Shown here: positions 1 through 64,000 of the stretch, piece after piece
Layout of the letters: every line of letters begins with the position of its first letter
Numbering within the stretch: the stretch's first letter is position 1
Source of the DNA: an uncultured virus (IMG/VR IMGVR_UViG_3300042465_005830)
Taxonomy: Duplodnaviria; Heunggongvirae; Uroviricota; Caudoviricetes
Virus record (IMG/VR): IMGVR_UViG_3300042465_005830
Location: 1-64,000 of that record
Direction: 5' to 3' (one strand)
DNA: 64,000 bases
The notes under the pieces: model-generated
The model's database searches: none
What the model saw: only the letters and a program-made list of their open reading frames with translations
Told to the model about the DNA's origin: nothing
Made by a program: the position numbers and the translations under genes

Positions 1-1
1 C

Positions 2-646
2 TATAATGGAACCTTATTAAACTTAGGATCTTCGCAAGTACAAGCAGCAGGATTCTCAGGATCTTTTTCAGGATCATTCTCAGGAGATGGAGCAAACTTA
101 ACAGGATTAGTTTCTACTCTAAACGTATCTGGTTCAACAGGTAATGGAGCAATTGATATAAAAACTCAAACATTTACTATACAAGGTACTTCTTTAGAGG
201 TTGAGACAGCAATGTCAGGTCAAACTCTTACAATAGGGTTACCAAGTGATGTTACAATTGGAAACAACTTAACAGTATCAGGTGATTTATTTGTAAATGG
301 TTCAACTACTCAAATAAATACAACACAGTTATTAGTAGAAGACCAGTTCATTATATTAGCATCAGGATCAGCATCAGCAGGAGACGGTGGTATCATAATT
401 GATAGAGGTTCAGATGCATTAGGTAATATTGCCTTTGGATATGATTCAGCAACAGACAGATGGGGATACCAGAACGGATTAGTAGATACAGATAACGCAA
501 TCACAATCGGTACAAACGGAAATAGTGCATTTGCAGGATACGTATTCACAGAAGCAGCACACGTATCAGCTCCAACATCAGGAGAGTTTGTAGCAGCAGG
601 AGCAATTTACACAGCAACATCAGGAGATATTTTTATCTATTCATAA
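2..646 (+). CDS. 5'-truncated virion/tail-fibre-like structural protein
   Basis: The frame is open from position 2 through the ORF-track ORF 212..646. Gly/Ser/Thr-rich beta-strand composition (SGSFSGSFSGDG, LTVSGDLFVNGSTT) resembles the neighbouring fibre proteins. Confidence 0.6.
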   Translation, partial: YNGTLLNLGSSQVQAAGFSGSFSGSFSGDGANLTGLVSTLNVSGSTGNGAIDIKTQTFTIQGTSLEVETAMSGQTLTIGLPSDVTIGNNLTVSGDLFVNGSTTQINTTQLLVEDQFIILASGSASAGDGGIIIDRGSDALGNIAFGYDSATDRWGYQNGLVDTDNAITIGTNGNSAFAGYVFTEAAHVSAPTSGEFVAAGAIYTATSGDIFIYS

Positions 647-669
647 AATAAATTTTAAAAAAAGTTATA

Positions 670-852
670 ATGGGATTATTGGACAAGATTAACCCTTCAT
701 CAAAACAAGAAGAGGTTAACAGTTTTACAGCAGAAGAGTATAAATTTTTACTCTCAAAATTAAGATCGGCAACCTATACAGGACATGAATTTGAAACGTT
801 CTACAACATATGGGTTAAAGTAACAAAAGAATTAGAAAAATTAGAGAAATAA
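670..852 (+). CDS. hypothetical protein (60 aa)
   Basis: ORF with A-rich leader, followed by a terminator hairpin. Confidence 0.55.
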   Translation: MGLLDKINPSSKQEEVNSFTAEEYKFLLSKLRSATYTGHEFETFYNIWVKVTKELEKLEK

Positions 853-854
853 AC

Positions 855-876
855 AAGAGCCTTAGGGCTCTTTTTT
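855..876 (+). terminator. intrinsic terminator
   Basis: AAGAGCC-ttag-GGCTCTT hairpin followed by a T-run. Confidence 0.65.
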
Positions 877-924
877 GTTAGTTGATTCTTTAAAAAAAAT
901 CTCATAACTTAAAAAGAAAAGCAT

Positions 925-1149
925 ATGAACGTATTTACAATAGAAAATTTATCACTAGAAGAAATAAACCTCTTAAGACAATCACTTAACGTAATTGAAA
1001 TAAAAGGCAGTTCGGCTATCTTTGTAGCTACCCTTCAAGTAAAACTTGATCAAGAGATTTCTCAAATCCGTACCATGATTCAAGAAGAAGAAAAGAAAAA
1101 ACAAGCAGGTATTCGTAAAATAGAAAAAACTGCTAAAGCAGAATCTTAA
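925..1149 (+). CDS. hypothetical coiled-coil protein (74 aa)
   Basis: ORF track; charged helical composition. Confidence 0.55.
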   Translation: MNVFTIENLSLEEINLLRQSLNVIEIKGSSAIFVATLQVKLDQEISQIRTMIQEEEKKKQAGIRKIEKTAKAES

Positions 1150-1228
1150 GATATTTATATTATATATTATAGACCTGAGAAGGAAGTGGGCAGACACGAA
1201 TCTGTAACCAATCATAATACTACTTAAT

Positions 1229-4200
1229 ATGCCAAGTTGGAAAAAAGTCATAATTAGCGGCTCAGATGCTGCTTTAAACTCTCTTACCGTTTCAAACGGA
1301 ATAACAAGTTCTTTATTCGGAACTGCTTCATGGGCAGTTTCTGCTTCAAATGCTGTAACAGCTTCATATGCAAATTTTGCATTAACAGCATCTAATTCTC
1401 AAAATGCTCAAGACATTTTAATATATGTTAAAAATGTAACTGGAGCTCAAATCAACAAAGGAAAAGTAGTAAGAATATCAGGAGCAACAGGTGATAATGC
1501 TTTAATATCAACAGCCTCATATGAAAGTGATCCAGTTTCAGCTAACACTTTAGGTATTACCAATCAAGATATCCCTAATGATAGCTTTGGATATGTAATA
1601 ACTGAAGGTACCTTAATAGGAATAAACACAAATGCATTCTCAGCAGGACAATTACTTTATTTAGGAGCAGCTGGATCTATAATAGGAACAGCACCCGTAG
1701 CACCATTACATGCTGTAAGATTAGGGCAAGTACTAAGAGTACAGACTAATAATGGTTCAATGTATGTCCGTATTGATAATGGATATGAATTAGGAGAATT
1801 ACATGATGTAGTAGACACTACAACAACTTCATCATATGGAGATTTATTAGTAAAAAGTGGAAGTGTTTGGATTAATTCTAGACAATTAACCGGATCTTAC
1901 GGGTTAACAGGATCTTTAAATGCAACTTCTTTTGTAGGACCATTAACAGGAAACGCAACAACAGCTACAACAGCATCACATGCTTTAACAGCTTCACTGG
2001 CTCCAAACTATCTTCCTCTAACAGGAGGAACAATAACCGGATCACTTACTATAACAAATAATATAACAGTATTAGGATCTGCATCTATTCAATATATTTC
2101 AGAATCAACACTTAATATTGGTACAAATTTAATTACAGTAAACACCTTCAATCCTTCTACAAGATTTGGAGGATTAGCAGTAATTGATTCAGGATCATCA
2201 CCAACAGTATCTGGTTCATTCCTATATGATTCACTTCAAGATGAATTTATATTTGTACATAAAGGAACATCAGCCGGTGCAATAACATCATCTGTTTTCC
2301 TATTAGGACCAGAAACATATAATAATTTAGGTAATGAAACATACCTAACAGCAAACAGAATACCAAAAGGAACAGGTATAGAACATCTAAATGATAGTAA
2401 TATATCAGATAATGGATCAGTTGTATCAATAAACAGTACTACACAAGTAACAGGATCTTTAATAGTAACAGCAGGAATAACAGGTTCTTTACAAGGAACA
2501 GCTTCATACGCTTTATTTGCACAAACACCAACAGTAGCAGGGGCAACAGGAGCAACTGGACCTCAAGGTGCTACAGGAGTAGTAGGTGTATCAGGAGCTA
2601 CAGGATTGACTGGACCAACAGGACTTACAGGTCCAACTGGAGTCATCGGAGTATCTGGGGCAACAGGATTAACAGGTCCAACAGGAGTAAGTGGAGCTAC
2701 GGGAGTAGTCGGAGTAAGTGGAGCAACAGGTCTTACAGGTGCAACAGGAGCTACTCTAGCAGTAGTAAACAATACAGATAATTACATACTTACAGCAACA
2801 GGCGGTTCAACAGTAAATGGTGAAGCAAATTTAACATTTAATGGAAGTTCTTTAAATGTAAACGGAAATACAATTATAACAGGTTCTGCAGTAATAGGAT
2901 CAAGTTCTTTAGGACCAAGTGAAAATACTTTAACTTTAGGAGCTAGAGATACAGCAGGAGAAGGAGGTCAATTAGGATTTAATGCTTCAGGAGGTACTTA
3001 TACATCTGCGTCAATGTTTGATCTTTATCAAAACAGACTTAGAATACTAAGAGGTACAAACGCTGGAAGTGATGCAGAAGTAGCTTGGTGGAGTATGCAT
3101 AGTAAGCAAATGGCAATGCCGGCTTACAACAGCACAGCAGCATTTCCAGGAACAGCAGCAGCATATCTAGCAACAGATTCAAGTGGTAATGTAATTACAG
3201 TTTCTGGAATAGCAGGGGTAACCGGTGCAACCGGACCTACAGGTCCACAAGGAGCTACAGGACTAACAGGACCAACCGGTATTCAAGGAGCAACCGGTCC
3301 AATTGGAGTATCAGGAGCAACAGGACTTACAGGTCCAACCGGAGTATCAGGTGCAACAGGGGTAATTGGAGTAAGCGGAGCTACAGGATTGACTGGACCA
3401 ACAGGAGCAGTAGGTGTTAGCGGAGCTACAGGAGTAGTTGGTGTATCAGGAGCAACAGGTTTAACAGGACCGACTGGTATTCAAGGAGCAACAGGTCCAA
3501 TAGGAGTAACAGGTGCAACCGGAGTAATTGGTGTTAGTGGAGCAACAGGATTAACAGGTCCAACAGGGGTTACTGGAGCCACAGGACCAGGAGTAAGTGG
3601 TACAACAAATTATGTTGCTAAATTTACAAGTGGTACAGCCATTGGAAACTCTTTAATATTTGACAACGGTACAAATGTTGGTATTGGAACGACAAGTCCT
3701 ATTTCAAAACTTAATGTTTTAGGTAGTGGAACAACTTCAATAAGTATATCAAATTCAAATGCTGGAACAACAGCAAATCCAGAATTAACACAATTAAATT
3801 TTTTAGGATTTTCACAAGAAAATAGAGCAAGAATAGAAGCAACGGATGTTGCTAGTAGTGCAAACGGAAGCGAATTACGTTTTTATAATGCCAATACAAG
3901 TAATGTTTTAACCGAAAGAATGCGTATTGACTCTTCAGGTAACGTAGGTATTGGAACAACAACACCGTTTAGGGCTTTAGACATAAATGGATCATTAAGA
4001 ATACAGACACCAACAATTGACTTAGGTAATACAACTGACAATCAGATATGGGTTTCTTCAAATAATATAAATTTCAAAACAAACGGATCAGAAAAAGCAA
4101 TAATTACCTCAGCAGGTAACGTAGGTATTGGAACAACAGGCCCTTCCACGGCACTTCATATAGCTAAAGCAGCAGCCACAGCACCTATTGTAAGATTACA

Positions 4201-7200
4201 GACAACTGATAGTACAACAAACGGATCAGTACAGTGGGCAAATAGTGGTAATAATGTCTTCGCATTTATAGGTTCTAACACAAACGTTACTGATAGTGGT
4301 GGAAATTTAGAATTTGCAACAGGAGGAACTACCACAAGAATGATGATAAGCTCGTCAGGTAACGTAGGTATTGGAACAACAACTCCAAATGCAAAACTAG
4401 ATGTAAACGGTAATGCAATCATAACAGGATCACTTACAGTAACAGGAAAAATAACAGCAGAAGAATTCCATACAGAATTTGTATCATCTTCTATTATATA
4501 CCAATCAGGTTCAACAAAATTTGGTGATTCATCAGATGATGTAATGAATGTTACAGGATCAATAAAAGTACAAGGAAGTATAACAGGTTCATTATTTGGA
4601 ACTGCTTCTTATGCTATGTTTGCTCAAACACCAACAGTGGCTGGAGCTACCGGTATTCAAGGTGCTACAGGACCTCAAGGAGCTACAGGAGTAATAGGAG
4701 TAAGCGGTGCAACTGGGGTAATCGGAGTAAGTGGTGCAACTGGTTTAACAGGTCCAACAGGTGTATCAGGAGCAACAGGAGTAATCGGAGTATCAGGTGC
4801 TACTGGTCTTACCGGACCAACAGGGGTAAGCGGAGCAACAGGAGTAGTAGGGCCAACAGGAGTAAGCGGTGCTACCGGTGTAATCGGAGTATCTGGGGCA
4901 ACTGGTTTAACAGGTCCGACTGGAGTAAGCGGGGCAACAGGAGTAGTAGGGCCAACAGGTGTATCTGGGGCTACTGGGGTAATCGGAGTATCAGGTGCAA
5001 CAGGTGTAATAGGTGTTAGTGGTGCTACTGGACCAGTAGGAGTAACAGGTGCAACAGGACCAACCTTATCTATAAATGGAAATACAGATAATAGAGTATT
5101 AACAGCTACAGGAGGTTCAACAGTTGATGGTGAAGCAAATTTAACATTTGACGGAACAACATTAGGTACACCAAATGCTTCAATTGCAAACAATCTTCTA
5201 TTAAACGGAAATCACTACATTAGGCAAATAGCCCTACCATCACCAAGTGCAAATGCAGGTGGCGGTAGATGGTTTGTAAGATTATACCAAACCTCACAAG
5301 GAGCTTGTTTTATGGGAGGTAGAATTCGAGTAGGAGGTGCCTGGAACTGGGCAGCTATTATGGGAGTTCTTGAAATAGAGTTTGGTGTATATACATCAAA
5401 TAACAGTACCACAATAGATTCAGGACAGACAAGACAATCAGCAGCAGTAGGAGCAGCAAGAAATAGTTTAAGAATAGGAGATATAGAAGTAGTAGACGGA
5501 TGGGTAGGAGTATATGTATGGTCAGAGAATACAAACTCCCCAGTAGTTCTATTTGACGGATACTGCACTCAGACATTAAATTTATCATCTACTTCATGGG
5601 CTTCAAACAGCTTACCTGCCATAAGTAACACAGAAATCATAGGTGATATTTCAGCTACGACTTTTATAGGAGCTTTATCAGGAAATGCTGCAACAGCTAC
5701 CAATGCAGATACAGTAGACTCATTACACGCTGCTTCTTTTATAAGAAGTGATGCAGATGACGTATTTACAGGAAACCTAACTACCGGAGCAGATAACCAT
5801 ATAACATTTGGACCAAACTCAAGTTGGGGATCTTCTCTAAGAATAGGAGGAAATGGCAGAACTGCTACAGGAACTGAAATGGCAAGTATTGTTACAACAG
5901 ATGGTAACATACACCTAGACGCTGCAAACAGCAATAATGGAATATACTTAAACTACTACGCAGGAACAACAGGAACAGGGTTCGGTAACGGAGCATCAGG
6001 AATTGTTGCTTGGATGGGTTCAGATGGAGATCTATGGAAAGGATCATCAGACAATTCAGGAGATAAGTATTGGCATGCAGGAAATGACGGAGCTTCATCA
6101 GGATTAGATGCAGATTTATTAGATGGAAATCATGCAAGTGCTTTCCAATTAGCACTTACAAATCCAGTAACAGGAACAGGAGCAAATGGACGAGTAGCTT
6201 TTTGGACAGGAACAACTTCTCAATCTTCAAATGCGAATTTCTTTTGGGATAACAGTAATGGAAGGTTAGGTATTGGAACAAGCAGCCCTCAAAGACCATT
6301 AGAAGTAATCTCAGACGGTAATAATTTTGTTTCTGTTGGTGTTAATTCAATAGGTGTTGGTCAATTTGCAGGTATTCATTTTGGATATAGAGAATCTAAC
6401 AACTTATATAGAAAATCTGCAATAGTATTTGAAAGAACAGACCTCACAGCAAATAACGCTCAAGGAAAAATACATATACTAAACGGACCTCAAGGAGATG
6501 CAAATAACGCTACCCTTGCAGATGCTAAGTTAACAATTGCAGAAGACGGTAATGTAGGTATTGGAACTACAAGTCCAACTGCTAAATTACACGTTGCAGA
6601 CACAAACGAAATATTTGATAGTTACGGAAACATCAATGTATTTACAACTAATACAGCAGCGGCTGATATAGGGGGATCTATAGCATTAGGAGGAACAAAT
6701 ACAACAACAGGAACTACTCCATATGTTTTTGGAAAAATTCAAGGTATAAAAGAAGGAAGTGCTAGCAGTTGGAATGGAGCTTTAATATTAGGAACAACTA
6801 ATACCAACTCTTCTATTACGGAGAAGATGCGTATTACTTCGGCAGGTAACGTAGGTATTGGAACAAATAACCCAACAAACAAGTTAGATGTAGTTGGCGG
6901 ATTAGCACATTTTCAACAAAACGCATCCGTAGGAGCAGCATTTAGATGGGGTACGTACGGTACAGCTGTATCACCTGACACTATGTTATGTATGAACCAG
7001 CTATGGAATGGTTCAGGTTGGACAATATTGAATAGCAGTTACGGTACAACTTACATGAATCTAGGTTCTGCAGTAAGTTCTCCTGACATAGACTTTGGTA
7101 CGGGAGGAGCTAATACAGCAGGAACTACCAAAATGATTATCAAGAACAACGGTAACGTAGGTATAGGAGAATCTTCCCCTTCTCAAAAACTTCATGTTAG

Positions 7201-7819
7201 AGGAGATGAAGGTCAACCTGCAACTTCAGGTACAACTCAAAACGGAATCTTTAGAGTAGATCCAGCCAGTACAGAAGGATGGGGTGAAGCTCTAGACATG
7301 GGTATGCATATTGGGGTATCGGGTCCTGCAACGTATGCATGGCTACAGGCTACAAATAAAGGTAATCACGCTATAAATTATAACTTATCTTTAAATCCAA
7401 ATGGCGGTAACGTAGGTATTGGAACAACATCACCAGGATATAAACTAGATGTAAACGGAAATACAAACATAACAGGAACACTTACAGCAACTGTAAAATC
7501 GTTCATCATTGATCACCCAACCAAAGAAGGTAAAAAACTTCAATACGGAGTATTAGAGGGACCAGAACATTCAGTTTACGTAAGAGGAAAATTAACAAAC
7601 AACAATACAATTACACTTCCAGACCACTGGACAGGACTTGTACATGAAGATACAATTACAGTGAACCTAACACCAATAGGTAAAAGACAAGACCTATGGG
7701 TAGAAACGGTAACAGACACTACTATTACGGTAGGATCAGAAAATGAAATAAACTGCTTCTATACAGTATTTGCTGAAAGAAAAGATATTGAGAAATTAAT
7801 AACAGAATTCGATAAGTAA
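1229..7819 (+). CDS. long tail fibre protein with collagen-like G-X-Y tracts
   Basis: 2196 aa; three G-X-(T/S) triplet tracts; many [10 protein letters not shown] fibre repeats; DADLLDG motif. Confidence 0.85.
2540..2755 (+). repeat. collagen-like G-X-Y repeat tract 1
   Basis: [12 protein letters not shown] triplets in frame. Confidence 0.85.
3215..3595 (+). repeat. collagen-like G-X-Y repeat tract 2
   Basis: [12 protein letters not shown] triplets in frame. Confidence 0.85.
4643..5062 (+). repeat. collagen-like G-X-Y repeat tract 3
   Basis: [12 protein letters not shown] triplets in frame. Confidence 0.85.
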
Positions 7820-8553
7820 TGGCTGAGATTCATGGACCAAGACATAACAAAGTTTCAGACGTAAGAGGTCCTTCAGGTTTTTATTCAATAAAACTTGGAG
7901 GGGAATACGTTACTGTATATGTAGACCAGGAGTATGATGGTGGTGGTTGGATATGTGTATTAGCCAATAGGGAAAATACAGGAGGTATGACAAACTTAAC
8001 ATACTCAAATGCTGTAAATACAAGTAACTATAGGACAGGAGGTTCTGTAAATACAGCAGGACCGGTAGTAGATCCGTATTCACCTCTATCAGGATTATCA
8101 AATTATAATATTTGGATAGGAACTAAGTATTGGGAATTATTAGGAAAAAGAGTAAATTCAAGCTATGTAACAGTAGTACAATTTGTATCTTCGACAGTAG
8201 GAGCAGCATTAGGATCAACAGGATTACATGCAAAAAGATATAGGTGGAGATTTAATAGCTTTTCGAGTACTTACGCATTTACAGGAGTAGCAGCTATAAG
8301 CGATGAAACATCAACAGGAGCACCAGGTATGTACGGTTATCATGCTGCAAATGGATTCTCACTCTCAACTTACGATCAAGATCAAGATGCTTACGGAAGC
8401 AACTGCTCTACTGCTTTCGGTAACCAGCCATGGTGGTATGGAGCTTGTTGGGATGGTAATTACTTCGCTGCAGGAGGGGGATATGCTGCCCAACCTAACT
8501 GGGCAGGAGCAGGATCTGATTTACATAACTACGGAGCAGTTTATATAAAATAA
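7819..8553 (+). CDS. fibrinogen C-terminal-like (FReD) domain protein, putative adhesin
   Basis: VYVDQEYDGGGW, LSTYDQDQD..NC and PWWYGACWDGN match fibrinogen-C hallmarks (GGGW; FSTxDxDND; GWWYxxC). Confidence 0.65.
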   Translation: MAEIHGPRHNKVSDVRGPSGFYSIKLGGEYVTVYVDQEYDGGGWICVLANRENTGGMTNLTYSNAVNTSNYRTGGSVNTAGPVVDPYSPLSGLSNYNIWIGTKYWELLGKRVNSSYVTVVQFVSSTVGAALGSTGLHAKRYRWRFNSFSSTYAFTGVAAISDETSTGAPGMYGYHAANGFSLSTYDQDQDAYGSNCSTAFGNQPWWYGACWDGNYFAAGGGYAAQPNWAGAGSDLHNYGAVYIK

Positions 8554-8555
8554 TT

Positions 8556-8777
8556 ATGCCAGCAAACACACAATTAAAACCTATGAAATTAATACTCACT
8601 CAAGGAGTGGGTACATGGGATAAAGTAATTACAGATTTAGAAGGAAATATAATATTTGAACAAAGAGGATTAGTTTTATCTGAAGAAAATACTAATAAAG
8701 AATACTTCGACGGATGGGAAACTCAGTTAAGAGGATTACCATACTGGAACATAGTAGAAGTAGAAAGATTTATATAA
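8556..8777 (+). CDS. hypothetical protein
   Basis: Tightly packed ORF in the structural operon. Confidence 0.55.
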   Translation: MPANTQLKPMKLILTQGVGTWDKVITDLEGNIIFEQRGLVLSEENTNKEYFDGWETQLRGLPYWNIVEVERFI

Positions 8778-8778
8778 T

Positions 8779-9927
8779 ATGCCAGTAGCAGGAGGACCAA
8801 ATACATTAGGAGAAAGTAATTTAGTATTCGCTTACGATACAGGTGATGTGAGTAATTCCTATAGAGGACAACCTACGGTTAATGTACTTCCATCAAGTAA
8901 TGTACTATTAACATCGTATAATGATCATGGAGGTACTCATGTAACTGATACAGGATTTACTTTATTTGGAAATGCTACATTGAGGAATACTTCGAACCCA
9001 GCACAAGACTGGAATGGAGTTTACCTTACAGGACTATCCTCAATACTAACACCCGGTGTAACATATACCTATTCTTTCTATATATACTTTACAAGTGATA
9101 ATACTACTATATCTTATTTTGGATACGGTGCACCAGGATATACAGGGGTAAAAGGGCAATGGAATAGAGTATCGACAACTTTTACAGCTACTTCTCAGGA
9201 TTACCTTTACGTAACCCTGCAATATAGTAATGGTCAACCTGTATCAACTTACTATTTAGCTAATCTTCAAATAGAGCAAAAATCCTACCCAACTCAATTT
9301 GTAAATGGAACTCGTTCAGCAACACAAGGACTTCTTCCAGTAATAGGAAACAGTACCTTAGATTTATCAAATGTATCTTTTGATTCAAATGCTAAAATGG
9401 TATTTGATGGTACGAATGATTATGCTTCAGTAACACTTCCTTCAAGCATAGGGGTATACTGCTTAGAAATGGTATGGTATAATAATAATGCTATCCCTAA
9501 CAACGATACTGCAATTGGTGGTCCTACAACATACCAAACGCCCATAGAATTTAACGGGGATAGGACAGGGGTACATTTAGGAGCTTGGACAGGAGGAATG
9601 ACTAATGAAGCTATTCATATATGGTCAGGCGGAGGAGCAACATCAAATAGAGTATATGCAGGGGTAGGATACCACCACGTGTTGTTTAATTGGAATGGTA
9701 CAACTTACGATATATGGTTAGATGGGATCAAAACTGATATATACTATCAAAATGGGGTATCTCCTGCAACCTTGATAACAGCTACTTCTTTAAAGTTAGG
9801 TAGAGACGTAGATAATTATGCTTTTAATGGACAAATACCTGTAACAAAAATATACAACAGAGCATTAACAGCCCAAGAAGTAAGACAAAACTACCAACAA
9901 TACAAAACACGTTTTAATTTAAGTTAA
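8779..9927 (+). CDS. LamG/concanavalin-A-like lectin domain virion protein
   Basis: FDGTNDY ... FNGQIPVTKIYNRALTAQEV C-terminal LamG signature. Confidence 0.75.
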   Translation: MPVAGGPNTLGESNLVFAYDTGDVSNSYRGQPTVNVLPSSNVLLTSYNDHGGTHVTDTGFTLFGNATLRNTSNPAQDWNGVYLTGLSSILTPGVTYTYSFYIYFTSDNTTISYFGYGAPGYTGVKGQWNRVSTTFTATSQDYLYVTLQYSNGQPVSTYYLANLQIEQKSYPTQFVNGTRSATQGLLPVIGNSTLDLSNVSFDSNAKMVFDGTNDYASVTLPSSIGVYCLEMVWYNNNAIPNNDTAIGGPTTYQTPIEFNGDRTGVHLGAWTGGMTNEAIHIWSGGGATSNRVYAGVGYHHVLFNWNGTTYDIWLDGIKTDIYYQNGVSPATLITATSLKLGRDVDNYAFNGQIPVTKIYNRALTAQEVRQNYQQYKTRFNLS

Positions 9928-9928
9928 T

Positions 9929-11197
9929 ATGGCAGTAGCACAAGGATACGGAAAAACAGTCACATCAGGATCGGTGTTTGCTTACGATGTAGCAGATTTT
10001 AGAAATAGTTATATTGGACAGCCAGGTACTAACATAACAACAGGAGTTAATAGGAACTATAACGGATACAGCCTTACTACATACTCACCTGGTGTATTTT
10101 TTGAAACTAACGGATATGCTGAAACTGTAAATATACCAGCATTAGGAACAGTTAATGTGCAGAGCATTGAAATTAATAACTCAGCTTCAGGAAATGCATG
10201 CTGCCCTAATTTATTTAACTATACAGGAGGTTTCAACAGTCCCATATGGACTCCCGGCCAAACATATACTTATCAAATTATATTCAAAACACGTTCAGGA
10301 TATACACATCCTAATTTTATGTACCACTATCAATATACAAGTGGGGAATCATATATAACAGAGTATGGATTATTGGATACAAATAAAATGGAATCCCTAG
10401 GAGATGGATGGTTTCATGCTTGGAATACATTTACAGTAGGAGGAACTGCTGTTAAAGGATATACAGGATTATGGTACTATAACTATAATGTAGCAGATAA
10501 AGTATCAATAGCTGCTATAGCAATAACTCCTGGAAGTACAATAAGACCTCCTAAGCAAATAATACCATCAGGGACTACCCGTTCAGTAACACAAGGACTT
10601 TTACCATTGGTAGGAAATTCAACAATAGATCTAACAAACGTATCTTTTGATTCAAATGCACAAATGACTTTCGATGGTACGAATGATTATATTGCAGCAG
10701 GTAATCCTACAGCTTATAGAATGGGTACTAGTAATTTTACCCTTGAATGTGTAATGAAGCAGTCAAAAACTTCTGGACATTGCTTACTAGAGTCTAGGGG
10801 AGATAGTTTAGCAGGGTATCTATGGGTACATAACTACTACAGTACAGGACAGGGATGTCTTTTCTTAAACTACGGCGGTAACCAGTACTTGCATTTTCAA
10901 GACGGAGGATTTGTTGCAACAACAACAACACAGTACTACCACATGGCAATTGTAGTAAATAGGGTAAGTAATATTATTTCATTTTATGTAAATGGAAATA
11001 AGGTAGGAAACGATGTATCGATTCACAGTAATTCAATTAGCCCTACAGGAGGAGATAGGTACTGGGTAGGAGCAGATTTAGGAGGAAGTCCATGGCAGGG
11101 AGAGATACCTGTATTTAAACACTACAACAGAACACTTTCAGCATCTGAGTTAAGACAGAATTATTTACATTATAAAACAAGATTCAACTTAAGTTAA
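9929..11197 (+). CDS. LamG/concanavalin-A-like lectin domain virion protein (paralogue of the previous gene)
   Basis: FDGTNDY ... WQGEIPVFKHYNRTLSASEL; shares the linker and YKTRFNLS end with 8779..9927. Confidence 0.75.
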   Translation: MAVAQGYGKTVTSGSVFAYDVADFRNSYIGQPGTNITTGVNRNYNGYSLTTYSPGVFFETNGYAETVNIPALGTVNVQSIEINNSASGNACCPNLFNYTGGFNSPIWTPGQTYTYQIIFKTRSGYTHPNFMYHYQYTSGESYITEYGLLDTNKMESLGDGWFHAWNTFTVGGTAVKGYTGLWYYNYNVADKVSIAAIAITPGSTIRPPKQIIPSGTTRSVTQGLLPLVGNSTIDLTNVSFDSNAQMTFDGTNDYIAAGNPTAYRMGTSNFTLECVMKQSKTSGHCLLESRGDSLAGYLWVHNYYSTGQGCLFLNYGGNQYLHFQDGGFVATTTTQYYHMAIVVNRVSNIISFYVNGNKVGNDVSIHSNSISPTGGDRYWVGADLGGSPWQGEIPVFKHYNRTLSASELRQNYLHYKTRFNLS

Positions 11198-11209
11198 TAT
11201 TTATTATAT

Positions 11210-11551
11210 ATGAGTACACAATTTCCAAATAGAAGATGGTTAATAATACCAACCACAGCAACAGGATCGATTGATTTCAATCAAGTATTAGAATCATCAC
11301 CAGAGAGTTTAAGACTATCGGTAGATGGTACTAAGACTTTTATTAAGTATGAAATTATAGAAGTACCGGTTACATGTCAAACTGAATTTATAAATGCAGA
11401 AACAGGAGAACCTGAAGTATGTACTACAGAAGCAGGGGTATACGGAAGACCAAATATTTACCAAGAAGGTGATACAGAGTATACTCATGAAGAAATTCTT
11501 CATATATTATCAACTGAAGAGTGGACTAAACCAATGGAAGAATTAAGATAA
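11210..11551 (+). CDS. hypothetical phage protein
   Basis: ORF preceded by a TATTTAT motif. Confidence 0.6.
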   Translation: MSTQFPNRRWLIIPTTATGSIDFNQVLESSPESLRLSVDGTKTFIKYEIIEVPVTCQTEFINAETGEPEVCTTEAGVYGRPNIYQEGDTEYTHEEILHILSTEEWTKPMEELR

Positions 11552-11555
11552 GAAT

Positions 11556-13106
11556 ATGCCAGATATTAGAATAGTACCCGGAAATGCAATAATGAGCTTT
11601 ACAAGTTCGTTAAACTTTATAGAAAGAATAACACAAGATCCTTCCGGATCCCTAACCCTATACGGTTCAGGATCAACTGGAAGAACAGATTTATTTTCAA
11701 TAGATGGAAATAACGGAAGATTATTCTCAGTATCTGACGATTTATCTGATTCATTATTTTCAGTAAATACCATAGCAGGACTTCCAGTAATAGAAGCTTT
11801 TGCAAATAATAGTGTAAACATTGGACAATACAGTGCACCTCCTATTAGAGTAATAGGATCAAGCGCTTTTATAACAGGTTCACTAGCTGGAGGAGCTGAC
11901 TTTAGTCGCACTAGTCTTGTCTATAACGAAGGTACTAATGCAACAAGGTATTTAGTTTTCGCATCAAATGGCAACGGAACCCCTCAAACATTGTATACAA
12001 ATCTTGGAAACCTAACCTACAACCCATCTTCAAACACGTTAACAGCAGGTACCTTCTCAGGAGCATTAACAGGTAATGCTTCAACAGCGACTGCTCTGAC
12101 TTCAATGAATATATCACAGTTTACAAATAACTCAGGATATACTACTAATACTGGAACAGTAACTTCTGTAGGAGGTACAGGTACAGTAAATGGAATTACA
12201 TTAACAGGAACAGTTTCTACAACAGGAAATTTAACTTTAGGAGGAACATTAGGAAGTATTGCAAATTCACAACTAGTAAATAGTGCAATACAGATAGGTT
12301 CAACTAATATGTCATTAGGAAATGGATATTCTGATTTAACAGGACTAGGAACTGTTAGAGCAGGTGCAGGAACAGCAGGAGCTCCATCTTTTGCATTCAC
12401 ATCAGATACTAATACAGGTATGTATAACATCTCAGCTGATACATTAGGATTCTCAACTGCAGGAACAGCTAGAATGGTTATTGATAGTAGCGGTAGAGTA
12501 GGGGTAAGCACTACATCAATGGTTAGGGATTTCCAAGTTGGAGCATTTAGTGGATCTCCTGAAATATGTATTGGATCAGGAACTGCAGGAAATGGTACTT
12601 TAGCTTTCGGAGATGGAGCTAGTGGTAATGATCCTTGGAGAGGATATGTACAATACCAGCATACAAACGATAGGATGGTTTTCGGTACAGCAAATGCTGG
12701 TTGGTTGAATTTAACAAGTGGAGGAGCTTTGGGACTTAATATAGTACCAACTAACACAGCTGGTAGATTTGAAGCTTCAAATGACATAGTAGCTTATTCA
12801 TCTTCAGATAAGAGATGGAAAAAGAATATTAAAAATATTAATTCTCCTTTAGAAAAATTATCTCAAATTAATGGAGTTGAATTTGATTGGATCGAAGACG
12901 AACCAGTTCATGGAAATAAAGGACATGATATAGGAGTTATTGCTCAAGAAGTTGAACAAGTATTACCGGAAATAGTTCAGACAAGAGAAAGCGGAATGAA
13001 AGCTGTTCAGTATGATAAAATTATACCGCTTCTAGTTGAGTGTATTAAAGACCAGCAAAAACAAATTGACGAATTAAAACAAATTGTAAATGGCATTACC
13101 AGCTAG
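11556..13106 (+). CDS. tail fibre/spike with C-terminal peptidase S74 (intramolecular chaperone) domain
   Basis: SSDKRWKKNI ... IGVIAQEVEQVLPEIV ... VQYDKIIPLLVECIK, followed by a coiled coil. Confidence 0.85.
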   Translation: MPDIRIVPGNAIMSFTSSLNFIERITQDPSGSLTLYGSGSTGRTDLFSIDGNNGRLFSVSDDLSDSLFSVNTIAGLPVIEAFANNSVNIGQYSAPPIRVIGSSAFITGSLAGGADFSRTSLVYNEGTNATRYLVFASNGNGTPQTLYTNLGNLTYNPSSNTLTAGTFSGALTGNASTATALTSMNISQFTNNSGYTTNTGTVTSVGGTGTVNGITLTGTVSTTGNLTLGGTLGSIANSQLVNSAIQIGSTNMSLGNGYSDLTGLGTVRAGAGTAGAPSFAFTSDTNTGMYNISADTLGFSTAGTARMVIDSSGRVGVSTTSMVRDFQVGAFSGSPEICIGSGTAGNGTLAFGDGASGNDPWRGYVQYQHTNDRMVFGTANAGWLNLTSGGALGLNIVPTNTAGRFEASNDIVAYSSSDKRWKKNIKNINSPLEKLSQINGVEFDWIEDEPVHGNKGHDIGVIAQEVEQVLPEIVQTRESGMKAVQYDKIIPLLVECIKDQQKQIDELKQIVNGITS

Positions 13107-13497
13107 CGGGCAATTAAGTTTAGGAGATATAGCAGGAGAATTAGGAGTAGACCCGCCATTATCTTTAAGAAGTATGTCTAATTCAGCAGGATTTTCTACT
13201 CCTGATGCTGTTAGTGAGTTTTACGGGTATAGTGGAGCAGTAACATACACGTATCATGCAAACTATACTGCTTACGGACCTTGCAGCTACGATTACTGGG
13301 ATATATACTACGGTAGTGACGGAGTATATTATAGGTTTGATGGAACATACTACGATCCAATGTATAATTATGCAGATCTCTGGTACGAGTATATGTACTA
13401 TGAACCACTCTTGGATGCAAATGTATATACAGAATGGGAGGTTAATGTAGCCTCTACGGTACTAACAGATAATGGGTTATTTTTAAGTTCATGTTAA
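13090..13497 (+). CDS. fibre-associated hypothetical protein
   Basis: MALPASGQLSLGDIAGELG N-terminus typical of genes following S74 fibres; Tyr-rich. Confidence 0.6.
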   Translation: MALPASGQLSLGDIAGELGVDPPLSLRSMSNSAGFSTPDAVSEFYGYSGAVTYTYHANYTAYGPCSYDYWDIYYGSDGVYYRFDGTYYDPMYNYADLWYEYMYYEPLLDANVYTEWEVNVASTVLTDNGLFLSSC

Positions 13498-13508
13498 CAG
13501 TATAAATT

Positions 13509-14171
13509 ATGATACAGAAAATACAAGCATTTGCAGTAGTAAATAGGGGAACTGCTACAGAAGTAAAAGTAGAGGTACAGAGTAGATTTACTACAAGAGA
13601 CAGAGCAGTAATTTACTACGACCTAAGAGATCCAAACGGAACAACTCCGGCATTTGATTCAAGAACAAATCAATTCGTAACACTCCCTTATGCAATCTTG
13701 TCACGTAACAAAATAGTAGTAACAGGAGAAGACCGTGCATCAGCAATATCAGATGCAAACCTTGCATCAAATATAGTATTTAGAGAGAGAACAGATGTAG
13801 TAAAAGATACAAATACATATAAATATTTTGCAGTTAGAAATAAAATGACTCAAAGAGGACGTAACGGAGGTCGACAAACCGTAGATAAAGGTGCATATAG
13901 GCTGTACGAAAAATCATCAGCAGCAAAAACAGGATTAAATAACTACACTCTTTTAAGTGAATCTCAAGGAGAACCTGTTGATAGAATCCCTATTTACGAC
14001 TTCAAAGGTCGTCTTATTGGATATGAAGATAAGTACTTATCAAGTAATTATGGAGCAGGTATTATAGATATACAGGTAACTATAAGCAACACAGGTGAAA
14101 AAACATATACAGTAGCTTCTAATAGTAGAGGAGATGAATTTTATATTAATTTAATACAACCATATTTATAA
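13509..14171 (+). CDS. hypothetical protein
   Basis: ORF track, 220 aa. Confidence 0.6.
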   Translation: MIQKIQAFAVVNRGTATEVKVEVQSRFTTRDRAVIYYDLRDPNGTTPAFDSRTNQFVTLPYAILSRNKIVVTGEDRASAISDANLASNIVFRERTDVVKDTNTYKYFAVRNKMTQRGRNGGRQTVDKGAYRLYEKSSAAKTGLNNYTLLSESQGEPVDRIPIYDFKGRLIGYEDKYLSSNYGAGIIDIQVTISNTGEKTYTVASNSRGDEFYINLIQPYL

Positions 14172-14180
14172 TAACAAAAC

Positions 14181-14425
14181 GTCCAGATTAAATCGGGTGA
14201 ATTGCTGGAAAGTCCTTAGAGCCTCAAGTACCAAAGCGTAACAATCTTGAGGATTGGAAAATCAGCAGCCAAGCTTAGGATACATCCTAGGAAGGTTCAG
14301 AGACTACTGGAGAGGTAAAGTCCTCTTAATAACCAGCTAGAGCGCCCGACACTTGTAAGAGTGATGATATAGTCCGAACTTTATGGAAACATAAAGATAA
14401 CAAATTGGGAGTTTCGGCTCTGGAT
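14181..14425 (+). ncRNA. group I intron ribozyme (intergenic, apparently permuted)
   Basis: Canonical core elements are present: P (GAATTGCTGGAAA, 14199), Q (AATCAGCAGCCAAG, 14260), R (GAAGGTTCAGAGACTA, 14291) and S (GATATAGTCC, 14366). Helices: P3 TCGGG/CCCGA, P7 GACTA/TAGTC, P8 CACTT/GAGTG, P9 CTTTATG-gaaa-CATAAAG, and P9.0 CGA/TTG placing omega-G at 14408. Confidence 0.88.
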
Positions 14426-14449
14426 GACCAAATTAAAAACAAATAGATT

Positions 14450-14788
14450 ATGACAAATTACACTTGGACTGTAGGTCCATTCGATTGCATCTTAAACGAA
14501 GATGACATGCAAAAAGTAGTAACAACAGTACACTGGAGATATAGAGGTACTGATGAAAATGGAACATCTGCAGAGACTTACGGAGCACAATCTGTAGGAG
14601 CTCCTGACCCGGAAAACTTTACTCCTTTCTTAGAAATTTCTCAAGAACAAGCAGAAGGGTGGTTAGAAGCAGTAATGGATATGGATGCTATAAAAGCAAA
14701 CATTGATTCTCAAATCAACTTAATAAACAATCCAGTAACAGCAACTTTAGCTGCTCCTTGGAATACACCAGTAACAGGTAGTTTGTAA
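14450..14788 (+). CDS. conserved phage hypothetical protein
   Basis: VVTTVHWRY ... FTPFLEISQEQAEGWL; a type commonly seen near fibre genes. Confidence 0.65.
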   Translation: MTNYTWTVGPFDCILNEDDMQKVVTTVHWRYRGTDENGTSAETYGAQSVGAPDPENFTPFLEISQEQAEGWLEAVMDMDAIKANIDSQINLINNPVTATLAAPWNTPVTGSL

Positions 14789-14844
14789 TTTAAAAAATAT
14801 TTACTATATTAAAGTATTAATCGATTAACACAAAAACAAGTTTC

Positions 14845-15117
14845 ATGGAAAACAAAAAATTAACACAAGAAGAGTTACAACAAATTGAAACGGTAAAACA
14901 AAAAAGCCAAGCAGTTGTACAAGAATTAGGTCAAATTGAATTACTAAAACTTCAACTAGAATCTAGAAGACAAAATGCTGAAGACTATTTAAAAGAGTTA
15001 GCACAAGAAGAAAAAGCATTAGCTGAATCCTTAGAAGCTGCTTACGGAAAAGGTACAATTGACCTTGAAAAAGGAGAATTTACTCCTTTTGTAGAAGAAG
15101 CAGAAGAGGTAAAGTAA
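14845..15117 (+). CDS. hypothetical coiled-coil protein
   Basis: Helical, acidic; ends YGKGTIDLEKGEF. Confidence 0.65.
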   Translation: MENKKLTQEELQQIETVKQKSQAVVQELGQIELLKLQLESRRQNAEDYLKELAQEEKALAESLEAAYGKGTIDLEKGEFTPFVEEAEEVK

Positions 15118-15258
15118 TTACTGTAAAAAATAAGAGGAATATAAGGAGGGTTTTGACTCTCCTTTCCTATTTATTAGAGAATATAGAACCTCTAATCATA
15201 TAAGAAGGTTATCGAAATCCCAAGATATTTATAATAAATTAAAACAAATTAAATAAAC

Positions 15259-17382
15259 ATGGCAGAATCAATTATCTCTCCAGGAGTATTTACAAGAGAA
15301 AATGACCTTTCTTTTATACAACCAGCACCGGTAGCGGTAGGAGCAGCATTTATTGGACCAACAGTTAAAGGGCCTGTAGAAATGCCTACAGTAGTAACTT
15401 CTTATAATGATTATGTAAGAAAGTTCGGAGTAACTTTCGCCTCAGGTTCAGACAAATTCGAATATTTAACTTCATTAGCCGTTAAGAATTACTTCTCTCA
15501 AGGAGGTAATACAGCCTTAATCACTAGAGTCGTAGACCACATTGGCCCTGATTACTCAGAAGCACAAAGTACAAACATTGCTTCTAACAAAGTAACAGGA
15601 GTAAATAGAGCAACTGGATCAGGAACTTTAACAAATGACATTGCAGTCAATCAAGAGTTTAAAGTACAGTACGGAACAGCAGCTTATAGATTTATTCCAG
15701 CAGGTACCCCACTTCCAGCAGATAGTGGAACAGGTAATGTATACTTCTTCCAATCAGGTTCAACAATTGCAGCAACAGTAACTAGCTTAGCAGCAGAAAT
15801 TAACAATGCAATCCCAGGAGTATTACAAGCAACAGGATCAGGAGCAAATTTACTTTTAAGCGGATCAGTAGCTGGTACTTTAAGAAATGGAATTACATTC
15901 TTTACAGGATCTATTACAGACTCTACCGTATCATCAAGCTTATTCACAATAGCAGGAGGTACAGACGCAGCAGCTTCTTCTTTCCCATTCTCAATTAATA
16001 CAATAGGTAAAGGAGCTATTTACAACAACTCTCCTCTAGCAACAGATGCAGGAGCTCAAAACTCTGACGGATCTTTAGTATCAGGTTCAGAAGATAACTT
16101 AAGATGGGAAATCACAAATGTAAATAACTCTAGAGGTACTTTTACATTATCAATAAGAAGAGGAGACGATAGTACAAATACTAAAGTAATCTTAGAAACG
16201 TTTAACAACCTTTCATTAGATCCAGCTTCAGATGATTATATCGAGAAAAGAATCGGTAGTCAATATACAACAATTGGTACAGACGGAAGTTCAACATTTT
16301 TAAGACTAGTAGGAGATTATCCAAATAGATCAAACTTTATTAGAGTAAGTGCAGTAAATTTACCTACAATTAACTACCTAGGAAACGACGGAGTATCAGT
16401 TAATGCAGATGCAGCAGGACTTTCTTACTCAGCATCTTTACCGCAAGCAGTTTCTGGAGCATTTCATAGTGCAGGAGGTACAATTATAGCAGGAGCTAAC
16501 TTCTTTAAAAACATAGACGCTCAAACACAGGGATTAATAGCAGGAGATTATACAGATGCAATTGCATTATTAGAGAATAGAGATGATTATCAATTCAATG
16601 TAATAACAGCACCAGGAGTAACTACAGCAGATCACTCAACAGTAACAGACGCACTTATCTCTTTAGCAGAAAATAGAGGAGATTGTATTGCAGTAGTAGA
16701 CTTAGTAGGATATGAATCTACACTTTCTCAAGTAACAGATGAAGCAGCAGTATTAAATAGTTCTTACGCAGCATCTTACTGGCCTTGGTTACAAACTAAA
16801 TCAGCTACAGGTAAGAATGAATGGATACCAGCTTCAGTTGTAATACCAGGAGTTTATACATTCACAGATGCAGCTTCAGCACCATGGTTTGCACCAGCAG
16901 GACTTGTAAGAGGAGGTATTCCAGGAGTAATTCAAGCACAAAGAAGATTAACAAAAGGAGAAAGAGATACTTTATACTCAGGAAAAGTAAATCCAATTGC
17001 TTCTTTCCCAGGAACAGGTATATCAGTATTCGGACAAAAAACATTACAAACAAAAGCTTCAGCTTTAGATAGAGTAAACGTTAGACGTTTGTTAATAGAA
17101 CTTAAGAAGTTCATTGGTGACCAAGCTAAAAACTTAGTATTCGAACAAAATACTATTGCAACAAGAAATAAATTCTTAGCGACGGTTAATCCTTACTTAG
17201 AATCAGTAGTACAAAGACAAGGTCTTTATGCATACAGAGTAGTAATGGACGAATCTAACAACTCAGCAGATGTAGTTGATAGAAATCAATTAGTAGGACA
17301 AATCTACATTCAACCAGCTAAAACAATTGAATTCGTAGTATTAGACTTCACAATTGAACCAACAGGAGCAACGTTTGTATAA
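15259..17382 (+). CDS. tail sheath protein
   Basis: SPGVFTRENDLS start; PWFAPAGLVRG; GQKTLQ..SALDRVNVRRLL; IQPAKTIEFV end (gp18-like). Confidence 0.95.
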   Translation: MAESIISPGVFTRENDLSFIQPAPVAVGAAFIGPTVKGPVEMPTVVTSYNDYVRKFGVTFASGSDKFEYLTSLAVKNYFSQGGNTALITRVVDHIGPDYSEAQSTNIASNKVTGVNRATGSGTLTNDIAVNQEFKVQYGTAAYRFIPAGTPLPADSGTGNVYFFQSGSTIAATVTSLAAEINNAIPGVLQATGSGANLLLSGSVAGTLRNGITFFTGSITDSTVSSSLFTIAGGTDAAASSFPFSINTIGKGAIYNNSPLATDAGAQNSDGSLVSGSEDNLRWEITNVNNSRGTFTLSIRRGDDSTNTKVILETFNNLSLDPASDDYIEKRIGSQYTTIGTDGSSTFLRLVGDYPNRSNFIRVSAVNLPTINYLGNDGVSVNADAAGLSYSASLPQAVSGAFHSAGGTIIAGANFFKNIDAQTQGLIAGDYTDAIALLENRDDYQFNVITAPGVTTADHSTVTDALISLAENRGDCIAVVDLVGYESTLSQVTDEAAVLNSSYAASYWPWLQTKSATGKNEWIPASVVIPGVYTFTDAASAPWFAPAGLVRGGIPGVIQAQRRLTKGERDTLYSGKVNPIASFPGTGISVFGQKTLQTKASALDRVNVRRLLIELKKFIGDQAKNLVFEQNTIATRNKFLATVNPYLESVVQRQGLYAYRVVMDESNNSADVVDRNQLVGQIYIQPAKTIEFVVLDFTIEPTGATFV

Positions 17383-17427
17383 TATTTAGAAACACAGATA
17401 TTTATAATTAAATAAGTAAACAATAAA

Positions 17428-17916
17428 ATGGCAGTATTAGATCCAAACGAAATAATGTTCAGAGCCTTCGAACCAATGGTTCAGCACAGGTTCGTAATGT
17501 ATATAGACAATATCCCAGCTTTTATGATTAAAAACGTAAAAGCACCTACCTTCTCAGACAATGAGATCAAACTTGATCACATAAACTCTTACAGAAAAAT
17601 AAGAGGAAAAAGAAACTGGGAAAATATGGCTATGACCTTATATTCACCAATTACTCCTTCTGGAGCACAAGCTGTAATGGAGTGGGCTCGTTTAGGATAC
17701 GAATCAGTAACAGGTAGAGCTGGATATTCAGATTTCTATAAGAAAGATTTAACTTTAAACATTCTAGGTCCTGTAGGAGATATCGTAGGGGAGTGGATTA
17801 TTAAAGGAGCTTTCTTAATAAAAGGAGATTTTGGACAATTTGACTGGACTTCTGCTGACGGAGTAGTAGAAATAGCAATAGAAGTAGCAATGGATTATTG
17901 TGTATTAAATTACTAA
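17428..17916 (+). CDS. tail tube protein (gp19-like)
   Basis: Follows the sheath gene; 162 aa; RFVMYID, EWIIKGAF..FGQFDW. Confidence 0.85.
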   Translation: MAVLDPNEIMFRAFEPMVQHRFVMYIDNIPAFMIKNVKAPTFSDNEIKLDHINSYRKIRGKRNWENMAMTLYSPITPSGAQAVMEWARLGYESVTGRAGYSDFYKKDLTLNILGPVGDIVGEWIIKGAFLIKGDFGQFDWTSADGVVEIAIEVAMDYCVLNY

Positions 17917-17935
17917 TAACATTAAAATAAAAATT

Positions 17936-17969
17936 AACAAGCCTGGCAATAGTCAGGCTTTGTTGTTTT
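17936..17969 (+). terminator. intrinsic terminator
   Basis: AAGCCTGGC-aata-GTCAGGCTT hairpin with T-rich tail. Confidence 0.6.
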
Positions 17970-18025
17970 AAAAAAGTTTTATTCGTATATTTATATATAG
18001 AAAAAGTTACTAACAAATAAAATTT

Positions 18026-18766
18026 ATGGAACAAAAGCAAAAATTTCCTACCGAAATGGTAGAATTGCCATCAAAAGGATTACTTTATCCAAAAGATTCT
18101 GAACTAGCATCAGGTAAGATCGAAATGAAATACATGACAGCTCGTGAAGAAGATATTCTAACAAATCAAAATTATATCCAACAAGGAGTAGTTATTGATA
18201 AATTACTACAGTCTCTTATTATAACTCCAATTAACTATGGAGATCTTTTAGTAGGGGATAAGAATGCAATCTTAATTGCTTCTAGAGTATTAGGGTACGG
18301 AAAAGATTATGAATTTGAATACAAAGGACGAAAAGAAGTAATCGATCTTGCAGAATTAAAACCTAAAGAGATTAACTACGACGCTTTAAAAGGAGGTAAG
18401 AATGAGTTTGCATTTACAATGCCAGCATCAGGAACATCTGTTACTTTTAAATTACTTACTCATGCAGATGAGCAAATTATTGATCAAGAAGTAAAAGGAT
18501 TAAAGAAACTAACAAAAGATGCTTCTCCTGAACTTTCAACAAGATTAAAAAGAATGATTACTTCAGTAGAGGGAGATTCAACACCTAAAGCAATTAGAGA
18601 TTTTGTAGATAACTACTTATTAGCAAGAGACTCTAGAGCATTTAGAGAACATGTTAGACAAGTACAACCAGATATTGATTTAAAATTCTTCCCAGAAGAC
18701 GGACCTGAAGGAGGGGTTGATATCCCAATTGGGGTTAGCTTTCTTTGGCCTGACTCCGGATTATAG
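18026..18766 (+). CDS. gp26-like baseplate hub assembly / tail assembly chaperone
   Basis: VELPSKG..Y, MTAREEDIL, LLVGDKNAILIASR..GYG, C-terminal FLWP; lies between the tube and tape measure genes. Confidence 0.75.
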   Translation: MEQKQKFPTEMVELPSKGLLYPKDSELASGKIEMKYMTAREEDILTNQNYIQQGVVIDKLLQSLIITPINYGDLLVGDKNAILIASRVLGYGKDYEFEYKGRKEVIDLAELKPKEINYDALKGGKNEFAFTMPASGTSVTFKLLTHADEQIIDQEVKGLKKLTKDASPELSTRLKRMITSVEGDSTPKAIRDFVDNYLLARDSRAFREHVRQVQPDIDLKFFPEDGPEGGVDIPIGVSFLWPDSGL

Positions 18767-18995
18767 AGCCGGACTTTTTGCACAACTACATGACATAGTT
18801 TTTAATGGACAAGGAGGTTATTCTTTTGAATCAGTATACGAATTTCCAATTTGGTTAAGAAAGTATATTCATAGAACTATGGTAGAGCATTATCAAAAAC
18901 AAAATCAACAACAGCAACAACAGTCCGGTAAGACATCAGTATTACAAAACGGGCATATAAAAGCACCAGACTATAGTACAAAGGCTCCTAGATAA
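18740..18995 (+). CDS. overlapping ORF, probable frameshift extension of the tail assembly chaperone
   Basis: Lies in the +1 frame and overlaps the end of 18026..18766; the only upstream start is a TTG at 18717; FFGLT..YR..VYEFPIWLR. Confidence 0.55.
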
Positions 18996-19031
18996 TAGGA
19001 GCTTTAGCTATTTATAATAAAATCTCCATTA

Positions 19032-21854
19032 ATGGCGTTAAATAAACAATCGCAAAAAGACGTACAGGATACAGCAACCTACATAGAAGATACACTTAAA
19101 TCAGTATCTGCTAATCTAGGAGAAGTGTTTAAACAAGCTGTTGAATCTGCATTTGACGGAGTAGATGCCACTGTTATGACGGTTGCAACAAAAGACTTCA
19201 CACGAGCAATGGCAGCAGCAGCTAAGACTTCTGAAGACTTAGTAAAAAATCATTATAGAATTTCTCAAGGATTAACTACTTCTAAAAATTTAGAAAAGCA
19301 ATTACAAACAATTGCAGAAAGGAAATTAGAATTAGAAAGAAAATACGCTTACACAAAGCAGTTAGCAGAGGATATAGGTAAGAAGATGACAAAGCAGCAG
19401 GAGAAAGCCTTTGGTGATGCTCAAGCAGCTTTAGATTTACAAGAACGGATTCTTGAAGCAGATAGGCAATCTCTTATAAGCATAGAAAAGAAAGTAGGGC
19501 TCACAGGTAAACTTGTATCGGCTTTAGGTAAAATACCAGGAATAGGTCAATTCTTAAAAGCAGATGAGATTGATCAGGAGATGAGAAAAGCAGCTGCAAA
19601 TGGTGCTAGCAAATTCCAGACTATGGGAATTGCAGGTAAAATGGTAGGTAAGCAGTTACTTGAAGGTCTTTTTGATCCTTTAGCAATGATAGGTGCTATC
19701 TGGAGCGGCTTTATGAGGGTAAATAAGGCAACTGTAGATGTACAACGATTAACCGGACAATACGAAACATCTATTGCGGGAGTTAACGATAGATTAGCAA
19801 CATCAGCACAGTTTTTAGAAACTGCAGCAGAACTAACAAAACAGTGGGGAGTTTCTGCAACACTAGTATTTACTCCAGACCAAATCGGACAAATAGCAGA
19901 AGCTAAGAACCTATTAGGACTTTCAGCTGAACAAGCAGGAAGAATGGGAATGTTGATGCAAACCACAGGTAAGTCAGCAGACCAGGTAGGACAGGGAATT
20001 TACGATACAGTAAATGCATTTAATGGTGCAAATCGAGCAGGAATAGCACACGGAGTAGTCTTACAGGACGTACTAAGTGCCTCGGATAGTATAACAGCTT
20101 CTTTAGGGAATAGTGAGAAAAAGATAGGAGCAGCTGCAGTAGCAGCTAGGGGATTAGGGTTAAGCTTAAACGAACTAGACGACATTGCAGGAAGCTTTCT
20201 TAATTTTGAAGATTCTATATCTGCAGAATTAGAAGCACAGTTACTCACTGGAAAAAATATAAATTTATCTAAAGCAAGAGAACTTGCATTAAATAACGAC
20301 TTAGAAGGAGTAGCTAACGAACTAAGTAAAAACGGAGCATCAGCAGTAGAGTACGCTAACATGAACCGTCTTGAACAAGAAAGCTTAGCTAAAGCAATGG
20401 GTATGTCTAGAGATCAACTTGCTAAAAGCGTACTAACGCAAGAGGCAATGAAGAACATGACTGACGAGCAAATTGCCAAAGCAAGAGGAGTTACCCTAGA
20501 ACAGTCAAAAGCAATGGACGTTCAAGAAAAGATGCAAGTAGGTATGCAAAAGTTAGCAGAAGCTTTCGCACCAGTCTTAGACGTAGTTGTTAACTTAGTA
20601 GATGCTTTAATGTTCGTTATAACACCTGTAGCAAAACTTATTGCAATGGTAGTAGGAAACCCTATAGGGAAAGCAATATTACTAGCAGTAGTAGCAGCTA
20701 ACTTTTTAGGAGTAGCAGTATCAGGAGTAGGGAAAGCTTTTGGATCAATGTACCAGTTAGGGGCAAAAGCACTATCAGGTCTAACAGGTTTGTTCAAAGG
20801 AGGAGGATTGAAAGATGGTTTAGGAGGACTGAAAGATAAATTAGTAGGAGGATTTAAAGGAGCAGGAGGAGATAAGACAAAAGACCTTATCGCTGATAAA
20901 GCTCAAGATGTATCCGGAGCAACAGATAAAGCATCCAGCTCAGGAACAGGGGAAAAGTTCAAAGAGAAAATGCAAAATATAGCCGAAGGTATAAAAGCTT
21001 TCGGAAACATGGAAGTACTTTTTGGAGCAGTTAATTTAATACCGTCCTCTATAGGTCTTATAGCGATGATACCTGGAGTATTAGGAGCAAAGTTAATTGA
21101 GCAGATAGATGGAGAGAAGCTTAAAGAATCTTTAATAGGTTTAGGAACAGGTATATCGGAAATGGGTAAAGGAACTGTACTTCTAGGAGCGTTGGGATTA
21201 ATAACAACTTCAATAGGGTTGATTGCAATGATACCGGGTATAGCAGCAGGACTTTTACTAGCAGCAACTGCTAAGCCTATATCAATGGGATTGGAGGTAC
21301 TAGGAAAAGGATTAGAGGCATTTGGGGAATCTATGATGACAGGCTATGGGTTAATAGGATTAGCAGCAGTAGCAGTAGGGGCACTTGCATTAGGAGCAGC
21401 ACTTAACTTAGCAGCACCAGGAATTGAAGCATTCGGAACAGTAGTTACAGCAGTTTTTGCAGGACTAGCAACACTAGTAGGAGCAGTAGCAGAGGGGTTT
21501 GTAACAATGATGGGAGCAGTTACAATGGAAAATATACTACCAATGATGTTACTAGGGCCGGCGTTATTTGGAATAGCAGCAGGACTTGCAGCTATCGCAA
21601 TTGCAGGACCAATGGCAATACCGGCATTAATAGCCGTAACAGGACTAGCAGCAGTAGCAGGTGGAGTAGCAGCAATATTTGGCGGAGGAGATAGTGTAGG
21701 AGAAGCTAAAGGAAAATCAGAAGAAGGATCCATGGCAGCAGTAGAAGCTAAATTAACAGAACTTATAGCAGTAGTAAAAGCAGGAGGAAACGTATACTTA
21801 GACACTAACAAAGTCGGTAGAGCACAAGTACTCGGAAGTTATAAATCTTCATAA
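19032..21854 (+). CDS. tape measure protein
   Basis: 940 aa, Ala/Gly-rich helical with hydrophobic segments; position after tube and chaperone genes. Confidence 0.85.
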   Translation: MALNKQSQKDVQDTATYIEDTLKSVSANLGEVFKQAVESAFDGVDATVMTVATKDFTRAMAAAAKTSEDLVKNHYRISQGLTTSKNLEKQLQTIAERKLELERKYAYTKQLAEDIGKKMTKQQEKAFGDAQAALDLQERILEADRQSLISIEKKVGLTGKLVSALGKIPGIGQFLKADEIDQEMRKAAANGASKFQTMGIAGKMVGKQLLEGLFDPLAMIGAIWSGFMRVNKATVDVQRLTGQYETSIAGVNDRLATSAQFLETAAELTKQWGVSATLVFTPDQIGQIAEAKNLLGLSAEQAGRMGMLMQTTGKSADQVGQGIYDTVNAFNGANRAGIAHGVVLQDVLSASDSITASLGNSEKKIGAAAVAARGLGLSLNELDDIAGSFLNFEDSISAELEAQLLTGKNINLSKARELALNNDLEGVANELSKNGASAVEYANMNRLEQESLAKAMGMSRDQLAKSVLTQEAMKNMTDEQIAKARGVTLEQSKAMDVQEKMQVGMQKLAEAFAPVLDVVVNLVDALMFVITPVAKLIAMVVGNPIGKAILLAVVAANFLGVAVSGVGKAFGSMYQLGAKALSGLTGLFKGGGLKDGLGGLKDKLVGGFKGAGGDKTKDLIADKAQDVSGATDKASSSGTGEKFKEKMQNIAEGIKAFGNMEVLFGAVNLIPSSIGLIAMIPGVLGAKLIEQIDGEKLKESLIGLGTGISEMGKGTVLLGALGLITTSIGLIAMIPGIAAGLLLAATAKPISMGLEVLGKGLEAFGESMMTGYGLIGLAAVAVGALALGAALNLAAPGIEAFGTVVTAVFAGLATLVGAVAEGFVTMMGAVTMENILPMMLLGPALFGIAAGLAAIAIAGPMAIPALIAVTGLAAVAGGVAAIFGGGDSVGEAKGKSEEGSMAAVEAKLTELIAVVKAGGNVYLDTNKVGRAQVLGSYKSS

Positions 21855-21887
21855 ATAAACTATTTATAATAAATTAAAACAATTAAT

Positions 21888-22112
21888 ATGGGACTATTAG
21901 ACTTATTACCATCATCGAACTTAGGATTACAGGGAACAACCCCAGCAACTATACCAAGTGCTAATCCAAATTCAACACTACACAATCAATCATCAATCAA
22001 TAACACACCAGCGATTGATCAATCACCTTCTAGTTTAGACTTAGACGGACAAGTACCAATAGTGTCTCCATCAGGACAAGGACTTCCTTATATGAATAAC
22101 CTACCAGGATAA
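21888..22112 (+). CDS. small structural hypothetical protein
   Basis: ORF after a TATTTATA motif. Confidence 0.55.
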   Translation: MGLLDLLPSSNLGLQGTTPATIPSANPNSTLHNQSSINNTPAIDQSPSSLDLDGQVPIVSPSGQGLPYMNNLPG

Positions 22113-22119
22113 AAAATAA

Positions 22120-24039
22120 ATGGCAAACGGACTATTAAATCTCCAGACAGACCTTAAAAGTCTTCGTTATGGAAGCGATAAACCCTATATTACTAAGGAT
22201 GTAAACGACCCTCCTTCTAGTAATCAAACGGGTATGCAAATAACTAAGCGTATAGATGACACTTCCCGTATTGCCCAAATGCTTATTGACCGTCCTGGAT
22301 TAAAGTACCTAGGAAACGAAGCTTTACTTCAACAGATAAATGTTGGAGATAGAATAAAAAAGGCAAAGTCAAAAGGAAAAACCACAGTAGGAGCTGTTTT
22401 ACAGCAAGCAGGAAATACTTTAGTAAGTACAGCTAAAATTGTAGGATCAACTCTAGCTCAAGTTCCAGTAAATGGAACAGGTACGCATTTCTTAAAAGGA
22501 TTTAGAACAGATACATACTTACGTCCAGATCCAGAAGGAGTACAGCCATCAGGTTTTGCTGCTTTCTTTGGAGCAGGAGGAGTAGAGGGAGCACCTTATG
22601 CACTTAATGGTGCACAAATACCTATGTATATTAATTCTGATATGTACGATGAAAAGACAGATCAGTTAATTAATACCAGTAGTTTAGGTTATGATGAAAA
22701 AATAAATTCACCAATTCCTCAAGGAGAGAATAGAATATATTCTCAACAAGGTACTTCTATAATAGAAGATAATGTAGGAATAGAAGGGTGGAGACCCTAC
22801 ACAAGTCTTGGAGTAAGAGAAAATCTTGTAAGTAGAGATGATAACACCGTAATTAGCCAGAGTAAATTTTCCTCTCCAGAGATAACCGATAGGACAAGAG
22901 TAAAGCCTTCAGGATCAATAGTAAGTGTATCAGGAATTGAGATACTTAGTCCTAATACAGGAACTCCACTGACAATCCCTGGAATAGAAACAACTGCATC
23001 ACCTAATAGAGATTTAAAAAATCCTCAAAGTACAATAAAAAGTATCCCTAACACAAATGTGGTGGGCAGTGGATTTTCTTTTAAAGATAATAATTTAGAA
23101 AATAAGTACTCTAGCGGAAGTACCTATGCAGGTAACACCACACAAGAGACAGTCCTTGGAGCTTCAGCAGGATCTATCCCTCTTAGAAATTTTACAAGTC
23201 CAAATTCTGAAATAAAAAGTAGACCTATAACAGGTTCAGGTAACGATAAAGTTGTTGATGCAAATAGTGTTAATAGAAATGTAAGTGATTTTAGAACAGG
23301 TCCAACTTCTTTTAATTATTCAAGTCCTACAATTAATAAAGAAACTAGAATTAATTTAGGAAATCAAGGTAAGAATACAGGTGCAGTTAGTTATTCAACT
23401 ATAGACAGAGATAAGATAGATGAACTAAATGCTCTAGATGTTAGTAACTCTAGAATAGATGGAACAAATGCAGCAAGAGATTTAGCTAAGTTTTATTTCG
23501 AAATAATAACTCCAGACGAAACTAAGTTTTTACATTTTAGAGCACACATTGACAGTATAGATGATAGTTACTCAGGAGATTGGGATTCACATCAATACGT
23601 AGGTAGAGCAGAAGAATTCTTTACATACAAAGGATTTAAAAGAGATATCTCAGTAGGGTTTAAAATATCAGCTCAATCTAGAGCAGAAATGAAACCTCTT
23701 TATAGAAAAATGGTTTATTTAGCATCAGCTACAGCACCAACATATGGAGGTGGATCAAATTTTATGAGAGGTACGCTTGCTCGTCTGACAATTGGTTCGT
23801 ATTTTAGTCAAATACCAGGTATAATAACATCAGTGAAGTATACTTGGCAAACAGATTATATGTGGGAGATAGCAATGCAAAACCCGGAAGGTGGAATAGA
23901 TGATGATCAACAAGAGTTACCAATGACTTTAGATTGTAGTATTTCATTTAAACCAATTCACGATTTTGCTCCACAAACAGGATTAAAACATTACTTTACA
24001 AGCCCAGCACCTCTAAACGGATCAAAACCGTTTTTTTAA
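22120..24039 (+). CDS. baseplate/tube-initiator-like protein
   Basis: C-terminal FRAHIDSIDDSYSGDW..YVGRAE..RDISVGF domain typical of tube-initiator-like proteins; baseplate context. Confidence 0.55.
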   Translation: MANGLLNLQTDLKSLRYGSDKPYITKDVNDPPSSNQTGMQITKRIDDTSRIAQMLIDRPGLKYLGNEALLQQINVGDRIKKAKSKGKTTVGAVLQQAGNTLVSTAKIVGSTLAQVPVNGTGTHFLKGFRTDTYLRPDPEGVQPSGFAAFFGAGGVEGAPYALNGAQIPMYINSDMYDEKTDQLINTSSLGYDEKINSPIPQGENRIYSQQGTSIIEDNVGIEGWRPYTSLGVRENLVSRDDNTVISQSKFSSPEITDRTRVKPSGSIVSVSGIEILSPNTGTPLTIPGIETTASPNRDLKNPQSTIKSIPNTNVVGSGFSFKDNNLENKYSSGSTYAGNTTQETVLGASAGSIPLRNFTSPNSEIKSRPITGSGNDKVVDANSVNRNVSDFRTGPTSFNYSSPTINKETRINLGNQGKNTGAVSYSTIDRDKIDELNALDVSNSRIDGTNAARDLAKFYFEIITPDETKFLHFRAHIDSIDDSYSGDWDSHQYVGRAEEFFTYKGFKRDISVGFKISAQSRAEMKPLYRKMVYLASATAPTYGGGSNFMRGTLARLTIGSYFSQIPGIITSVKYTWQTDYMWEIAMQNPEGGIDDDQQELPMTLDCSISFKPIHDFAPQTGLKHYFTSPAPLNGSKPFF

Positions 24040-24049
24040 AAAGAAATAA

Positions 24050-24355
24050 ATGGCAGATAGATATAGAAACATAAGAGAAACAGTAACTACAGACAATGTG
24101 AGGTATAAGGTAAATGCTATTTACCCCGAAGTTCCTTTATCTGAAGAAGATTTTTATGTTATATCAACAGGAGGAGACAGGTACGATACATTAGCTCAGC
24201 AATTTTATAACGACCATACTCTATGGTGGATAATTGCATCTGCAAATAACTCAGAAAGAGCCTCTCTAATAGTAGAGCCAGGTGTACAGTTACGAATTCC
24301 TGCTAATAAAGAAAGAATATTACAGTTATATAGCGAGGTAAATAGATCAAGATAA
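24050..24355 (+). CDS. LysM-like baseplate wedge protein (gp53-like)
   Basis: GDRYDTLAQQFYNDHTLWWIIASAN ... GVQLRIP. Confidence 0.75.
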   Translation: MADRYRNIRETVTTDNVRYKVNAIYPEVPLSEEDFYVISTGGDRYDTLAQQFYNDHTLWWIIASANNSERASLIVEPGVQLRIPANKERILQLYSEVNRSR

Positions 24356-27165
24356 TGGCAATAGAGATAGGAGCAGGAATAAGCTCAGGAGTCGCACAAC
24401 AGCTTGAAGCAAGAAAAAAAATCATAGGTAAAACATCAGGTAGAACTGATGATGACTTGATGTATATGAATGCTAAGACTGGATGGGTAAAGCTATCGTC
24501 TGGTGTTAATACATTGAGTGATGCAGAAGTAGCTCAATTTAGAAGACAAGAAGGAAGAAAAGATATAAGAGGAGGTCACGGTTTAGCAAAAGATAACGTA
24601 CTTCTTGGAGGAGTACTAAGACCAGGTGGTGGATTAAGAGAAGGAATAGATACCTCAGGAAATGTAAATTCGGACAAAGCATACCTACTGAGACCCAGTA
24701 CAGGTTATAGACCTATGGGGGGTATTACCTCTATGACTGTTAAGTCCAAAAATACCTACGGAACTTTAAGAGAGGCAGAGGTTAGTTTTTCTGTGTGGTC
24801 TTTAGAAGAGTTTGAAGTAATGGAAAGACTTTACCTAAGACCAGGATTTACAATGTTACTTGAATGGGGACATTCACTGTACATTAACAACTCAGGAGAA
24901 TTACAGAAAACCATAGAGACAGTATCACCAGGATTATTCTTTAGAAGTAATCAAGAAATGTCTAATATAACAGACGCAATTAAGGAGGTACGGGAAAAGA
25001 GTAATTACAACTACGACGGAATGGTAGGTTATTGTAAGAATTTTTCTTGGAATTATAATTCAAATGGAGGGTACGACTGTACAGTTAGTATTACATCGGC
25101 AGGAGAGGTATTAGAATCAATATCAATGAAAACATCTCCATCTTATATGTTCCCACCAAGTGAGATGGAACCTAAAGAAAGTGAAGCGGGAAAAGAACAA
25201 AGAAAAAGTGTTTTTCACTATTTTCTAGCTAAATTAGCTGCACTAAAAGGAACAACCCTAGTACTTAAGCCAAGTTTACAGGGAATTGCACCAACATTTA
25301 CAACCCCTTTACAGGAGTTTGCAATATTCTTCTCAGCAGTTGAAATAGACGATAGCTGGTTTTCAGATACAGAAACACCTATGCATTGGGTTTCTTTACG
25401 AACTATTCTGGACATTTATAATAATTGGGTAGCAGTAAAAGACCTTACAAAAGCACCAGGAAGTAAGAATGCTACTATGACTAAGTTTAATATAGATCCT
25501 GCTAATCGTGCTGAGTTCGTAACTGGCCCTAAACATTTTTCACCAGATCCTACAGTATGTGTACTTATCGTGCCTAATGATGAAGGATTGGGGGTATTAG
25601 CACCTGTACATGGATCAATTACGTCTTTAGGAGAGGGTGCAGACAGAGATGTACTGAATATACTTATTGCTACACCTTACCTGAAAACTAAATTCGACGA
25701 AGCATTAGACTCAGATGGAAAATTTAATAAAAGTTTTCTAGATGTACTAAAGAGTATACTAGATGGACTAGCTGACGCATTAGGGGGTATAAACGATTTT
25801 GACGTAGCTTATGACGAAGAAGAGAATGGAGGAACATTCTATGTAGTAGATAGAAACCTAACACCTAAATCACCGCCTGTAGAATTAACCCTTGTAGGTA
25901 TAGACAGTATTTTTAGAGAAGTAGGAATAAGTAGTAAGATAAGTAACGAAACAGCCTCCCAAATAGCAATTGCAGCACAAGGAACAACTCAGAACTATAC
26001 TGAAAATGTAGAAAATATACTGAAGTGGAATCCTAATATTATAGATAGGATTATTGTCACTAAAGATGTTACACCTAAAAATAAGAAAGACGAAACAGAA
26101 GTAAAAGAGGAAGAAGAGAAAAATCTACTAGACTGGAAAGATAGTATAAAAAAGTTCTTTACAGATTTCGAAGGTGGAGGGTATAAAAAAGACGAGCTAA
26201 ACGCTTCAAAAACAGAACATCAACAGTACACAGTAGAAAACGTAATAAGAAAACCAGGCTCAGGTACAGATGCAGCACCGGGTATTATACCGGTTGAGCT
26301 TACATTGAAACTTGATGGAATTGGAGGACTTAAAATAGCCTCAACTTTTAGAATATCGAAAGGAATCTTACCAGACAAGTATAACGATAAATTTGGATAC
26401 ATTATAACAGGGTTAGAACATTCTGTAGGAACTAATAATACTTGGGAAACCTCAGTAACAACACAGTTTTATTTACTAGCACAGTTACAGCAAGCAGCTA
26501 GAACCCCACAGCAAATACCACCATACACAGCACCTTCTCCAAAAACAGAAGCAGCAACAGAAGCAAACTATACACCACCAGGACCTATAACACCAGGAGC
26601 TGACCCAGCACCAGTTATTAATCCTAAAAAAGTAGGAGCAGGAAGTTACAATGCAGCACCACTTGTTGCTAACTCTAAGGCAAATGGAGGACAGAATGGA
26701 CTACTAAACCAGTCTAATACTAAACTGCTTGTATTTACAGGAGACGGAGGAGCAAAGAGTTATTACAAGAACCCTGCAACAGGACAACCAGAATATATGC
26801 TACACCCAGCAGCAGCCAGAGCGTGGAAAGCTTGGAAAGCAGATATGAAAGCAGCAGGTATTTCCTACAGATTAACAAGTGCTTACAGAAGTCAGGTACA
26901 TCAAGCCGGATTAGGTTCAGGTAAGACTGTAGCAAAACCAGGTTCATCGCCACATGGATGGGGAGGAGCATTAGACTTTGGTAATCTTTACCAAATTGTA
27001 GGAGGAAGCGGCGATCCAAAGAGAAATCAAGATGGAAGAAAAACACCTATCTATAAACAAATGGCTACACTAGGAGCTAAACACGGATGGTACAACCCCT
27101 GGAGACTATCAGATGTAAACGGAGTAGATGAGTTATGGCATTTTGAATACTGGGGACCAGCTTAA
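24355..27165 (+). CDS. baseplate hub protein with C-terminal M15-family peptidoglycan peptidase
   Basis: C-terminal SAYRS..Q, PGSSPHGWGGALD and ELWHFEY (SxHxxGxAxD / ExWH Zn-peptidase motifs). Confidence 0.75.
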   Translation: MAIEIGAGISSGVAQQLEARKKIIGKTSGRTDDDLMYMNAKTGWVKLSSGVNTLSDAEVAQFRRQEGRKDIRGGHGLAKDNVLLGGVLRPGGGLREGIDTSGNVNSDKAYLLRPSTGYRPMGGITSMTVKSKNTYGTLREAEVSFSVWSLEEFEVMERLYLRPGFTMLLEWGHSLYINNSGELQKTIETVSPGLFFRSNQEMSNITDAIKEVREKSNYNYDGMVGYCKNFSWNYNSNGGYDCTVSITSAGEVLESISMKTSPSYMFPPSEMEPKESEAGKEQRKSVFHYFLAKLAALKGTTLVLKPSLQGIAPTFTTPLQEFAIFFSAVEIDDSWFSDTETPMHWVSLRTILDIYNNWVAVKDLTKAPGSKNATMTKFNIDPANRAEFVTGPKHFSPDPTVCVLIVPNDEGLGVLAPVHGSITSLGEGADRDVLNILIATPYLKTKFDEALDSDGKFNKSFLDVLKSILDGLADALGGINDFDVAYDEEENGGTFYVVDRNLTPKSPPVELTLVGIDSIFREVGISSKISNETASQIAIAAQGTTQNYTENVENILKWNPNIIDRIIVTKDVTPKNKKDETEVKEEEEKNLLDWKDSIKKFFTDFEGGGYKKDELNASKTEHQQYTVENVIRKPGSGTDAAPGIIPVELTLKLDGIGGLKIASTFRISKGILPDKYNDKFGYIITGLEHSVGTNNTWETSVTTQFYLLAQLQQAARTPQQIPPYTAPSPKTEAATEANYTPPGPITPGADPAPVINPKKVGAGSYNAAPLVANSKANGGQNGLLNQSNTKLLVFTGDGGAKSYYKNPATGQPEYMLHPAAARAWKAWKADMKAAGISYRLTSAYRSQVHQAGLGSGKTVAKPGSSPHGWGGALDFGNLYQIVGGSGDPKRNQDGRKTPIYKQMATLGAKHGWYNPWRLSDVNGVDELWHFEYWGPA

Positions 27166-27177
27166 TAATAAAGCAGT

Positions 27178-28149
27178 ATGGCAGAGAAAATACAGGTAAA
27201 TAAATTCACAGTATTATCCAGAATTAATAGAGATACTATTATAGTAACTACTTATGGCGACGGTGTGGAAATTACACAGGATTTATATACTCTTTCAATG
27301 GGAGTTGAGACTGCAGAAAGAGATGCTTTATTTAGAGCTGAAAAATTTGGAGTATTAACAAAAGACTTTGCAAGACGATATGAATTAACACCGCCACCGC
27401 CTATCCCTACACCGGAAATCATTCCACCGCCACCGCCAGCACCTCCTCCTCCTTCACCAGAAGTAAAGAGAAAAGGAGCTTGGTACTTGCCGAAATCTAG
27501 ATACAGAAAACCTAAGTCAACTAACGGTGGAGAATTTATTATTAAATCAACAGGAGAAGCTTACACAGGAAGTTATATAGAGACTTTCAAAAAGAAATAC
27601 TACGCAGGAAGCTCTCCAGAGCAAATGGGTGAAGAGTTAGAGAAAGTAAGACAGAGAGGAGATTTTGATTTACTAGGAGAAGCTTTTGCAACCTTAAGTC
27701 CATTACTGCTTAAAGCATTAAAGGGAGGAGTAATTAGAAAAAGGCCGACTACAAGTGAAATTGTAATGGGAGAGATGAAAAGATATTTTGTACAAGATCC
27801 AGTAACACAAAAAATCGTAGAAGTAACAAAACCGGATTATGTAGAGCTTAAAAAACAATTGCCTAATAGAAGGTATGTAGAAGTACCTTGGAATATACAA
27901 GAGCCAGCAGAAGATATAATGTTTGGTAACTACAAGTATGAAGGAGCAGCAACTAAGAATCTTAATACAGTAGTTGCATTGGAAAAACAAATGCCAGGTA
28001 TTAGTAGGGTTGTAAGAGACTTTGCGTACCTTGTACCACCAACACGTCCTAAACAGATAATCACTCCAGACACATTTACAACAACAGTAAAGGATCCGCT
28101 AGTAGATTTAGAAAATTCTCGAAAGGCAAATTTCGATACAAAAGAATAA
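27178..28149 (+). CDS. hypothetical protein with proline-rich linker
   Basis: ORF track; poly-Pro tract. Confidence 0.6.
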   Translation: MAEKIQVNKFTVLSRINRDTIIVTTYGDGVEITQDLYTLSMGVETAERDALFRAEKFGVLTKDFARRYELTPPPPIPTPEIIPPPPPAPPPPSPEVKRKGAWYLPKSRYRKPKSTNGGEFIIKSTGEAYTGSYIETFKKKYYAGSSPEQMGEELEKVRQRGDFDLLGEAFATLSPLLLKALKGGVIRKRPTTSEIVMGEMKRYFVQDPVTQKIVEVTKPDYVELKKQLPNRRYVEVPWNIQEPAEDIMFGNYKYEGAATKNLNTVVALEKQMPGISRVVRDFAYLVPPTRPKQIITPDTFTTTVKDPLVDLENSRKANFDTKE

Positions 28150-28154
28150 AAATA

Positions 28155-28179
28155 AGGCTTGCTTTTGCAGGCCTTTTTT
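28155..28179 (+). terminator. intrinsic terminator overlapping a promoter
   Basis: AAGGCTTGC-tttt-GCAGGCCTT plus T-run, followed by CTTATATTAAAG. Confidence 0.6.
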
Positions 28180-28206
28180 CTTATATTAAAGAAAAGGTTA
28201 TAATAA

Positions 28207-29532
28207 ATGTTTTATATAGTAGAGACAGAGGAGCAAATTGAGCTTCTAAAAGACTTAGGAAAGAAAGGAGGTTATGTAGAAGTTATTTCTTCAAACGATA
28301 ACTACCATCCACTTCTTACCACTACCGTAGCAGTCTATGTAAGACCTTTAGATCATTACGAAGGTTATATTATTCCAATAAGTCATGACGAAGGATTAAA
28401 CGTAACGAAAGATTGTGTCTCTGATATTCTAAAAGCATACACAACACTTTATACATTTGACAAGAAAGAATTGATGTATCACTTTGTATTACCGAATGTT
28501 ATAGATCTTTCTTTACTTTATTCAATGACTTCTTATAATAGACTAGAACTTCCAAGATCTAATTCAACTTGTAATTGGTATTATAATCGCTTTCATGATT
28601 TTAAAGAAATAAATGCTATAATTCCAATATCAAAGTTATTTGAGAAATGTGAAGAGAATTATAAATCATTACAAAAGATATTGCAGATTGCAATACCCAA
28701 TGGCTTTGATTTCTACAATAAAACTGCAACGTCTGTTTTCTTTATGATTGAGAGAACCGGTTTAAGAGTAACCTACCAATCCTTTCTAGAATTATTTAAA
28801 CCAAGTAATCCTGTTTATAGTATTGATAATAATATTATTTATACTTCGTACAATCTATATAATACGACTTCTCGTCCAACAAATGCTTTTAACTCAGTAA
28901 ATTTTGCAGCAATACCAAAAGCACCTGAATTTAGAAAAGCAATCATTCCTCAGAACGATGTATTTGTAGAAATGGACTTTGATGGATATCATTTAAGACT
29001 ATTATGCGAACAAATAGGATATGAATTAACAGACGAATCAGCTCACGTTCAATTGGCTAGACTTTACTTCGGTAAAGATGAAATAGCTGAAGATGAATAT
29101 GCAAAAGCAAAACAAATTAACTTTCATGCCATTTATGGAAAGATTCCACCTGAATATGCTTTCCTAGAAATCTTCGATAAGATTCAGAATTATATAAACG
29201 GTCTTTGGAAGCAATTTAAAGAACAAGGATATGTAGAAGATCCAATATCAGGAAAAAGATTCACACAAGACCTTCCAGATATGCATCCTCAGAAGCTTAT
29301 GAACTATATGATGCAAAGCTTGGAAACCTCAAGAAATATTCTTATATTAAAAGATGTGCTTATGTTCCTTCAAAATAAAGAAAGCAAGCTAGCACTATAT
29401 ACTTATGATGCCTTTGTATTTGACTTCGATAAATCAGACGGAAAAGAAACATTAGAATCCTTAGAAAAGATAATGAATCAGGGAGGAAAATACCCTATAA
29501 AATTCAAATACAGTAATAACTTAGTTTTATAA
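28207..29532 (+). CDS. compact family A DNA polymerase-like protein
   Basis: TTSRP, motif A (EMDFDGYHLRL), motif B (AKQINFHAIYG), NYMMQS, motif C (YTYDAFVFD). Confidence 0.75.
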   Translation: MFYIVETEEQIELLKDLGKKGGYVEVISSNDNYHPLLTTTVAVYVRPLDHYEGYIIPISHDEGLNVTKDCVSDILKAYTTLYTFDKKELMYHFVLPNVIDLSLLYSMTSYNRLELPRSNSTCNWYYNRFHDFKEINAIIPISKLFEKCEENYKSLQKILQIAIPNGFDFYNKTATSVFFMIERTGLRVTYQSFLELFKPSNPVYSIDNNIIYTSYNLYNTTSRPTNAFNSVNFAAIPKAPEFRKAIIPQNDVFVEMDFDGYHLRLLCEQIGYELTDESAHVQLARLYFGKDEIAEDEYAKAKQINFHAIYGKIPPEYAFLEIFDKIQNYINGLWKQFKEQGYVEDPISGKRFTQDLPDMHPQKLMNYMMQSLETSRNILILKDVLMFLQNKESKLALYTYDAFVFDFDKSDGKETLESLEKIMNQGGKYPIKFKYSNNLVL

Positions 29533-29551
29533 AATAAAAACATATTTATAA

Positions 29552-30007
29552 ATGATACAAAATGATGTAGCGCCAGTAATGTTCGATTACGATATCGAAT
29601 ACAATTTTAATGCAGCCGACATGAGCAATAAGTTATTTTGTACTTTCTCTTCAGAACAACAATTAGAAGGGATATTAAGTACAATACAGACCAAATACAA
29701 GATCATTTATAATAAAATCTTCGTTCTTTATTCAAAGAGCCAAGACGAATATATTTGCACATATAATGTGGAATTTGGAAACGTTTCTAATTTCTTAGAA
29801 AATACTATTTTAGTACATAGAAAAAAGGAATCAAATACCCTATACACAATCAATTCACTAAACCGTCTAATAGAATCTCTAAATGGAGGAATCTTAGATA
29901 CAAACTACAAGGTGAATTGGAATGACTATCAAAACTGTATACTATTAACAAAAGGAGCAGAATTGAAAAGAGTCAACACAAAATTATTTAGAATAATAGA
30001 ATTATAG
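29552..30007 (+). CDS. conserved phage hypothetical protein
   Basis: NKLFCTF ... VHRKKESNTLYTINSLN. Confidence 0.65.
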   Translation: MIQNDVAPVMFDYDIEYNFNAADMSNKLFCTFSSEQQLEGILSTIQTKYKIIYNKIFVLYSKSQDEYICTYNVEFGNVSNFLENTILVHRKKESNTLYTINSLNRLIESLNGGILDTNYKVNWNDYQNCILLTKGAELKRVNTKLFRIIEL

Positions 30008-30072
30008 TTGGAATACTAAAATATTCTTCTTATATTATATAGATAAAAGTTTTAATTAAAATCAGTTACATT

Positions 30073-30924
30073 ATGGACATTAATGCTATCAAAGCAAAAC
30101 TGGCCGCTCTAAACAGCACCGGAAATCAAGACCGTGAGAAAGTAGACTTCGACAAAATCTATTGGAGACCTGCAAACGGAAAATCAACAATTAGAATAGT
30201 TCCTTCAGCATTTAACGCTGCAGATCCTTTCACAGAATTGAAACTACACTACAACATAGGAAAGTTCCCTATGATGTCATTGTCGAATTACGGCAAACAA
30301 GATCCAATCGAAGAATTTGTAAAAGAATTAAGAAAGACTTCTGATAAAGACAACTGGTCATTATCTGGAAAGTTATCTCCTAAGTCAAGATTTTTTGCTC
30401 CTGTTATTGTAAGAGGTGAAGAAGATAAAGGAGTACGTCTTTGGTCATTCGGAGTTAACATCTACAAAGCATTACTTGCTTTAGCAGAAGATGAAGACAT
30501 TGGAGACTTCACAGATGTAATCAATGGATGGGATATGGTTGTTGAAAACACACCAGCAGCAGGACCAGGTCAATTCCCAACAACTACAGTTCGTATTAAA
30601 CCTAAACAAACTCCATTATCAGATGATAATACACAAGTTGATTTATGGTTAAAAGAACAACCAAATGCCTTAGAAGTACAAACTCAGTACGACTATGAAT
30701 TCATCAAGAAAAAATTACAAGAGTACTTGAACCCAGGAGAAGAAGTAGCTTCACCAGCAAACATTCCAGCAGAATCAATTGCACCAGTAGCTCCAGCTCC
30801 AGCAGCTGCAGAACCAACTGACTTAGACAAAGCTTTAGGAAGTAACAAAACTGACTTTACTTTAGAAACAGCAGTAGAGGGTAACAAAAGTACAGTAAAT
30901 AAATTTGACGAATTATTCAACTAA
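30073..30924 (+). CDS. single-stranded DNA-binding protein (gp32-like)
   Basis: IRIVP, DPIEEF, VRLWSFG, acidic C-terminal tail FDELFN; replication cluster. Confidence 0.75.
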   Translation: MDINAIKAKLAALNSTGNQDREKVDFDKIYWRPANGKSTIRIVPSAFNAADPFTELKLHYNIGKFPMMSLSNYGKQDPIEEFVKELRKTSDKDNWSLSGKLSPKSRFFAPVIVRGEEDKGVRLWSFGVNIYKALLALAEDEDIGDFTDVINGWDMVVENTPAAGPGQFPTTTVRIKPKQTPLSDDNTQVDLWLKEQPNALEVQTQYDYEFIKKKLQEYLNPGEEVASPANIPAESIAPVAPAPAAAEPTDLDKALGSNKTDFTLETAVEGNKSTVNKFDELFN

Positions 30925-30926
30925 GA

Positions 30927-32006
30927 ATGGCAGTTAAAAAAGAAACAGCAAAAACCGCTAGCGAAATAATCAAAGGCGGTTTTAGTCTTGACAACTTCAA
31001 AAAAAATAAAGGATTTTCAAATACCTCAGTAAAGTTTAAATCTCAAGACTGGATTAAAGTCTCAGATGCTTTCACAGAAGTAACATCCCTTAAAGGAATT
31101 CCTATGGGGCATATTACGTTACTAAGAGGACATTCTGATACAGGAAAAACTACTTTACTTTTAGAAGCAGCAGTTAATGCTCAGAAAAGACGAGTACTTC
31201 CAGTATTCATTATTACAGAGATGAAATGGTCATGGCCACATGCTCAAATGATGGGATTAGAAGTAGAGGAAATATTCGATGAGGATACAGGAGAGATTAC
31301 TGACTACAAAGGATTTTTCTTATATGCTGATAGAGGTACCTTAAACACTATTGAAGATGTAGCAGAATACATTCTAGACTTAGTAGATGAACAAAAGAAA
31401 GGAAACCTACCTTATGACCTATTGTTCTTATGGGATTCAGTTGGATCAGTTCCAAGTGATTTATCAGTAAGATCAAATAAGAATAATAATGAATGGAATG
31501 CTGGAGCAATGTCTACTCAATTCGGAAATAACGTAAATCAAAAAATTATGTTATCAAGAAAAGAAGCTAGTAAGTATACAAACACTTTAGTAGCTATTAA
31601 CAAAGTCTGGACTGCAAAACCTGAACATCCAATGGGTCAACCTCGATTGGAGAATAAAGGAGGAAAGACAATGTGGTATGACGCAACAGTTATCATTACA
31701 TTTGGAAACATTACCAACTCAGGTACTTCTAAAATCAAAGCTGTAAACAAAGGAAAGGAATATGAATTTGCTAAAAGAACAAAAGTTCAGATAGAAAAGA
31801 ATCATATCGATGGAATACAGTCTAGAGGAGCAATCATTATGACAAGCCATGGATTTATTGCTGACGATAAGAAAGCAATTGATGCATATAAAGATGCACA
31901 TAAAGGATCTTGGGCTAATACTTTAGGGTCAACAGACTTTACAGTAACAATTGAAGCTGAAGTAGGAGAAGATGTTAGAACTGATATAGAGATGATCGAT
32001 GAGTAA
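30927..32006 (+). CDS. RecA/UvsX-like recombinase
   Basis: GIPMGHITLLRGHSDTGKTT Walker A; LFLWDSVGS Walker B; GGKTMWY. Confidence 0.85.
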   Translation: MAVKKETAKTASEIIKGGFSLDNFKKNKGFSNTSVKFKSQDWIKVSDAFTEVTSLKGIPMGHITLLRGHSDTGKTTLLLEAAVNAQKRRVLPVFIITEMKWSWPHAQMMGLEVEEIFDEDTGEITDYKGFFLYADRGTLNTIEDVAEYILDLVDEQKKGNLPYDLLFLWDSVGSVPSDLSVRSNKNNNEWNAGAMSTQFGNNVNQKIMLSRKEASKYTNTLVAINKVWTAKPEHPMGQPRLENKGGKTMWYDATVIITFGNITNSGTSKIKAVNKGKEYEFAKRTKVQIEKNHIDGIQSRGAIIMTSHGFIADDKKAIDAYKDAHKGSWANTLGSTDFTVTIEAEVGEDVRTDIEMIDE

Positions 32007-33021
32007 TTATTTAGATATACTAAATAAAATCGAACAAAAACCAGACAGAAAACTAAACGACCATGTTTTAATAGTAGACAGCATGAACACCTTTATAAGG
32101 TCTTTTGCAATGCTACAATCAATGAATCCCCAAGGCCATCACACCGGTGGTCTTGTTGGTTTCTTGAGATCGTTAGGGTTTTTGATGAGAACAATTGACC
32201 CTACTAGAATCATTTGTGTGTTTGACGGACAAGCTTCTTCCTCAAGTAGAAAGAATATTGATCCTGAATATAAAGCAAATAGAAATATTAAAAGGATTAC
32301 CAATTGGGAACTGTTCGATGATAAAGAAGATGAGTACGCATCAATGACTATGCAAATGCATAGACTAGTAGAGTACTTACAATGTCTTCCTATCAACTTA
32401 ATCTCTATAGACAAAATAGAAGCAGATGATACTATATCTTATCTAGCTCAGAAGTTTGGAGCTAATAATAAAAAGGTAACAATCGTTTCTTCTGATAAGG
32501 ATTTTTTACAAATAGTGGACGAAAATATAGAAGTTTATTCCCCTATCAAGAAAAAAACCTATGGAAAAAAAGAGGTACTGGAAGAAATAGGTATGATTCC
32601 TGAGAATTATCTAATAATGAAAGCACTTTTAGGTGATAACTCAGATAACCTTACAGGAATAAAAGGATTAGGCCCTAAAACACTTATAAAAGAATTTCCG
32701 GGATTAGTAAACAAACCGGGCTTTTCTTTAGAAGATATTTATGAAGTTTGTGAAAAAGGATTACAGGATAAGAAAGTTTTTGCAAAAATCATATATGAAT
32801 GGGAAAAGGTAAAAACTAACTATGAATTGATGAATCTTTTACAGCCAAGGTTGGGAGATTACGAAATAGTTCATATATTAGATAAGATAAAAGAGCCAAC
32901 ACCGGCATTACAGGCTGTTACTTTTTTAAACATGTTAGAGGCAGATCAAATCGAAGCTCTAAACAAAAACGTTGAGGGATGGCTTGAATTATTCAGACCG
33001 CTTTCAACATATAAAAAATAA
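31999..33021 (+). CDS. 5'-3' exonuclease / T4 RNase H-like flap nuclease
   Basis: IVDSMN, FDG, YKANR, EADD, SSDKDF, GDNSDNLTGIKGLGPKT. Confidence 0.9.
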   Translation: MSNYLDILNKIEQKPDRKLNDHVLIVDSMNTFIRSFAMLQSMNPQGHHTGGLVGFLRSLGFLMRTIDPTRIICVFDGQASSSSRKNIDPEYKANRNIKRITNWELFDDKEDEYASMTMQMHRLVEYLQCLPINLISIDKIEADDTISYLAQKFGANNKKVTIVSSDKDFLQIVDENIEVYSPIKKKTYGKKEVLEEIGMIPENYLIMKALLGDNSDNLTGIKGLGPKTLIKEFPGLVNKPGFSLEDIYEVCEKGLQDKKVFAKIIYEWEKVKTNYELMNLLQPRLGDYEIVHILDKIKEPTPALQAVTFLNMLEADQIEALNKNVEGWLELFRPLSTYKK

Positions 33022-33041
33022 GTTATAATAAAATAAGTTAC

Positions 33042-34394
33042 ATGACATCATTAGCAAAATTATCTTCCTACGGAAAAGGATTCCAGTTAAAAGTATTAGG
33101 AGCATTATTAACAGACAAGAAATTTCTACTTAACACAAGAGATTTGTTAAGGCCAGATTACTTCGATTCAGATGCACATAAATGGATTCTAGAAACTACA
33201 ATTAAGTATTACGACAAATATCATACTACAATTTCATTAGAAGCATTAAAAATCGAATTACAGAAAGTAGAGAATGATATTTTACAAGTAGCAGTTAAAT
33301 CAGAATTGAGAAATTGTTATGAAGCAACTCAAGAAGATTTAGCATACGTTGTAGAGGAATTTACTACCTTTGCCAAAAACCAGGAACTTAAAGCAGCATT
33401 ATTAAACTCAGCAGATCTTTTAAACCAAGGAGACTTTGACGGTATTAGAGGATTGATTGAAAGAGCTATGAGAGCTGGTATGGATAAGAATATGGGTCAT
33501 GAGTATAATAAAGATGTAGAGAGTCGTTATAGAGAAAACTATAGACCAACTATTCCAACACCTTGGCCGATTATGAATGAGACTATTGGAGGAGGATTCG
33601 GACCTGGAGATTTAGTTATTATGTTTGGAAATCCTGGAGGAGGTAAATCTTGGACGATGGTTGCAGCTGCAGCACATGCAGTACTACTAGGTTACAATGT
33701 AAATTACTATACTTTAGAGCTTGGAGAGGATTATGTAGGTAAACGTTTTGACTGTTACTTTACAGGATATGGAATTGAAGAAGTAAATAAACATAGAGGA
33801 GAAGTTGAGAAGATTGTAGGTAAATTGAAAGGAAAACTTATTGTAAAAGAGTATCCACCAAAAGGAGCTTCAATTAACACAATTAAATCTCATATCCAGA
33901 AATGTATCGATATGGATCATAAACCGGATATGATTGTTATTGACTATGTCGATTACCTAAAAGCACCTTCAAAATCTCGTTTCACAGAGAGAAAAGATGA
34001 AATTGATGATGTATTTATTGCAACAAAAGGACTAGCTAAGGAACTACAAATACCTATTCTAACACCATCTCAAGTTAATAGAATGGGTGCTAAGGATTCA
34101 GTTATTGAAGGAGATAAAGCAGCAGGTTCTTACGATAAGATGATGGTTGCCGATGTATGTTTATCTTTATCAAGAATGAAAGAAGATAAGGTTTTAGGCA
34201 CAGGAAGAATTCACGTTATGAAGAACAGATACGGAATGGACGGTATGACTTGGGATGCAAAAGTTGATACAAATAATGGACATATTGAGATATTAGGTCA
34301 CATGTTAATAGACGAATCAGGAGACAAACCAAGAGGAAGTTACAAAGATATTGCTAATAAGTTCTTCGAATTAGAGTCTCAAGTTCCAAGCTAG
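33042..34394 (+). CDS. replicative DNA helicase (DnaB/gp41-like)
   Basis: GNPGGGKS Walker A, VIDYVD, SQVNR, KNRYG. Confidence 0.9.
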   Translation: MTSLAKLSSYGKGFQLKVLGALLTDKKFLLNTRDLLRPDYFDSDAHKWILETTIKYYDKYHTTISLEALKIELQKVENDILQVAVKSELRNCYEATQEDLAYVVEEFTTFAKNQELKAALLNSADLLNQGDFDGIRGLIERAMRAGMDKNMGHEYNKDVESRYRENYRPTIPTPWPIMNETIGGGFGPGDLVIMFGNPGGGKSWTMVAAAAHAVLLGYNVNYYTLELGEDYVGKRFDCYFTGYGIEEVNKHRGEVEKIVGKLKGKLIVKEYPPKGASINTIKSHIQKCIDMDHKPDMIVIDYVDYLKAPSKSRFTERKDEIDDVFIATKGLAKELQIPILTPSQVNRMGAKDSVIEGDKAAGSYDKMMVADVCLSLSRMKEDKVLGTGRIHVMKNRYGMDGMTWDAKVDTNNGHIEILGHMLIDESGDKPRGSYKDIANKFFELESQVPS

Positions 34395-34447
34395 AAGCCT
34401 ATTTATTTCTACAGTCATAATCTATAACCCTTTTAAAAAAAGCGAAT

Positions 34448-35425
34448 ATGAGTCTAAAAGACGAACGCATAGTTTACAAACCATTTGAATACCCACAAGC
34501 ACACGATTACTGGCTTAAAGCGCACCAAGCGCACTGGTTACATACAGAAGTTCCAATGTCACAGGACGTAACAGATTGGAATTCAAACCTTAAACCGCAC
34601 GAAAAAAACCTTATAGGAGGAATCCTAAAAGGGTTTGCTCAAACAGAGACAGTTGTAAATGATTACTGGACATCTTTAGTAACAAAATGGTTTAGAAAAC
34701 CGGAAGTTATTATGATGGCAGTTACGTTTGGAGCTTTCGAAACAATCCATGCCGAAGCATATGCTTTACTAAACGAGCAATTAGGATTAGATAATTTTGC
34801 AGAATTCTTAGAAGATGAATCAACTGCAGCTAAAATTCAATCTTTAATGGATGTTAGAGATGGAAATGCAGGAGAAACAGATTGGCATGAAGCAGCTAGA
34901 TCACTTGCTATATTCTCAGCATTTACTGAAGGAGTAAATCTATTCTCTTCTTTTGCAGTATTGTTATCATTTAAAATGAGAAACAAATTAAAAGGAGTAG
35001 GGCAAATAGTAGAATGGTCTGTAAGAGATGAATCACTTCACTCAGAAGCAGGTTGTTGGTTATTCAGAACCTTAATGGAAGAATATCCAGAATTAAAAAC
35101 AGAAAGACTTATTAACGATATTAGAGAAGCGGCAACGCTTGCTTTAGAATTAGAATTCAATTTTATTGATAAAGTATTTGAAATGGGAGATTTAGAGAAC
35201 TTATCTAAAAACGACCTTAAAAACTTTATTAAACACAGAGTAAACACTAAGATGGGAGATTTAGGATTAAAACCATTAATACCTTCAGATCAAATCGATA
35301 AAGGAGCTTTGAAACAAATGTTATGGTTTGATGCTGTAGTAGCAGGTAAACAGCATACAGATTTCTTTGCATCAAGAGTAACGAATTATGCCAAAGGGCA
35401 TATGGATTGGGACAACGCATTTTAA
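34448..35425 (+). CDS. nrdB: ribonucleotide reductase class I beta subunit
   Basis: ETIHAEAY, EGVNLFSSF, RDESLH, DFFASRVTNY. Confidence 0.93.
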   Translation: MSLKDERIVYKPFEYPQAHDYWLKAHQAHWLHTEVPMSQDVTDWNSNLKPHEKNLIGGILKGFAQTETVVNDYWTSLVTKWFRKPEVIMMAVTFGAFETIHAEAYALLNEQLGLDNFAEFLEDESTAAKIQSLMDVRDGNAGETDWHEAARSLAIFSAFTEGVNLFSSFAVLLSFKMRNKLKGVGQIVEWSVRDESLHSEAGCWLFRTLMEEYPELKTERLINDIREAATLALELEFNFIDKVFEMGDLENLSKNDLKNFIKHRVNTKMGDLGLKPLIPSDQIDKGALKQMLWFDAVVAGKQHTDFFASRVTNYAKGHMDWDNAF

Positions 35426-35434
35426 TTTAATTTT

Positions 35435-37144
35435 ATGGGAGTAGATTACAGTACCTGGAAACCAGGTGTAGATTATCCAGAATGGATGAATGAAGTATCT
35501 TTGGCAACAATTTCAAACGGGTACTTATTACCTGATGAAAATCCAAAGAAAGCATACAGAAGAGTTGCTGATGCAGTAGCTAAAAGATTAGATCGTCCTG
35601 ATCTAGCAAATAAGTTTTTCAAGTATATGTGGAAGGGTTGGTTAAACCTAGCTTCACCAGTACTATCAAACACTGGAACTGACAAAGGATTACCAATCTC
35701 ATGTTTCGGTATAGATACTCCTGATTCAATCAGAGGTATAGGATTAACCAATGCAGAACTGATGAGACTTACCTCTTTAGGAGGAGGAGTAGGAATTGGA
35801 TTAGGAAGAGTTAGAGGAAGAGGAAAAAAGATCGCAAATGGCGATACTGGTAACTCAGAAGGAATTGTGCCTTGGGCTAAGATTTATGATTCAACTATCA
35901 TTGCTACAAATCAAGGATCAGTTCGTAGAGGAGCAGCTTCTGTGAACTTAGATATCAATCACGAAGATATAAAAGAGTTTTTACGTATTAGAAGACCTCA
36001 AGGAGATCCAAACCGTCAGTGTTTAAATTTACACCAATGTGTTTCTATTGATGATAAATTTATGCAGAGATTAGAGCATAGAGATCCAGAAGCAATGGAA
36101 CTATGGGTTGAGATTCTTAAATCAAGAGTTGAGACAGGAGAGCCTTATATTATGTTTAAAGATAATGTTAACAACGCTAACCCTCAGGCATACGTAAAGA
36201 ATAACTTAGATGTTACAATGACTAATATCTGTTCGGAGATTGCATTACATACCGATGAAGAGCATTCATTTGTTTGTTGTTTATCTTCTTTGAACTTAAC
36301 AAGATACGATGAGTGGAAAGATACTGATTTAGTTGAGACAGCAATCTATTTCTTAGATGGAGTACTAGAAGAATTCTTAGTTAAGACAAATGGTAAGGAC
36401 TCTATGATTAGAGCACACCGTTCTGCTAAAAAAGGAAGAGCATTAGGATTAGGAGTTTTAGGATGGCATTCATTCTTACAATCAAAAGGATTACCATTTA
36501 ATTCAATTGCATCTACTTCTTGGACAAACAGAATATTCTCTCAAATTAAAACACAAGCAGAAGCTGCTTCTAGAAAGTTAGCTGAAGAGTATGGGGAACC
36601 AATCTGGTGTAAAGGAACAGGAATGAGAAATACGCATTTAATTGCAATTGCTCCAACAGTTTCCAACTCAACAATCTCAGGAGGAGTATCGGCAGGTATT
36701 GAACCAATTCCAGCTAACGTTTATACTTTCAATTCATCTAAAGGAACTTTCATTAGAAAGAATCCAGTATTAGAAAAGTATTTAGAAGACAAAGGACACA
36801 ATACAGAAGAGGTATGGCAACAGATTTTAAAGGATAGAGGATCAATTGCAAATCTACCTGAAGACATTATGCCGTTTGAAGATAAAGAAGTATTCTTAAC
36901 ATTTGCAGAAATAAACCAACTAGCTTTAGTAGAACAAGCTTCAGTAAGACAGAAGTACGTAGACCAGGCTCAATCATTAAATTTAGCATTCGATCCAAGT
37001 GATAGTCCTAAGTTCATAAACCTTGTTCACCAGACAGCTTGGAAACTTGGATTAAAAACGTTATATTATCTAAGAACTGATTCTGTCATAAACGGAGATA
37101 TCGGAAGTAGAACTTCTGAAGACTGTTTAAGCTGTGATGGATAA
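35435..37144 (+). CDS. nrdA: ribonucleotide reductase class I alpha subunit (no ATP cone)
   Basis: PISCF, TNICSEI, CCLSS, APTVS, KTLYY, C-terminal CLSCDG. Confidence 0.95.
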   Translation: MGVDYSTWKPGVDYPEWMNEVSLATISNGYLLPDENPKKAYRRVADAVAKRLDRPDLANKFFKYMWKGWLNLASPVLSNTGTDKGLPISCFGIDTPDSIRGIGLTNAELMRLTSLGGGVGIGLGRVRGRGKKIANGDTGNSEGIVPWAKIYDSTIIATNQGSVRRGAASVNLDINHEDIKEFLRIRRPQGDPNRQCLNLHQCVSIDDKFMQRLEHRDPEAMELWVEILKSRVETGEPYIMFKDNVNNANPQAYVKNNLDVTMTNICSEIALHTDEEHSFVCCLSSLNLTRYDEWKDTDLVETAIYFLDGVLEEFLVKTNGKDSMIRAHRSAKKGRALGLGVLGWHSFLQSKGLPFNSIASTSWTNRIFSQIKTQAEAASRKLAEEYGEPIWCKGTGMRNTHLIAIAPTVSNSTISGGVSAGIEPIPANVYTFNSSKGTFIRKNPVLEKYLEDKGHNTEEVWQQILKDRGSIANLPEDIMPFEDKEVFLTFAEINQLALVEQASVRQKYVDQAQSLNLAFDPSDSPKFINLVHQTAWKLGLKTLYYLRTDSVINGDIGSRTSEDCLSCDG

Positions 37145-37156
37145 AATTAAAAAAAT

Positions 37157-37612
37157 ATGATACAATTATTTATTTCACTATTCCTAGCAACTGTAATTTT
37201 TCTACTAACTGTAAAACTGAGAGAGTATGTACAAGAGGTAGCACAGTTGAGAAAACAAATTGAAGAAACAGCAGCAGCTCATATAATTGAGAAAGCAAAA
37301 GTAAAGAAAGATTCTACATTTAGATCTTCAGCAGTTAATTGGGGTAAGACAATTGAACACTTTGTACCTTTTATGACAAAGTTCCCTATACCAGCAGAAG
37401 ATGTAGTATTCCTTGGAATGCCAATTGACTATGTAGGGTTTACCAACACAGAAAGTAAAACTAAATGCGAAGTACATTTCATTGAAGTAAAATCAGGAAA
37501 TGCATTTCTAATGGGAAAACAAAAGAATATTAAAAAAGCAATTCAAGAAGGAAGAGTTCACTGGCATGAAATTGCAGTAGATGGAAACCGAGCAGAGATC
37601 ACAGAAGAATAG
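37157..37612 (+). CDS. Holliday-junction-resolvase-like PD-(D/E)xK endonuclease with N-terminal TM segment
   Basis: FLGMPIDYVGF ... FIEVKSG ... QKNIKKAI. Confidence 0.7.
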   Translation: MIQLFISLFLATVIFLLTVKLREYVQEVAQLRKQIEETAAAHIIEKAKVKKDSTFRSSAVNWGKTIEHFVPFMTKFPIPAEDVVFLGMPIDYVGFTNTESKTKCEVHFIEVKSGNAFLMGKQKNIKKAIQEGRVHWHEIAVDGNRAEITEE

Positions 37613-37625
37613 CTATTTATATGAA

Positions 37626-38627
37626 ATGAATATACTAGCCAAAATAGTAAAAATGTTATACCCTCTACTAATACTAGGGGGTATTCTATCTACGTACGGT
37701 CAAACCTTTACGCACTCCGGTTATATCTACGGATCAAACGCTGTAGGAATACCGGGTGTACAAGTACAGTTGTATAGTAGAACAACACCTACTTTGACAG
37801 GATTTACATCTCAACAAAACTATAACGGACATTCCTATTACAGATCAACTGGAAGTGCTTTCTGGACAGATGCAAGACAGGCATGTGCCAATATGGGAGG
37901 TTATTTAGTAACTGTAACATCAGCAGCTGAAAATAACTTTTTATTCAACCTATGGCCTTCAGGATGGATAGGATTAACAGATGAAGCAGTCGAGGGTCAA
38001 TGGAGATGGGTAACAGGAGAACCCTATTCTTATCAATCATGGAATCCAGGTGAACCTAATAACGCAGGTAATGAAGATTATGTTCAATTTGTAGGAGCAG
38101 GTAGATGGAATGATTTACCTAATAATCAAGCACTTCCATATGTGATAGAATTTGATTATGTAGTAACTTTTACTCCTTGGGCTTTAGTAACAACAGCGAC
38201 AACAGATGCTACAGGAAGATATGTATTTTCAACACCAACAAATCCTTCTATAGAATACTACATAACATTTACTCCTCCAACTTTACCTACATTACAAGTA
38301 AGTGATGCACAGATTTCAAATAATGTAACTTTAGGAACACTAGCTTTAAGAAGTAGAGACTTTTTTAGATTTGATGTTAATAATGACGGTAGAGTAACAA
38401 TATCAGATACTTACACAATATTTGCTAGAAGAAATGGATTAATAAACTCGTTTGCAGCATCACCTCCTGATAGTAGGATATTTACATCATCCCAATGGAG
38501 TTCAATTAGTGGAAGTGCATTAAACTTAAAAACAACAATCCCAGGGGTACAATCAGTAACAATAAACAATCCTATATCAGGAGGAGTTTCGAGTTACTAT
38601 ATAACAAGATTAGGATATAGCAACTAA
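37626..38627 (+). CDS. secreted C-type lectin + dockerin-like protein
   Basis: Signal peptide; C-type lectin domain (WTDARQACANMGGYLV, WIGLTD, WNPGEPNN, WNDL); dockerin Ca loop DVNNDGRVTISD. Start moved from 37581 to the ATG at 37626. Confidence 0.8.
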   Translation: MNILAKIVKMLYPLLILGGILSTYGQTFTHSGYIYGSNAVGIPGVQVQLYSRTTPTLTGFTSQQNYNGHSYYRSTGSAFWTDARQACANMGGYLVTVTSAAENNFLFNLWPSGWIGLTDEAVEGQWRWVTGEPYSYQSWNPGEPNNAGNEDYVQFVGAGRWNDLPNNQALPYVIEFDYVVTFTPWALVTTATTDATGRYVFSTPTNPSIEYYITFTPPTLPTLQVSDAQISNNVTLGTLALRSRDFFRFDVNNDGRVTISDTYTIFARRNGLINSFAASPPDSRIFTSSQWSSISGSALNLKTTIPGVQSVTINNPISGGVSSYYITRLGYSN

Positions 38628-38705
38628 AGTTGCGACTATTTATAAAAGGTATGAGAGTGCATAAGCACCAGGTTGTGAAATAAAAATAACTTAAAAACAA
38701 AAGAA

Positions 38706-39797
38706 ATGAAAAAATTACTTTTAGTATTAGGTGTAGTTTTAGTATCATTAACAGGATTTGCACAAACTACCGCACCTGATGCTACTAAGCCTTACTTGAT
38801 ATTTGACGCTAGTTACAACCTAGCACCAATTGGAGCAACACCTACAAACGTTGCAATTTACTATGATAACGCTGGTTCTACAGCTATCAAAGCATTACAG
38901 TACAGATTTTGGTACGACAAAAACGTATTTGCTTCTCCGACAGTAACATACACTGGGACCGAAACAAACAGTTACTTCCAAACATTAGTAAACGCTACTG
39001 AAGGAAATGTAACAGTTACATGGGTTTACACCGGAGCAGATGTTGCTTTCAATATTGCTGACGGAGCAATGTTCAATATAGCTTTACCATTTAAAGCAGG
39101 TTATACTAATGGAGCTGTAACTACTATGTCATTCTCAGGAGCAACAGCTTATCCTGCTTATGGTACCCTAGCAAATGGAACTGATACAACATTAGGATTA
39201 CATAACTACGGAGGTGCGTTCACAGAACCCGTATTTGAATATGCTGCTACATTCTTAAACAGCCCAACTAACCCAGCTTCAGATATACCGGTTGTATTAC
39301 AAAAATCTTCAAACGGAACAACTTGGGTAGATGTAATGACTGTTAATACAGCGGCTTCAACAGGAGTAGCAGAATTCACAACTAACTTAGATCAAAACTA
39401 CTGGCAAATTAGAGTAAAAGTAAATCCAGGTATTACAGCTCCAGCAGCTTTATCTGCAGCAGATGCTGATATGATGGCTCAAATTGCTACAGGATTACAA
39501 ACACCAACTGGAATTCAATTCTATACTGCTAACCCTAACCAAGCAAATGGAATTACAATTTCAGATTCATATACATTATTCTCTAGATTGGCTCAAGGTC
39601 TAACAGCTTACCCAAACAATCCTGATATCTTATTCTTTACAGAAGCTCAATACACTCAAATTGCAGCAGCTACAACAAGTTTATCAGCAACAATTCCAGG
39701 GGTAGCTACGTTCTTATCAGCTAACATCAACAATACAACAGCAGCCAATTACTACCTACTAGTATTAGGAGACGCAAACGGAACAGGACATAACTAA
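38706..39797 (+). CDS. secreted cohesin-like + degenerate dockerin protein
   Basis: Signal peptide; cohesin-like IKALQYRFWYDKNVF..GNVTVTW..DGAMFNI; NPNQANGITISDSY loop; C-terminal LGDANG. Confidence 0.65.
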   Translation: MKKLLLVLGVVLVSLTGFAQTTAPDATKPYLIFDASYNLAPIGATPTNVAIYYDNAGSTAIKALQYRFWYDKNVFASPTVTYTGTETNSYFQTLVNATEGNVTVTWVYTGADVAFNIADGAMFNIALPFKAGYTNGAVTTMSFSGATAYPAYGTLANGTDTTLGLHNYGGAFTEPVFEYAATFLNSPTNPASDIPVVLQKSSNGTTWVDVMTVNTAASTGVAEFTTNLDQNYWQIRVKVNPGITAPAALSAADADMMAQIATGLQTPTGIQFYTANPNQANGITISDSYTLFSRLAQGLTAYPNNPDILFFTEAQYTQIAAATTSLSATIPGVATFLSANINNTTAANYYLLVLGDANGTGHN

Positions 39798-39798
39798 T

Positions 39799-40530
39799 AT
39801 GTTACGCTATATAATCATAGCACTATTATCAATAAATTCACTATATTCTCAGGTACAGTTTCAAGTACCTGGGATTACAGTGTCTCCATCTAATACTATA
39901 GACCTTCCTGTAACAATTCAAACAAATGGAAATGTATTAGGGAGTTTAGAGTTTGCTTTAAATTATGACCAAAGCATCTTACAATTCTCAGAAATAATCT
40001 TATCTGAAAAAGCACAGACCTGGTTAACATATACAATGGATACTGGAAGTGGAAAAGTAAGATGGGGTGGGTATGATAAGACTCATGGACAGCATTCTAT
40101 AACAAATCCAACAGAACTATTCATATTAAAATTCACAGTACTTAGTACTAACTGGGCTCAGACTCCTATAACAGTAGGAAGAAAGACAGCAGGAGATGTA
40201 CAGGGGTGGGATATCGCTGTAACTAATACGGATGGATATATCAACTATAATAGAAATGCAGCACCATTAGATGAAGATGGAATCCATGGAAGAGCATACC
40301 CAGTACCTACAGACGGAATTGTAACAATGGAGATGTCTTTACCGGTAAGTGGGGATTATGAAATCATAATCTTCGATATGGGAGGTAATCTTCTAAATAT
40401 AAGGAAAGAGCGTTTTGCAAAAGGACCTAATACTACTTATGGAGATTTAACTGCTTACCCAAGTGGTAACTATTTATTAAATATAAGAAGTAAGAACTTC
40501 GCAAAAACATTTAAAATAATAAAAAAATAA
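39799..40530 (+). CDS. cohesin-domain protein with T9SS type A C-terminal sorting domain
   Basis: IDLPVTI..LGSLEFALNYDQSILQF..ELFILKF (cohesin); AYPVPT..IFDMGG..DLTAYPSGNYLLNI..KTFKIIKK (sorting domain). Confidence 0.8.
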   Translation: MLRYIIIALLSINSLYSQVQFQVPGITVSPSNTIDLPVTIQTNGNVLGSLEFALNYDQSILQFSEIILSEKAQTWLTYTMDTGSGKVRWGGYDKTHGQHSITNPTELFILKFTVLSTNWAQTPITVGRKTAGDVQGWDIAVTNTDGYINYNRNAAPLDEDGIHGRAYPVPTDGIVTMEMSLPVSGDYEIIIFDMGGNLLNIRKERFAKGPNTTYGDLTAYPSGNYLLNIRSKNFAKTFKIIKK

Positions 40531-40533
40531 GCT

Positions 40534-40857
40534 ATGTCAGAAGAAACAAACAACGACGGTACTTGGTCAGGATTGAAAAAAACAATTATTGGAACATTAA
40601 CTACAGTAATTGGTGGAGGAGGTATTTGGTTATCAACACAACTATTTGGAGGTCACTCTGAAGATAAAGAAGAACCAAAAACTGAAGTAGCAGCTCCAGC
40701 TGCAGCACCTGTTGTTATTAACTTACAAAACAATAACACTAACCAACAAAAACAACAATCAAACAATTCAAACTCTAACAACGTTAAGCAACAAGCAGCA
40801 CCTGTTCAAGCAGCACCTGCTCCAGCTAAACCAAAAACAGAAGAAGAACCTTGGTAA
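40534..40857 (+). CDS. small membrane protein with Q/N-rich low-complexity tail
   Basis: One TM segment, then VVINLQNNNTNQQKQQ. Confidence 0.6.
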   Translation: MSEETNNDGTWSGLKKTIIGTLTTVIGGGGIWLSTQLFGGHSEDKEEPKTEVAAPAAAPVVINLQNNNTNQQKQQSNNSNSNNVKQQAAPVQAAPAPAKPKTEEEPW

Positions 40858-41561
40858 GATTATTCACAATATTATTTCTAGCTTTCAGTATAGTAGGTTG
40901 TGCCCAAAAGGTAGGATCTACTAAAACTGAAGAGTATAAGGCTGATTTCGAAAAGAAACAGTCTCTAGAAGTTGTATCTGATTATACTGATACTATTCAA
41001 ATACCAATTCAAATATTAAAAATTGGTATTAATGAAGAGTTATATGAAATGTATCCTGAATTAAAAGACAAAAGAGTTGGTTTAGGGGTTTCAAATATTG
41101 TATTAGAGTATTTAGAATCAACAAATAGATTTGTATTTACAGAAGAAAGAAATGAGATAAAACAAAACATGATTGCTCAAGATAAAGCATCAGCAAAAGG
41201 AATCTCATCAAATAAAATAGTTGTCAAAGGAAATGTTGTTTTAGCTAGATATTTTGTATACATTGAAGTATATGATTTCTCAGTTGGAGAAGATGAAGAA
41301 ATAGGAGGCAACGGAATAGAAATAAAACAAAAAACAATAATAGGGTTACAGATAAGATTTGTGGATGCACAAACTGGTGAAATAATTACTGGATCAGGTT
41401 CCGGTGAAGCAGTTACAGTGAAGAAAGCAAATCTACTAGACGGACTCGACGATACAAAATTCAATCAATCAACAATCGGAGTATCTACCAAAAAGTCATT
41501 AGAAACTGCTTCTTCAAGAGTAGTAAGTAAAATGATTAAAAAGGGGATATTTCGTAGTTAA
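40851..41561 (+). CDS. CsgG/HfaB-like lipoprotein
   Basis: Lipobox IVGC; LESTNRFVFTE; IGLQIRFVDAQTGEII.GSGSGEA. Confidence 0.7.
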   Translation: MVRLFTILFLAFSIVGCAQKVGSTKTEEYKADFEKKQSLEVVSDYTDTIQIPIQILKIGINEELYEMYPELKDKRVGLGVSNIVLEYLESTNRFVFTEERNEIKQNMIAQDKASAKGISSNKIVVKGNVVLARYFVYIEVYDFSVGEDEEIGGNGIEIKQKTIIGLQIRFVDAQTGEIITGSGSGEAVTVKKANLLDGLDDTKFNQSTIGVSTKKSLETASSRVVSKMIKKGIFRS

Positions 41562-42988
41562 TGAAAAAATGGATATTATTATTTTCACTATTTTCAGTCC
41601 TGACCTCCTGGGGCCAGTACACCTATACCTACAAAGATCCTTGTACCCTAGTATCAAAGAGTATTTACGTACCAGCCGGTGGAGGGGTAATGGTAAACTA
41701 CTTCGATAACCAAAGTACATTTTCCGCAAATGATTTCTCCTCAGGAGTCTTTGATAACTGGATAGCTCAAGTATCTCAACAAAATTCTAACTCACCTTGT
41801 GAATCAGTAACTACAGCAATTGTAAATAGTATAACTAATATAACAGTCGCTAATACATTAACTGTTGTTACAAATGTAATATCAGTAACAAACGTAGCTC
41901 AATCCATAGCAACCATAGGAGGATCTATGGGAAGCTCTATGACAGCTACAGCCGGAGGCGTAACAAATTCTTCACAAAGTGAAGGAGGTAGTACTAACCA
42001 AAACTCAAAAGATGAAAAAAAATCCGATTCAAATACCAATTCAGGAACAAATACAGGAACTGCTGGAACAAGCCCAACAGGTAACCAAAATCAAGGAAGC
42101 CAAACCAATCCTAACCCTTCTGGAGGAACACCTACAGGATCTTCAACAGGAACACCTCAGCAAGGAGGAGACACTACAAATCCAAATCAACCAGCTTCGA
42201 CAGGAAGTCCTACGTCTGAGTCGTCTGTAGAAGGGTCAAGCGGGAGTAGTAACAACTTAGCTAACTCTTTATCGAACTCTGTAGATGGAGGATCAGCTGA
42301 CGGAGGAAGTTCAGGCGGAGGAACATCAGGTGGTGGTAAAAAATCTAACAATGCAGCTAAGAGTGTAGGAAGTTTAATTGCTTCTGGGGATATAGTAGCT
42401 ATTGCAAATACTGATCAAACTCAGAATTTTAGATTTGTAGGAAGTATAACTCACGCCAATACTAGGGGAACTAGAATTAAAGGAGTATTATTTAATTTTA
42501 CTTCAGGTGTTAATAATTTGAACGTTACTTTTTATAAGTCTTGGATTAATAAATCTAAAAAATTAAATACAGTAGGTGCTCAATCTATTATGATGGATTT
42601 TGATAAAAACTTCTTTAGTACAACTACCGTATTAGAATCTTATAAAGTAAATAATAAACTAACAGGAATGTTTGGTGTTAATTTTACAGCGGGTAAAATG
42701 GGAGAAAGATCTCTACTAAACCTATCTGCTGTAGGTGGAGCACATAGTAGTTTTAAACTAAGTGATAGAGTTAGTACTAGCGTACTAGTATTAGGAGTTT
42801 ACTCTCCATTCACTCAGTTCTATGAAGGTAAATGGTGGGATGCAGGTATAATAGTAGTACCATTTAATTCATGGGATTTAAAAATAACTAAGACATTTAA
42901 GTTTAATGTAAGTTTTACAGGAGTATACGAAGCAGGTAAAGAATTTTTAAATTACCAAATATTAACAGGAGGTAAATTAACATTTTAA
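41561..42988 (+). CDS. secreted protein with S/T/G/N linker and probable C-terminal beta-barrel
   Basis: Signal peptide; low-complexity linker; alternating beta strands ending in terminal Phe (GGKLTF). Confidence 0.6.
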   Translation: MKKWILLFSLFSVLTSWGQYTYTYKDPCTLVSKSIYVPAGGGVMVNYFDNQSTFSANDFSSGVFDNWIAQVSQQNSNSPCESVTTAIVNSITNITVANTLTVVTNVISVTNVAQSIATIGGSMGSSMTATAGGVTNSSQSEGGSTNQNSKDEKKSDSNTNSGTNTGTAGTSPTGNQNQGSQTNPNPSGGTPTGSSTGTPQQGGDTTNPNQPASTGSPTSESSVEGSSGSSNNLANSLSNSVDGGSADGGSSGGGTSGGGKKSNNAAKSVGSLIASGDIVAIANTDQTQNFRFVGSITHANTRGTRIKGVLFNFTSGVNNLNVTFYKSWINKSKKLNTVGAQSIMMDFDKNFFSTTTVLESYKVNNKLTGMFGVNFTAGKMGERSLLNLSAVGGAHSSFKLSDRVSTSVLVLGVYSPFTQFYEGKWWDAGIIVVPFNSWDLKITKTFKFNVSFTGVYEAGKEFLNYQILTGGKLTF

Positions 42989-42990
42989 TT

Positions 42991-43059
42991 ATGAAAAAAT
43001 TAAATCAATTATTTGAAAGGTTTTACGATAAGGTATCAAATTTCCTTTTTGGAAGATAA
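42991..43059 (+). CDS. possible 22-aa amphipathic peptide
   Basis: MKKLNQLFERFYDKVSNFLFGR fills the gap between two genes exactly. Confidence 0.35.
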   Translation: MKKLNQLFERFYDKVSNFLFGR

Positions 43060-43073
43060 AACAGTTTAGTATT

Positions 43074-43529
43074 ATGAAAAAATTATTTTTATTATTAGCA
43101 TTAGTATTTCTAGTATCAGCTGATACAGCTACTAAAGAATGTTATAAAGTAACAAAAGTGTCTTCACAAGTTGAAGCACCAGAAATGAAAAAAGAAAGAG
43201 TTGTATTCGGAATTAAACAAATGACTGAAGAAATTCTATCTGAAAAATACGATATATGTGAAGATGGAACTCCAGTTGAAGTAGAAGTGTTATCAGTTGA
43301 AGCACCTTCCACAAATACCTCTTTAGGACCATTCTCTAAAACTAAAAAAATTACTATTGTAAAATTAAGACTATTAGTAAAAGGAGAAGAATATTGGGGT
43401 CAAGGAGAAGCAAACACTACAGTTCAATCGACTTTCTTAGATTTGAACGACGATAATTTACCATTTAATAAAACATCATTCTCAGGAGCAGTTAAAAAAG
43501 CTTTAGTAGAAGCTGTTGGAGAAATGTAA
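43074..43529 (+). CDS. secreted hypothetical protein
   Basis: Signal peptide MKKLFLLLALVFLVSA. Confidence 0.6.
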   Translation: MKKLFLLLALVFLVSADTATKECYKVTKVSSQVEAPEMKKERVVFGIKQMTEEILSEKYDICEDGTPVEVEVLSVEAPSTNTSLGPFSKTKKITIVKLRLLVKGEEYWGQGEANTTVQSTFLDLNDDNLPFNKTSFSGAVKKALVEAVGEM

Positions 43530-43550
43530 TAAATTTCGTATCTTTATCAT

Positions 43551-43757
43551 ATGAAAGGTAAAGAATATACTATTACATACAAAAAACAGAAGTACGAACT
43601 AGATCCAGAATATTGGGACGAAGAACAGCCTAATAGTACTAGAGAGTTTCAATTGAGTCAACTTAAATACTGTGTAGAGGTAGGAGATTTTATTACCTTA
43701 GAAAATAGAATAAACAATATGCTCAAGTGGGGAGGTATAAAAAAGGTAGAGAAATAG
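43551..43757 (+). CDS. hypothetical protein
   Basis: ORF after a promoter-like motif. Confidence 0.55.
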   Translation: MKGKEYTITYKKQKYELDPEYWDEEQPNSTREFQLSQLKYCVEVGDFITLENRINNMLKWGGIKKVEK

Positions 43758-43810
43758 TTGTATTTCTCAATTAAAATACCTATATTATAGTATAATCAAA
43801 AATAAAGGAT

Positions 43811-43969
43811 ATGTCTAAAAATTCAGCAAAGAGTATTTATACTCAACTAATGGAATGGATTCCAACCTTAGGAAGAACATCAGTTCCTAAACAAGAACAA
43901 TCACAAAGTAAATTCAGCAAAGCTGATCACTACAAATCAAAAGGAGCATATGGCAAAGCAGGTAATTAA
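43811..43969 (+). CDS. small basic hypothetical protein (52 aa)
   Basis: Read manually: MSKNSAKSIYTQLMEWIPTL... Confidence 0.45.
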   Translation: MSKNSAKSIYTQLMEWIPTLGRTSVPKQEQSQSKFSKADHYKSKGAYGKAGN

Positions 43970-44216
43970 GTTTTATGCTAATTGGTGTGGTCCGTGTAAA
44001 GTATATGGACCTACATTTACAAAAGTAAGAGAAGAGTTAGAAAGTGATGAGATTACTTTCTTAGAAATTAATGTAGAGGAAGATACAGAAAACTTATCAG
44101 GTCAGCATAAGGTAAGAGGAATTCCTCACACAGTAGTTCTTCAAGACGGAGTAGAAGTAAAAGCTGCATCTGGAAGACTAGGGGTAGAAGAATTAAAAGA
44201 ATTAATTTTAAACTAA
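43950..44216 (+). CDS. thioredoxin
   Basis: FYANWCGPCK, VRGIP. Confidence 0.9.
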   Translation: MAKQVIKFYANWCGPCKVYGPTFTKVREELESDEITFLEINVEEDTENLSGQHKVRGIPHTVVLQDGVEVKAASGRLGVEELKELILN

Positions 44217-44228
44217 AAATCAAAACAA

Positions 44229-44537
44229 ATGTTACGTAATCCAGATACAATACCGGCAGGCGATACCCTTATCGAGGATCCAATCATGGAGCCATTCTTC
44301 ATTACACATTCTCCATCAGGAGGTTACACAGTTTATGAAAGAGTAAACAGAGGTAAAGACGATAAAGCATACCTAAGAACTGTAAGCTATCCAGCCACAT
44401 TCAATCATGCATTAAAAACAGTTTCAAAAGAGTTACTAAACTTTAATGAAAATAAACATTTCAAGACAATAAAGGAATATATTGAAACTTGGAACTCTAT
44501 TGAGCAAAAGATGCGAACAATGACTACTATCGATTAA
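44229..44537 (+). CDS. hypothetical protein
   Basis: ORF track. Confidence 0.6.
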   Translation: MLRNPDTIPAGDTLIEDPIMEPFFITHSPSGGYTVYERVNRGKDDKAYLRTVSYPATFNHALKTVSKELLNFNENKHFKTIKEYIETWNSIEQKMRTMTTID

Positions 44538-44547
44538 GAAAGAGAGT

Positions 44548-44697
44548 ATGGTAGAGACATTTAAACATGCGTTGGGACTATGTGGAGAGCATTGGCATCC
44601 TAATTTACTAAACATTTCTGCATTTTTTGTTGCAGTAGGAGGAAGTATTTCGTATATTAAATACAGAATTAAATCGTTATGGAAGAAAGAGGATTAA
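44548..44697 (+). CDS. small membrane protein (49 aa)
   Basis: Read manually: MVETFKHALGLCGEHWHPNLLNISAFFVAVGG... Confidence 0.5.
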   Translation: MVETFKHALGLCGEHWHPNLLNISAFFVAVGGSISYIKYRIKSLWKKED

Positions 44698-44924
44698 TAT
44701 CTTTATACGATTACTTAGGTTATGCTGCAGGACAAGAGTTAGGAGACAAAGTATATAAAGCAGCTCTTAAAGCAAAACAGGAAGTAGGAACTAGAGAAAT
44801 TTCAAATACTCGATACAAAGGAAAGGTAATGCTTTATAAGAGGGAATTTTTACAAGAGTATTTTAAAACTGAACAATCAGAAGTAGAACCTTCCTTAGGA
44901 GATCGTCAAAGTTATCAATTATAA
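44679..44924 (+). CDS. hypothetical protein
   Basis: ORF track. Confidence 0.6.
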   Translation: MEERGLISLYDYLGYAAGQELGDKVYKAALKAKQEVGTREISNTRYKGKVMLYKREFLQEYFKTEQSEVEPSLGDRQSYQL

Positions 44925-44929
44925 AAGTT

Positions 44930-45124
44930 ATGGCTACATTAAGAAAATACGAAACTGTAACAGATGTTAATGTTTATGAAGTAAATCTTACTGACGAACA
45001 ATTAACAATGTATAAAGAAAATGAAGATCTTTTCTGGGAAACATTCGATAGCGATTTAGATTGGGAATTCAGTTATGACAAAGTCGGTGATCCTGAATTA
45101 GAATTTGAATTAAGAGAAAACTAA
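44930..45124 (+). CDS. acidic hypothetical protein
   Basis: ORF track. Confidence 0.5.
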   Translation: MATLRKYETVTDVNVYEVNLTDEQLTMYKENEDLFWETFDSDLDWEFSYDKVGDPELEFELREN

Positions 45125-45175
45125 AAGCGTTTGCCTATACGCTTAAAATACCTGGCTTATTTAAAATTATAAATT

Positions 45176-46066
45176 ATGTCTAAAAAACATGTTGTAGTAT
45201 CCTTATCAGGAGGAATGGACTCAAGTACCTTATTACTTAGATGTCTAAAAGAGTATGACACAGTTACAGCTATTAGCTTTGACTATGGTCAAAAACACAG
45301 AGTAGAGTTAGAGAGAGCTCAATCATTAGTAGAGTACCTTAATGGTTGCTCTGAAAAAGCGGAACAAGATCAATTAGGTACAATTACGGTAGTAGGAAAA
45401 AACTACAATGAAGTTATGTATCGCCAAATCCAATTAAAAGGATTAGTTGATTTACTAGATTCAGCTTTAGTAACAGGAGGTGAAGATGTACCAGAAGGTC
45501 ACTATGCAGAAGATAATATGAAAGCAACAGTTGTTCCTAACAGAAACAAAATATTTGCTTCTATTACTCAAGCAGTAGCTTTATCAGTTGCAAATAGAAC
45601 AGGAGAGACTTGTGATATTGCAATGGGTATCCATGCAGGTGATCATGCAATTTATCCAGACTGTAGACAAGAATTTAGAGATGCAGATGATGCAGCTTTT
45701 AGAATGGGTAACTGGGAAGCAGAAAGAGTAGGGTATTTTACACCTTACTTAGAAGGAGATAAATTTACTATCTTACAAGACGGAGAAGTATTATGTAAAG
45801 AGTTAGGATTAGACTTTGATGAAGTTTATTCAAGAACTAATACATCTTACAAACCAATTAAAATGGTATACCATGACCCAGTAACATTTGAAAAATTTGA
45901 AGAATGGTTCTCAGATTATAAATCAGCTTCATCAGTTGAAAGAGTAGAAGCATTTATTAAATTAGGAAGACCTGATCCAGCTCCTTACGCAGACGAAACA
46001 GGACCAGTAACATGGGAACATGTAGTAACAGAAGTAACAAAAGTATTAAATAACCATAACAATTAA
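45176..46066 (+). CDS. queC: 7-cyano-7-deazaguanine synthase
   Basis: SLSGGMDS PP-loop, FDYGQKH, TVVPNRN, HAGDHAIYPDCR. Confidence 0.88.
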   Translation: MSKKHVVVSLSGGMDSSTLLLRCLKEYDTVTAISFDYGQKHRVELERAQSLVEYLNGCSEKAEQDQLGTITVVGKNYNEVMYRQIQLKGLVDLLDSALVTGGEDVPEGHYAEDNMKATVVPNRNKIFASITQAVALSVANRTGETCDIAMGIHAGDHAIYPDCRQEFRDADDAAFRMGNWEAERVGYFTPYLEGDKFTILQDGEVLCKELGLDFDEVYSRTNTSYKPIKMVYHDPVTFEKFEEWFSDYKSASSVERVEAFIKLGRPDPAPYADETGPVTWEHVVTEVTKVLNNHNN

Positions 46067-46070
46067 GATT

Positions 46071-46460
46071 ATGTTTGAAGCAACAGGAACAGCAACAATA
46101 AACGGATATTCAGGAACAACTATCAACACAAACCTCGGAACAGTAGGAATGGGTAATATTAATCCATCAACAAAATTAGAAGTAACATCTGGACTAACCT
46201 TATCAGGAAATTCAACAATTAATTATTCACATTCAAATTTAATACCAAATAATATGAGACCAACTCAAGCAAAAGTAGCAGTATTCACAATCACAAGAGA
46301 TGCGGATACAAATGAAATCAATTCAACAAAATTTGTAAAAGAATTATGGGTTGAGCAAAAAAACGGAGCATCAATTGATTTAATTGTTGCAAAACATTTA
46401 GATAAAGATTTTGATCCAGAAACTACAGTTATTAAAGTTTTATCAACAGTATCTTTTTAA
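46071..46460 (+). CDS. hypothetical protein
   Basis: ORF track. Confidence 0.5.
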   Translation: MFEATGTATINGYSGTTINTNLGTVGMGNINPSTKLEVTSGLTLSGNSTINYSHSNLIPNNMRPTQAKVAVFTITRDADTNEINSTKFVKELWVEQKNGASIDLIVAKHLDKDFDPETTVIKVLSTVSF

Positions 46461-46528
46461 TAAAAAAGTTGCTCAATTGAATTAAAGTTCTTATCTTTAA
46501 GTATTATTAACAACAAAAGAAAATAAAA

Positions 46529-46726
46529 ATGAAAAAAGTATTTTTAGCATTAGCATTAGTAGCAACAGTATTAGTTTCTTGTAACAAAGTAAACACAGCT
46601 GAAACCTCAACAGTAGACTCAACAGCAGTAGTAGTTGATTCAGTAGCAGTTGATACAACTCAAGAGGCTGCAATTATCGCAACAGAAGCAGTACAAGATT
46701 CAATCGACGCTGCAACTACAAAGTAA
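46529..46726 (+). CDS. small lipoprotein
   Basis: Lipobox LVSC; VDST repeats typical of Bacteroidota lipoproteins. Confidence 0.7.
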   Translation: MKKVFLALALVATVLVSCNKVNTAETSTVDSTAVVVDSVAVDTTQEAAIIATEAVQDSIDAATTK

Positions 46727-46847
46727 TTTACCAATGCTCGCTGTTAATTGAGAGGTAGAGTGTATTAATTTCCGAACAAGGGTTTATAGTAGGAAGGCGC
46801 CACTTATTGCACTCAATCAGAAACCCTGAAAGACCAAGGTTGGTAAA
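46727..46847 (+). ncRNA. unidentified structured RNA
   Basis: Terminal helix TTTACCAA/TTGGTAAA; internal GAGTGTA/TGCACTC and AGGGTTT/AAACCCT complementarities. Confidence 0.45.
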
Positions 46848-46851
46848 AAAA

Positions 46852-46940
46852 GAATCGGTTGGTGTAATCGGGAATGAATACCGACAGAGGGTAACACCGC
46901 TTCTAAGCGGGATGAGGGTTCGAATCCCTCACCGATTCCA
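46852..46940 (+). ncRNA. tRNA-like RNA with expanded D-loop and aberrant anticodon arm
   Basis: Acceptor GAATCGGT/ACCGATTC; T-arm GAGGG-TTCGAAT-CCCTC; D-loop insert; CCGC-TTCTAA-GCGG. Confidence 0.55.
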
Positions 46941-46943
46941 AAC

Positions 46944-47040
46944 AGTCAGGAGACCATTGGTTGGTGGCACCTCCCCAAGGTTTAGTTGAAATATACTATT
47001 TATGGCAAAGCTGGAGCAGGTTCGAATCCTGTCCTGACTA
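46944..47040 (+). ncRNA. tRNA-like RNA (acceptor + T arm only)
   Basis: AGTCAGG/CCTGACT and GCAGG-TTCGAAT-CCTGT; non-canonical interior. Confidence 0.5.
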
Positions 47041-47081
47041 CAAAATTAAACTACTGTTCTTTGAAATAAAAATTATAAATT

Positions 47082-47393
47082 ATGGAACAAATTTTAGCAT
47101 TTGTTTTAGGGGTTGGTATAGCTCTCCTTGCATGGGGGGTTGTGGTAGCGTTTAGAACAGCAAGCAAAGTAGCAAAGCAAGAAAAAGAGTTAACTGAAAT
47201 ACAGAACTGGATTTCTAGAAACGATGAATTAGTAAATCGTAGAATTGATCAGGAAGTTGATCGAGTAAACAAACTACACTCAGACTGTATTTCCTATACA
47301 GACTCCAGAGTAGACAAATTAGAACAAAAACTTACGTCAATTAACAATGATGGATGTGAGCCAGTTAAGAAAAAAAAATTAATAAACGGATAA
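47082..47393 (+). CDS. membrane-anchored coiled-coil protein
   Basis: N-terminal TM segment plus coiled coil. Confidence 0.6.
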   Translation: MEQILAFVLGVGIALLAWGVVVAFRTASKVAKQEKELTEIQNWISRNDELVNRRIDQEVDRVNKLHSDCISYTDSRVDKLEQKLTSINNDGCEPVKKKKLING

Positions 47394-47533
47394 ATTAATC
47401 CAAAGAACAGTAGTTGTTTTATAAAATAAAAGTTCGTATATTTATAATATATAAAAACACAAAGAAAAAAAATTAAAATATAGTTGGACTGGAATGGAAA
47501 AGTTCATATATTTATATATAGAAAGCAAATAAA

Positions 47534-47677
47534 ATGAAAGCAATTCAAAACATACATCAACAACTTAGCACAGCGACAAGAGCATTGAATACGTGGTCGG
47601 ATTCGTTATGTGGGGATGTCATTTTAGGCTTTGCTGGATATAATAACGAACCGAAACAAGGAGGTACCGGGGTATGA
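47534..47677 (+). CDS. putative leader peptide (47 aa, contains all 20 amino acids)
   Basis: MKAIQNIHQQLSTATRALNTWSDSLCGDVILGFAGYNNEPKQGGTGV; lies after a promoter-like motif and before a terminator. Confidence 0.55.
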   Translation: MKAIQNIHQQLSTATRALNTWSDSLCGDVILGFAGYNNEPKQGGTGV

Positions 47678-47713
47678 TATGATATAGTATAAAATACATA
47701 TTATAAGTAAGGT

Positions 47714-47743
47714 ACCCGGATCAAAAAAAGATTCGGGTTTTTT
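47714..47743 (+). terminator. intrinsic terminator / putative attenuator
   Basis: ACCCGGATC-aaaaaaa-GATTCGGGT followed by TTTTT. Confidence 0.75.
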
Positions 47744-47836
47744 ATTAAAAAAAAGTTGCTAGAAAGAAAAAAAAATCGTATCTTTAGGTACAGAAATAAA
47801 GAATAAGAGTTCATTGACATATTGGATAAAGCATAG

Positions 47837-47920
47837 GGAAGGCATCCGGCTGGATCAGGAGCCACTCTTGAAAAGTGGTAGCAGGTAATACTGTTGTGGG
47901 TTCGAGTCCCACGTCTTCCT
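47837..47920 (+). tRNA. tRNA-Ser(TGA)
   Basis: CCACT-CTTGAAA-AGTGG, long variable arm, TTCGA T-loop. Confidence 0.85.
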
Positions 47921-47926
47921 CAATAT

Positions 47927-47998
47927 TGGCTTATAGTGTAACGGTTAGCACAAAACACTTTGACTGTTTTAGTCTAGGTTCGAATCCTAGTAAGCCAA
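47927..47998 (+). tRNA. tRNA-Gln(TTG)
   Basis: AAACA-CTTTGAC-TGTTT cloverleaf. Confidence 0.9.
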
Positions 47999-48213
47999 CA
48001 AATAATTGTAAGTAATGAAAGCCTATCCCAACACTTGATCAGTAAGTAGGACGGTTAGTAAAGAAAGCATTATCAGTAAGTAGTGGAGAAATCCATATGG
48101 AGAAAACGATGCAAGACATGAGTACAGGGAATCAGCCCGATGGCTTTGCTTACGGAAATTACAGTAGTTTTGAGATGGGCGAATTCTACTTTAAAAAAAT
48201 AATCCCTTCACCA

Positions 48214-48289
48214 CTGGTAGTAGAGGAGTCCGGTTTATCTCGCTGGCCTTGGACGCTAGAGCACGCAGGTTCGAATCCTGCCTACCAGA
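48214..48289 (+). tRNA. tRNA-Pro(TGG)
   Basis: CTGGC-CTTGGAC-GCTAG. Confidence 0.88.
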
Positions 48290-48296
48290 CGAGAAG

Positions 48297-48495
48297 AGAC
48301 TGTTACTAATTCATAGAAGACCACGCGAGTAAGTCCTCGAAGCGTAGAATTAGATTTGCCTTCGAAGCTCATGTGGACGGGCACCGGGCTTTTAACTCGG
48401 GGGTAGCTGGTTCGAGGCCAGCCGGGGGTACAAAAGAAGACTGTTACTAATTCATAGAAGGGCTTTTAGACCGAAGCGTAGAATTAGATTTGCCT
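48297..48495 (+). repeat. two copies of a bipartite spacer element preceding tRNA-Lys and tRNA-Val
   Basis: AGACTGTTACTAATTCATAGAAG at 48297 and 48438; CGAAGCGTAGAATTAGATTTGCCT at 48338 and 48472. Confidence 0.85.
48358..48430 (+). tRNA. tRNA-Lys(TTT)
   Basis: CCGGG-CTTTTAA-CTCGG. Confidence 0.8.
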
Positions 48496-48562
48496 CGTTG
48501 GCGTAATGGTAGCGTATTTGTTTTACATGCAAAGGGCGATAGTTCGATTCTATCACGAGGTA
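48492..48562 (+). tRNA. tRNA-Val(TAC)
   Basis: TTTGT-TTTACAT-GCAAA. Confidence 0.85.
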
Positions 48563-48661
48563 CAAAATTCTGGGTAGCAAGTAAAATACCGGCAAGTATT
48601 TTCAAGACTATATGGAGTCTATTATGAGTTAGTAATTTGCCGATGAAAGCTTGTTATAGTT

Positions 48662-48733
48662 TCGTTCTTGGTAGATTGGTGACTACGCTGCCCGTGGAGG
48701 GTGGAGAAGCAGGTTCGATTCCTGTAGAATGAT
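48662..48733 (+). tRNA. degenerate tRNA (His/Pro-like, anticodon loop lacks U33)
   Basis: Acceptor TCGTTCT/AGAATGA and T-arm intact; loop CGTGGAG. Confidence 0.5.
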
Positions 48734-48739
48734 CAAATT

Positions 48740-48822
48740 GGGATGCTTCAGTCACTGGTGTGATAAGCGGTCTGTAAAATCGTTGCTGTAAGAAGCGTGT
48801 GGTTCGATTCCACAGTATCCCA
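48740..48822 (+). tRNA. tRNA-Tyr(GTA)
   Basis: GCGGT-CTGTAAA-ATCGT, long variable arm. Confidence 0.8.
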
Positions 48823-48827
48823 CAATT

Positions 48828-48900
48828 GGACCTTTTGTATAGCTGGTGCGTACGCTAGTCTGAAGAACTAGAGGAACAGGTTCGATTCCTGTAGGGTCCA
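48828..48900 (+). tRNA. tRNA-Phe(GAA)
   Basis: CTAGT-CTGAAGA-ACTAG. Confidence 0.88.
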
Positions 48901-48905
48901 CAACC

Positions 48906-48977
48906 GGGTTTGTCGTATAAAGGTTATTACGGATGACTGTTAATCATCTTATGGAGGTTCGATTCCTCCCAGGCCCG
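48906..48977 (+). tRNA. tRNA-Asn(GTT)
   Basis: GATGA-CTGTTAA-TCATC. Confidence 0.88.
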
Positions 48978-48986
48978 CAATTAAAT

Positions 48987-49130
48987 GCTCGTATAACAGG
49001 TAGTGTGGTAGCTCCCCAACCTGAAGTGGGATAACGTGACGGTCAATCGTAAAAGCTCAAGGTACGTAACAAGTAGCAGTTGGTTGGAGTAAGTGACTTA
49101 TCGAGGTTGGTTCGATTCCAGCTATGAGCA
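48987..49130 (+). ncRNA. 144-nt tRNA-like RNA with large non-canonical interior
   Basis: Acceptor GCTCGTA/TATGAGC+A; T-arm GTTGG-TTCGATT-CCAGC. Confidence 0.55.
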
Positions 49131-49137
49131 CAAAAAT

Positions 49138-49211
49138 AGGTAATTAGCTCAATTGGTTAGAGCACTCGCCTGATACGTGAGAGGTTATAGGTTCGATTCC
49201 TATATTACCTA
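49138..49211 (+). tRNA. tRNA-Ile(GAT)
   Basis: CTCGC-CTGATAC-GTGAG. Confidence 0.9.
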
Positions 49212-49216
49212 CAAAG

Positions 49217-49299
49217 GGAAAGTAAATCAACTAGGAGTTGAGACCGCTTGCTAAGCGTATCGTGCCTTCGGGCATGGGGTTCGATACCTCTGCTTTCCT
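49217..49299 (+). tRNA. tRNA-Ser(GCT)
   Basis: TTGCTAA loop; long variable arm TGCC-TTCG-GGCA. Confidence 0.75.
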
Positions 49300-49505
49300 C
49301 AAAAAAACCTCCTCACCGTCCTCACAACGCATCTAAGGAATGCAGGAGAAGGAAGTACGAACGGGGCCCCGTGGTAAGACACTTTAAAATCAGATAGTAC
49401 AGCGATAGGGTAAGAGGTTCCCTATCAACTACCGACTTGATCTAGGATCGAGAATATCTCATAAGTATTCTCAGACAAGAGCGTAACTTGTAGTCGGTAC
49501 AATAT

Positions 49506-49579
49506 GGTGATTGTAGCTGAATTGGTAAAGCGTCTGATTGTGGTTCAGGAGATTGTGGGTTCGAGTCCCATCTTTCACA
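49506..49579 (+). tRNA. tRNA-His(GTG)
   Basis: TCTGA-TTGTGGT-TCAGG; encoded G-1; two U-U pairs in the acceptor stem. Confidence 0.8.
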
Positions 49580-49586
49580 CAAACAT

Positions 49587-49666
49587 ATCCCTGTGGTGAA
49601 AATGGTAAACACACCAGGCTTAAAACTTGGCGCTCAGGCTTGCTGGTTCGACTCCAGTCAGGGGTA
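49587..49666 (+). tRNA. tRNA-Leu(TAA)
   Basis: CCAGG-CTTAAAA-CTTGG. Confidence 0.85.
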
Positions 49667-49742
49667 CAAAGAGAGAGATGTAGGACTAATTGCCTACCCT
49701 GTTGCATAGCAGAAAGTAGCTTAAATAAAGCCTCTCTTATTT

Positions 49743-49814
49743 GGTCTTATAGTTTAATTGGAAAAACTTATCGCTACGAACGATAGAACGTAGGTTCGAC
49801 TCCTACTAAGACCT
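49743..49814 (+). tRNA. tRNA-Arg(ACG)
   Basis: TATCG-CTACGAA-CGATA. Confidence 0.88.
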
Positions 49815-49819
49815 CAACT

Positions 49820-49891
49820 GCCCGTATAGTTTAATCGGAAGAACTAAACGCTTCTAACGTTTCAGTCCTGGTTCAAGTCCAGGTATGGGTT
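49820..49891 (+). tRNA. tRNA-Arg(TCT)
   Basis: AAACG-CTTCTAA-CGTTT. Confidence 0.88.
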
Positions 49892-49963
49892 CAAAAAAAT
49901 CGTCCCTCATAAGGGTTAAGTAGATGAGGCTAATCTAGGTAGGTTAAGCGATACCCTACAAAT

Positions 49964-50034
49964 GCGTTCCACAGACAAGGTGTCGGTCAGGTCTCCAAAA
50001 CCTCGACGGCTGGGTTCGATTCCTAGGGTTCGCG
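49964..50034 (+). tRNA. tRNA-Trp(CCA), non-canonical D arm
   Basis: AGGT-CTCCAAA-ACCT; T-arm CTGGG-TTCGATT-CCTAG. Confidence 0.7.
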
Positions 50035-50066
50035 CAAATATATTGTTTCATTAAAAAAAGTAAATC

Positions 50067-50573
50067 ATGAGTAAGTATCAAAAAGCACTAGTAGTAGATG
50101 CCAGCTTTATCGCAAGATCAGTTATAAGTACAGAAAGAGCTTTCGTGATTTCTTATAAAGGTAATGCTGAAGTAATAGCTGAACATCCAGAAACATTTAA
50201 TCTGTATAACCCAGAATTAACAATTTATAAACCTTCTATTATTAGAGTATTTACATATGTAAAACATAATATTCAAAAAGTAGCTCTAACAAGAGAGAAT
50301 ATTTATAGAAGAGATAATTACGAATGTGTTTACTGCGGATGTTCAAATCAAAGAACACTAACACTTGACCATGTTATACCTCAATCAAAAGGAGGAAAAG
50401 ATGCTTGGGATAATTTAGTAACAGCCTGCAGACCATGTAATCATGAGAAAGCAGATTTAACATTAGAGGAATACGGTAAGGAAATTCCAGAACCAAAAAG
50501 ACCTCACTATTTAATGTTAATGAGAACTATGACACACATACCAAAGGAATGGGAAACTTTTTTATTTTTTTAG
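50067..50573 (+). CDS. HNH endonuclease (McrA-like) within the tRNA array
   Basis: RDNYECVYCG ... TLDHVIPQSKGG..WDNLVTACRPCNHEK. Confidence 0.92.
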   Translation: MSKYQKALVVDASFIARSVISTERAFVISYKGNAEVIAEHPETFNLYNPELTIYKPSIIRVFTYVKHNIQKVALTRENIYRRDNYECVYCGCSNQRTLTLDHVIPQSKGGKDAWDNLVTACRPCNHEKADLTLEEYGKEIPEPKRPHYLMLMRTMTHIPKEWETFLFF

Positions 50574-50700
50574 TAAAAAAAGTTGCTAGAAAGAAATAAA
50601 GTTCATATCTTTAAGTATAAGAAAGAAGATAAAACATCTACTACGTAACGCACGATCGACGACACGTACTGTCTGGCAGGTCAGGCTAGATGTTTAAATT

Positions 50701-50771
50701 GGTCGGTTGGCCGAATGGTTAGGCGCAGGATTGCAAACTCTGTAACGTTGGTTCGATTCCAACACCGACCT
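50701..50771 (+). tRNA. tRNA-Cys(GCA)
   Basis: TTGCAAA loop; U73 discriminator. Confidence 0.85.
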
Positions 50772-50866
50772 CATTGAAGGTTCGACCCTCTACCAAATGT
50801 GTTACACCCACAGATGGACAACGAGAGGGAGCTACCGATTGATAAGTGGCCGCACATGCGGCAAAT

Positions 50867-50940
50867 GCCCGAGTGGTGGAATTGGCAGACACGCTAGACT
50901 TAGGATCTAGATATTGAGGGTTCGAGTCCCTCCTTGGGTA
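50867..50940 (+). tRNA. tRNA-Leu(TAG) with short variable loop
   Basis: CTAGA-CTTAGGA-TCTAG; Leu-type D-loop but only a 5-nt variable region. Confidence 0.8.
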
Positions 50941-50945
50941 CAAAA

Positions 50946-51016
50946 TTAGAGTTAGCTTATAAAGGTTAAAGCAGCAGGGGCTAACCTGCAGAACGGATTC
51001 ATAGCCCGGCTCTAAT
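50946..51016 (+). pseudogene. degenerate tRNA-like element
   Basis: Acceptor TTAGAGT/GCTCTAA; GCAGG-GGCTAA-CCTGC 6-nt loop; eroded T arm. Confidence 0.45.
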
Positions 51017-51135
51017 TAAAATATAAACTATTATGCGTAAAAAGTTAGATAGATGTGCAGATAAGATTGGGAAGCCGAGTTTACGGTGAAAGGCTGCCAC
51101 TGATGACTCCCAATAGCCTCTAATAGTTTAAATTT

Positions 51136-51209
51136 GCTTCTGACGCACAAATGGTGGTGCACTGGATTTGTAACCCAGAATAGAGTCGGTTCGATCCCGT
51201 CCAGAAGCT
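51136..51209 (+). tRNA. tRNA-Thr(TGT)
   Basis: CTGG..TTTGTAA..CCAG. Confidence 0.8.
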
Positions 51210-51214
51210 CAACT

Positions 51215-51286
51215 GCGGCTATCGTATAATGGTCATTACTTTAGACTTCCAATCTAAAGATGAGAGTTCGATTCTCTCTAGCCGCT
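51215..51286 (+). tRNA. tRNA-Gly(TCC)
   Basis: TTAGA-CTTCCAA-TCTAA; U73. Confidence 0.9.
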
Positions 51287-51292
51287 CAAATT

Positions 51293-51364
51293 GCTGCGTT
51301 AGTGAAGGGGTAAACACGTATCACTTTCTATGATAAGGCACGGGTTCGAATCCCGTACGCAGTA
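51293..51364 (+). tRNA. tRNA-Glu(TTC)
   Basis: TATCA-CTTTCTA-TGATA. Confidence 0.85.
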
Positions 51365-51439
51365 CAGAGCTCTTTATTCGTATTAGGAGGAATAGCTTAA
51401 TCAGCTTCTAGATTTGACGACTCGGAAAGACGAGTAACT

Positions 51440-51511
51440 GGGGCTATAGTGAAATTGGCATCACGATAGATTTGCATTCTGTTATTCCGGGTTCGAATCC
51501 CGGTAGCTCCA
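51440..51511 (+). tRNA. tRNA-Ala(TGC)
   Basis: GGGGCTA/TAGCTCC with G3-U70; TTTGCAT loop. Confidence 0.9.
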
Positions 51512-51565
51512 CTATACAGCTGTATAACAGCTGGTGGTTGACAGCTCGGAACAGACGGGCATTTT

Positions 51566-51638
51566 GGTCTGGAGGTGTTATTGGTAACACGTCGCACTGT
51601 CACTGCGAAGATTGCGGGTTCGATCCCCGTGCAGACCG
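51566..51638 (+). tRNA. tRNA-Asp(GTC)
   Basis: TCGCA-CTGTCAC-TGCGA; G73. Confidence 0.85.
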
Positions 51639-51647
51639 CTTATAAAT

Positions 51648-51717
51648 TGCGTTAAGGTGTAAAGGTTGCATCTAGGTCTCATAAGCCTGGGGGGTGGTTC
51701 GAGTCCACGCTACGCTA
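51648..51717 (+). tRNA. tRNA-Met(CAT), possibly initiator-like
   Basis: TAGGT-CTCATAA-GCCTG; mismatched acceptor end. Confidence 0.65.
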
Positions 51718-51723
51718 CAAATT

Positions 51724-51797
51724 GTCCTTTTAGCTCAGCCGGTTAGAGCAGCTCGCTCATAACGAGAAGGTCACAGGTTCGAATCCTGTATAGGACA
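51724..51797 (+). tRNA. tRNA-Met/Ile2(CAT)
   Basis: CTCG-CTCATAA-CGAG; canonical D and T arms. Confidence 0.85.
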
Positions 51798-51864
51798 CTA
51801 AAGTTTATCCAATATGAGAGCAATTCCCTCATCTCCAATGTAGTACTTGACTAGTTCAAGTATT

Positions 51865-52098
51865 ATGACTCAGAAATTGAGAATTTGGAGAGTAGTTCCA
51901 ACCAGCATGACTGGTGTTCAGGCTCCCACGTTTTTTGTTGAAACAACAGAGAACGGACGAGAAGAAGCAGAAAAATCTGCAAACCTACAAGCAAGACAGA
52001 AATCTCGCTTGGGTAAGTTTAACAATTGGTATTTTGATTTAACAAGAATGAATGTCAGAGTAGACAGACATGGGAGGTATATCAAACATCACCAATAA
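51865..52098 (+). CDS. hypothetical protein
   Basis: ORF track; ATG start at 51865 preferred. Confidence 0.5.
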   Translation: MTQKLRIWRVVPTSMTGVQAPTFFVETTENGREEAEKSANLQARQKSRLGKFNNWYFDLTRMNVRVDRHGRYIKHHQ

Positions 52099-52177
52099 GA
52101 AATATTCGGAGAAAGGTTTGGAAACCTGAACCTTTCTTCTTATATTAGAGTATAAATCAAAATTAAAAAGTTATCAT

Positions 52178-53089
52178 ATGAAAAATTCGTTATCTACAAA
52201 AGGGTTATCAATGTCTCAAGCACAATCAATCTCAAACTTGTGCAATCAAAGAGCAAAAGAAATTTCTAATAAATTAGCAGATGTTAATAATGTTTCTAAA
52301 ACATTAGTAATTGGCTCAGAGACCTATACTGAGACTCAGGGTAATCCAATGCCTGCAAATACAGTAGAACTGTTAACAGAAAAAGCAAGACTATCTGCTA
52401 CACAAGCCTTCTTGATGGAGAACATCAAAGCAAAAGACGAATTAATCAAAGAGATCCAATTTGAGGACTTTGACTATACTATCCTAGCTCCAGAAAGACC
52501 TAAAACTGCAACTAAAGAATTACCTTCCTTAATAGATGAGGAATGGGGATGGTCTCAATTGACTACAGCAGAGTATAACGAATACTTAGAAGCAGAAGCT
52601 TACGCTTCACATATTGGACAATTTATCCACAAAGGAGGTAAATTAGATAAATTAAGAAGTGAATTACCTACCATTAAGACTTTAGAGTTTATGGAAATCG
52701 AAGTAGGAAAGAAAACTCCTATGAAAGTTTCTATTCACCACACCTCAGAAGGGTTACTTGCAATTCACGAAGAGTTAGCTAGTCTTCATAGAAACTATGA
52801 GCAAAAAGTTAACTACTTTAAATCTAAAGTAAAGAACTCAGTAACAACTGAAAATGCTCGTATTGCTAATGAAAGAGCAGAAATTCAAGCTGAATTGAAT
52901 GAGATAAACGGCAAACAGGATGCTGACTACAATGCAGGGTTGGAGAAATGGAGAGCTGATTTTAGAAAAGCTTCTAATGAATTTGAAGCAAAACGTCAAG
53001 AAAGAATCAAAGAAGCTGCTAATATGAAGATTGATATTGATTCTAGATTTCAGCCAGTGGTTGATATGTTCTTAAAACAGTTACAATAA
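52178..53089 (+). CDS. helical/coiled-coil hypothetical protein (303 aa)
   Basis: ORF with its own promoter-like motif; followed by a structured RNA. Confidence 0.7.
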   Translation: MKNSLSTKGLSMSQAQSISNLCNQRAKEISNKLADVNNVSKTLVIGSETYTETQGNPMPANTVELLTEKARLSATQAFLMENIKAKDELIKEIQFEDFDYTILAPERPKTATKELPSLIDEEWGWSQLTTAEYNEYLEAEAYASHIGQFIHKGGKLDKLRSELPTIKTLEFMEIEVGKKTPMKVSIHHTSEGLLAIHEELASLHRNYEQKVNYFKSKVKNSVTTENARIANERAEIQAELNEINGKQDADYNAGLEKWRADFRKASNEFEAKRQERIKEAANMKIDIDSRFQPVVDMFLKQLQ

Positions 53090-53092
53090 TTT

Positions 53093-53392
53093 GGTGCTAA
53101 GGAGGTAAGCACAAGCCGATCCTCCAAAGCTTTATGCTGGGATAGTGGAGTTTTAAATATAAAACTATATGATAGCAAATCAACTACATTTAATGGCCAG
53201 GTGCCCTTTAACACTCGCTTCCTTACAAACTTTACAAAACTGAGATAGAACTCAACCGTTAGACAGGTCTGCTCGAAAGAGGTAATTGGCTAACAACTTT
53301 GAGACTTAGTTCTTGTCCTTGCCTTTGTGGTAAGGAAGGTCTTTGACCTTGATTTTGCATTCGACATCGTCTATATGCTTTACATCCCAGCA
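53093..53392 (+). ncRNA. unidentified ~300-nt structured RNA
   Basis: Nested long-range helices TGCTGGGAT/ATCCCAGCA, CTTCCTTAC/GTAAGGAAG and AACTGAG/CTTAGTT; hexamer array. Confidence 0.6.
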
Positions 53393-53424
53393 ACAATTTT
53401 TTTAAAAATAATTAACAAAAAGCT

Positions 53425-53460
53425 TGCTTCGGCAGGCTTTTATTCGTATATTTAGGTATA
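53425..53460 (+). promoter_or_regulatory. representative recurrent promoter (TTG ... TTCGTATATTTAG), Bacteroidota sigma-A-like
   Basis: Near-identical motif upstream of many genes (e.g. ~17983, 43534, 46488, 47433, 47503, 47776, 50602, 56198, 57393, 59589, 60587, 63729). Confidence 0.6.
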
Positions 53461-53471
53461 ATTAATAAGAC

Positions 53472-54122
53472 ATGAAACTAGTATTAGAAAAAGGACAACA
53501 ATTGTTCTTTACATCAGACACACATTACTCACATTCAAACATTTGCAGTGCTACTACAAACTGGACTGAGTCTTCAAACTTGACAAGAGAATTCGATTCA
53601 CTTGCCTCTATGAATAAGACTTTGGTGGATAACATCAACAACATGGTTGGTGAAGATGATATTCTAATTCACTTAGGGGATTTTAGCTTTGGAGGATTTG
53701 ATAAGATTGAAGAATTCAGAAGTCAAATCAACTGTAAAAACATTCACTTGGTACTTGGAAACCATGATCACCACATTGAAAGAAACAAGGAAGGTATTCA
53801 AAGACTATTTTCTTCAGTACAGCAATACTTGAGATTAGAAGTAAGAAGACCAATCAACAAAGCAACAACTGAAAAGTTTACTTTTGTTTGTATGCACTAT
53901 CCAATTGCGTCATGGCATGATATGAACATCGGAGTAATTCACTTACATGGACACGTTCATTTACCGGCAGATATAAGAGTAGCAGAGGGTAAAGCAATGG
54001 ATGTTGGAGTAGATGGAAACGGTTTAGAGCCAATTTCATTAGACGAAGTATTATCGTTGATGGAAAAACAGCCAATAAGAAAGTTAGAGTTGCCAAAGGA
54101 TCATCATGAGAAAAGAATCTAA
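53472..54122 (+). CDS. calcineurin-like metallophosphoesterase
   Basis: SDTHYSH, HLGDF, GNHD, HYP, HGHVH, DVGVD. Confidence 0.88.
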   Translation: MKLVLEKGQQLFFTSDTHYSHSNICSATTNWTESSNLTREFDSLASMNKTLVDNINNMVGEDDILIHLGDFSFGGFDKIEEFRSQINCKNIHLVLGNHDHHIERNKEGIQRLFSSVQQYLRLEVRRPINKATTEKFTFVCMHYPIASWHDMNIGVIHLHGHVHLPADIRVAEGKAMDVGVDGNGLEPISLDEVLSLMEKQPIRKLELPKDHHEKRI

Positions 54123-54375
54123 TATAAAATATGGAATAATTTTTACAAGTGCTTTAATTATAGAGATTTGTTCAACATTCTATATTCGCTTTACAGCAGA
54201 AGCTAATACAATAGGAATGGTATTTTTTGCTTTTATTGGTCCATTTCTAGCTTTACCGTTTGCAGGTTATATGGTAGAATCTAAATTCTGGAATGAACGT
54301 ATAAAAATGGCCTTTGCTTTAGCTTTAGGTTACGCCATAGGAGCATTAGTAGTAAATAATATTATAAAAATATAA
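54106..54375 (+). CDS. small membrane protein
   Basis: Three hydrophobic segments. Confidence 0.55.
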   Translation: MRKESNIKYGIIFTSALIIEICSTFYIRFTAEANTIGMVFFAFIGPFLALPFAGYMVESKFWNERIKMAFALALGYAIGALVVNNIIKI

Positions 54376-54378
54376 AAT

Positions 54379-54519
54379 ATGAAAACAACACTACTAATAG
54401 CCTCAGCAATAAGTACAGGTTTGGCTGTAGGAGCAACATGGACAGGAGAAATTGATAGAGCTACATTCTACTTAGTATGGGCATTTTATTTAAAGTATTT
54501 ATCTGATAAAAGAGAATAG
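54379..54519 (+). CDS. small membrane protein (46 aa)
   Basis: Read manually: MKTTLLIASAISTGLAVGATW... Confidence 0.45.
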   Translation: MKTTLLIASAISTGLAVGATWTGEIDRATFYLVWAFYLKYLSDKRE

Positions 54520-54520
54520 T

Positions 54521-54922
54521 ATGAAAGAGTTATTTTTATTAAGAGGATTACCTGGAGCAGGTAAATCAACATTTGCAAATTGTATAGGGGGTTCTTGGTA
54601 TGAAGCAGATCATTTCTTTCTTAATGAGAAAGGAGAATATGAATTCAATGCTTCAAATTTAAAAGCAGCTCATGAATGGTGTAGACAAGTAGTTGAAGAG
54701 TCAATGTCAAATTGGAACGGAATAAATCCTGATGAAAAAATTATAGTATCAAATACATTCACTCAGGAATGGGAAATGCAACCATACTATGATCTAGCAG
54801 AAAAATACGGATACAGAGTTTATTCTTTAATTGTAGAAAATAGACATGGAGGAGTAAATGAGCATGGAGTCCCAGAAGAAAAATTAGTACAAATGAAAAA
54901 TAGATTCGAGGTACAGTTATGA
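54521..54922 (+). CDS. P-loop kinase (polynucleotide-kinase-like, AAA_33)
   Basis: LRGLPGAGKST, EADHFF, VSNTF, HGVPEE. Confidence 0.8.
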   Translation: MKELFLLRGLPGAGKSTFANCIGGSWYEADHFFLNEKGEYEFNASNLKAAHEWCRQVVEESMSNWNGINPDEKIIVSNTFTQEWEMQPYYDLAEKYGYRVYSLIVENRHGGVNEHGVPEEKLVQMKNRFEVQL

Positions 54923-55030
54923 AAAAAGAATGCAAACATGACTTCAGAGAATTTTGGAAAATAAATTATCGAGGGACAAGGTTAGTATTGAAAGAAGTTA
55001 AATGTATTATGTGTAACAAAATTAAAGAAA

Positions 55031-56161
55031 ATGGAAAATCAAAATAGTGTTTGCTTTGTAGCAACAATCAACGAAATTAAAGCAATCCCAAATGCTGACA
55101 ACATTGAACAAGTAATTGTTGGAGGATGGAATGCTATCACTAAAAAAGGTGAATTTAAAGAAGGTGACTTAACAGTTATTGCAACTACAGATGCAGTAAT
55201 TCCAGAAGCATTTTCTGAAAAAATGGGAGTTACTTCTTACCTAAGAAAAGGAGGTAGAGTAAGAACTGTAAAATTAAGAGGAGTTTATTCTGAATGTCTA
55301 ATCATCCCAACTAAATACATTCCAGGATATGGAGACAGATACCAAGATGGAGATGACATGATGGAAAAATTTGGTATTGTAAAATATGAACCACCAGTTA
55401 AACAAATTCAATTGGCTTCAGGTAGAAAGATTAAGTGGAGAGACAATCAAAACTTCCACATCTACTACAAATTCCCGAATCTTAAAAACGTAGCAGGAAT
55501 GTTCACTGAAGAAGATATGGTTCAAATCACTAGAAAGATTCATGGTACAAATGCTAGATACGGTATTGTAAAGAAAGGTAAGTTATCATTCTGGGATAAA
55601 GTAAAAAAATTCTTTAGACTTGCTGATGAGTGGATTGATTATGAATACATTTATGGATCACATAACTGTGAAAAAGGAAGTGACTCACAAGGATTTTACT
55701 CAACTGATGTTTGGAGAACAATAGCTGAAAAATATAGTATTAAAGAAAAACTTTGGGACCTATGTGATATTCTTGGAACTTATCATGTAGGTGATGGAAT
55801 TATTCTTTACGGAGAAATTTATGGAGCCGGTATTCAAAAGAACTATGAATATGGTTTGAAAGATATTGAGTTCGTAGGATTTGATTTAAAAATGGATAAC
55901 GAATATCTCTCAACAGATTCAGCTCAATATGAAATAATCAATATGTTACACTTACCTCACGTAGAAGTACTTTACACCGGAACTTGGAATCAAGAAGTTC
56001 AAGACATGTTTGTATTTAATAACTTCATTGAAGGAACAAAAGTACCACATGAAGGAATTGTAATCAAACATACCTCAGGTGATAGAAAGAAAGTAGCAAA
56101 GGTAATCAATCCAGACTATTTGATCTACGGAGAGAAGCATGATGTAGGAGATTCACATTAA
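55031..56161 (+). CDS. ATP-dependent RNA ligase (DRB0094/Rnl2-like) with N-terminal OB fold
   Basis: IPNADNIE, KLRGVYSE, motif I KIHGTN, YGEIYG, FDL, EGIVIK, KVINPDY. Confidence 0.88.
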   Translation: MENQNSVCFVATINEIKAIPNADNIEQVIVGGWNAITKKGEFKEGDLTVIATTDAVIPEAFSEKMGVTSYLRKGGRVRTVKLRGVYSECLIIPTKYIPGYGDRYQDGDDMMEKFGIVKYEPPVKQIQLASGRKIKWRDNQNFHIYYKFPNLKNVAGMFTEEDMVQITRKIHGTNARYGIVKKGKLSFWDKVKKFFRLADEWIDYEYIYGSHNCEKGSDSQGFYSTDVWRTIAEKYSIKEKLWDLCDILGTYHVGDGIILYGEIYGAGIQKNYEYGLKDIEFVGFDLKMDNEYLSTDSAQYEIINMLHLPHVEVLYTGTWNQEVQDMFVFNNFIEGTKVPHEGIVIKHTSGDRKKVAKVINPDYLIYGEKHDVGDSH

Positions 56162-56235
56162 AATAATTACTAAAAGAGTTGCTAGTTCAACTCTTTTTTC
56201 ATATATTTAGGTATAATAATTAAAACAAAAAGGTT

Positions 56236-56796
56236 ATGTACTACAAATTTAATGAAGAAACATTGTTACCGGAAAAAGTTAATGTAAGTAACAAAACATT
56301 AACAGGTTTAGGAGCAGCAGTAGGATTAATACTATTATTTGGATTCACATCTAATCCAGCAAATGAGGTACAAAATTTATCTCAAGAAGACAAATTAATA
56401 GTAATTAGAGAATATAATGAGTTCTCAGAAGAAAAACTAATTGAAAAGATTACAGAGTTAAATTTTAGATACCCTCACATCATTCTAGCACAAGCTAAAT
56501 TAGAATCAGGGCATTTTAAATCAACTATCTTTCTAGAGAACAATAACATGTTCGGTATGAAAGAAGCTAAGTTAAGAGCTAATTTAGCAAAAGGTACAAA
56601 CAGAAATCATGCGTATTACGATTCGTGGCAAGAATCAGTTATCGATTATGCTTTGTATTATTCATCTTACTTAAGAAGTATTAAAACTGAAGGAGAGTAT
56701 TTTGAATACTTAAGACAGAACTATGCTGAGGATCCAACATACGTTCAAAGATTGAAACAGATTATTAAGAAACAAGATTTAAAAAGTAAATTTTAA
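56236..56796 (+). CDS. GH73 glucosaminidase-like peptidoglycan hydrolase with TM anchor
   Basis: AQAKLESG, NNMFGMK, YAEDPTY. Confidence 0.8.
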   Translation: MYYKFNEETLLPEKVNVSNKTLTGLGAAVGLILLFGFTSNPANEVQNLSQEDKLIVIREYNEFSEEKLIEKITELNFRYPHIILAQAKLESGHFKSTIFLENNNMFGMKEAKLRANLAKGTNRNHAYYDSWQESVIDYALYYSSYLRSIKTEGEYFEYLRQNYAEDPTYVQRLKQIIKKQDLKSKF

Positions 56797-56797
56797 T

Positions 56798-57031
56798 ATG
56801 ACACTAAAAGAAAAGTTTTTACCTAGAATGTACTGCTTTATGGGTAGCGGGATGTTATCCAACACATACGATAAAGATGTAGCAGAAGATAATGCTATGG
56901 AATGCGAAAAAATAGCAGAAGAATTTGCTGCTGAGTTTGCAATATGGTTAGTAGAAAGAGTGGCAGGAGAGAAAGGACTGGTATTGCAGGATGGTGTATT
57001 AGAACGATTCAAAAAAGAAAAAGGATTATGA
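56798..57031 (+). CDS. hypothetical protein
   Basis: ORF track. Confidence 0.5.
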   Translation: MTLKEKFLPRMYCFMGSGMLSNTYDKDVAEDNAMECEKIAEEFAAEFAIWLVERVAGEKGLVLQDGVLERFKKEKGL

Positions 57032-57390
57032 TAGGAGGAGCACAGCCAAAAATATTACTAACTCAAAATGAGCAAGGTACATTTGATCTAGATGAAGCAT
57101 TTAAGTCCATCTTCGGAAAAGAACTAGAACCAAAATACAAATTAGTTCGAGAAAGAGATCAACTAACTAAAACATCAGTAGGAATAAAATGGTTAGAGTT
57201 TGATGAAGAAGGAAGATACAAAGCAGACTTTAAAGACATTGCTGTTGGAAGAAGTTTATTAATGTCTCCATTCGGACCTTCATTCACTTGGCAAACAACA
57301 CCAGTAACAGAAATTGTAGAACAAAGAGAAGATTATATTAAATTTAATACAGAAAATTCTGTATACGAATTGTTTGTTTTATCAAAATAA
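57028..57390 (+). CDS. hypothetical protein
   Basis: ATG at 57028 overlaps the previous stop codon; FTWQTTPVTEI motif. Confidence 0.6.
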   Translation: MIGGAQPKILLTQNEQGTFDLDEAFKSIFGKELEPKYKLVRERDQLTKTSVGIKWLEFDEEGRYKADFKDIAVGRSLLMSPFGPSFTWQTTPVTEIVEQREDYIKFNTENSVYELFVLSK

Positions 57391-57427
57391 ATTTCGTATA
57401 TTTAGATATTAATTTAAAGTAAAGGTT

Positions 57428-58357
57428 ATGAAAAACATACACGTATTACCAACGGAAAATTCAAGTAGATTATCTTACAACAAAGATGGTGTATTAGAAT
57501 TACACAGACTTCAATGGAGAAAGAATACTCAAAATATCTATATCACTTCTGATGAAGAAATTAAAGAAAGAGAATGGTGTACTGATGGAATTTACCTTAT
57601 ACAAGCAACTCCAAAATTAGTAGATGCTCAAGGATTGTTTGATAGAAGAGATTGGAGAAAAATCATTCTAACAACAGACCAAGAGTTAATCAAAGATGGT
57701 GTACAAGCTATTGATGATAAATTCCTAGAATGGTTTGTTAAGAATCAGAGTTGTGAGTTTGTTGAGATTAAACAAGAATTAGGTGTTTGTCTTAATTGTG
57801 AATGGAATTATGATAGTTGTCCAAATGCTAAAGAATGTTTAAAGGGTAAATACAAAATCATCATTCCTAAAGAAGAACCTAAACTGCAATGTAAAGACTG
57901 TAATGACAATTTAACAGATTGTACTTGTATTGAAAATACTGTTGATATGAATAAAATAAAAATATACCTAGACGACGTAAGAACACCAGTTGATCCAACT
58001 TGGAAAGTAGTTAGAAACTATGAACAATTTGTAGATCAAATTACTTATTACGGGTTAGAAAACATTGATATAATTTCATTAGATCATGATTTAGGACCTT
58101 CAGCAATGGCTGAATGGCACTCAAACGTGTATCACAACTACGAATTAAATTATGATAACATTGAAGAGAAAACTGGAATGGATTGCACTAAATGGTTGGT
58201 CAATCAGTGGCTTGATGGATCTCCTGTTGTTGATGTTGTAATACATTCTGCAAATGCAGTTGGTAGTGCAAATATGATGGGTTACATAAACAACTACAGA
58301 CACATCCATAGATTACCTCAGAATTGTGTAAGAGTACAAATTGAACATACAGTATAA
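57428..58357 (+). CDS. fusion protein with C-terminal cyclic-phosphate-processing receiver-like domain
   Basis: C-terminal KIYLDDVRTP..ISLDHDLG..TGMDCTKWL..IHSANAVG. Confidence 0.7.
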   Translation: MKNIHVLPTENSSRLSYNKDGVLELHRLQWRKNTQNIYITSDEEIKEREWCTDGIYLIQATPKLVDAQGLFDRRDWRKIILTTDQELIKDGVQAIDDKFLEWFVKNQSCEFVEIKQELGVCLNCEWNYDSCPNAKECLKGKYKIIIPKEEPKLQCKDCNDNLTDCTCIENTVDMNKIKIYLDDVRTPVDPTWKVVRNYEQFVDQITYYGLENIDIISLDHDLGPSAMAEWHSNVYHNYELNYDNIEEKTGMDCTKWLVNQWLDGSPVVDVVIHSANAVGSANMMGYINNYRHIHRLPQNCVRVQIEHTV

Positions 58358-58362
58358 AAATT

Positions 58363-58980
58363 ATGGAAGATTTTTTTGAAGATTTAAAAAACCAACCAAG
58401 ACCAAACTTCTTTAGAAGAATATATCTGTGGTGGGAACATGATGGTAAATACTTACATAAAGAAATTAAATGGGGTATTCAAAATCTTATTTACTGGTTT
58501 CCAATTATATGGAAAGATAGAAATTGGGACGGGCATTACATTTATGAAGTAATGAAACATAAGTTGAAAGCTCAAGCCAATTATATTGGAAGAAGAGATT
58601 TTCATACTCGAGCACAGCAAGATGCTCGTAATATGAGAATATGTGTTAAATTAATTCAAGCATGTCAAGATGAGCCTTATTTAATGGAGTATATGGATTA
58701 CCATAAGGACAGAGTTTGGTTTACACCTTGTGAGGATCGTGAAGGATCATCTTTATATAATTCAGAAGAGATATGGGAAAATTATGATGAGTTCTTTAAA
58801 AAGTATCCTTTAGTCTATAAGAGAGTGTTAAAAGGTGAAGGACCATTTACTTTAGATGATAGAGATGAATCTGAAATAAAAAGAATTATCGCAATGAATA
58901 TTGCTCATATAAATCACGACAGAGCAAGAAAATTACTGTTTAGAATAATGGAAGAAAATATTGAAGGATGGTGGGATTAA
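58363..58980 (+). CDS. conserved phage hypothetical protein
   Basis: WKDRNWD ... IEGWWD. Confidence 0.65.
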   Translation: MEDFFEDLKNQPRPNFFRRIYLWWEHDGKYLHKEIKWGIQNLIYWFPIIWKDRNWDGHYIYEVMKHKLKAQANYIGRRDFHTRAQQDARNMRICVKLIQACQDEPYLMEYMDYHKDRVWFTPCEDREGSSLYNSEEIWENYDEFFKKYPLVYKRVLKGEGPFTLDDRDESEIKRIIAMNIAHINHDRARKLLFRIMEENIEGWWD

Positions 58981-59110
58981 TTACTATAGGAATATTTGTG
59001 CTAATTGGAATAGTAGCACTATGGGTTAGAGGAATAGATGAAATGCATACAAAACATCCAGACTATAAAGGAGAGGATTTGTTTGGAGAAGATGAACCAA
59101 AAAAAGATAA

Positions 59111-59587
59111 ATGATAAAATATTTACTTTTACTATTTACAATATTTAGTTTTAGTCAGGAACATATCCTAATAGGTGATTCGCAAACATACCTACTGGCC
59201 AGGCATTCAACTGAAATTAAACAAGTAAAACAGTTATGCCAATCAGGTATAGGTGTTGTTAAATTGAATAGGAAGACACTTAAATACCCTGTATCTCCTG
59301 CAGTTAAAAGCGTATGTGTATGCATAGGAGTAAACGATGGATACAAGGACAGAGGTATAGATGTTTTATTAAATACTATTAAGAGAACTTTTCCAAATGC
59401 TCGTCTTTTTATCATTCAAGGCTCATGGGGTTGGGGTACAGTAAGAAGAATGAACCAAAGTACTCTAGACAGGTACTACAAACAATTTCCAGGAACAATA
59501 ATACATCCGGCAATTGGAAAAGGAGATCCACATAAGGGTAAAAAAGTTTATAAAATTATAATGAAAAGTTTGGAAAGCCAAATATAA
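59111..59587 (+). CDS. secreted SGNH/GDSL-like hydrolase
   Basis: Signal peptide; IGDSQ, IGVND, DPH. Confidence 0.55.
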   Translation: MIKYLLLLFTIFSFSQEHILIGDSQTYLLARHSTEIKQVKQLCQSGIGVVKLNRKTLKYPVSPAVKSVCVCIGVNDGYKDRGIDVLLNTIKRTFPNARLFIIQGSWGWGTVRRMNQSTLDRYYKQFPGTIIHPAIGKGDPHKGKKVYKIIMKSLESQI

Positions 59588-59623
59588 TTTCATATATTTA
59601 GGTATAATTTAAAAGCAAAAGAT

Positions 59624-59854
59624 ATGATTTGGATTTTATTACTTTACGTTTTACCTCTACTAATATCAATAGTAGGTGTTTATTTTTTAGTTAAAAGAGA
59701 TGGAGGGGCTGTAAAAGAATTTTTAGAACCACTACCTTATTTACTCATTCCCTTACTTAATATTGCTGCTGTGGTAGTAGGTATATATTTTCTTATTGAG
59801 AAATTTCTAGATGAAGATGAATCTTGGCAGAACTTTAAAAACAAAAAACTATAA
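59624..59854 (+). CDS. small membrane protein
   Basis: Two TM segments. Confidence 0.55.
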   Translation: MIWILLLYVLPLLISIVGVYFLVKRDGGAVKEFLEPLPYLLIPLLNIAAVVVGIYFLIEKFLDEDESWQNFKNKKL

Positions 59855-60555
59855 TGAAAATAACATTCATATCAGATACACATACACGGCAAGGACAAAT
59901 ACCATATTCAGATTTACCTGGTGGTGATTTACTAATCCATGCTGGTGATATTATGAACTCAGGATACAATAAGAATGATATCTTTGATTTCTTACACTGG
60001 TATGATTCAATTCCAGGCTACGATAAGAAAGTGTTCATAGCAGGTAATCATGATAGAATGTTTCAAAACCATCCTGAAGATGTAAAAGAATGGTTATCTA
60101 AATTTCCAAACATAATCTATCTGCAAGACGAGGCATACGAGATATATGACTTAGCAACAGATAAGAGCATTAAGATTTACGGATCACCTTGGCAACCAGA
60201 ATTCTATTCATGGGCATTTAATTTACAAAGAAACAGTCTTGAATTATCAGGCAAGTGGGAAGCAATTCCTGACAACACAGACATCTTAATCACACACGGC
60301 CCGGCTTGGGGTTCTGTTGATACAGTAGAAGGAAGACCTTGGGACAATTTAGGATGTGAATTATTAGCAGAAAGAATTCAGAGATTTAGACCAAAGATCC
60401 ATGTCTGTGGACATATTCATTCAGGATATGGAGTTGAGACTATTGACGGCATACATTATATAAATGCCTCAGTATTAGACGAAAGATACGAATATACTCA
60501 GAAGCCTTGGAATATAGAATGGGATTCTGAAAGTAATATATTATTTGTAAAATAA
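59854..60555 (+). CDS. metallophosphoesterase (MPPED/239FB-like)
   Basis: ISDTH, HAGD, AGNHD, ITHGP, CGHIH. Confidence 0.88.
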   Translation: MKITFISDTHTRQGQIPYSDLPGGDLLIHAGDIMNSGYNKNDIFDFLHWYDSIPGYDKKVFIAGNHDRMFQNHPEDVKEWLSKFPNIIYLQDEAYEIYDLATDKSIKIYGSPWQPEFYSWAFNLQRNSLELSGKWEAIPDNTDILITHGPAWGSVDTVEGRPWDNLGCELLAERIQRFRPKIHVCGHIHSGYGVETIDGIHYINASVLDERYEYTQKPWNIEWDSESNILFVK

Positions 60556-60623
60556 ATAGAAAAAGGCTTGCATATGTGAGTCTTTTTTCTTATCTTTAAG
60601 TATTAATTAAAAACAAAAAGGTT

Positions 60624-60998
60624 ATGTTTAGAAGAACTAGAATTAAGATTGCTAAGAAATTTAGACAACAATTAACTCAAGAAGACTTAAGAGGGTATAG
60701 AAATATACTTAAATTGCTTTATCATCCTAAAGCAGAAACACCCCTTAAAGATCCAGAGGTAGCTAAATACTTTATTCAAGTACCTTGCCTTCACCTTGAT
60801 CTGATCATCGATATAGAGAAAGCAGAAATTGTAAATACAAAACAAATCTACCCTCTTAACCTTGATAAGAAAGTAACAGAGCGTGCTGTACAGAGAATCA
60901 AAGAAGAAGTATCAAAACAAAGAGCAGACCTTGAAGATACAATCAGAGGTAAAAAACAAAACATATTAGACAATTTATACGTTAAAGTAAAATGGTAA
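60624..60998 (+). CDS. hypothetical protein
   Basis: ORF after a terminator/promoter. Confidence 0.55.
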   Translation: MFRRTRIKIAKKFRQQLTQEDLRGYRNILKLLYHPKAETPLKDPEVAKYFIQVPCLHLDLIIDIEKAEIVNTKQIYPLNLDKKVTERAVQRIKEEVSKQRADLEDTIRGKKQNILDNLYVKVKW

Positions 60999-61210
60999 AA
61001 ACATTATTGACAGTGACGGTGAATGGAAATGAAATTGCATTTATAAAAGATGCAGGACATTATTTCATTCATTGGGGAGAGCAAGGAAAGCCTAGAGCAG
61101 TAAAGAAGATAACAACTCCATCTGGAAGAAAGCCTTCACAGAACTCAGCACATAAACAATTTATGGAAGCAGTAGAAGCAACTAGAGTATTAAAATTTAG
61201 TAGATTATAA
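60992..61210 (+). CDS. hypothetical protein
   Basis: ORF track. Confidence 0.5.
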   Translation: MVKTLLTVTVNGNEIAFIKDAGHYFIHWGEQGKPRAVKKITTPSGRKPSQNSAHKQFMEAVEATRVLKFSRL

Positions 61211-61428
61211 TGGCAGCAGAAAGTAACACACCAGTAGATATTGAAATTTGGATTGAGAAAGTAATCAATTCATGTGAGACGCTAGCACATCGTATGAATG
61301 CTTATAAATTAGTAAGACTTTATGTAAAAAGATTACAGGACGAAGGAATGCCTTACTACCAATATACCCACATTAGAGATAAGTTTGAAGGCATCTTATG
61401 GCATTTAGAAGAAAATATAAAAAACTAA
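61210..61428 (+). CDS. hypothetical protein
   Basis: ORF track. Confidence 0.5.
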   Translation: MAAESNTPVDIEIWIEKVINSCETLAHRMNAYKLVRLYVKRLQDEGMPYYQYTHIRDKFEGILWHLEENIKN

Positions 61429-61431
61429 AGT

Positions 61432-61623
61432 ATGGCAGGACTATTTGACATGATGGATATGGCCATCGCAGATGAATTAGGAGTTGATGTAGAAGTATAC
61501 ATTGACATAATTGAAAAATGTACTGAAGAAGAAGCAAACTTTATTATTCTAGCTATTCTAGAAGAAGATACTAACAATATAGAAAAAGCAAAAGAAATGT
61601 TTAATAAGTATTTGAATGAATAA
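61432..61623 (+). CDS. acidic hypothetical protein
   Basis: ORF track. Confidence 0.5.
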   Translation: MAGLFDMMDMAIADELGVDVEVYIDIIEKCTEEEANFIILAILEEDTNNIEKAKEMFNKYLNE

Positions 61624-62770
61624 ACTAGATAAACAATACACAGACTTACTCCAGACAATACTAGAACATGGTGTTGATAAGAAAGATAGAACAGGTACAG
61701 GAACAAAATCAATCTTCGGTTATACTATCAGACATAACATGAAGGATGGTTTTCCTTTGCTTACAACTAAGAAAATGCCATTCAAAACAATTGTAACTGA
61801 ACTGTTATGGTTTTTACAGGGTAGTACTAATATAAAATATTTGGTCGATAATAATTGCCATATTTGGGATGGTGATGCCTTTAAAAATTATGTGAACACA
61901 TACAAAGGAAACTTTCCAATGGGTATGGAAGAGTTTATTGAAACTATTAAAACAAATGATAAGTTTGCTGAAAGATGGGGTAATTTAGGACCAATCTACG
62001 GTAAACAATGGAGAGGTTGGAACTCAATAGATAACTCTGATTTTGATATGAGGATGAATATATATGAAGTAGACCAAATCCGTAGACTTATCGCAGACCT
62101 TACCAACAATCCAGACTCAAGACGAATGATGGTTAATGCTTGGAATGTTGGAGAATTAGATCAAATGGTACTTCCACCTTGTCATTATGGATTTCAAGTT
62201 TATACAAGAGAGTTGAGTCACGAAGAAAGGTATAATGAATATAATATTAAATTTAAAGATAGATGTACCGCAGATTGTTACACTAAAGAAGATTTTGACA
62301 GTAAAGGAATACCAACCAGAGCAATCTCTTTAATGTGGAATCAACGTTCAGTAGATACATTCTTAGGTTTACCATTCAACATTGCTTCTTATGGATTATT
62401 ATTGATGATGTTAGCAGATGAAGTAAATATGGTTCCTGATCAATTGATTGGTAATTTAGGAGATGTTCATTTGTATTCAAATCATATTGAACAAGCCAAA
62501 GAACAAATTGGGAGAGATTTAACTAATGAAGAGAGGTATAATATATGGTTTAGTAACAATTATGAAACGGGTATGGAAAGATTTTTTAACCCAAATGAAT
62601 TACCTGACTTTGATAATGAATATTACAAACCAACACCAACAAGAACAAGAGAACCTTATCCACTACCAACAGTTCATGTTAGAGATGGAATATATTGTTC
62701 ATCAATAGAAGATGTATTGTTATTTAATTATCAATCACATCCAGCAATTAAAGCACCTTTAAGCAATTAG
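61616..62770 (+). CDS. thyA: thymidylate synthase with insertions
   Basis: DRTGTGT, ELLWFL, LGPIYGKQWR, LPPCH, QRSVDTFLGLPFN, DVHLYSNH. Confidence 0.95.
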   Translation: MNKLDKQYTDLLQTILEHGVDKKDRTGTGTKSIFGYTIRHNMKDGFPLLTTKKMPFKTIVTELLWFLQGSTNIKYLVDNNCHIWDGDAFKNYVNTYKGNFPMGMEEFIETIKTNDKFAERWGNLGPIYGKQWRGWNSIDNSDFDMRMNIYEVDQIRRLIADLTNNPDSRRMMVNAWNVGELDQMVLPPCHYGFQVYTRELSHEERYNEYNIKFKDRCTADCYTKEDFDSKGIPTRAISLMWNQRSVDTFLGLPFNIASYGLLLMMLADEVNMVPDQLIGNLGDVHLYSNHIEQAKEQIGRDLTNEERYNIWFSNNYETGMERFFNPNELPDFDNEYYKPTPTRTREPYPLPTVHVRDGIYCSSIEDVLLFNYQSHPAIKAPLSN

Positions 62771-62772
62771 AA

Positions 62773-63087
62773 ATGAAAGTACCAAAAGCAAAAGTAAAAA
62801 AAATAGTTAAGGAGTATAAAGACGCCACTAGAAAAGAAATCTGGGAAGGAGTAAGAGATAATTTTACTTTTGCCTTTATTGGAGCAACTCTAGTTGTATT
62901 CATTGCAACAAGAACAGACATTGCAGTATTACTGGGATATCTAGCATACTATGCCTTTATGGGTAGGCTATTAAACAGGCCTAAATACGTTACAGATTTA
63001 GGAAAACTAATAGTATTTCCAATACCTTCAGCACTTGGAGCATTTGTAGGGTATAAGTTGAGCTACTACTTAATACAGTACATATGA
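62773..63087 (+). CDS. membrane protein
   Basis: Hydrophobic segments. Confidence 0.55.
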   Translation: MKVPKAKVKKIVKEYKDATRKEIWEGVRDNFTFAFIGATLVVFIATRTDIAVLLGYLAYYAFMGRLLNRPKYVTDLGKLIVFPIPSALGAFVGYKLSYYLIQYI

Positions 63088-63422
63088 ATTTTATAATAGG
63101 TTTTAGCTTCGGAGTACTGGCACAAGTACTTACATTTGTACAACTACAAGGACAATTCAGATGGGAATGGTTTAAACAACATCCAATGATTATTTCACTA
63201 ATGGGGGTACCAATTTCCTTTCTTTATATTATGTCTGTAAAGTATATGGTATCGCATTTTGGAGGAGAGTTATGGCCTTCAAGACTGATGGGCTTTTCAA
63301 TAGGAGCAATAGTATTTAGTTATATGGCACATTTATGGTTTCAAGAACCATTTACTTTGAAGACACTTATATGTCTTGGATTAGCTTTTGCAATAATGAT
63401 GGTTCAATTATTTTGGAAATGA
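63084..63422 (+). CDS. small multi-pass membrane protein (SMR/DMT-like size)
   Basis: Four hydrophobic segments. Confidence 0.55.
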   Translation: MNFIIGFSFGVLAQVLTFVQLQGQFRWEWFKQHPMIISLMGVPISFLYIMSVKYMVSHFGGELWPSRLMGFSIGAIVFSYMAHLWFQEPFTLKTLICLGLAFAIMMVQLFWK

Positions 63423-63721
63423 AAAAACTAGAAACATGTCACCACTGCGGTGAAGAAAAAGAAAATTGTTATCACGGATTTATAACAATGTGCATTCCTG
63501 TTCCTGAAATGGAAGCAATGATTGATAAATGGGGAAGAAAAGATTGGTGGAATAATTTAGAAAGAGAAGATCTTACTGAAGAAGAAATGAAAGAACTAGA
63601 TAACCTATCAATGTACGATCAGATGTTAAGCACTGTTGGAAGAGGAGTTCAATGTGAGGACTGTGGAAAGAAAGAAGCAGAGTTGTACGAAAAATACTAT
63701 CCAAAAAGTTTGGAGTCTTAA
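63419..63721 (+). CDS. hypothetical protein with CxxC pairs
   Basis: ATG at 63419; CHHC ... CEDC. Confidence 0.55.
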   Translation: MKKLETCHHCGEEKENCYHGFITMCIPVPEMEAMIDKWGRKDWWNNLEREDLTEEEMKELDNLSMYDQMLSTVGRGVQCEDCGKKEAELYEKYYPKSLES

Positions 63722-63745
63722 AATAAATTTCGTATATTAAAAACT

Positions 63746-64000
63746 ATGAATAATAAATTTACATTCCACGTATTAGGACTTCCTCATACAATCACTAATA
63801 GAGAATTTGTAGCATGTGCTTATACACAAAAAGCTTGGAAATTCTGTAAGATGATGGGAGAGAGAGGGCATACTATATACCATTACGGACATGAGGAGAG
63901 CGACGCTCCATATGCGGAAAACGTAACAGTTATTACCAATAAGGTATGGAAAAAGGTATATGGTACTCACGACTATAAATCTAAATTCTTTAAGTACAAT
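63746..64000 (+). CDS. 3'-truncated probable glycosyltransferase
   Basis: MNNKFTFHVLGLPHT..CAYTQK..M.ERGHTIYHYG resembles a GT-B N-terminal domain; the frame runs off the window end. Confidence 0.5.
   Translation, partial: MNNKFTFHVLGLPHTITNREFVACAYTQKAWKFCKMMGERGHTIYHYGHEESDAPYAENVTVITNKVWKKVYGTHDYKSKFFKYN

Follow-up and report, generated by a model that had tools for sequence, protein, structure and literature searches.

A complete group I ribozyme core was found in a spacer between two intact open reading frames (ORFs) of an uncultured phage, where the guide segment at the 5' end of the core pairs with a target lying downstream of omega-G, the 3' splice-site-type guanosine. This observation, an intergenic core with a downstream-paired 5' guide, is real and far beyond chance, and its reading as a permuted P1 is strongly supported by comparative evidence. 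What the layout points to is a ribozyme of an undescribed kind that occurs naturally and processes itself, possibly making circles. In the explanation favoured here, to which we attach about even confidence, the element is a group I ribozyme that stands free, with a P1 opened at its loop and permuted, it belongs to a family that resides in phage spacers, and it would release a short mini-exon, most simply as a circle; the mechanism and the formation of a circle are what we infer from the arrangement of the sequence.

Natural group I ribozymes are known almost exclusively as introns, which must splice to spare their host gene. In the family described here, the full apparatus and both reaction sites are under selection at the level of covariation and nothing is interrupted, which implies that the RNA reaction or its products would be what selection sees.

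The group I core and its genomic setting

The window, which is the whole 64,000-nucleotide stretch of DNA that was analysed, is part of a 76-kb contig of an uncultured phage that carries 22 tRNA genes and a tail module comprising a tail fibre with a Peptidase_S74 chaperone, a DUF7936 gene and a sheath. Its nearest cultured relative is Flavobacterium phage vB_FspM_immuto (immuto), and comparison of the flanking genes with cultured phages gave matches limited to the core of the ribozyme and a portion of the DUF7936 gene. The DUF7936 gene is annotated as 'lysozyme' in immuto.

The first-pass annotation of this DNA had described a complete group I core, and a covariance-model search bears this out: Rfam RF00028 matches window positions 14132-14396 on the + strand with 96.9 bits (gathering score 50; E 9e-24), the sole hit in the 76-kb record, while the homologues score 76.9-93.9 bits, also above the curated threshold. 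The core is intact and under structural selection, because P3 and P9 covary in the family (Table 1). The J8/7 and P4 junction sequences, which lie outside the requirements of the search pattern, are invariant in 23 aligned copies, and over P7-P3' the core is 77-81% identical to the psbA introns of S-PM2 and S-RSM88.

Table 1. Positions of the ribozyme elements and associated features in the window.
Feature	Positions	Strand	Basis or remark
Catalytic core	14188..14396	+	Rfam alignment; P3 and P9 covary in the family
P3	14193-99 with 14343-49	+	Rfam alignment
P4-P6, P7.1/7.2	inside core 14188..14396	+	Rfam alignment
P7	about 14300-06 with about 14370-75	+	Rfam alignment
P8	14350-63	+	Rfam alignment
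P9	14379-96	+	Rfam alignment
Internal guide sequence, 5' strand of permuted P1, CGTCCAGA	14180..14187	+	wobble G is G14181
Target strand of permuted P1, TCTGGATG	14419..14426	+	predicted cleavage U14425/G14426; family covariation
Probable omega-G (3' splice-site-type G)	14407	+	TG 11-12 nt after P9; L164/L161; contig X2
Clamp helix, 5' strand TTGG	14405..14408	+	contains omega-G and first mini-exon base
Clamp helix, 3' strand CCAA	14428..14431	+	pairs with 14405-08
Putative 18-nt mini-exon GGAGUUUCGGCUCUGGAU	14408..14425	+	inner UUCG hairpin 14409-14420
TATTTATA motif, promoter-like	14163..14170	+	10 nt 5' of guide; over-represented in the window
tRNA-Thr(UGU), candidate trans site after U32	51136..51210	+	ARAGORN; sequence

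The ribozyme had been placed between two intact ORFs without interrupting a gene, and this is what was found. The upstream ORF (13509-14171, 220 aa) ends in TAA TAA, and the downstream ORF (14450-14788), which has an in-frame TAG at 14444-46 ahead of its start, encodes a full-length DUF7936 protein in which profile positions 1-99 of 103 are matched from residue 1. All three frames after the G run at 14407-09 meet a stop by 14453. Both neighbouring ORFs are complete, and the element does not interrupt a gene whose exons would be joined, as a conventional group I intron does. No homing endonuclease was detected by Pfam in five neighbouring proteins.

Two relatives whose DUF7936 gene is 89-92% identical to that of the window (L003 and L004) have no ribozyme at this site, and the spacer in its place in L004 is 19 nt long; given these insertion-free close relatives, the element has therefore been inserted into a spacer between genes. 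In L005, a third contig, a near-identical copy (L005b) stands at the same place as in the window, together with a second copy (L005a), 80% alike, in another spacer that is empty in the window (11197-11210). Each of the two L005 guides suits its own target better than that of the other copy. This 8-kb contig thus carries two permuted ribozymes, at 157-470 and 3688-3990, in different spacers of the tail-fibre module. In immuto, the copy lies directly 3' of the stop codon of gene 225.

Upstream of the guide, the TATTTATA(ATAA) motif is a candidate phage promoter, a function suggested by its distribution: the window has 10 copies of ATATTTATA where 3.1 would be expected, 9 of them on the + (coding) strand, and copies of TATTTATA stand 25-35 nt ahead of the sheath gene and of other late-looking gene starts. 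In most copies of permuted subtype A (see below), the TATTTATA motif lies 4-12 nt ahead of the guide, and a TATTTAT motif stands ahead of it in most members of the family. Copies of TATTTATA(ATAA) include those at window positions 1152, 14163, 15226, 17399, 17988, 19009, 21861, 47439 and 47509, and mostly lie 25-35 nt upstream of genes. Immuto gene 227 (L001 3252-4019), a 255-aa ORF with no Pfam match that is absent from the window, has its own TATTTATA motif upstream and sits between the ribozyme terminator and the DUF7936 gene.

The permuted P1 helix and its covariation

In the window, C14180-A14187 pairs with T14419-G14426 to give 8 bp, including the G14181.U14425 wobble. The complementarity of the 5' segment to the strand behind omega-G and the wobble of the guide G with U14425 had both been pointed out in the first-pass annotation, and both hold, in the fold of the window as well as in the covariation of the family. 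The permuted-P1 helix is recovered by RNAfold in the MFE and centroid structures (z = -3.6; 0/200 shuffles as good). Counting both strands, the window contains the 8-mer TCTGGATG three times where 1.36 copies would be expected, and the probability of a chance copy on the + strand within 60 nt of P9 is roughly 6e-4 by an arithmetic estimate. The downstream target is the sole + strand copy of CTGGAT between 12000 and 15500, and no upstream partner for the guide therefore exists there; the statement that no 5' exon could form P1 is confirmed for 2 kb upstream on the + strand, where CTGGAT is absent. P1 is not formed with the end of an upstream 5' exon, as in a conventional intron; its partner is downstream.

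Homologues were collected with one core pattern, which yielded 38 viral loci and at least 122 metagenome stretches (80 with fetched flanks). The matches listed numbered 165, earlier loci and duplicates included, from which 26 without a recognisable P3 or P7 motif were dropped, and 98 distinct flank combinations were kept among them and classed as permuted subtype A (25, including L085), permuted subtype B (10), tRNA-linked conventional introns (16) and others, mostly conventional (47). The permuted layout is therefore present in at least 35 copies from phage and metagenome contigs, which represent 28 distinct guide/target pairs. Among these 28, the G.U wobble is kept in 27, pair -1 in 26 and pair +4 in 23. 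Guides matched to their own targets form 2.36 of three variable pairs as compared with 1.53 for swapped guides, a value reached in 0/10,000 permutations, and the covariation between guide and downstream site that had been proposed as a check on homologues is thus observed.

A MAFFT alignment was made of 23 of the 35 permuted copies, from which subtype B, L067 and L085 were omitted and in which L015 is misaligned. In these 23 copies, the wobble is G.U throughout (23/23), pair -1 is UA in 14, CG in 3, UG in 3, GC in 2 and other in 1, and pair +4 is UA in 13, AU in 7, GC in 2 and CG in 1 and is never unpaired; pair +5 is unpaired in 14 copies and pair +6 in 7. For P1', P3 and P9 together, 94.5% of cells are paired, a share that falls to 26-45% if the partner is shifted by 1-3 columns. 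The covariation score is reached in 0/500 shuffles, although shuffle statistics on this family are inflated, since the sequences are related and their independence is overstated. Four Watson-Crick pair types at one position, combined with an invariant wobble, are the comparative signature of a reactive P1.

The sole exception among the 28 pairs is L085, whose core is 99% like that of the window and in which A-U replaces G.U; this may be a recently disabled copy. In the clamp helix described below, L085 has G.U where the window has G-C.

The position of the guide relative to the core is constant. Every subtype-A copy has its wobble G 14 nt 5' of GGGTG, the P3 motif, as is true of G14181 in the window, and the conventional, P2-less L006 family has its guide wobble G at the identical position, with a partner that scores 9 and is 5 nt upstream. 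For the permuted copies, the target is found 48-54 nt after P7' (100 nt in L067), and a comparable upstream partner occurs in no permuted copy listed, the best upstream matches being short (2-5) and scattered. A single origin of the layout was considered and is not favoured by the core tree, in which the permuted copies do not form one clade and at least three changes are needed, in a tree of short columns and unsettled bootstrap.

A third layout was noticed in two viral loci (L019 and L035) and two metagenome stretches (L114 and L134) with related cores. In these, the 5' segment forms a perfect helix of 9-16 bp with a partner about 130 nt beyond P9, which has no G.U at the guide position and, beyond an additional 3' domain, closes the RNA as a whole.

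The mini-exon, the clamp helix and the proposed reaction

After P9, members of the family carry (C/T)TAA(C/T)A followed by 2-4 nt and then TG, a context similar to that of conventional tRNA introns in the collection, whose 3' exon is directly preceded by ACA(C)ATG. Omega-G had been assigned to 14408. It is more likely G14407, because L161 and L164 have the TAACA...ATTG of the window with a single G and because an RNA contig, X2, diverges from the window after 14407. With omega-G at G14407, the mini-exon would therefore measure 18 nt (14408-14425) instead of the 17 nt given in the earlier annotation. A P10 pairing of AAAC with GTTT, which had also been suggested, is not maintained: T14414 is replaced by A in the near-identical L005b, and no equivalent was seen in the members read by eye.

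The mini-exon is 15-22 nt long in 24 distinct copies and usually consists of a hairpin of 3-4 bp and NGGAU, with a sequence that is not conserved. The UUCG hairpin noted earlier is present in the window, its loop is changed to UACG in L005b, and across the family the inner stem covaries (GAG/CTC, GTG/CAC, TTG/CAA). The order found is that of a permuted intron-exon arrangement, namely 3' splice site, exon and 5' splice site, with the exon end paired to the guide.

The two sites are connected by a short clamp helix, which runs through an omega-G:C pair and reaches 4 bp or more in 22 of the 24 distinct copies, its 3' strand lying 0-7 nt after the wobble U. The omega-G+1 pair covaries (GC in 5, AT in 5, TA in 10, CG in 1 and TG in 2), and clamps of at least 5 bp are formed by 83% of matched as compared with 30% of swapped pairs, a separation seen only in the test anchored on the omega-G:C pair. 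A first swap control barely separated matched from swapped pairs (5.42 versus 4.69 bp) because the strands are AT-rich and shared. The clamp as scored is absent in L015 and L085.

In the favoured explanation, the guide at the extreme 5' end would pair in cis with the target 18 nt behind omega-G, and the RNA would fold so that the clamp helix presents the mini-exon of 15-22 nt and buries omega-G. Free guanosine or GTP would attack after the wobble U14425, a first step that would detach the downstream RNA, now with an added G. The clamp would then fall apart and omega-G14407 would enter the G site, upon which the 3'-OH of U14425 would attack after G14407 and free the 18-nt mini-exon, most simply as a circle, leaving a ribozyme with a free guide and an end at omega-G-OH. 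The clamp would hold the two sites close to each other and also hide omega-G until the first step frees the downstream strand. The transcript of the window would be cut 24 nt upstream of the DUF7936 gene, and the expected products would be upstream RNA with the ribozyme ending in G14407-OH, the mini-exon, and a G-tagged downstream RNA. A circle is consistent with the conserved length of 15-22 nt, the omega-G context and the clamp that joins the sites. Judging by general pseudoknot geometry, the short remainder of a mini-exon could bridge the outer groove of a 6-bp P1, and a circle of 18 nt is therefore sterically conceivable.

Assembled contigs from four metatranscriptome runs (X1, X2, X3 and X5) were compared with the window. 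The X1 and X5 contigs are uncut across 14407-14426 and could be precursor RNA or DNA, and no joints or end pile-ups were reported in the contigs of the four runs, a type of data in which an 18-nt circle would not appear. Weak hints in favour of the favoured explanation come from X3, whose alignment with the window ends at 14425, and from X2, which switches to other sequence right after G14407. The uncut X1 and X5 contigs speak against it, as do the lack of P10 conservation, the lost wobble of L085, the missing clamp of L015 and L085 and the failure of the permuted copies to form one clade on the core tree.

Several known ribozymes resemble the phage family in part. Conventional group I introns (RF00028; S-PM2 psbA, tRNA anticodon-loop and L006 introns) are alike in the core, the position of the wobble G and the sequence before omega-G, whereas here the P1 target lies behind omega-G, P2 is missing, no gene is interrupted and exons that could be joined are lacking. 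In the lariat-capping ribozyme GIR1, P1 has been lost and replaced by a three-way junction, and a 3-nt lariat is made by branching; the phage family, in contrast, keeps omega-G and a P1 with G.U (27 of 28 pairs), and so does not have the make-up of GIR1. What the two share, according to PMC8637638, is that GIR1 is derived from group I, acts at its own 3' side and does not splice.

Another example of a natural group I ribozyme with a permuted intron-exon layout is the giant ND5-717 intron of mushroom-coral mitochondria, for which Chi et al. (2019) describe back-splicing that starts with a permuted precursor, by way of a circular, exon-containing RNA (PMC6545197). ND5-717 has protein-coding exons, is permuted through a circular genome, is split in P8 and belongs to an animal organelle (PMC6545197), whereas the phage family has a non-coding mini-exon of 15-22 nt, lies in a linear phage spacer and has its break in the loop of P1. 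A further parallel is offered by circularly permuted group II ribozymes, which Roth et al. (2021; PMC8637638) describe as free-standing, as interrupting no ORF and as releasing small RNA circles whose role is unknown. They are of another ribozyme class that uses branching chemistry, and they are reported from bacteria and not shown in phages (PMC8637638). Engineered permuted intron-exon and Tetrahymena constructs share the order of guide, ribozyme and RNA ending in the target of the guide (PMC10415121); they are man-made and carry long payloads, as opposed to the tiny hairpin and omega-G clamp of the natural family.

No natural group I ribozyme that is L1-permuted, or free-standing and permuted, was found in the literature covered, which lay outside subscription journals. 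If the favoured explanation is true, the family would stand to group I as the circularly permuted ribozymes stand to group II, phages would thereby have their first case of this sort, and it would offer a natural, compact, P2-less scaffold arranged like the engineered constructs for RNA circularisation. A cultured member exists in Flavobacterium phage immuto, which grows on Flavobacterium sp. LMO8, and self-processing, the circle and trans targets are thus directly testable.

Alternative readings and the tRNA-Thr chimera

The ribozyme might instead process RNA by cleavage only, with a single G-dependent or hydrolytic cut after U14425 that separates RNAs or trims a terminator and makes no circle, and with omega-G and the mini-exon serving folding alone; we consider this unlikely but credible. 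Conservation of the G.U wobble and of P1' is what a first-step-only enzyme would require, P10 is absent, and precedent for a group I derivative active on its own 3' side exists in the lariat-capping ribozyme (PMC8637638). The alignment of the X3 contig (185 nt, depth 3) starts at 14244 and reaches exactly 14425, so that the mini-exon is still joined to the ribozyme, and three unread letters follow; its stop at 14425 may be an alignment clip instead of an RNA end. Against such a role stand the conserved TG context of omega-G, the covarying helix that spans the omega-G junction, the tightly bounded length of the mini-exon and the break of contig X2 at G14407. Moreover, a terminator-like hairpin lies directly 3' of the clamp in immuto, L038, L161 and L164, so that no downstream message would be left there to process; several copies look like stand-alone RNA genes made of motif, ribozyme and terminator, which argues against a role limited to processing of the downstream message.

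These stand-alone units would also suit a pro-ribozyme, in which the cis mini-exon is a removable placeholder and the mature RNA attacks RNAs complementary to its guide, here tRNA-Thr(UGU) after U32. This reading is rather improbable, and a doubtful standing is likewise given to its fuller form, in which phage pro-ribozymes would be made as their own small transcript, excise the mini-exon as a tiny circle and then attack RNAs of the cell, here at the anticodon loop of tRNA-Thr(UGU). It derives from the X2 contig (207 nt, depth 5, one run), which is 100% identical to window 14242-14407 and continues after G14407 with 41 nt that match tRNA-Thr(UGU) of the window from U33, minus CCC 51174-76. Positions 27-32 of this tRNA read CUGGAU (51162-67), a 6/6 match to the guide GUCCAG with U32 as the wobble U. 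A search of RNA for back-spliced or chimeric products had been proposed in the first-pass annotation, and in the contigs it gave the G14407/tRNA-Thr chimera of X2, whereas no back-splice joint was reported.

The X2 chimera fits two readings. In the first, omega-G of the processed ribozyme would have attacked the tRNA; an attack of this kind corresponds chemically to the step with which reverse splicing begins. In the second, a close relative would have the ribozyme as an ordinary intron in tRNA-Thr, and such a conventional intron in an unsampled relative would give an identical contig. The missing CCC is explained by neither, and under either one the break of X2 supports G14407 as the 3' boundary. 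The ribozyme-tRNA junction is absent from DNA in two IMG/VR pattern scans (0 hits in partial collections), in the record of the window (0) and in all fetched loci (fragments); a group I core was found in none of five related tRNA-Thr contigs (fragments), and all six tRNA-Thr genes in viral contigs are uninterrupted. These results speak against an intron in a relative. Attack in trans depends on one contig of depth 5 from one run whose tRNA part lacks CCC, and a phage that cuts its own tRNA makes little sense. A general rule by which guides match tRNAs was also tried and rejected, as no matching site exists among the three tRNAs of immuto or in L031 and L034; the tRNAs of L015 have only 5-nt matches, in 2 of 48 distinct tRNAs, and no tRNA was found in the L028 and L007 records. 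If attack on the tRNA were true, it would be the first natural RNA-guided, RNA-catalysed tRNA cleavage and ligation by a group I ribozyme.

That the element is an inactive relic, a decayed mobile intron in a spacer whose 5'/3' pairing closes the fold or is inherited and which has no catalysis, is distinctly improbable. An element that interrupts nothing has no need to splice, its distribution among close relatives is sporadic, and L085 has lost the wobble; against decay stand compensatory changes in P1', the clamp, the inner hairpin, P3 and P9, J8/7 and P4 without change in the 23 aligned copies, and the G.U kept in 27 of 28 pairs, although drift to G-C or A-U would be expected of a helix with no role but closure.

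A conventional intron with its 5' exon upstream, within or before the 220-aa ORF, is disfavoured and hardly credible: the Rfam alignment places P1/P2 in 14136-14175 and TTGGAT at 14017-22 could pair with GTCCAG, but this Rfam P1 is weak and AU-rich, CTGGAT does not occur in the 2 kb upstream, a splice from 14022 to the bases that follow the G run would yield a stop or a short tail, the gene downstream is complete, and homologues do not conserve the upstream match, while the downstream one covaries.

The tRNA genes of the window have further features. All 22 are clustered at 47837-51798 (ARAGORN), and tRNA-Gly at 51215-51287 is 87% identical to tRNA-Gly of T4-type coliphages (551 phage records matched). 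The tRNA-Thr(UGU) is atypical: it combines mismatches at A31.C39 and in the T-stem with a long variable region, and its Rfam score of 43.6 bits is low. The target strands of the window (GCTCTGGAT) and of L085 (GCACTGGAT) resemble positions 24-32 of this tRNA (GCACTGGAT) beyond the six pairing nucleotides. In addition, the guide 8-mer CGTCCAGA recurs at window 51198-51205, in the 3' strand of the T-stem/acceptor of the same tRNA, which could be a coincidence or a trace of common origin.

Follow-up and report, generated by a model that had tools for sequence, protein, structure and literature searches.

A putative ribosome-read attenuator ahead of the tRNA gene array of an Immutovirus-related phage

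Results

A leader ORF and an intrinsic terminator precede a tRNA array

Comparison of homologous loci indicated that a short leader open reading frame (ORF), located upstream of a phage tRNA gene array, is probably part of a transcription attenuator that is read by the ribosome and gauges the tRNA pool. A more specific proposal, that the leader has evolved as a "decoding self-test" sampling nearly every tRNA species once and gating late tRNA transcription, is one to which we give an even chance. The stretch of DNA analyzed (the window, 64,000 nt) belongs to a 76,413-nt virus record, whose gene content includes tail sheath, tube, hub, fibre, helicase, QueC, and RNA ligase genes (annotation including PHROGs). 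Since its sheath protein shares 91.4% identity with the sheath of Flavobacterium phage vB_FspM_immuto (Immutovirus) and the gene order is common to both, the host is probably a Flavobacterium. The features of the region considered here are the following:

47413..47446, + strand: P1a, upstream promoter-like site; host-type -33/-7 plus ATATTTATA; PWM 20.3, intergenic; putative function
47483..47516, + strand: P1b, predicted leader promoter; host-type -33/-7, overlapped by ATATTTATA at 47508-47516
47534..47677, + strand: leader ORF; 47 codons covering 20/20 amino acids and the two tRNA classes of each of Ser, Leu, and Ile; A at -3
47597..47609, + strand: helix segment A, codons 22-26; its partner is segment B
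47643..47654, + strand: helix segment B, codons 37-41; its partner is segment A
47663..47674, + strand: antiterminator segment, formed by the last four sense codons; partner 47713-47722, duplex -11.5 kcal/mol
47714..47743, + strand: intrinsic terminator; 9-bp stem 47714-47738, T-run to 47743
47755..47785, + strand: P2, bypass promoter-like site; host-type -33/-7 without the late motif
47809..47824, + strand: conserved 16-mer preceding the first tRNA gene
47837..51798, + strand: tRNA array serving the full set of 20 amino acids; includes an HNH gene and a second host-type site
50582..50612, + strand: second host-type promoter-like site, inside the array

The first-pass annotation had described the array as serving 20 amino acids and as starting about 95 nt downstream of the terminator. 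Both statements were borne out: tRNA-Ser starts at 47837, 94 nt past the terminator, and ARAGORN recovered 19 of the amino acids by default, the Trp tRNA (49964-50035) being called only at a relaxed threshold, together with Ser-GCT and two more CAT tRNAs. The leader is followed by tRNA genes in 49/49 loci (L015-L063, duplicates included; 41 non-redundant), with the first tRNA 113-391 nt away in 47 of them and 772 and 866 nt away in two, and also in L067 and L072-L074. The 16-mer, which we take to be boxA-like, was matched exactly to its consensus in 71/87 loci, a count in which duplicates and non-leader loci are included.

The cultured phage Immutovirus immuto offers a natural contrast. It carries the same flanking genes, and at the array site a host-type promoter and only three tRNAs (ARAGORN); leader, terminator, and boxA-like motif are all missing. 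This contrast represents one event, possibly one deletion.

Several other elements were observed in the region. The HNH nuclease gene (50067-50573) occupies a similar place inside the array in most relatives and is followed by the host-type promoter-like site. Elements resembling tRNAs, with odd loops or long insertions, were located at 46853-46939, 46945-47042, 48662-48734, 48985-49133, and 50944-51022; the one at 46853 is called as Leu here and annotated as Cys in Immutovirus, and possible roles for these elements are decoys or non-standard tRNAs. A duplicated spacer (48297-48361 and 48438-48495, two blocks of ~22-24 nt) lies ahead of tRNA-Lys and tRNA-Val. The spacer of ~90 nt between tRNA-Cys and tRNA-Leu (50776-50866) is highly conserved in Immutovirus (L088 15830-15918), where most tRNAs have been lost; it gave no Rfam match and is a candidate small non-coding RNA. 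Upstream of the leader, a 21-nt inverted repeat (90%; 47049-47069 and 47395-47415) loops out a 103-codon ORF (47082-47393) that is skipped in a relative's contig. The repeat is kept in Immutovirus with changed letters and may represent a stem for processing, placed around a gene that was inserted. Downstream of the array, a conserved gene of unknown function (303 aa; 52178-53089) is followed by a long structured non-coding stretch (53089-53425; -82.7 kcal/mol, a raw value with no shuffle control), and genes for a phosphoesterase (53472-54122) and an RNA ligase (55031-56161) constitute a possible tRNA repair pair.

Amino acid completeness of the leader is under selection

The presence of all 20 amino acids in the 47-codon ORF, reported in the first-pass annotation, was confirmed. 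A complete single 47-mer has a chance of 1.4% with the amino acid use of the contig, 1.5% (264/17462) of the 47-aa windows of real proteins are complete, and so is 2.8% of random DNA with the composition of the leader ORF. Since about one complete ORF was expected among the 44 ORFs of the contig that start with ATG and encode 40-55 aa and one was seen, the single case proves little, and the argument rests on homologues. The additional claim that the leader uses uncommon GC-ending codons was upheld in part: its GC3 is 0.33 versus 0.21 in the background, but five of these codons (TCG twice, CCG, ACC, and GGG) fall inside paired RNA segments and therefore provide no independent evidence of codon choice. 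The peptide matched no Pfam or PHROG family, and blastn and tblastn searches against 50,697 cultured phage records gave chance matches only, as did Rfam over 47534-47743 (E up to 5; one match with E 1.9, and no T-box).

Homologues were collected from viral loci (14 from a first search, 47 from the next one, and further distant loci added later) and from contigs of MAG assemblies, which contributed two genuine phage-like loci (L062 and L063). Two spurious matches, L064 (11 residues) and L071, were dropped. For leader proteins, the best 120 of 232 matches were taken, and the distant set was made of 20 representatives at 50% identity; distant proteins P0133 and P0139 used as queries yielded no further loci. 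Contigs from four RNA runs (best share 0.22) also cover the leader in relatives, but these may hold DNA and carry no strand, end, or level information, and they are given no weight here. The leaders are ORFs of 44-54 codons in which the ATG and the stop are kept, with A at -3 in 44/44 of them.

All 20 residues were present in 159/174 unique homologous peptides, whereas column shuffling gave 108.5 +/- 3.9 (maximum 123 in 1500 shuffles); fourteen of the 15 incomplete peptides were without one residue and one without two. Column shuffling ignores relatedness, so its p-values overstate significance, and clustering and pseudo-class controls were used; among members below 60% identity, 14/19 were complete versus 4.4 after shuffling. 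Among the distant loci, the leader of L072 lacks Asp and that of L073 lacks Arg. Completeness is kept with positional compensation, as predicted for the comparison of homologous loci that the first-pass annotation had proposed. Thus, His was found outside its usual column in 32/36 peptides that had lost that column versus 4/138 that had kept it, Trp was regained elsewhere in 10/11 column-losers versus 3/163 column-keepers, and Arg in 8/10 versus 20/164. Cys was the exception, being mostly lost outright (rescue in 1/7). Across peptides the single His occupies nine different columns, a distribution that would be hard to obtain by one or two events.

The arrangement of the residues along the peptide is also characteristic. 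His, Trp, Cys, Tyr, Arg, and Pro are present as a single copy in 148-169/174 peptides. The segment upstream of a conserved Lys is complete in 149/174 peptides versus 96 after shuffling, and in 140/159 complete peptides the twentieth residue is reached 7 or 8 codons before the stop, so that the set is completed upstream of the modelled switch point (5-8 codons from the stop).

Codon classes correspond to tRNA species

Within the 44 leader DNAs, codons of separate tRNA classes for the same amino acid were retained: Ser-AGY in 44, Ser-TCN in 44, Leu-TTR in 44, Leu-CTN in 43, Ile-ATY in 44, and Ile-ATA in 44. The array has separate tRNAs for these classes, and all six occur together in 43/44 leaders versus 24.2 expected (maximum 33). 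Ser-AGY is spread over 13 columns (37.1 leaders expected) and Leu-CTN over 11 (34.4 expected). Four out of the 25 classes that were tested (Ser-AGY, Leu-CTN, His, and Thr-ACG) passed p 0.0002, and codon-class coverage persisted in the 10-12 members below 60% codon identity (p about 0.002). When compared with 5000 pseudo-classes drawn from the same alignment and sharing the same relatedness, Ser-AGY fell in the 0.6% tail, Leu-CTN in the 0.1% tail, and His in the 3.6% tail; Ile-ATY alone was not significant (15%).

Sampling is not uniform over the array. Val-GTY, Val-GTR, and Ala-GCR, with one phage tRNA each, showed no excess in the leaders, GCG being the sole Val or Ala subclass in excess. Arg-CGN was found in 3/44 leaders and an internal Met in 19/44, though the array encodes such tRNAs. 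ACG occurs in 36/44 leaders and GCG in 31/44, where genome use predicts 9% and 6%, perhaps as slow wobble codons or as marks of a host tRNA class. Taken together, these counts place selection at the codon level, beyond what a functional peptide can explain. Since a peptide is blind to synonymous classes and starvation sensing would need only one of them, these data point to tRNA species, and favor a leader that gauges tRNA species more than amino acids.

The end of the leader pairs with the terminator

The intrinsic terminator indicated in the first-pass annotation at 47714-47743 was verified, and both of its arms were found in 40/41 loci. The stem covaries, with C:G in 24 and T:A in 16 loci at one pair, and G:C in 37 and A:T in 3 at another. 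L042 lacks both the 3' arm and P2, which may reflect a natural deletion or an assembly artefact.

Complementarity had been proposed between CCGGGGTA (47667-47674), in the last codons of the leader, and TACCCGG (47713-47719). These coordinates proved right and the pairing longer, as GGT-A-CCGGG (47663-47671) can span the whole 5' arm. The ORF end (last 21 nt) pairs with the terminator 5' arm in 40/40 loci with an intact terminator, and it does so in several registers that shift with the terminator (GAG/CTC, GGG/CCC, and GATTTGGG/CCCAAATC), which is the covarying antiterminator pairing that the earlier reading had proposed to look for. Cognate duplexes had a mean of -10.25 kcal/mol (40 loci), compared with -1.4 to -5.4 for other windows of the ORF, -6.9 for synonymous recodings, and -9.06 +/- 0.19 for swapped partners (p 5e-5). 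In L018, L019, and L027, pairing with the own arm was worse than with most other arms. Three distant loci retain the antiterminator pairing, with the stop codon further out. The C-terminal residues of the leader vary while keeping the pairing.

Segments A and B form a second helix of 12 pairs, with 86.8% and 98.5% of cells paired and only one two-sided change; it reaches -7 kcal/mol or better in 32/40 loci and is weak in 8/40. The conserved TCG and CCG codons are accounted for by this helix, which we would guess to be a pause or pacing hairpin. Segment B was also considered as a classical "2:3" antiterminator and rejected by eye, because it remains invariant across loci with different terminator arms. 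Helix A:B excludes the antiterminator, and thus no 1:2 helix sequesters the antiterminator when the leader is untranslated.

In a nascent-RNA model with the ribosome as a mask, the 5' arm was captured (median about 1.0) with the ribosome at least 6-8 codons off the stop or absent, and capture decreased to a median of 0.1-0.6 with the ribosome nearer the stop. Without a ribosome, the model gave a median probability of 0.99 for upstream pairing of the 5' arm. Masking by a ribosome at the stop was incomplete in this model (0.65-0.71 for the window, median 0.44-0.58). At equilibrium, the finished RNA without a ribosome favored the terminator (0.66 for the window, median 0.79), which rose to 0.99 with a ribosome at the stop. 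With the terminator as the preferred fold of the finished RNA in most states, control must be kinetic. The geometry and the folding model predict that full translation would lead to the terminator, and stalling to the antiterminator.

Two putative promoter classes precede the leader and the array

A promoter-like motif downstream of the terminator had been put forward as a caveat, and it is indeed present at 47755-47785 (P2) and kept in 39/40 loci, being absent from L041. P2 belongs to the best-scoring promoter class in the contig. Since it is conserved, transcription must have some way into the array besides the leader. The host-type motif resembles the Bacteroidota -33/-7 promoter (TTTG/TANNTTTG, PMC6847099), with A at the last place here. 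It also precedes many early-type genes, and the host-type part of P1b was found in 24/41 loci.

A different motif, ATATTTATA, is located at most 45 nt upstream of the leader in 40/43 loci and at P2 in 0/43. It ends 14-18 nt before the leader ATG in 40/44, and no copy lies within the first 2.5 kb in 12/12 arrays. In a complete relative (G001) this motif is biased in strand (37 versus 6) and is mostly intergenic (31 in 25 kb versus 6 in 140 kb). In the window, the genes that it precedes code for tail fibre, sheath, tube, and hub; in G001, they include those for terminase, adaptor, tube, and hub. The ATATTTATA and host-type classes of G001 (24 and 15 ORFs) do not overlap. Virion or packaging annotations in G001 correspond to 4/24 ORFs of the former class and 0/15 of the latter, which are small counts, and the former class also includes PhoH and the ribonucleotide reductase beta subunit. 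A sigma-70-like protein was found in G001 and in 4/5 further records of relatives, the miss being 53% complete. From this distribution, ATATTTATA is a probable phage late motif. A copy inside the HNH gene (50300) was discarded as a codon coincidence, since it is present in 1/10 HNH copies. The two classes suggest a basal, ungated early supply of tRNA and a gated late supply, "early" and "late" standing here as deduced labels.

Discussion

Proposed mechanism and alternatives

In the mechanism that we propose, transcription would start from P1, and the leader would be translated from an A-rich start with A at -3, typical of Flavobacterium. To judge from conservation, its first ~40 codons would call for nearly every array-encoded tRNA species, mostly once each. 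A ribosome keeping pace would reach the last 5-7 codons and mask the antiterminator, the hairpin at 47714-47743 would form, and transcription would stop; if the ribosome were delayed earlier, or none were loaded, the free antiterminator would seize the 5' arm and the polymerase would enter the array. For this step the structure is backed by covariation, while we infer the timing and presume that transcription and translation are coupled in the host. In a second tier, the host-type P2 and the site at 50582 would provide the ungated early supply, and late tRNA, with the late motif only at P1, would be made mainly when decoding lags. This would constitute a negative feedback loop, in which the tRNA product repairs the decoding signal. 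The first-pass annotation had interpreted the leader as a sensor of tRNA damage, an idea supported by completeness, covariation, and position ahead of the array, and qualified in that Arg-CGN and elongator Met are unreliably sampled and the leader is not the only entrance. As for the trigger, the comparative evidence would equally fit anticodon nucleases, general tRNA decay, or slow decoding.

The attenuator could be real but of minor importance, most array RNA being made from P2 and the internal promoter, with read-through from P1 trimming the level. The high score and wide conservation of P2, the second host-type site inside the array, and the weak annotation counts from which the early and late labels derive would agree with this. 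However, the strong purifying and compensatory selection on the leader and its pairing implies an effect on fitness, the late motif is missing from the beginning of the arrays, L041 dispenses with P2, and in L073 tRNA-Cys lies directly behind the terminator, so that we regard a minor role as unlikely. (The distant leader of L073, at 1432-1900, lies inside a rearranged array in which a promoter-like site appears only after that tRNA.) The same switch might also respond to another signal, either amino acid starvation or a general slowness of ribosomes caused by drugs, cold, or crowding, since any upstream stall would free the antiterminator in the model, and the whiB7 uORF responds to starvation and antibiotics (PMC10274678). 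For starvation, one codon per amino acid would be enough, whereas Ser, Leu, and Ile each retain both of their classes, and extra tRNA would be no cure for a shortage of amino acids; a pure speed gauge, in turn, would have no need of completeness. We consider such a signal improbable.

An alternative of another kind is that the peptide or a short RNA is itself the product, as a small late protein or an sRNA, with the terminator simply ending the transcript and the array being there by linkage. The ~20 near-invariant residues of the peptide, the dedicated late-type promoter, and the conserved internal helix would be expected of such a product. Against it, the positions of Trp, His, Arg, Cys, and Glu change freely among homologues, synonymous classes are under selection, the C-terminal residues change in a way that preserves the terminator pairing, and the leader is missing where the array is reduced, in Immutovirus immuto. 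This explanation is very unlikely, and a ribosome-read attenuator remains our preferred reading.

Relationship to known systems

Classical attenuators (trpL, hisL, leuL, and pheL, and the multivalent thrL and ilvL) contain runs of one to three kinds of codons and control biosynthesis genes, and their 1:2 helix makes the untranslated state terminate. With the trpL/hisL/thrL type the phage element shares a short leader ORF, a mutually exclusive antiterminator, an intrinsic terminator, and, as proposed here, product feedback. Unlike it, the phage leader presents single codons of nearly all tRNA classes with no runs of control codons, has no 1:2 helix, and is predicted to read through when untranslated; the genes controlled would be tRNA genes rather than an amino acid biosynthesis or synthetase operon (49/49 loci). 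T-box riboswitches bind one uncharged tRNA directly, with no ribosome. The phage element resembles them in that tRNA status would be read through the choice between terminator and antiterminator, and differs from them in its proposed reading by the ribosome and in giving no match to the T-box covariance model (Rfam, E up to 5). Attenuation by trp and leu leader peptides is summarized in PMC10274678, and leader-peptide attenuation has been predicted in Flavobacterium (PMC9723704).

The closest parallel is the whiB7 uORF, in which, according to the accessible part of PMC10274678, efficient translation leads to an intrinsic terminator and stalling to an antiterminator. In Mycobacterium smegmatis that uORF lacks only Cys, and a single Trp codon confers Trp sensing; its content differs between species and is enriched in Ala, and selection for completeness is not reported in that part of the article (PMC10274678). 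The phage leader is like the whiB7/wblC uORFs of mycobacteria and other Actinobacteria in its broad amino acid content, and it is predicted, by geometry and folding, to share their switch logic. It is unlike them in belonging to a phage and not to a host, in preceding a tRNA array and not a transcription factor gene, and in that completeness and isoacceptor classes are under selection; it was found in Immutovirus-related phages, not ahead of whiB7/wblC in Actinobacteria. Its proposed logic is that of the whiB7 uORF, and by target or codon design it is a member of neither the whiB7 nor the classical family.

Phage tRNA arrays are described as countering host tRNA depletion by replacing tRNAs lost in infection (PMC10264068). 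In its accessible part, that work deals with which tRNAs are carried and with their resistance to cleavage, and not with regulation of the array as proposed here. Among the titles and beginnings of abstracts covered, no report was found in which a leader or a uORF controls a phage tRNA array. If the proposal is true, this would be the first case of a translated leader exerting feedback on a complete set of tRNAs, and it would provide the phage with a counter-defence that is inducible, nuclease-agnostic, and directed at whatever attack the host mounts on the tRNA pool. The leader could also find use in vivo as a general reporter for tRNA damage, and isoacceptor completeness could become a criterion for finding such sensors elsewhere.

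The reason for the presence of tRNA arrays in phages has long been an open question, with codon compensation and replacement of depleted host tRNAs as the two answers (PMC10264068). Since one codon is kept for nearly every tRNA class, including codons that are common in the phage, the leader would argue for replacement on demand and not for codon compensation, and a 250-nt reporter in a laboratory Flavobacterium makes the question open to testing. The phage itself would thus give the answer to why tRNA arrays exist, in the form of a sensor connected to its array.

Follow-up and report, generated by a model that had tools for sequence, protein, structure and literature searches.

Positions 53088-53400 (+ strand) of the window, the 64,000-nt stretch of viral DNA that was analysed, correspond to a structured non-coding RNA gene of about 310 nt with approximate ends, as delimited by conservation in relatives, covariation, and the ends of RNA-library contigs. 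This RNA was kept over its full length in 156 related phage loci, representing 83 distinct sequences, which formed the comparison set for most of the pairing, reading-frame, and conservation counts given below. Its carriers are large uncultured freshwater phages, in which the RNA lies directly behind a single gene, here called gene X, near tRNA and RNA-repair genes.

We are highly confident that an actual RNA gene, belonging to a new family, lies at 53088-53400. No match was found in 53093-53392 with the 4227 models of Rfam 15 at gathering threshold, including those of GOLLD and ROOL, which the initial annotation had proposed to search, and those of OLE, Y RNA/YrlA, group I and II introns, small ribozymes, T-box, rsmX/CsrB, and tmRNA; at E values up to 10, the best overlap was with rsmX (20.7 bits versus a threshold of 56). 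In 20 related loci, no Rfam family fell on the element, although the models picked up tRNAs, GOLLD, and a group I intron next to it. As the RNA is absent from Rfam 15, its family is very probably new.

A single copy of the RNA was present in each of the 165 loci checked, with no head-to-tail DNA copies. A two-motif DNA pattern, which fits close relatives of the window only, matched 1 viral and 34 metagenome contigs, none of these 35 matches being the element. A pattern search of bacterial genomes gave 85 matches, among which the element and gene X were found together only in L233, a MAG-binned contig. Neither gene X nor the RNA had a DNA match among GenBank phages. From position 53400 onward, the window DNA matches Flavobacterium immuto phages, in which the tRNA genes run straight into the phosphoesterase gene. 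Full-text searching of the literature gave no description of the RNA or of the gene X product (protein X). One survey reports 10,006 candidate viral RNAs of 29-151 nt (PMC10690425); five motif strings were absent from six files of its supplement, and a fragment may be present in its alignment files, which fell outside the search.

Conserved structure and hexamer blocks of the RNA

The comparative evidence for a structured RNA is, in our view, decisive, whereas single-sequence folding energy is weak by itself. The fold of the + strand had a z score of -2.93, with 1 of 100 shuffles equally good, and the reverse strand folded too (z = -2.34). Among the 83 relatives, 88.8% of the cells were paired over 37 tested pairs in nine helices, versus 74.2% in shuffles; none of 500 shuffles reached this value, and sliding the partners lowered it to 35-55%. 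Compensatory changes were observed at 36 of the 37 tested pairs, with a covariation score of 0.508 versus 0.238, and RNAalifold by itself returned 22 pairs, 21 of them with compensatory changes. The helices are thus kept by compensatory changes above controls, the property by which a generic structured non-coding RNA is recognised. The structured domain proposed in the initial annotation was therefore borne out by covariation, and the aligned regions downstream of the gene X homologues carried a conserved structure. Moreover, G.U cells outnumbered A.C cells (247 versus 88), which favours the + strand as the RNA strand.

The 5' end of the RNA forms a hairpin (53096-53130, +) composed of an outer stem, a small inner GC/GC stem with an ANAA loop, and a conserved apical UAAGCACAAGCCGAU, with compensatory changes at all of its 10 pairs. 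The GGAGG/CCTCC pairing that had been described as half of an H-type pseudoknot is real, but belongs to this longer hairpin; the pseudoknot itself did not hold, as its other half, GTGCT/AGCAC, was paired in 65.6% of the cells with covariation not above shuffles. Two further pairings, a GAGAC/GUCUU pseudoknot and a pairing of the 5' hairpin loop with CGCUU, were rejected, the variants carrying uncompensated substitutions in both cases. Second copies of the hairpin-loop motif that were inspected, in the window and in L050, fall within coding sequence.

A large domain located 3' of this hairpin is enclosed by a long-range closing helix of about 15-20 bp, whose 5' strand (UGCUGGGA, GUGGAG) lies at 53135-53150 and 3' strand (CUUUAC, UCCCAGCA) at 53378-53392, both on the + strand. 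The paired sequences are wholly different between clades, and the G.U pairs fit the + strand only. In agreement with the closing stem TGCTGGGAT/ATCCCAGCA predicted earlier, a helix of at least 8 pairs was present in the minimum-energy fold of 81 of the 83 relatives, versus 10 of 83 when shuffled. The nested stem, CTTCCTTAC/GTAAGGAAG, was equally sound: the five core pairs of this inner domain helix (5' strand CUUCCUUAC, 53218-53226; 3' strand GUAAGGAAG, 53330-53338, between both hexamer blocks; +) were 99.8% paired, all with compensatory changes.

Three smaller elements lie inside the domain. An inner helix between AAUCA (53178-53182, +) and UGAUU (53350-53354, +, inside hexamer block 2) was weaker than the other helices, being 78% paired, with changes on both sides at four of the five pairs. 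The almost invariant hairpin UGAG-AUAGAA-CUCA (53241-53254, +), which becomes UAGG/CCUA in L039, was 88% paired; it competes with the previously suggested AACTGAG/CTTAGTT pairing, which is nearly invariant and 84.6% paired. Finally, a GUUAG/CUAAC helix surrounds a hairpin of variable length (53258-53294, +) and was 95% paired, with covariation at all five pairs.

Repeat and conservation analysis distinguished two hexamer blocks on the + strand: block 1 (UUAG UUCUUG UCCUUG CCUUUG, 53306-53327) and block 2 (GUCUUUG ACCUUG AUUUUG CAUUCG ACAUCG UCUAU, 53339-53374). An array in strict 6-nt phase had been described at 53309-53374. The hexamers were found there and the UUUG repeats are real, but the phase across both blocks is not conserved: the 12-nt gap that keeps the blocks in one phase was present in 35 of the 83 relatives, and was one base longer in the remaining 48. 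The conservation power of block 2 was 0.95 for period 6, 0.91 for period 2, and 0.20 for period 3, while block 1 was without a period-6 peak (0.49, similar to periods 2 and 7). TTGNNNTTGNNNTTG occurred six times in the window versus 1.07 expected, two of the six being inside the element. Blocks 1 and 2 of L105 form a direct repeat with units of 25 nt that are 84% alike at a distance of 42 nt.

The hexamers, in which three conserved bases alternate with three variable ones, are among the best-conserved bases of the RNA, and a search for strand pairing gave no specific partner (mean dG -2.2, z 0.17 for block 1). Such high conservation without a partner strand points to recognition by sequence. 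Judging from this pattern, the hexamers may be repeated binding sites, and the blocks appear to be the likeliest contact sites of the RNA, for a protein or for another RNA. A template role, which had also been put forward, found no support, as no reverse transcriptase or polymerase was detected among the 76 neighbouring ORFs scanned. Short conserved motifs spaced by 5-6 nt in single-stranded stretches are also found in the TRAP-bound trp leader and in CsrB/RsmX bound by CsrA. However, the motif of the present RNA is UUUG rather than (G/U)AG or GGA, the triplets of both blocks being UUG with a few UAG, and the two blocks comprise 3-5 repeats each, unlike the TRAP leader with its about 11 triplets at 2-3 nt spacing. 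None of the neighbouring genes was found to encode a TRAP- or CsrA-like protein.

A coding function was considered as well, either as a small protein gene on one of the two strands or as readthrough of the stop codon, which would lengthen the gene X product at its C terminus, the latter having been suggested in the initial annotation. As had been noted there, 53093-53392 contains no ORF of at least 60 aa, with only three short overlapping ORFs of 54, 45, and 42 aa, and the gene X frame stays open for about 50 codons past the TAA in the window; the hexamers, moreover, look codon-like at first glance. Among relatives, however, the open frame past the stop codon had a median of 6.5 codons, reaching at least 40 in just 3 of 62, and other small genes separate the stop codon from the RNA in 16 of 73 loci. 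In addition, the best of the six frames was open in at most 35 of the 83 relatives, single-base indels occur within the region, conservation is of low power at period 3, and the alternation of the hexamers is not third-position wobble. From these comparisons, we conclude that the RNA region is neither protein-coding nor a readthrough signal, a coding function being extremely improbable.

Linkage to gene X and genomic neighbourhood

Gene X (52178-53089, +) ends in TAA, as previously indicated, and encodes a 303-aa protein without known family; it was always upstream of the RNA. The coupling that had been suspected was clear: the RNA was located downstream, on the same strand, in all 73 gene X homologues with enough flanking sequence, and began at most 12 nt past the stop codon in 57 of them. 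A search led by the RNA motif placed gene X upstream in 66 of 79 loci, the other 13 being short of flank or weak partial matches. In related loci with extra genes inserted on either side, the RNA was intact, which indicates that it is tied to neither the stop codon nor the terminator, and its conservation begins abruptly 1-12 nt after whatever gene is upstream. From this linkage, it seems rather probable that the RNA and protein X form a functional unit; strict linkage could also arise because the RNA needs the upstream promoter, or because it acts in cis on the mRNA.

Relatives of protein X formed 807 sequence clusters. No significant match was found in Pfam, PHROG, NCBIfam, PADLOC, or PDB sequences, and no relative was detected by tblastn against GenBank phages. 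The AlphaFold2 model (pLDDT 86.7) predicted a helical bundle with two beta-hairpins, and not the coiled coil that had been assumed. Foldseek comparison of this model with the PDB gave a best E value of 0.064 (TM 0.19), and the only match in BFVD was a member of the same family. The best VIA-align wide match had a Z score of 8.0 at an rmsd of 8.2 Å, among generic helix bundles, and only unnamed clusters were retrieved from the ESM Atlas (score at most 0.80). No known RNA-binding fold was matched in these fold comparisons. The family is mildly acidic, with a median pI of 6.05 and a net charge of -5.

In the window, an array of 23 tRNA genes identified by ARAGORN (46853-51798, +) ends 380 nt before gene X. 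It is followed by a terminator-like hairpin and then a promoter-like site (52108-52146, +), and cover in the RNA libraries begins in the bin 52147-52193. A predicted intrinsic-terminator-like hairpin with a U run (53418-53445, +) closes the unit of gene X and the RNA, contig cover stopping before it; in relatives, this segment comes after the extra genes. Downstream are RNA healing-and-sealing genes (53472-56161, +) encoding a metallophosphoesterase (53472-54122; Pfam Metallophos), a P-loop kinase (54521-54922; Pfam AAA_33), and an RNA ligase (55031-56161; Pfam RNA_ligase with a PHA02142 OB-fold), all on the + strand. A sigma-70-like site at 53061-53090 was rejected as a promoter of the RNA itself, as the RNA contigs begin as early as 53087/53088 and the hexamers of this site serve as codons for the conserved end of the protein.

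The pair of gene X and the RNA usually borders a phage tRNA array on its 3' side, and healing-and-sealing genes often come next. Of 35 loci, 22 have tRNA genes at a distance of at most 3 kb, which in 19 cases are upstream and on the strand of the RNA, and the other 13 have none in this range. Domains of the RNA-repair type were encoded downstream in 12 of 29 loci by Pfam scan and in 25 of 64 by tblastn. With repair genes in well under half of the loci and tRNAs missing in 13 of 35, the neighbourhood argument is statistical, not strict. In five loci of one clade (5 of the 80 protein-found loci), the RNA is followed, after about 35 nt, by the start of a TROVE/Ro60 gene; none was found within 3 kb at the remaining loci.

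Occurrence in environmental RNA libraries

Contigs of the RNA were present in all four metatranscriptome runs examined, which came from four studies, against the possibility raised in the initial annotation that the region is not transcribed. The contigs start at 53087/53088 and end at 53396-53400, and, being assembled, show neither strand nor true ends. Cover was zero at 52100-52146 and 53463-53480 in all four runs. The RNA of one relative was represented by a 284-nt contig with a depth of 330, which reaches the 3' end (53398), and a single contig of run X1 carried the ORF, an insert of 290 nt, and the RNA.

In runs X3 and X4, the depth was 23-330 on RNA contigs versus 2-11 on ORF contigs, a contrast that is confounded, since, at 88% likeness, contigs from a larger number of relatives are recruited to the better-conserved RNA than to the ORF, and each contig has a single depth value. 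Runs X1 and X5 exhibited no such contrast. Moreover, one contig from one run joins 53396 back to 53087, that is, the 3' end to the 5' end, through four letters; this head-to-tail contig could stem from library preparation or assembly.

Possible role and comparison with known RNAs

The tRNA array and the phosphoesterase, kinase, and ligase genes nearby would place the RNA in the field of tRNA and RNA damage. On this basis, we tentatively propose a role of the RNA in the conflict between phage and host over tRNA and RNA repair, in which it may, somewhat short of an even chance, be a stable RNA working with protein X. Transcription of gene X and the RNA as one unit would start at a promoter near 52150 and stop at the terminator at 53418-53445, after which the RNA would accumulate as a discrete species of about 310 nt. 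Common inheritance and neighbourhood suggest that it acts in trans with protein X as one unit, probably a ribonucleoprotein, and the neighbourhood that this unit might belong to the phage's handling of tRNA and RNA damage. Such a role would be comparable to that of Y RNA with Ro60 in rsr-rtcB repair operons, or of OLE RNA with the Oap proteins. The mild acidity of protein X, and its lack of a known RNA-binding fold, argue against this explanation.

Unlikely, in our estimation, is a decoy or sponge that acts independently of protein X: an abundant, perhaps circular RNA whose UUUG(A) repeats soak up a host factor. The factor could be an RNA-binding protein of the host or an RNase that attacks U-rich RNA or the anticodon loops of tRNAs, and the RNA itself would be re-sealed by the repair enzymes encoded nearby. 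Repeated motifs conserved in sequence but unpaired with any partner strand, two 25-nt repeat modules, and the adjoining RNA ligase, kinase, and phosphoesterase would suit such a decoy, as would the contig joining 53396 to 53087 when no two-copy DNA locus is found among 165 and the 35 viral and metagenome matches to the DNA pattern do not include the element. UUUGA, which we take to be positions 33-37 of the tRNA-Gln(UUG) anticodon loop and the complement of the tRNA-Leu loop, adds a resemblance that was reasoned rather than computed, but which spans five bases only. However, the head-to-tail form comes from one contig of one run and is possibly a library or assembly product, no target is known, and the strict linkage to gene X is left unexplained. 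Quite improbable, on the sequence features at hand, is a related possibility in which a circular non-coding RNA is cut from the gene X transcript, with protein X or the RNA itself as the possible cutting agent, and closed by the phosphoesterase, kinase, and RNA ligase. Through its UUUG(A) arrays, it would imitate the anticodon loops of tRNAs or base-pair with them, and the circle would act as a decoy that withstands nucleases, or as a tRNA-binding platform, shielding translation from host defences that cut tRNA. If this holds, bacteriophages would have a counterpart of the circular sponge RNAs of eukaryotes.

That the RNA is instead a cis-acting 3' element of the gene X transcript (an mRNA stabiliser, a processing signal, or a sensor controlling reading into the repair genes) also has a low probability in our view. 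It always lies 3' of a same-strand gene, with at most 12 nt separating it from the stop codon at 57 of 73 loci, the window has a terminator after it, and one contig of run X1 spans ORF, insert, and RNA; yet some 310 nt with nine covarying helices and invariant loops go far beyond the needs of a stabiliser, the RNA stays intact despite genes inserted on either side, no alternative pairing with the terminator was seen in the window fold, and RNA-only contigs were far deeper than ORF contigs in two runs, with the confounding of depth described above. A self-processing RNA, such as a new ribozyme or an intron-like element that excises itself and has its ends joined by the neighbouring repair enzymes, is improbable. 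The abrupt start of conservation 1-12 nt after the upstream gene, the contig starts at 53087/53088, the head-to-tail contig, and the adjoining healing-and-sealing enzymes would agree with it, but excision yields no sensible exon joint, no sign of cleavage chemistry was seen in these data, and no Rfam ribozyme or intron family matched at E values up to 10, though group I introns (RF00028) were detected elsewhere, at 14132-14396 of the window and 4274-4461 of L060. A group I intron was rejected specifically, as RF00028 did not match the element, which follows a stop codon and moves with inserted genes. Finally, conserved inverted repeats and the folding of the reverse strand (z = -2.34) might suggest a DNA-level element (an origin, or a packaging or recombination site) with hairpins forming in single-stranded DNA. 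This is very hard to reconcile with the excess of G.U over A.C cells, with discrete contigs in four RNA libraries whose flanks are without cover, and with a position inside a transcription unit running from promoter-like site to terminator, and we give it next to no weight.

For the preferred reading, a stable RNA acting with protein X, several known systems offer comparisons. The OLE RNA gene adjoins the gene of its partner protein. OLE, a large bacterial non-coding RNA, is described together with Oap proteins in PMC12054373. As in that system, a large, conserved, structured RNA is tied to a dedicated protein gene of an otherwise unknown family, and function within a ribonucleoprotein is assumed. 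Nevertheless, there is no sequence or Rfam match, the length is about 310 nt versus about 600 nt, the RNA is phage-borne and downstream of the protein gene whereas OLE belongs to Bacillota, and protein X is, according to its model, soluble-looking and mildly acidic, unlike that of OLE.

Y RNAs, as presented in PMC4201824, are 80-130 nt long with a long terminal stem, contact Ro60 through a GNCGAA(N)G motif, and include YrlA (RF02553), which has a tRNA-like domain. Similarly, the present RNA is closed by a long stem and lies beside a protein gene in an RNA-repair and tRNA neighbourhood. As to Ro60, five of 80 loci have a TROVE/Ro60 gene about 35 nt after the RNA, and most loci have none. The GCCGA of its 5' hairpin resembles part of the motif, with GCCGAU/GCUGAU agreeing at five of six motif positions in the window and the third base varying between C and U. 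In contrast, it exceeds the size range reported there, no tRNA-like part was detected by ARAGORN or by the Rfam tRNA and YrlA models, and protein X is unrelated to TROVE.

Circularisation by an ATP-dependent RNA ligase has been described for archaeal C/D box sRNAs (PMC9014305 and PMC2577357). The likeness to those sRNAs is that of a possibly circular non-coding RNA alongside an ATP-dependent RNA ligase; the present RNA differs in being without C/D boxes, its possible circular form comes from one contig, and the ligase is of the N-terminal OB-fold type. The RNA component of a type III toxin-antitoxin system, with tandem repeats of about 36 nt beside the gene of a ToxN-like endoRNase, was rejected as a candidate, the RNA having only a 6-nt periodicity and two 25-nt modules; protein X gave no match in PADLOC or Pfam and no ToxN-like fold match.

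Large structured RNAs of unknown function are, to our knowledge, rare, and every such class that we know to have been studied (RNase P, OLE, GOLLD, ROOL, and raiA) yielded new RNA biology. The present RNA offers an obligate partner protein without fold match, represented by 807 sequence clusters, and traces in environmental RNA libraries that include a possible circular form. Its neighbourhood hints at the supply of tRNA and the repair of RNA, over which phages and hosts are in conflict and where we know of RNA partners for Ro60 only. Its size would suit chemical probing and cryo-EM, the operon of about 1.3 kb is clonable, and annotators gain a model for some 300 nt left blank in many large freshwater phage genomes.

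Two comparisons concern phage RNAs encoded with tRNA genes. The stable non-tRNA RNAs of phage T4, species 1 and 2 (rnaC and rnaD), lie between tRNA genes of the tRNA cluster and measure about 120-140 nt. The present RNA is similarly encoded with a phage tRNA cluster, but at about 310 nt, behind a protein gene after the array, and with its own promoter-like site and terminator in the window. GOLLD and ROOL (PMC12286853) are large and ornate, belong to phages and prophages, and are frequently encoded next to tRNA genes. Like them, the RNA is large, structured, and located at a phage tRNA array; unlike them, it is smaller and matched neither model. It further differs in having an obligate protein-gene partner, of which we know none for GOLLD and ROOL. 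One locus, L060, carries both kinds of RNA, a GOLLD RNA (306 bits) being located 1.3 kb downstream of the element.

Structure and repeat blocks of the element

The element, an RNA of about 310 nt (53088–53400, + strand) located directly 3' of gene X (52178–53089, + strand, encoding the 303-aa protein X), is a structured RNA of a new family that is inherited together with protein X. The sequence features listed in the initial annotation were all located where it had placed them, with no ORF of at least 60 aa spanning the stretch of about 300 nt, and its proposal of a structured RNA was borne out by covariation and by pairing above shuffles across 83 relatives. In a MAFFT alignment of these 83 distinct elements, RNAalifold predicted 22 pairs, 21 of which exhibited compensatory changes. 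Further helices were added by eye and from averaged pair probabilities, giving a tested set of 37 pairs in nine helices. Overall, 88.8% of the tested cells were paired. The corresponding figure was 74.2% for shuffled controls, none of the 500 reaching the observed value, and 35–55% when partners were slid; both-sided changes were observed in 36 of the 37 pairs, with a covariation score of 0.508 versus 0.238 in controls. Folding energy alone decides little, as the − strand (z = −2.34 against shuffles) folded nearly as well as the + strand (z = −2.93). The excess of G.U over A.C cells (247 and 88, respectively) fits an RNA of gene X's strand.

The element was characterized, from the 5' end, by a hairpin with a conserved apical region (53096–53130) and a long-range closing helix (53135–53150 with 53378–53392). 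The latter was formed by wholly different sequences in each clade (e.g., UGCUGGGAUAGUGGAG, CCUAGUGAUAAAGA, or CGUUCAACAGUACGUU, each with its complement); 81 of the 83 elements contained it in their minimum-energy fold, versus 10 of the 83 shuffled sequences. Other helices included an inner helix AAUCA/UGAUU, a helix CUUCCUUAC/GUAAGGAAG, a hairpin UGAG-AUAGAA-CUCA with hardly any variation, and a helix GUUAG/CUAAC enclosing a hairpin of variable length; AACTGAG/CTTAGTT may be an additional one. The H-type pseudoknot initially proposed was not supported: its stem GTGCT/AGCAC was paired in 65.6% of cells, with covariation not above shuffles. The gene X coding sequence AAGCAGAAGCUUA (52590 region, codons of EAEAYA) resembles the apical motif AAGCACAAGCCGA of the 5' hairpin, probably by chance.

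Two blocks of UUUG-type hexamers (block 1, 53306–53327; block 2, 53339–53374) flank the 3' strand of the CUUCC helix. Block 2 exhibited a conservation power of 0.95 at period 6, 0.91 at period 2, and 0.20 at period 3; no clear period-6 peak was observed in block 1. The strict 6-nt phase noted for the window thus holds within each block and not across both, since the spacer, which keeps one phase in the window, carries one extra base in 48 of the 83 relatives. In some relatives, each block consisted of one copy of a directly repeated 25-nt module, GACUUAG UUUUUG UUUUUG CCUUUG; in locus L105 the modules were 84% alike and 42 nt apart. Family-wide, the median number of bases shared by the two 25-base modules was 17, versus 11.8 in shuffled controls, with imperfect anchoring. 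The sequence TTGNNNTTGNNNTTG was found in six copies in the window (1.07 expected), two of them within the element.

No specific partner strand was found for block 1 (mean duplex energy −2.2 kcal/mol, z = 0.17), and the 3' part of block 2 paired weakly (z = −0.53), versus z = −2.26 for a control helix in the same test. The mean unpaired probability was 0.43–0.44 in the blocks and 0.07 in the adjoining helix strand. Because these bases are strongly conserved with no pairing partner, they are most simply read as putative contacts for a protein, another RNA, or tertiary structure.

A coding function is ruled out by closed frames, single-base indels, and the lack of period-3 conservation. Of the six frames, even the best was open across the 95-nt hexamer region in only 35 of the 83 sequences, single-base indels were present there, and three conserved bases (UUG) alternated with three variable ones. 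The suggested readthrough signal likewise found no support, the median open stretch of the gene X frame past its stop being 6.5 codons, with at least 40 in just 3 of 62 relatives.

Association with gene X

A search of IMG/VR with protein X yielded 80 loci (48–100% identity). Of 62 distinct downstream stretches searched with an iterated nhmmer profile, 59 contained the full-length element within 600 nt after the stop of the homologue. With longer flanks, a conserved element was present on the same strand in all 73 gene X loci having at least 1100 nt downstream, which ties the RNA to its upstream gene, as the initial annotation had suggested. It began within 12 nt of the gene X stop in 57 of these loci and after 73–742 nt in the other 16, where small extra ORFs were inserted. 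Such ORFs lie, for example, at 3918–4205 in L035 and 3914–4653 in L038; one type, found in some relatives, encodes a conserved 95-aa protein starting with MNEVV.

From the RNA side, a degenerate 25-nt motif retrieved 92 viral stretches, 79 of them true by nhmmer. Gene X was directly upstream in 66; the remaining 13 comprised two weak partial matches, two loci lying at the end of a contig, and nine whose flank was limited to about 300 nt. None of 165 loci carried two copies of the element. Among bacterial and archaeal genomes (596 Gb searched), a single contig, binned in a MAG, carried the pair, and neither partner was found in GenBank phages.

The protein X family is large, with 2623 proteins at E ≤ 0.001 among the candidates scored; at 50% identity, 807 clusters were counted. 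Every member is about 300 aa long and annotated as hypothetical. Conserved features included six invariant histidines and motifs such as QAFLMENIKAKD, EAEAYASHIGQFIHK, and HRxYEQxVNYFKAKVKN. No match was found in family libraries or PDB sequences. The confident AlphaFold2 model (pLDDT 86.7, pTM 0.77) predicted a helical bundle with two beta-hairpins, for which Foldseek and VIA-align returned no meaningful structural relative. The median pI of 6.05 is mildly acidic, which does not favour a general RNA binder. In locus L051, the gene X homologue, which itself ends in TAA, exhibited an in-frame TAA (3439–3441) in place of the codon for Gln148 (CAA), which is invariant in all other homologues; possible readings are a nonsense mutation, an assembly variant, and suppression of this stop.

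Traces in RNA libraries

Four metatranscriptome runs from four studies (of 23 runs listed) were compared as assembled contigs at 88% likeness or above. The RNA was found in all four. Cover started at 52147–52193 and stopped near 53400–53415, with zero cover in bins 52100–52146 and 53463–53480 in every run; these limits agree with a unit bounded by the promoter-like site and the terminator, and they speak against plain DNA carry-over.

Short contigs began at 53087/53088 (runs X3 and X4), with contig ends at 53396–53400, and a 284-nt contig of depth 330 carried a relative's RNA to its 3' end, stopping at 53398. RNA contigs were deeper than ORF contigs in X3 and X4 (23–330 versus 2–11), with no such contrast in X5; this contrast is only a hint, as the better-conserved RNA recruits more relatives and depth is one figure per contig. 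A single contig of X1 carried the ORF together with a 290-nt insert and the RNA. A 334-nt contig from X4 (depth 57) ran from 53396 via four letters to 53087, i.e., a head-to-tail or circular form. This one contig from one run may stem from a circular RNA, from library chemistry, or from assembly; DNA tandem copies were absent from 165 loci, and a two-motif pattern for the joint gave 35 matches in viral and metagenome contigs, none of them an element.

Genomic neighbourhood and proposed role

The window belongs to a 76-kb contig of an uncultured virus (completeness about 47%), whose closest named relatives are 160-kb Flavobacterium immuto myoviruses. The element lies just 3' of an array of 23 tRNA genes (46853–51798). 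A terminator-like hairpin (52108–52139) and a promoter-like site separate this array from gene X; the element is followed by a terminator hairpin (53418–53445) and by genes encoding a metallophosphoesterase (53472–54122), an AAA_33-type P-loop kinase (54521–54922), and an RNA ligase with an N-terminal OB-fold (55031–56161; PF09414, PHA02142 OB-fold). In immuto phages, the phosphoesterase directly follows the tRNAs, without gene X or the element. The three enzymes (53472–56161) form a complete RNA healing-and-sealing set, the ligase having only distant GenBank phage relatives (<30% identity). The window also contains a 168-aa HNH endonuclease ORF within the tRNA array (50067–50573) and a group I intron (14132–14396; Rfam RF00028, 96.9 bits).

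Across relatives, tRNA genes were found within 3 kb in 22 of the 35 loci scanned (same strand and upstream in 19). A Pfam scan of 76 of 106 downstream ORFs from 29 loci, shorter ORFs being left out, detected RNA-repair-type domains in 12 loci (metallophosphoesterase, AAA_33 kinase, RNA ligase, HAD of "Swiss army knife" repair proteins, PNKP phosphatase, and TROVE), and tblastn found at least one of the window's three repair enzymes in 25 of 64 loci. The element, present in RNA libraries, is placed at tRNA/RNA-repair loci. PMC7824862 discusses how phages repair RNA and provide tRNAs, as well as the rare Ro60 proteins of phages.

We infer that the RNA may be freed from the gene X transcript and act in trans together with protein X, and that both would serve the same field as the adjoining genes, namely tRNA supply and repair under host attack. 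Rival explanations, each held less likely, are a decoy or sponge independent of protein X, which would leave the strict linkage to gene X unexplained; a cis-acting 3' element, favoured by the contig shared by ORF and RNA in X1 but disfavoured by the deeper RNA contigs of X3 and X4; a self-processing RNA, for which the contig starts at 53087/53088 would speak; a DNA element, against which the G.U excess and the cover in RNA libraries speak; and a coding function, rejected on its closed frames.

For an RNA acting with protein X, the closest working analogies are Y RNA paired with Ro60 (rsr-rtcB operons) and OLE RNA paired with its Oap proteins; the element belongs to neither family. Y RNAs are described as 80–130 nt long with a 5' motif GNCGAA(N)G, and YrlA as having a tRNA-like domain (PMC4201824); agreement is limited to a partial GCCGA motif and a Ro60 neighbour in one clade. 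In five jumbo-phage loci (L050, L052, L054, L055, and L070), a TROVE/Ro60 gene begins about 35 nt past the RNA; in L050 it encodes 526 aa (4333–5910), and the clade's contigs span 117–434 kb. Rfam detected no YrlA-type Y RNA in the two of them scanned (L050, L060 set).

No Rfam 15 family matched the element, and a full-text literature search found no description of the RNA or protein X. On this basis, the element joins the large structured RNAs that phages carry in the tRNA/RNA-repair neighbourhood, from which it is distinguished by an obligate partner gene, UUUG repeat modules, and a possible circular form. The catalogue of PMC10690425 holds 10,006 viral candidate RNAs with motifs of 29–151 nt only; a fragment of the element may be listed there, since its alignment files lay outside the search.

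Several relatives exhibited further features around the module. In L060, a tRNA with anticodon UUA (ochre-suppressor type; 2843–2920) lies just before gene X, and the 2 kb after the RNA contain a group I intron (4274–4461, just after it), tRNAs, and a full GOLLD RNA (306 bits; 5528–5942, 1.3 kb downstream). Downstream in L027 (5127–6411) are adjoining genes for heme oxygenase and ferredoxin-dependent bilin reductase, auxiliary genes of the phage pigment pathway, and L063 carries an AAA+/clamp-loader-like gene split by an intein that contains a TnsA-like endonuclease part (4233–6578). Finally, ARAGORN reported tRNA-like genes with unusual anticodon loops, namely a four-base anticodon, "taca", in L053 (1925–2017) and a two-base anticodon, "ct", in L021 (2073–2148).
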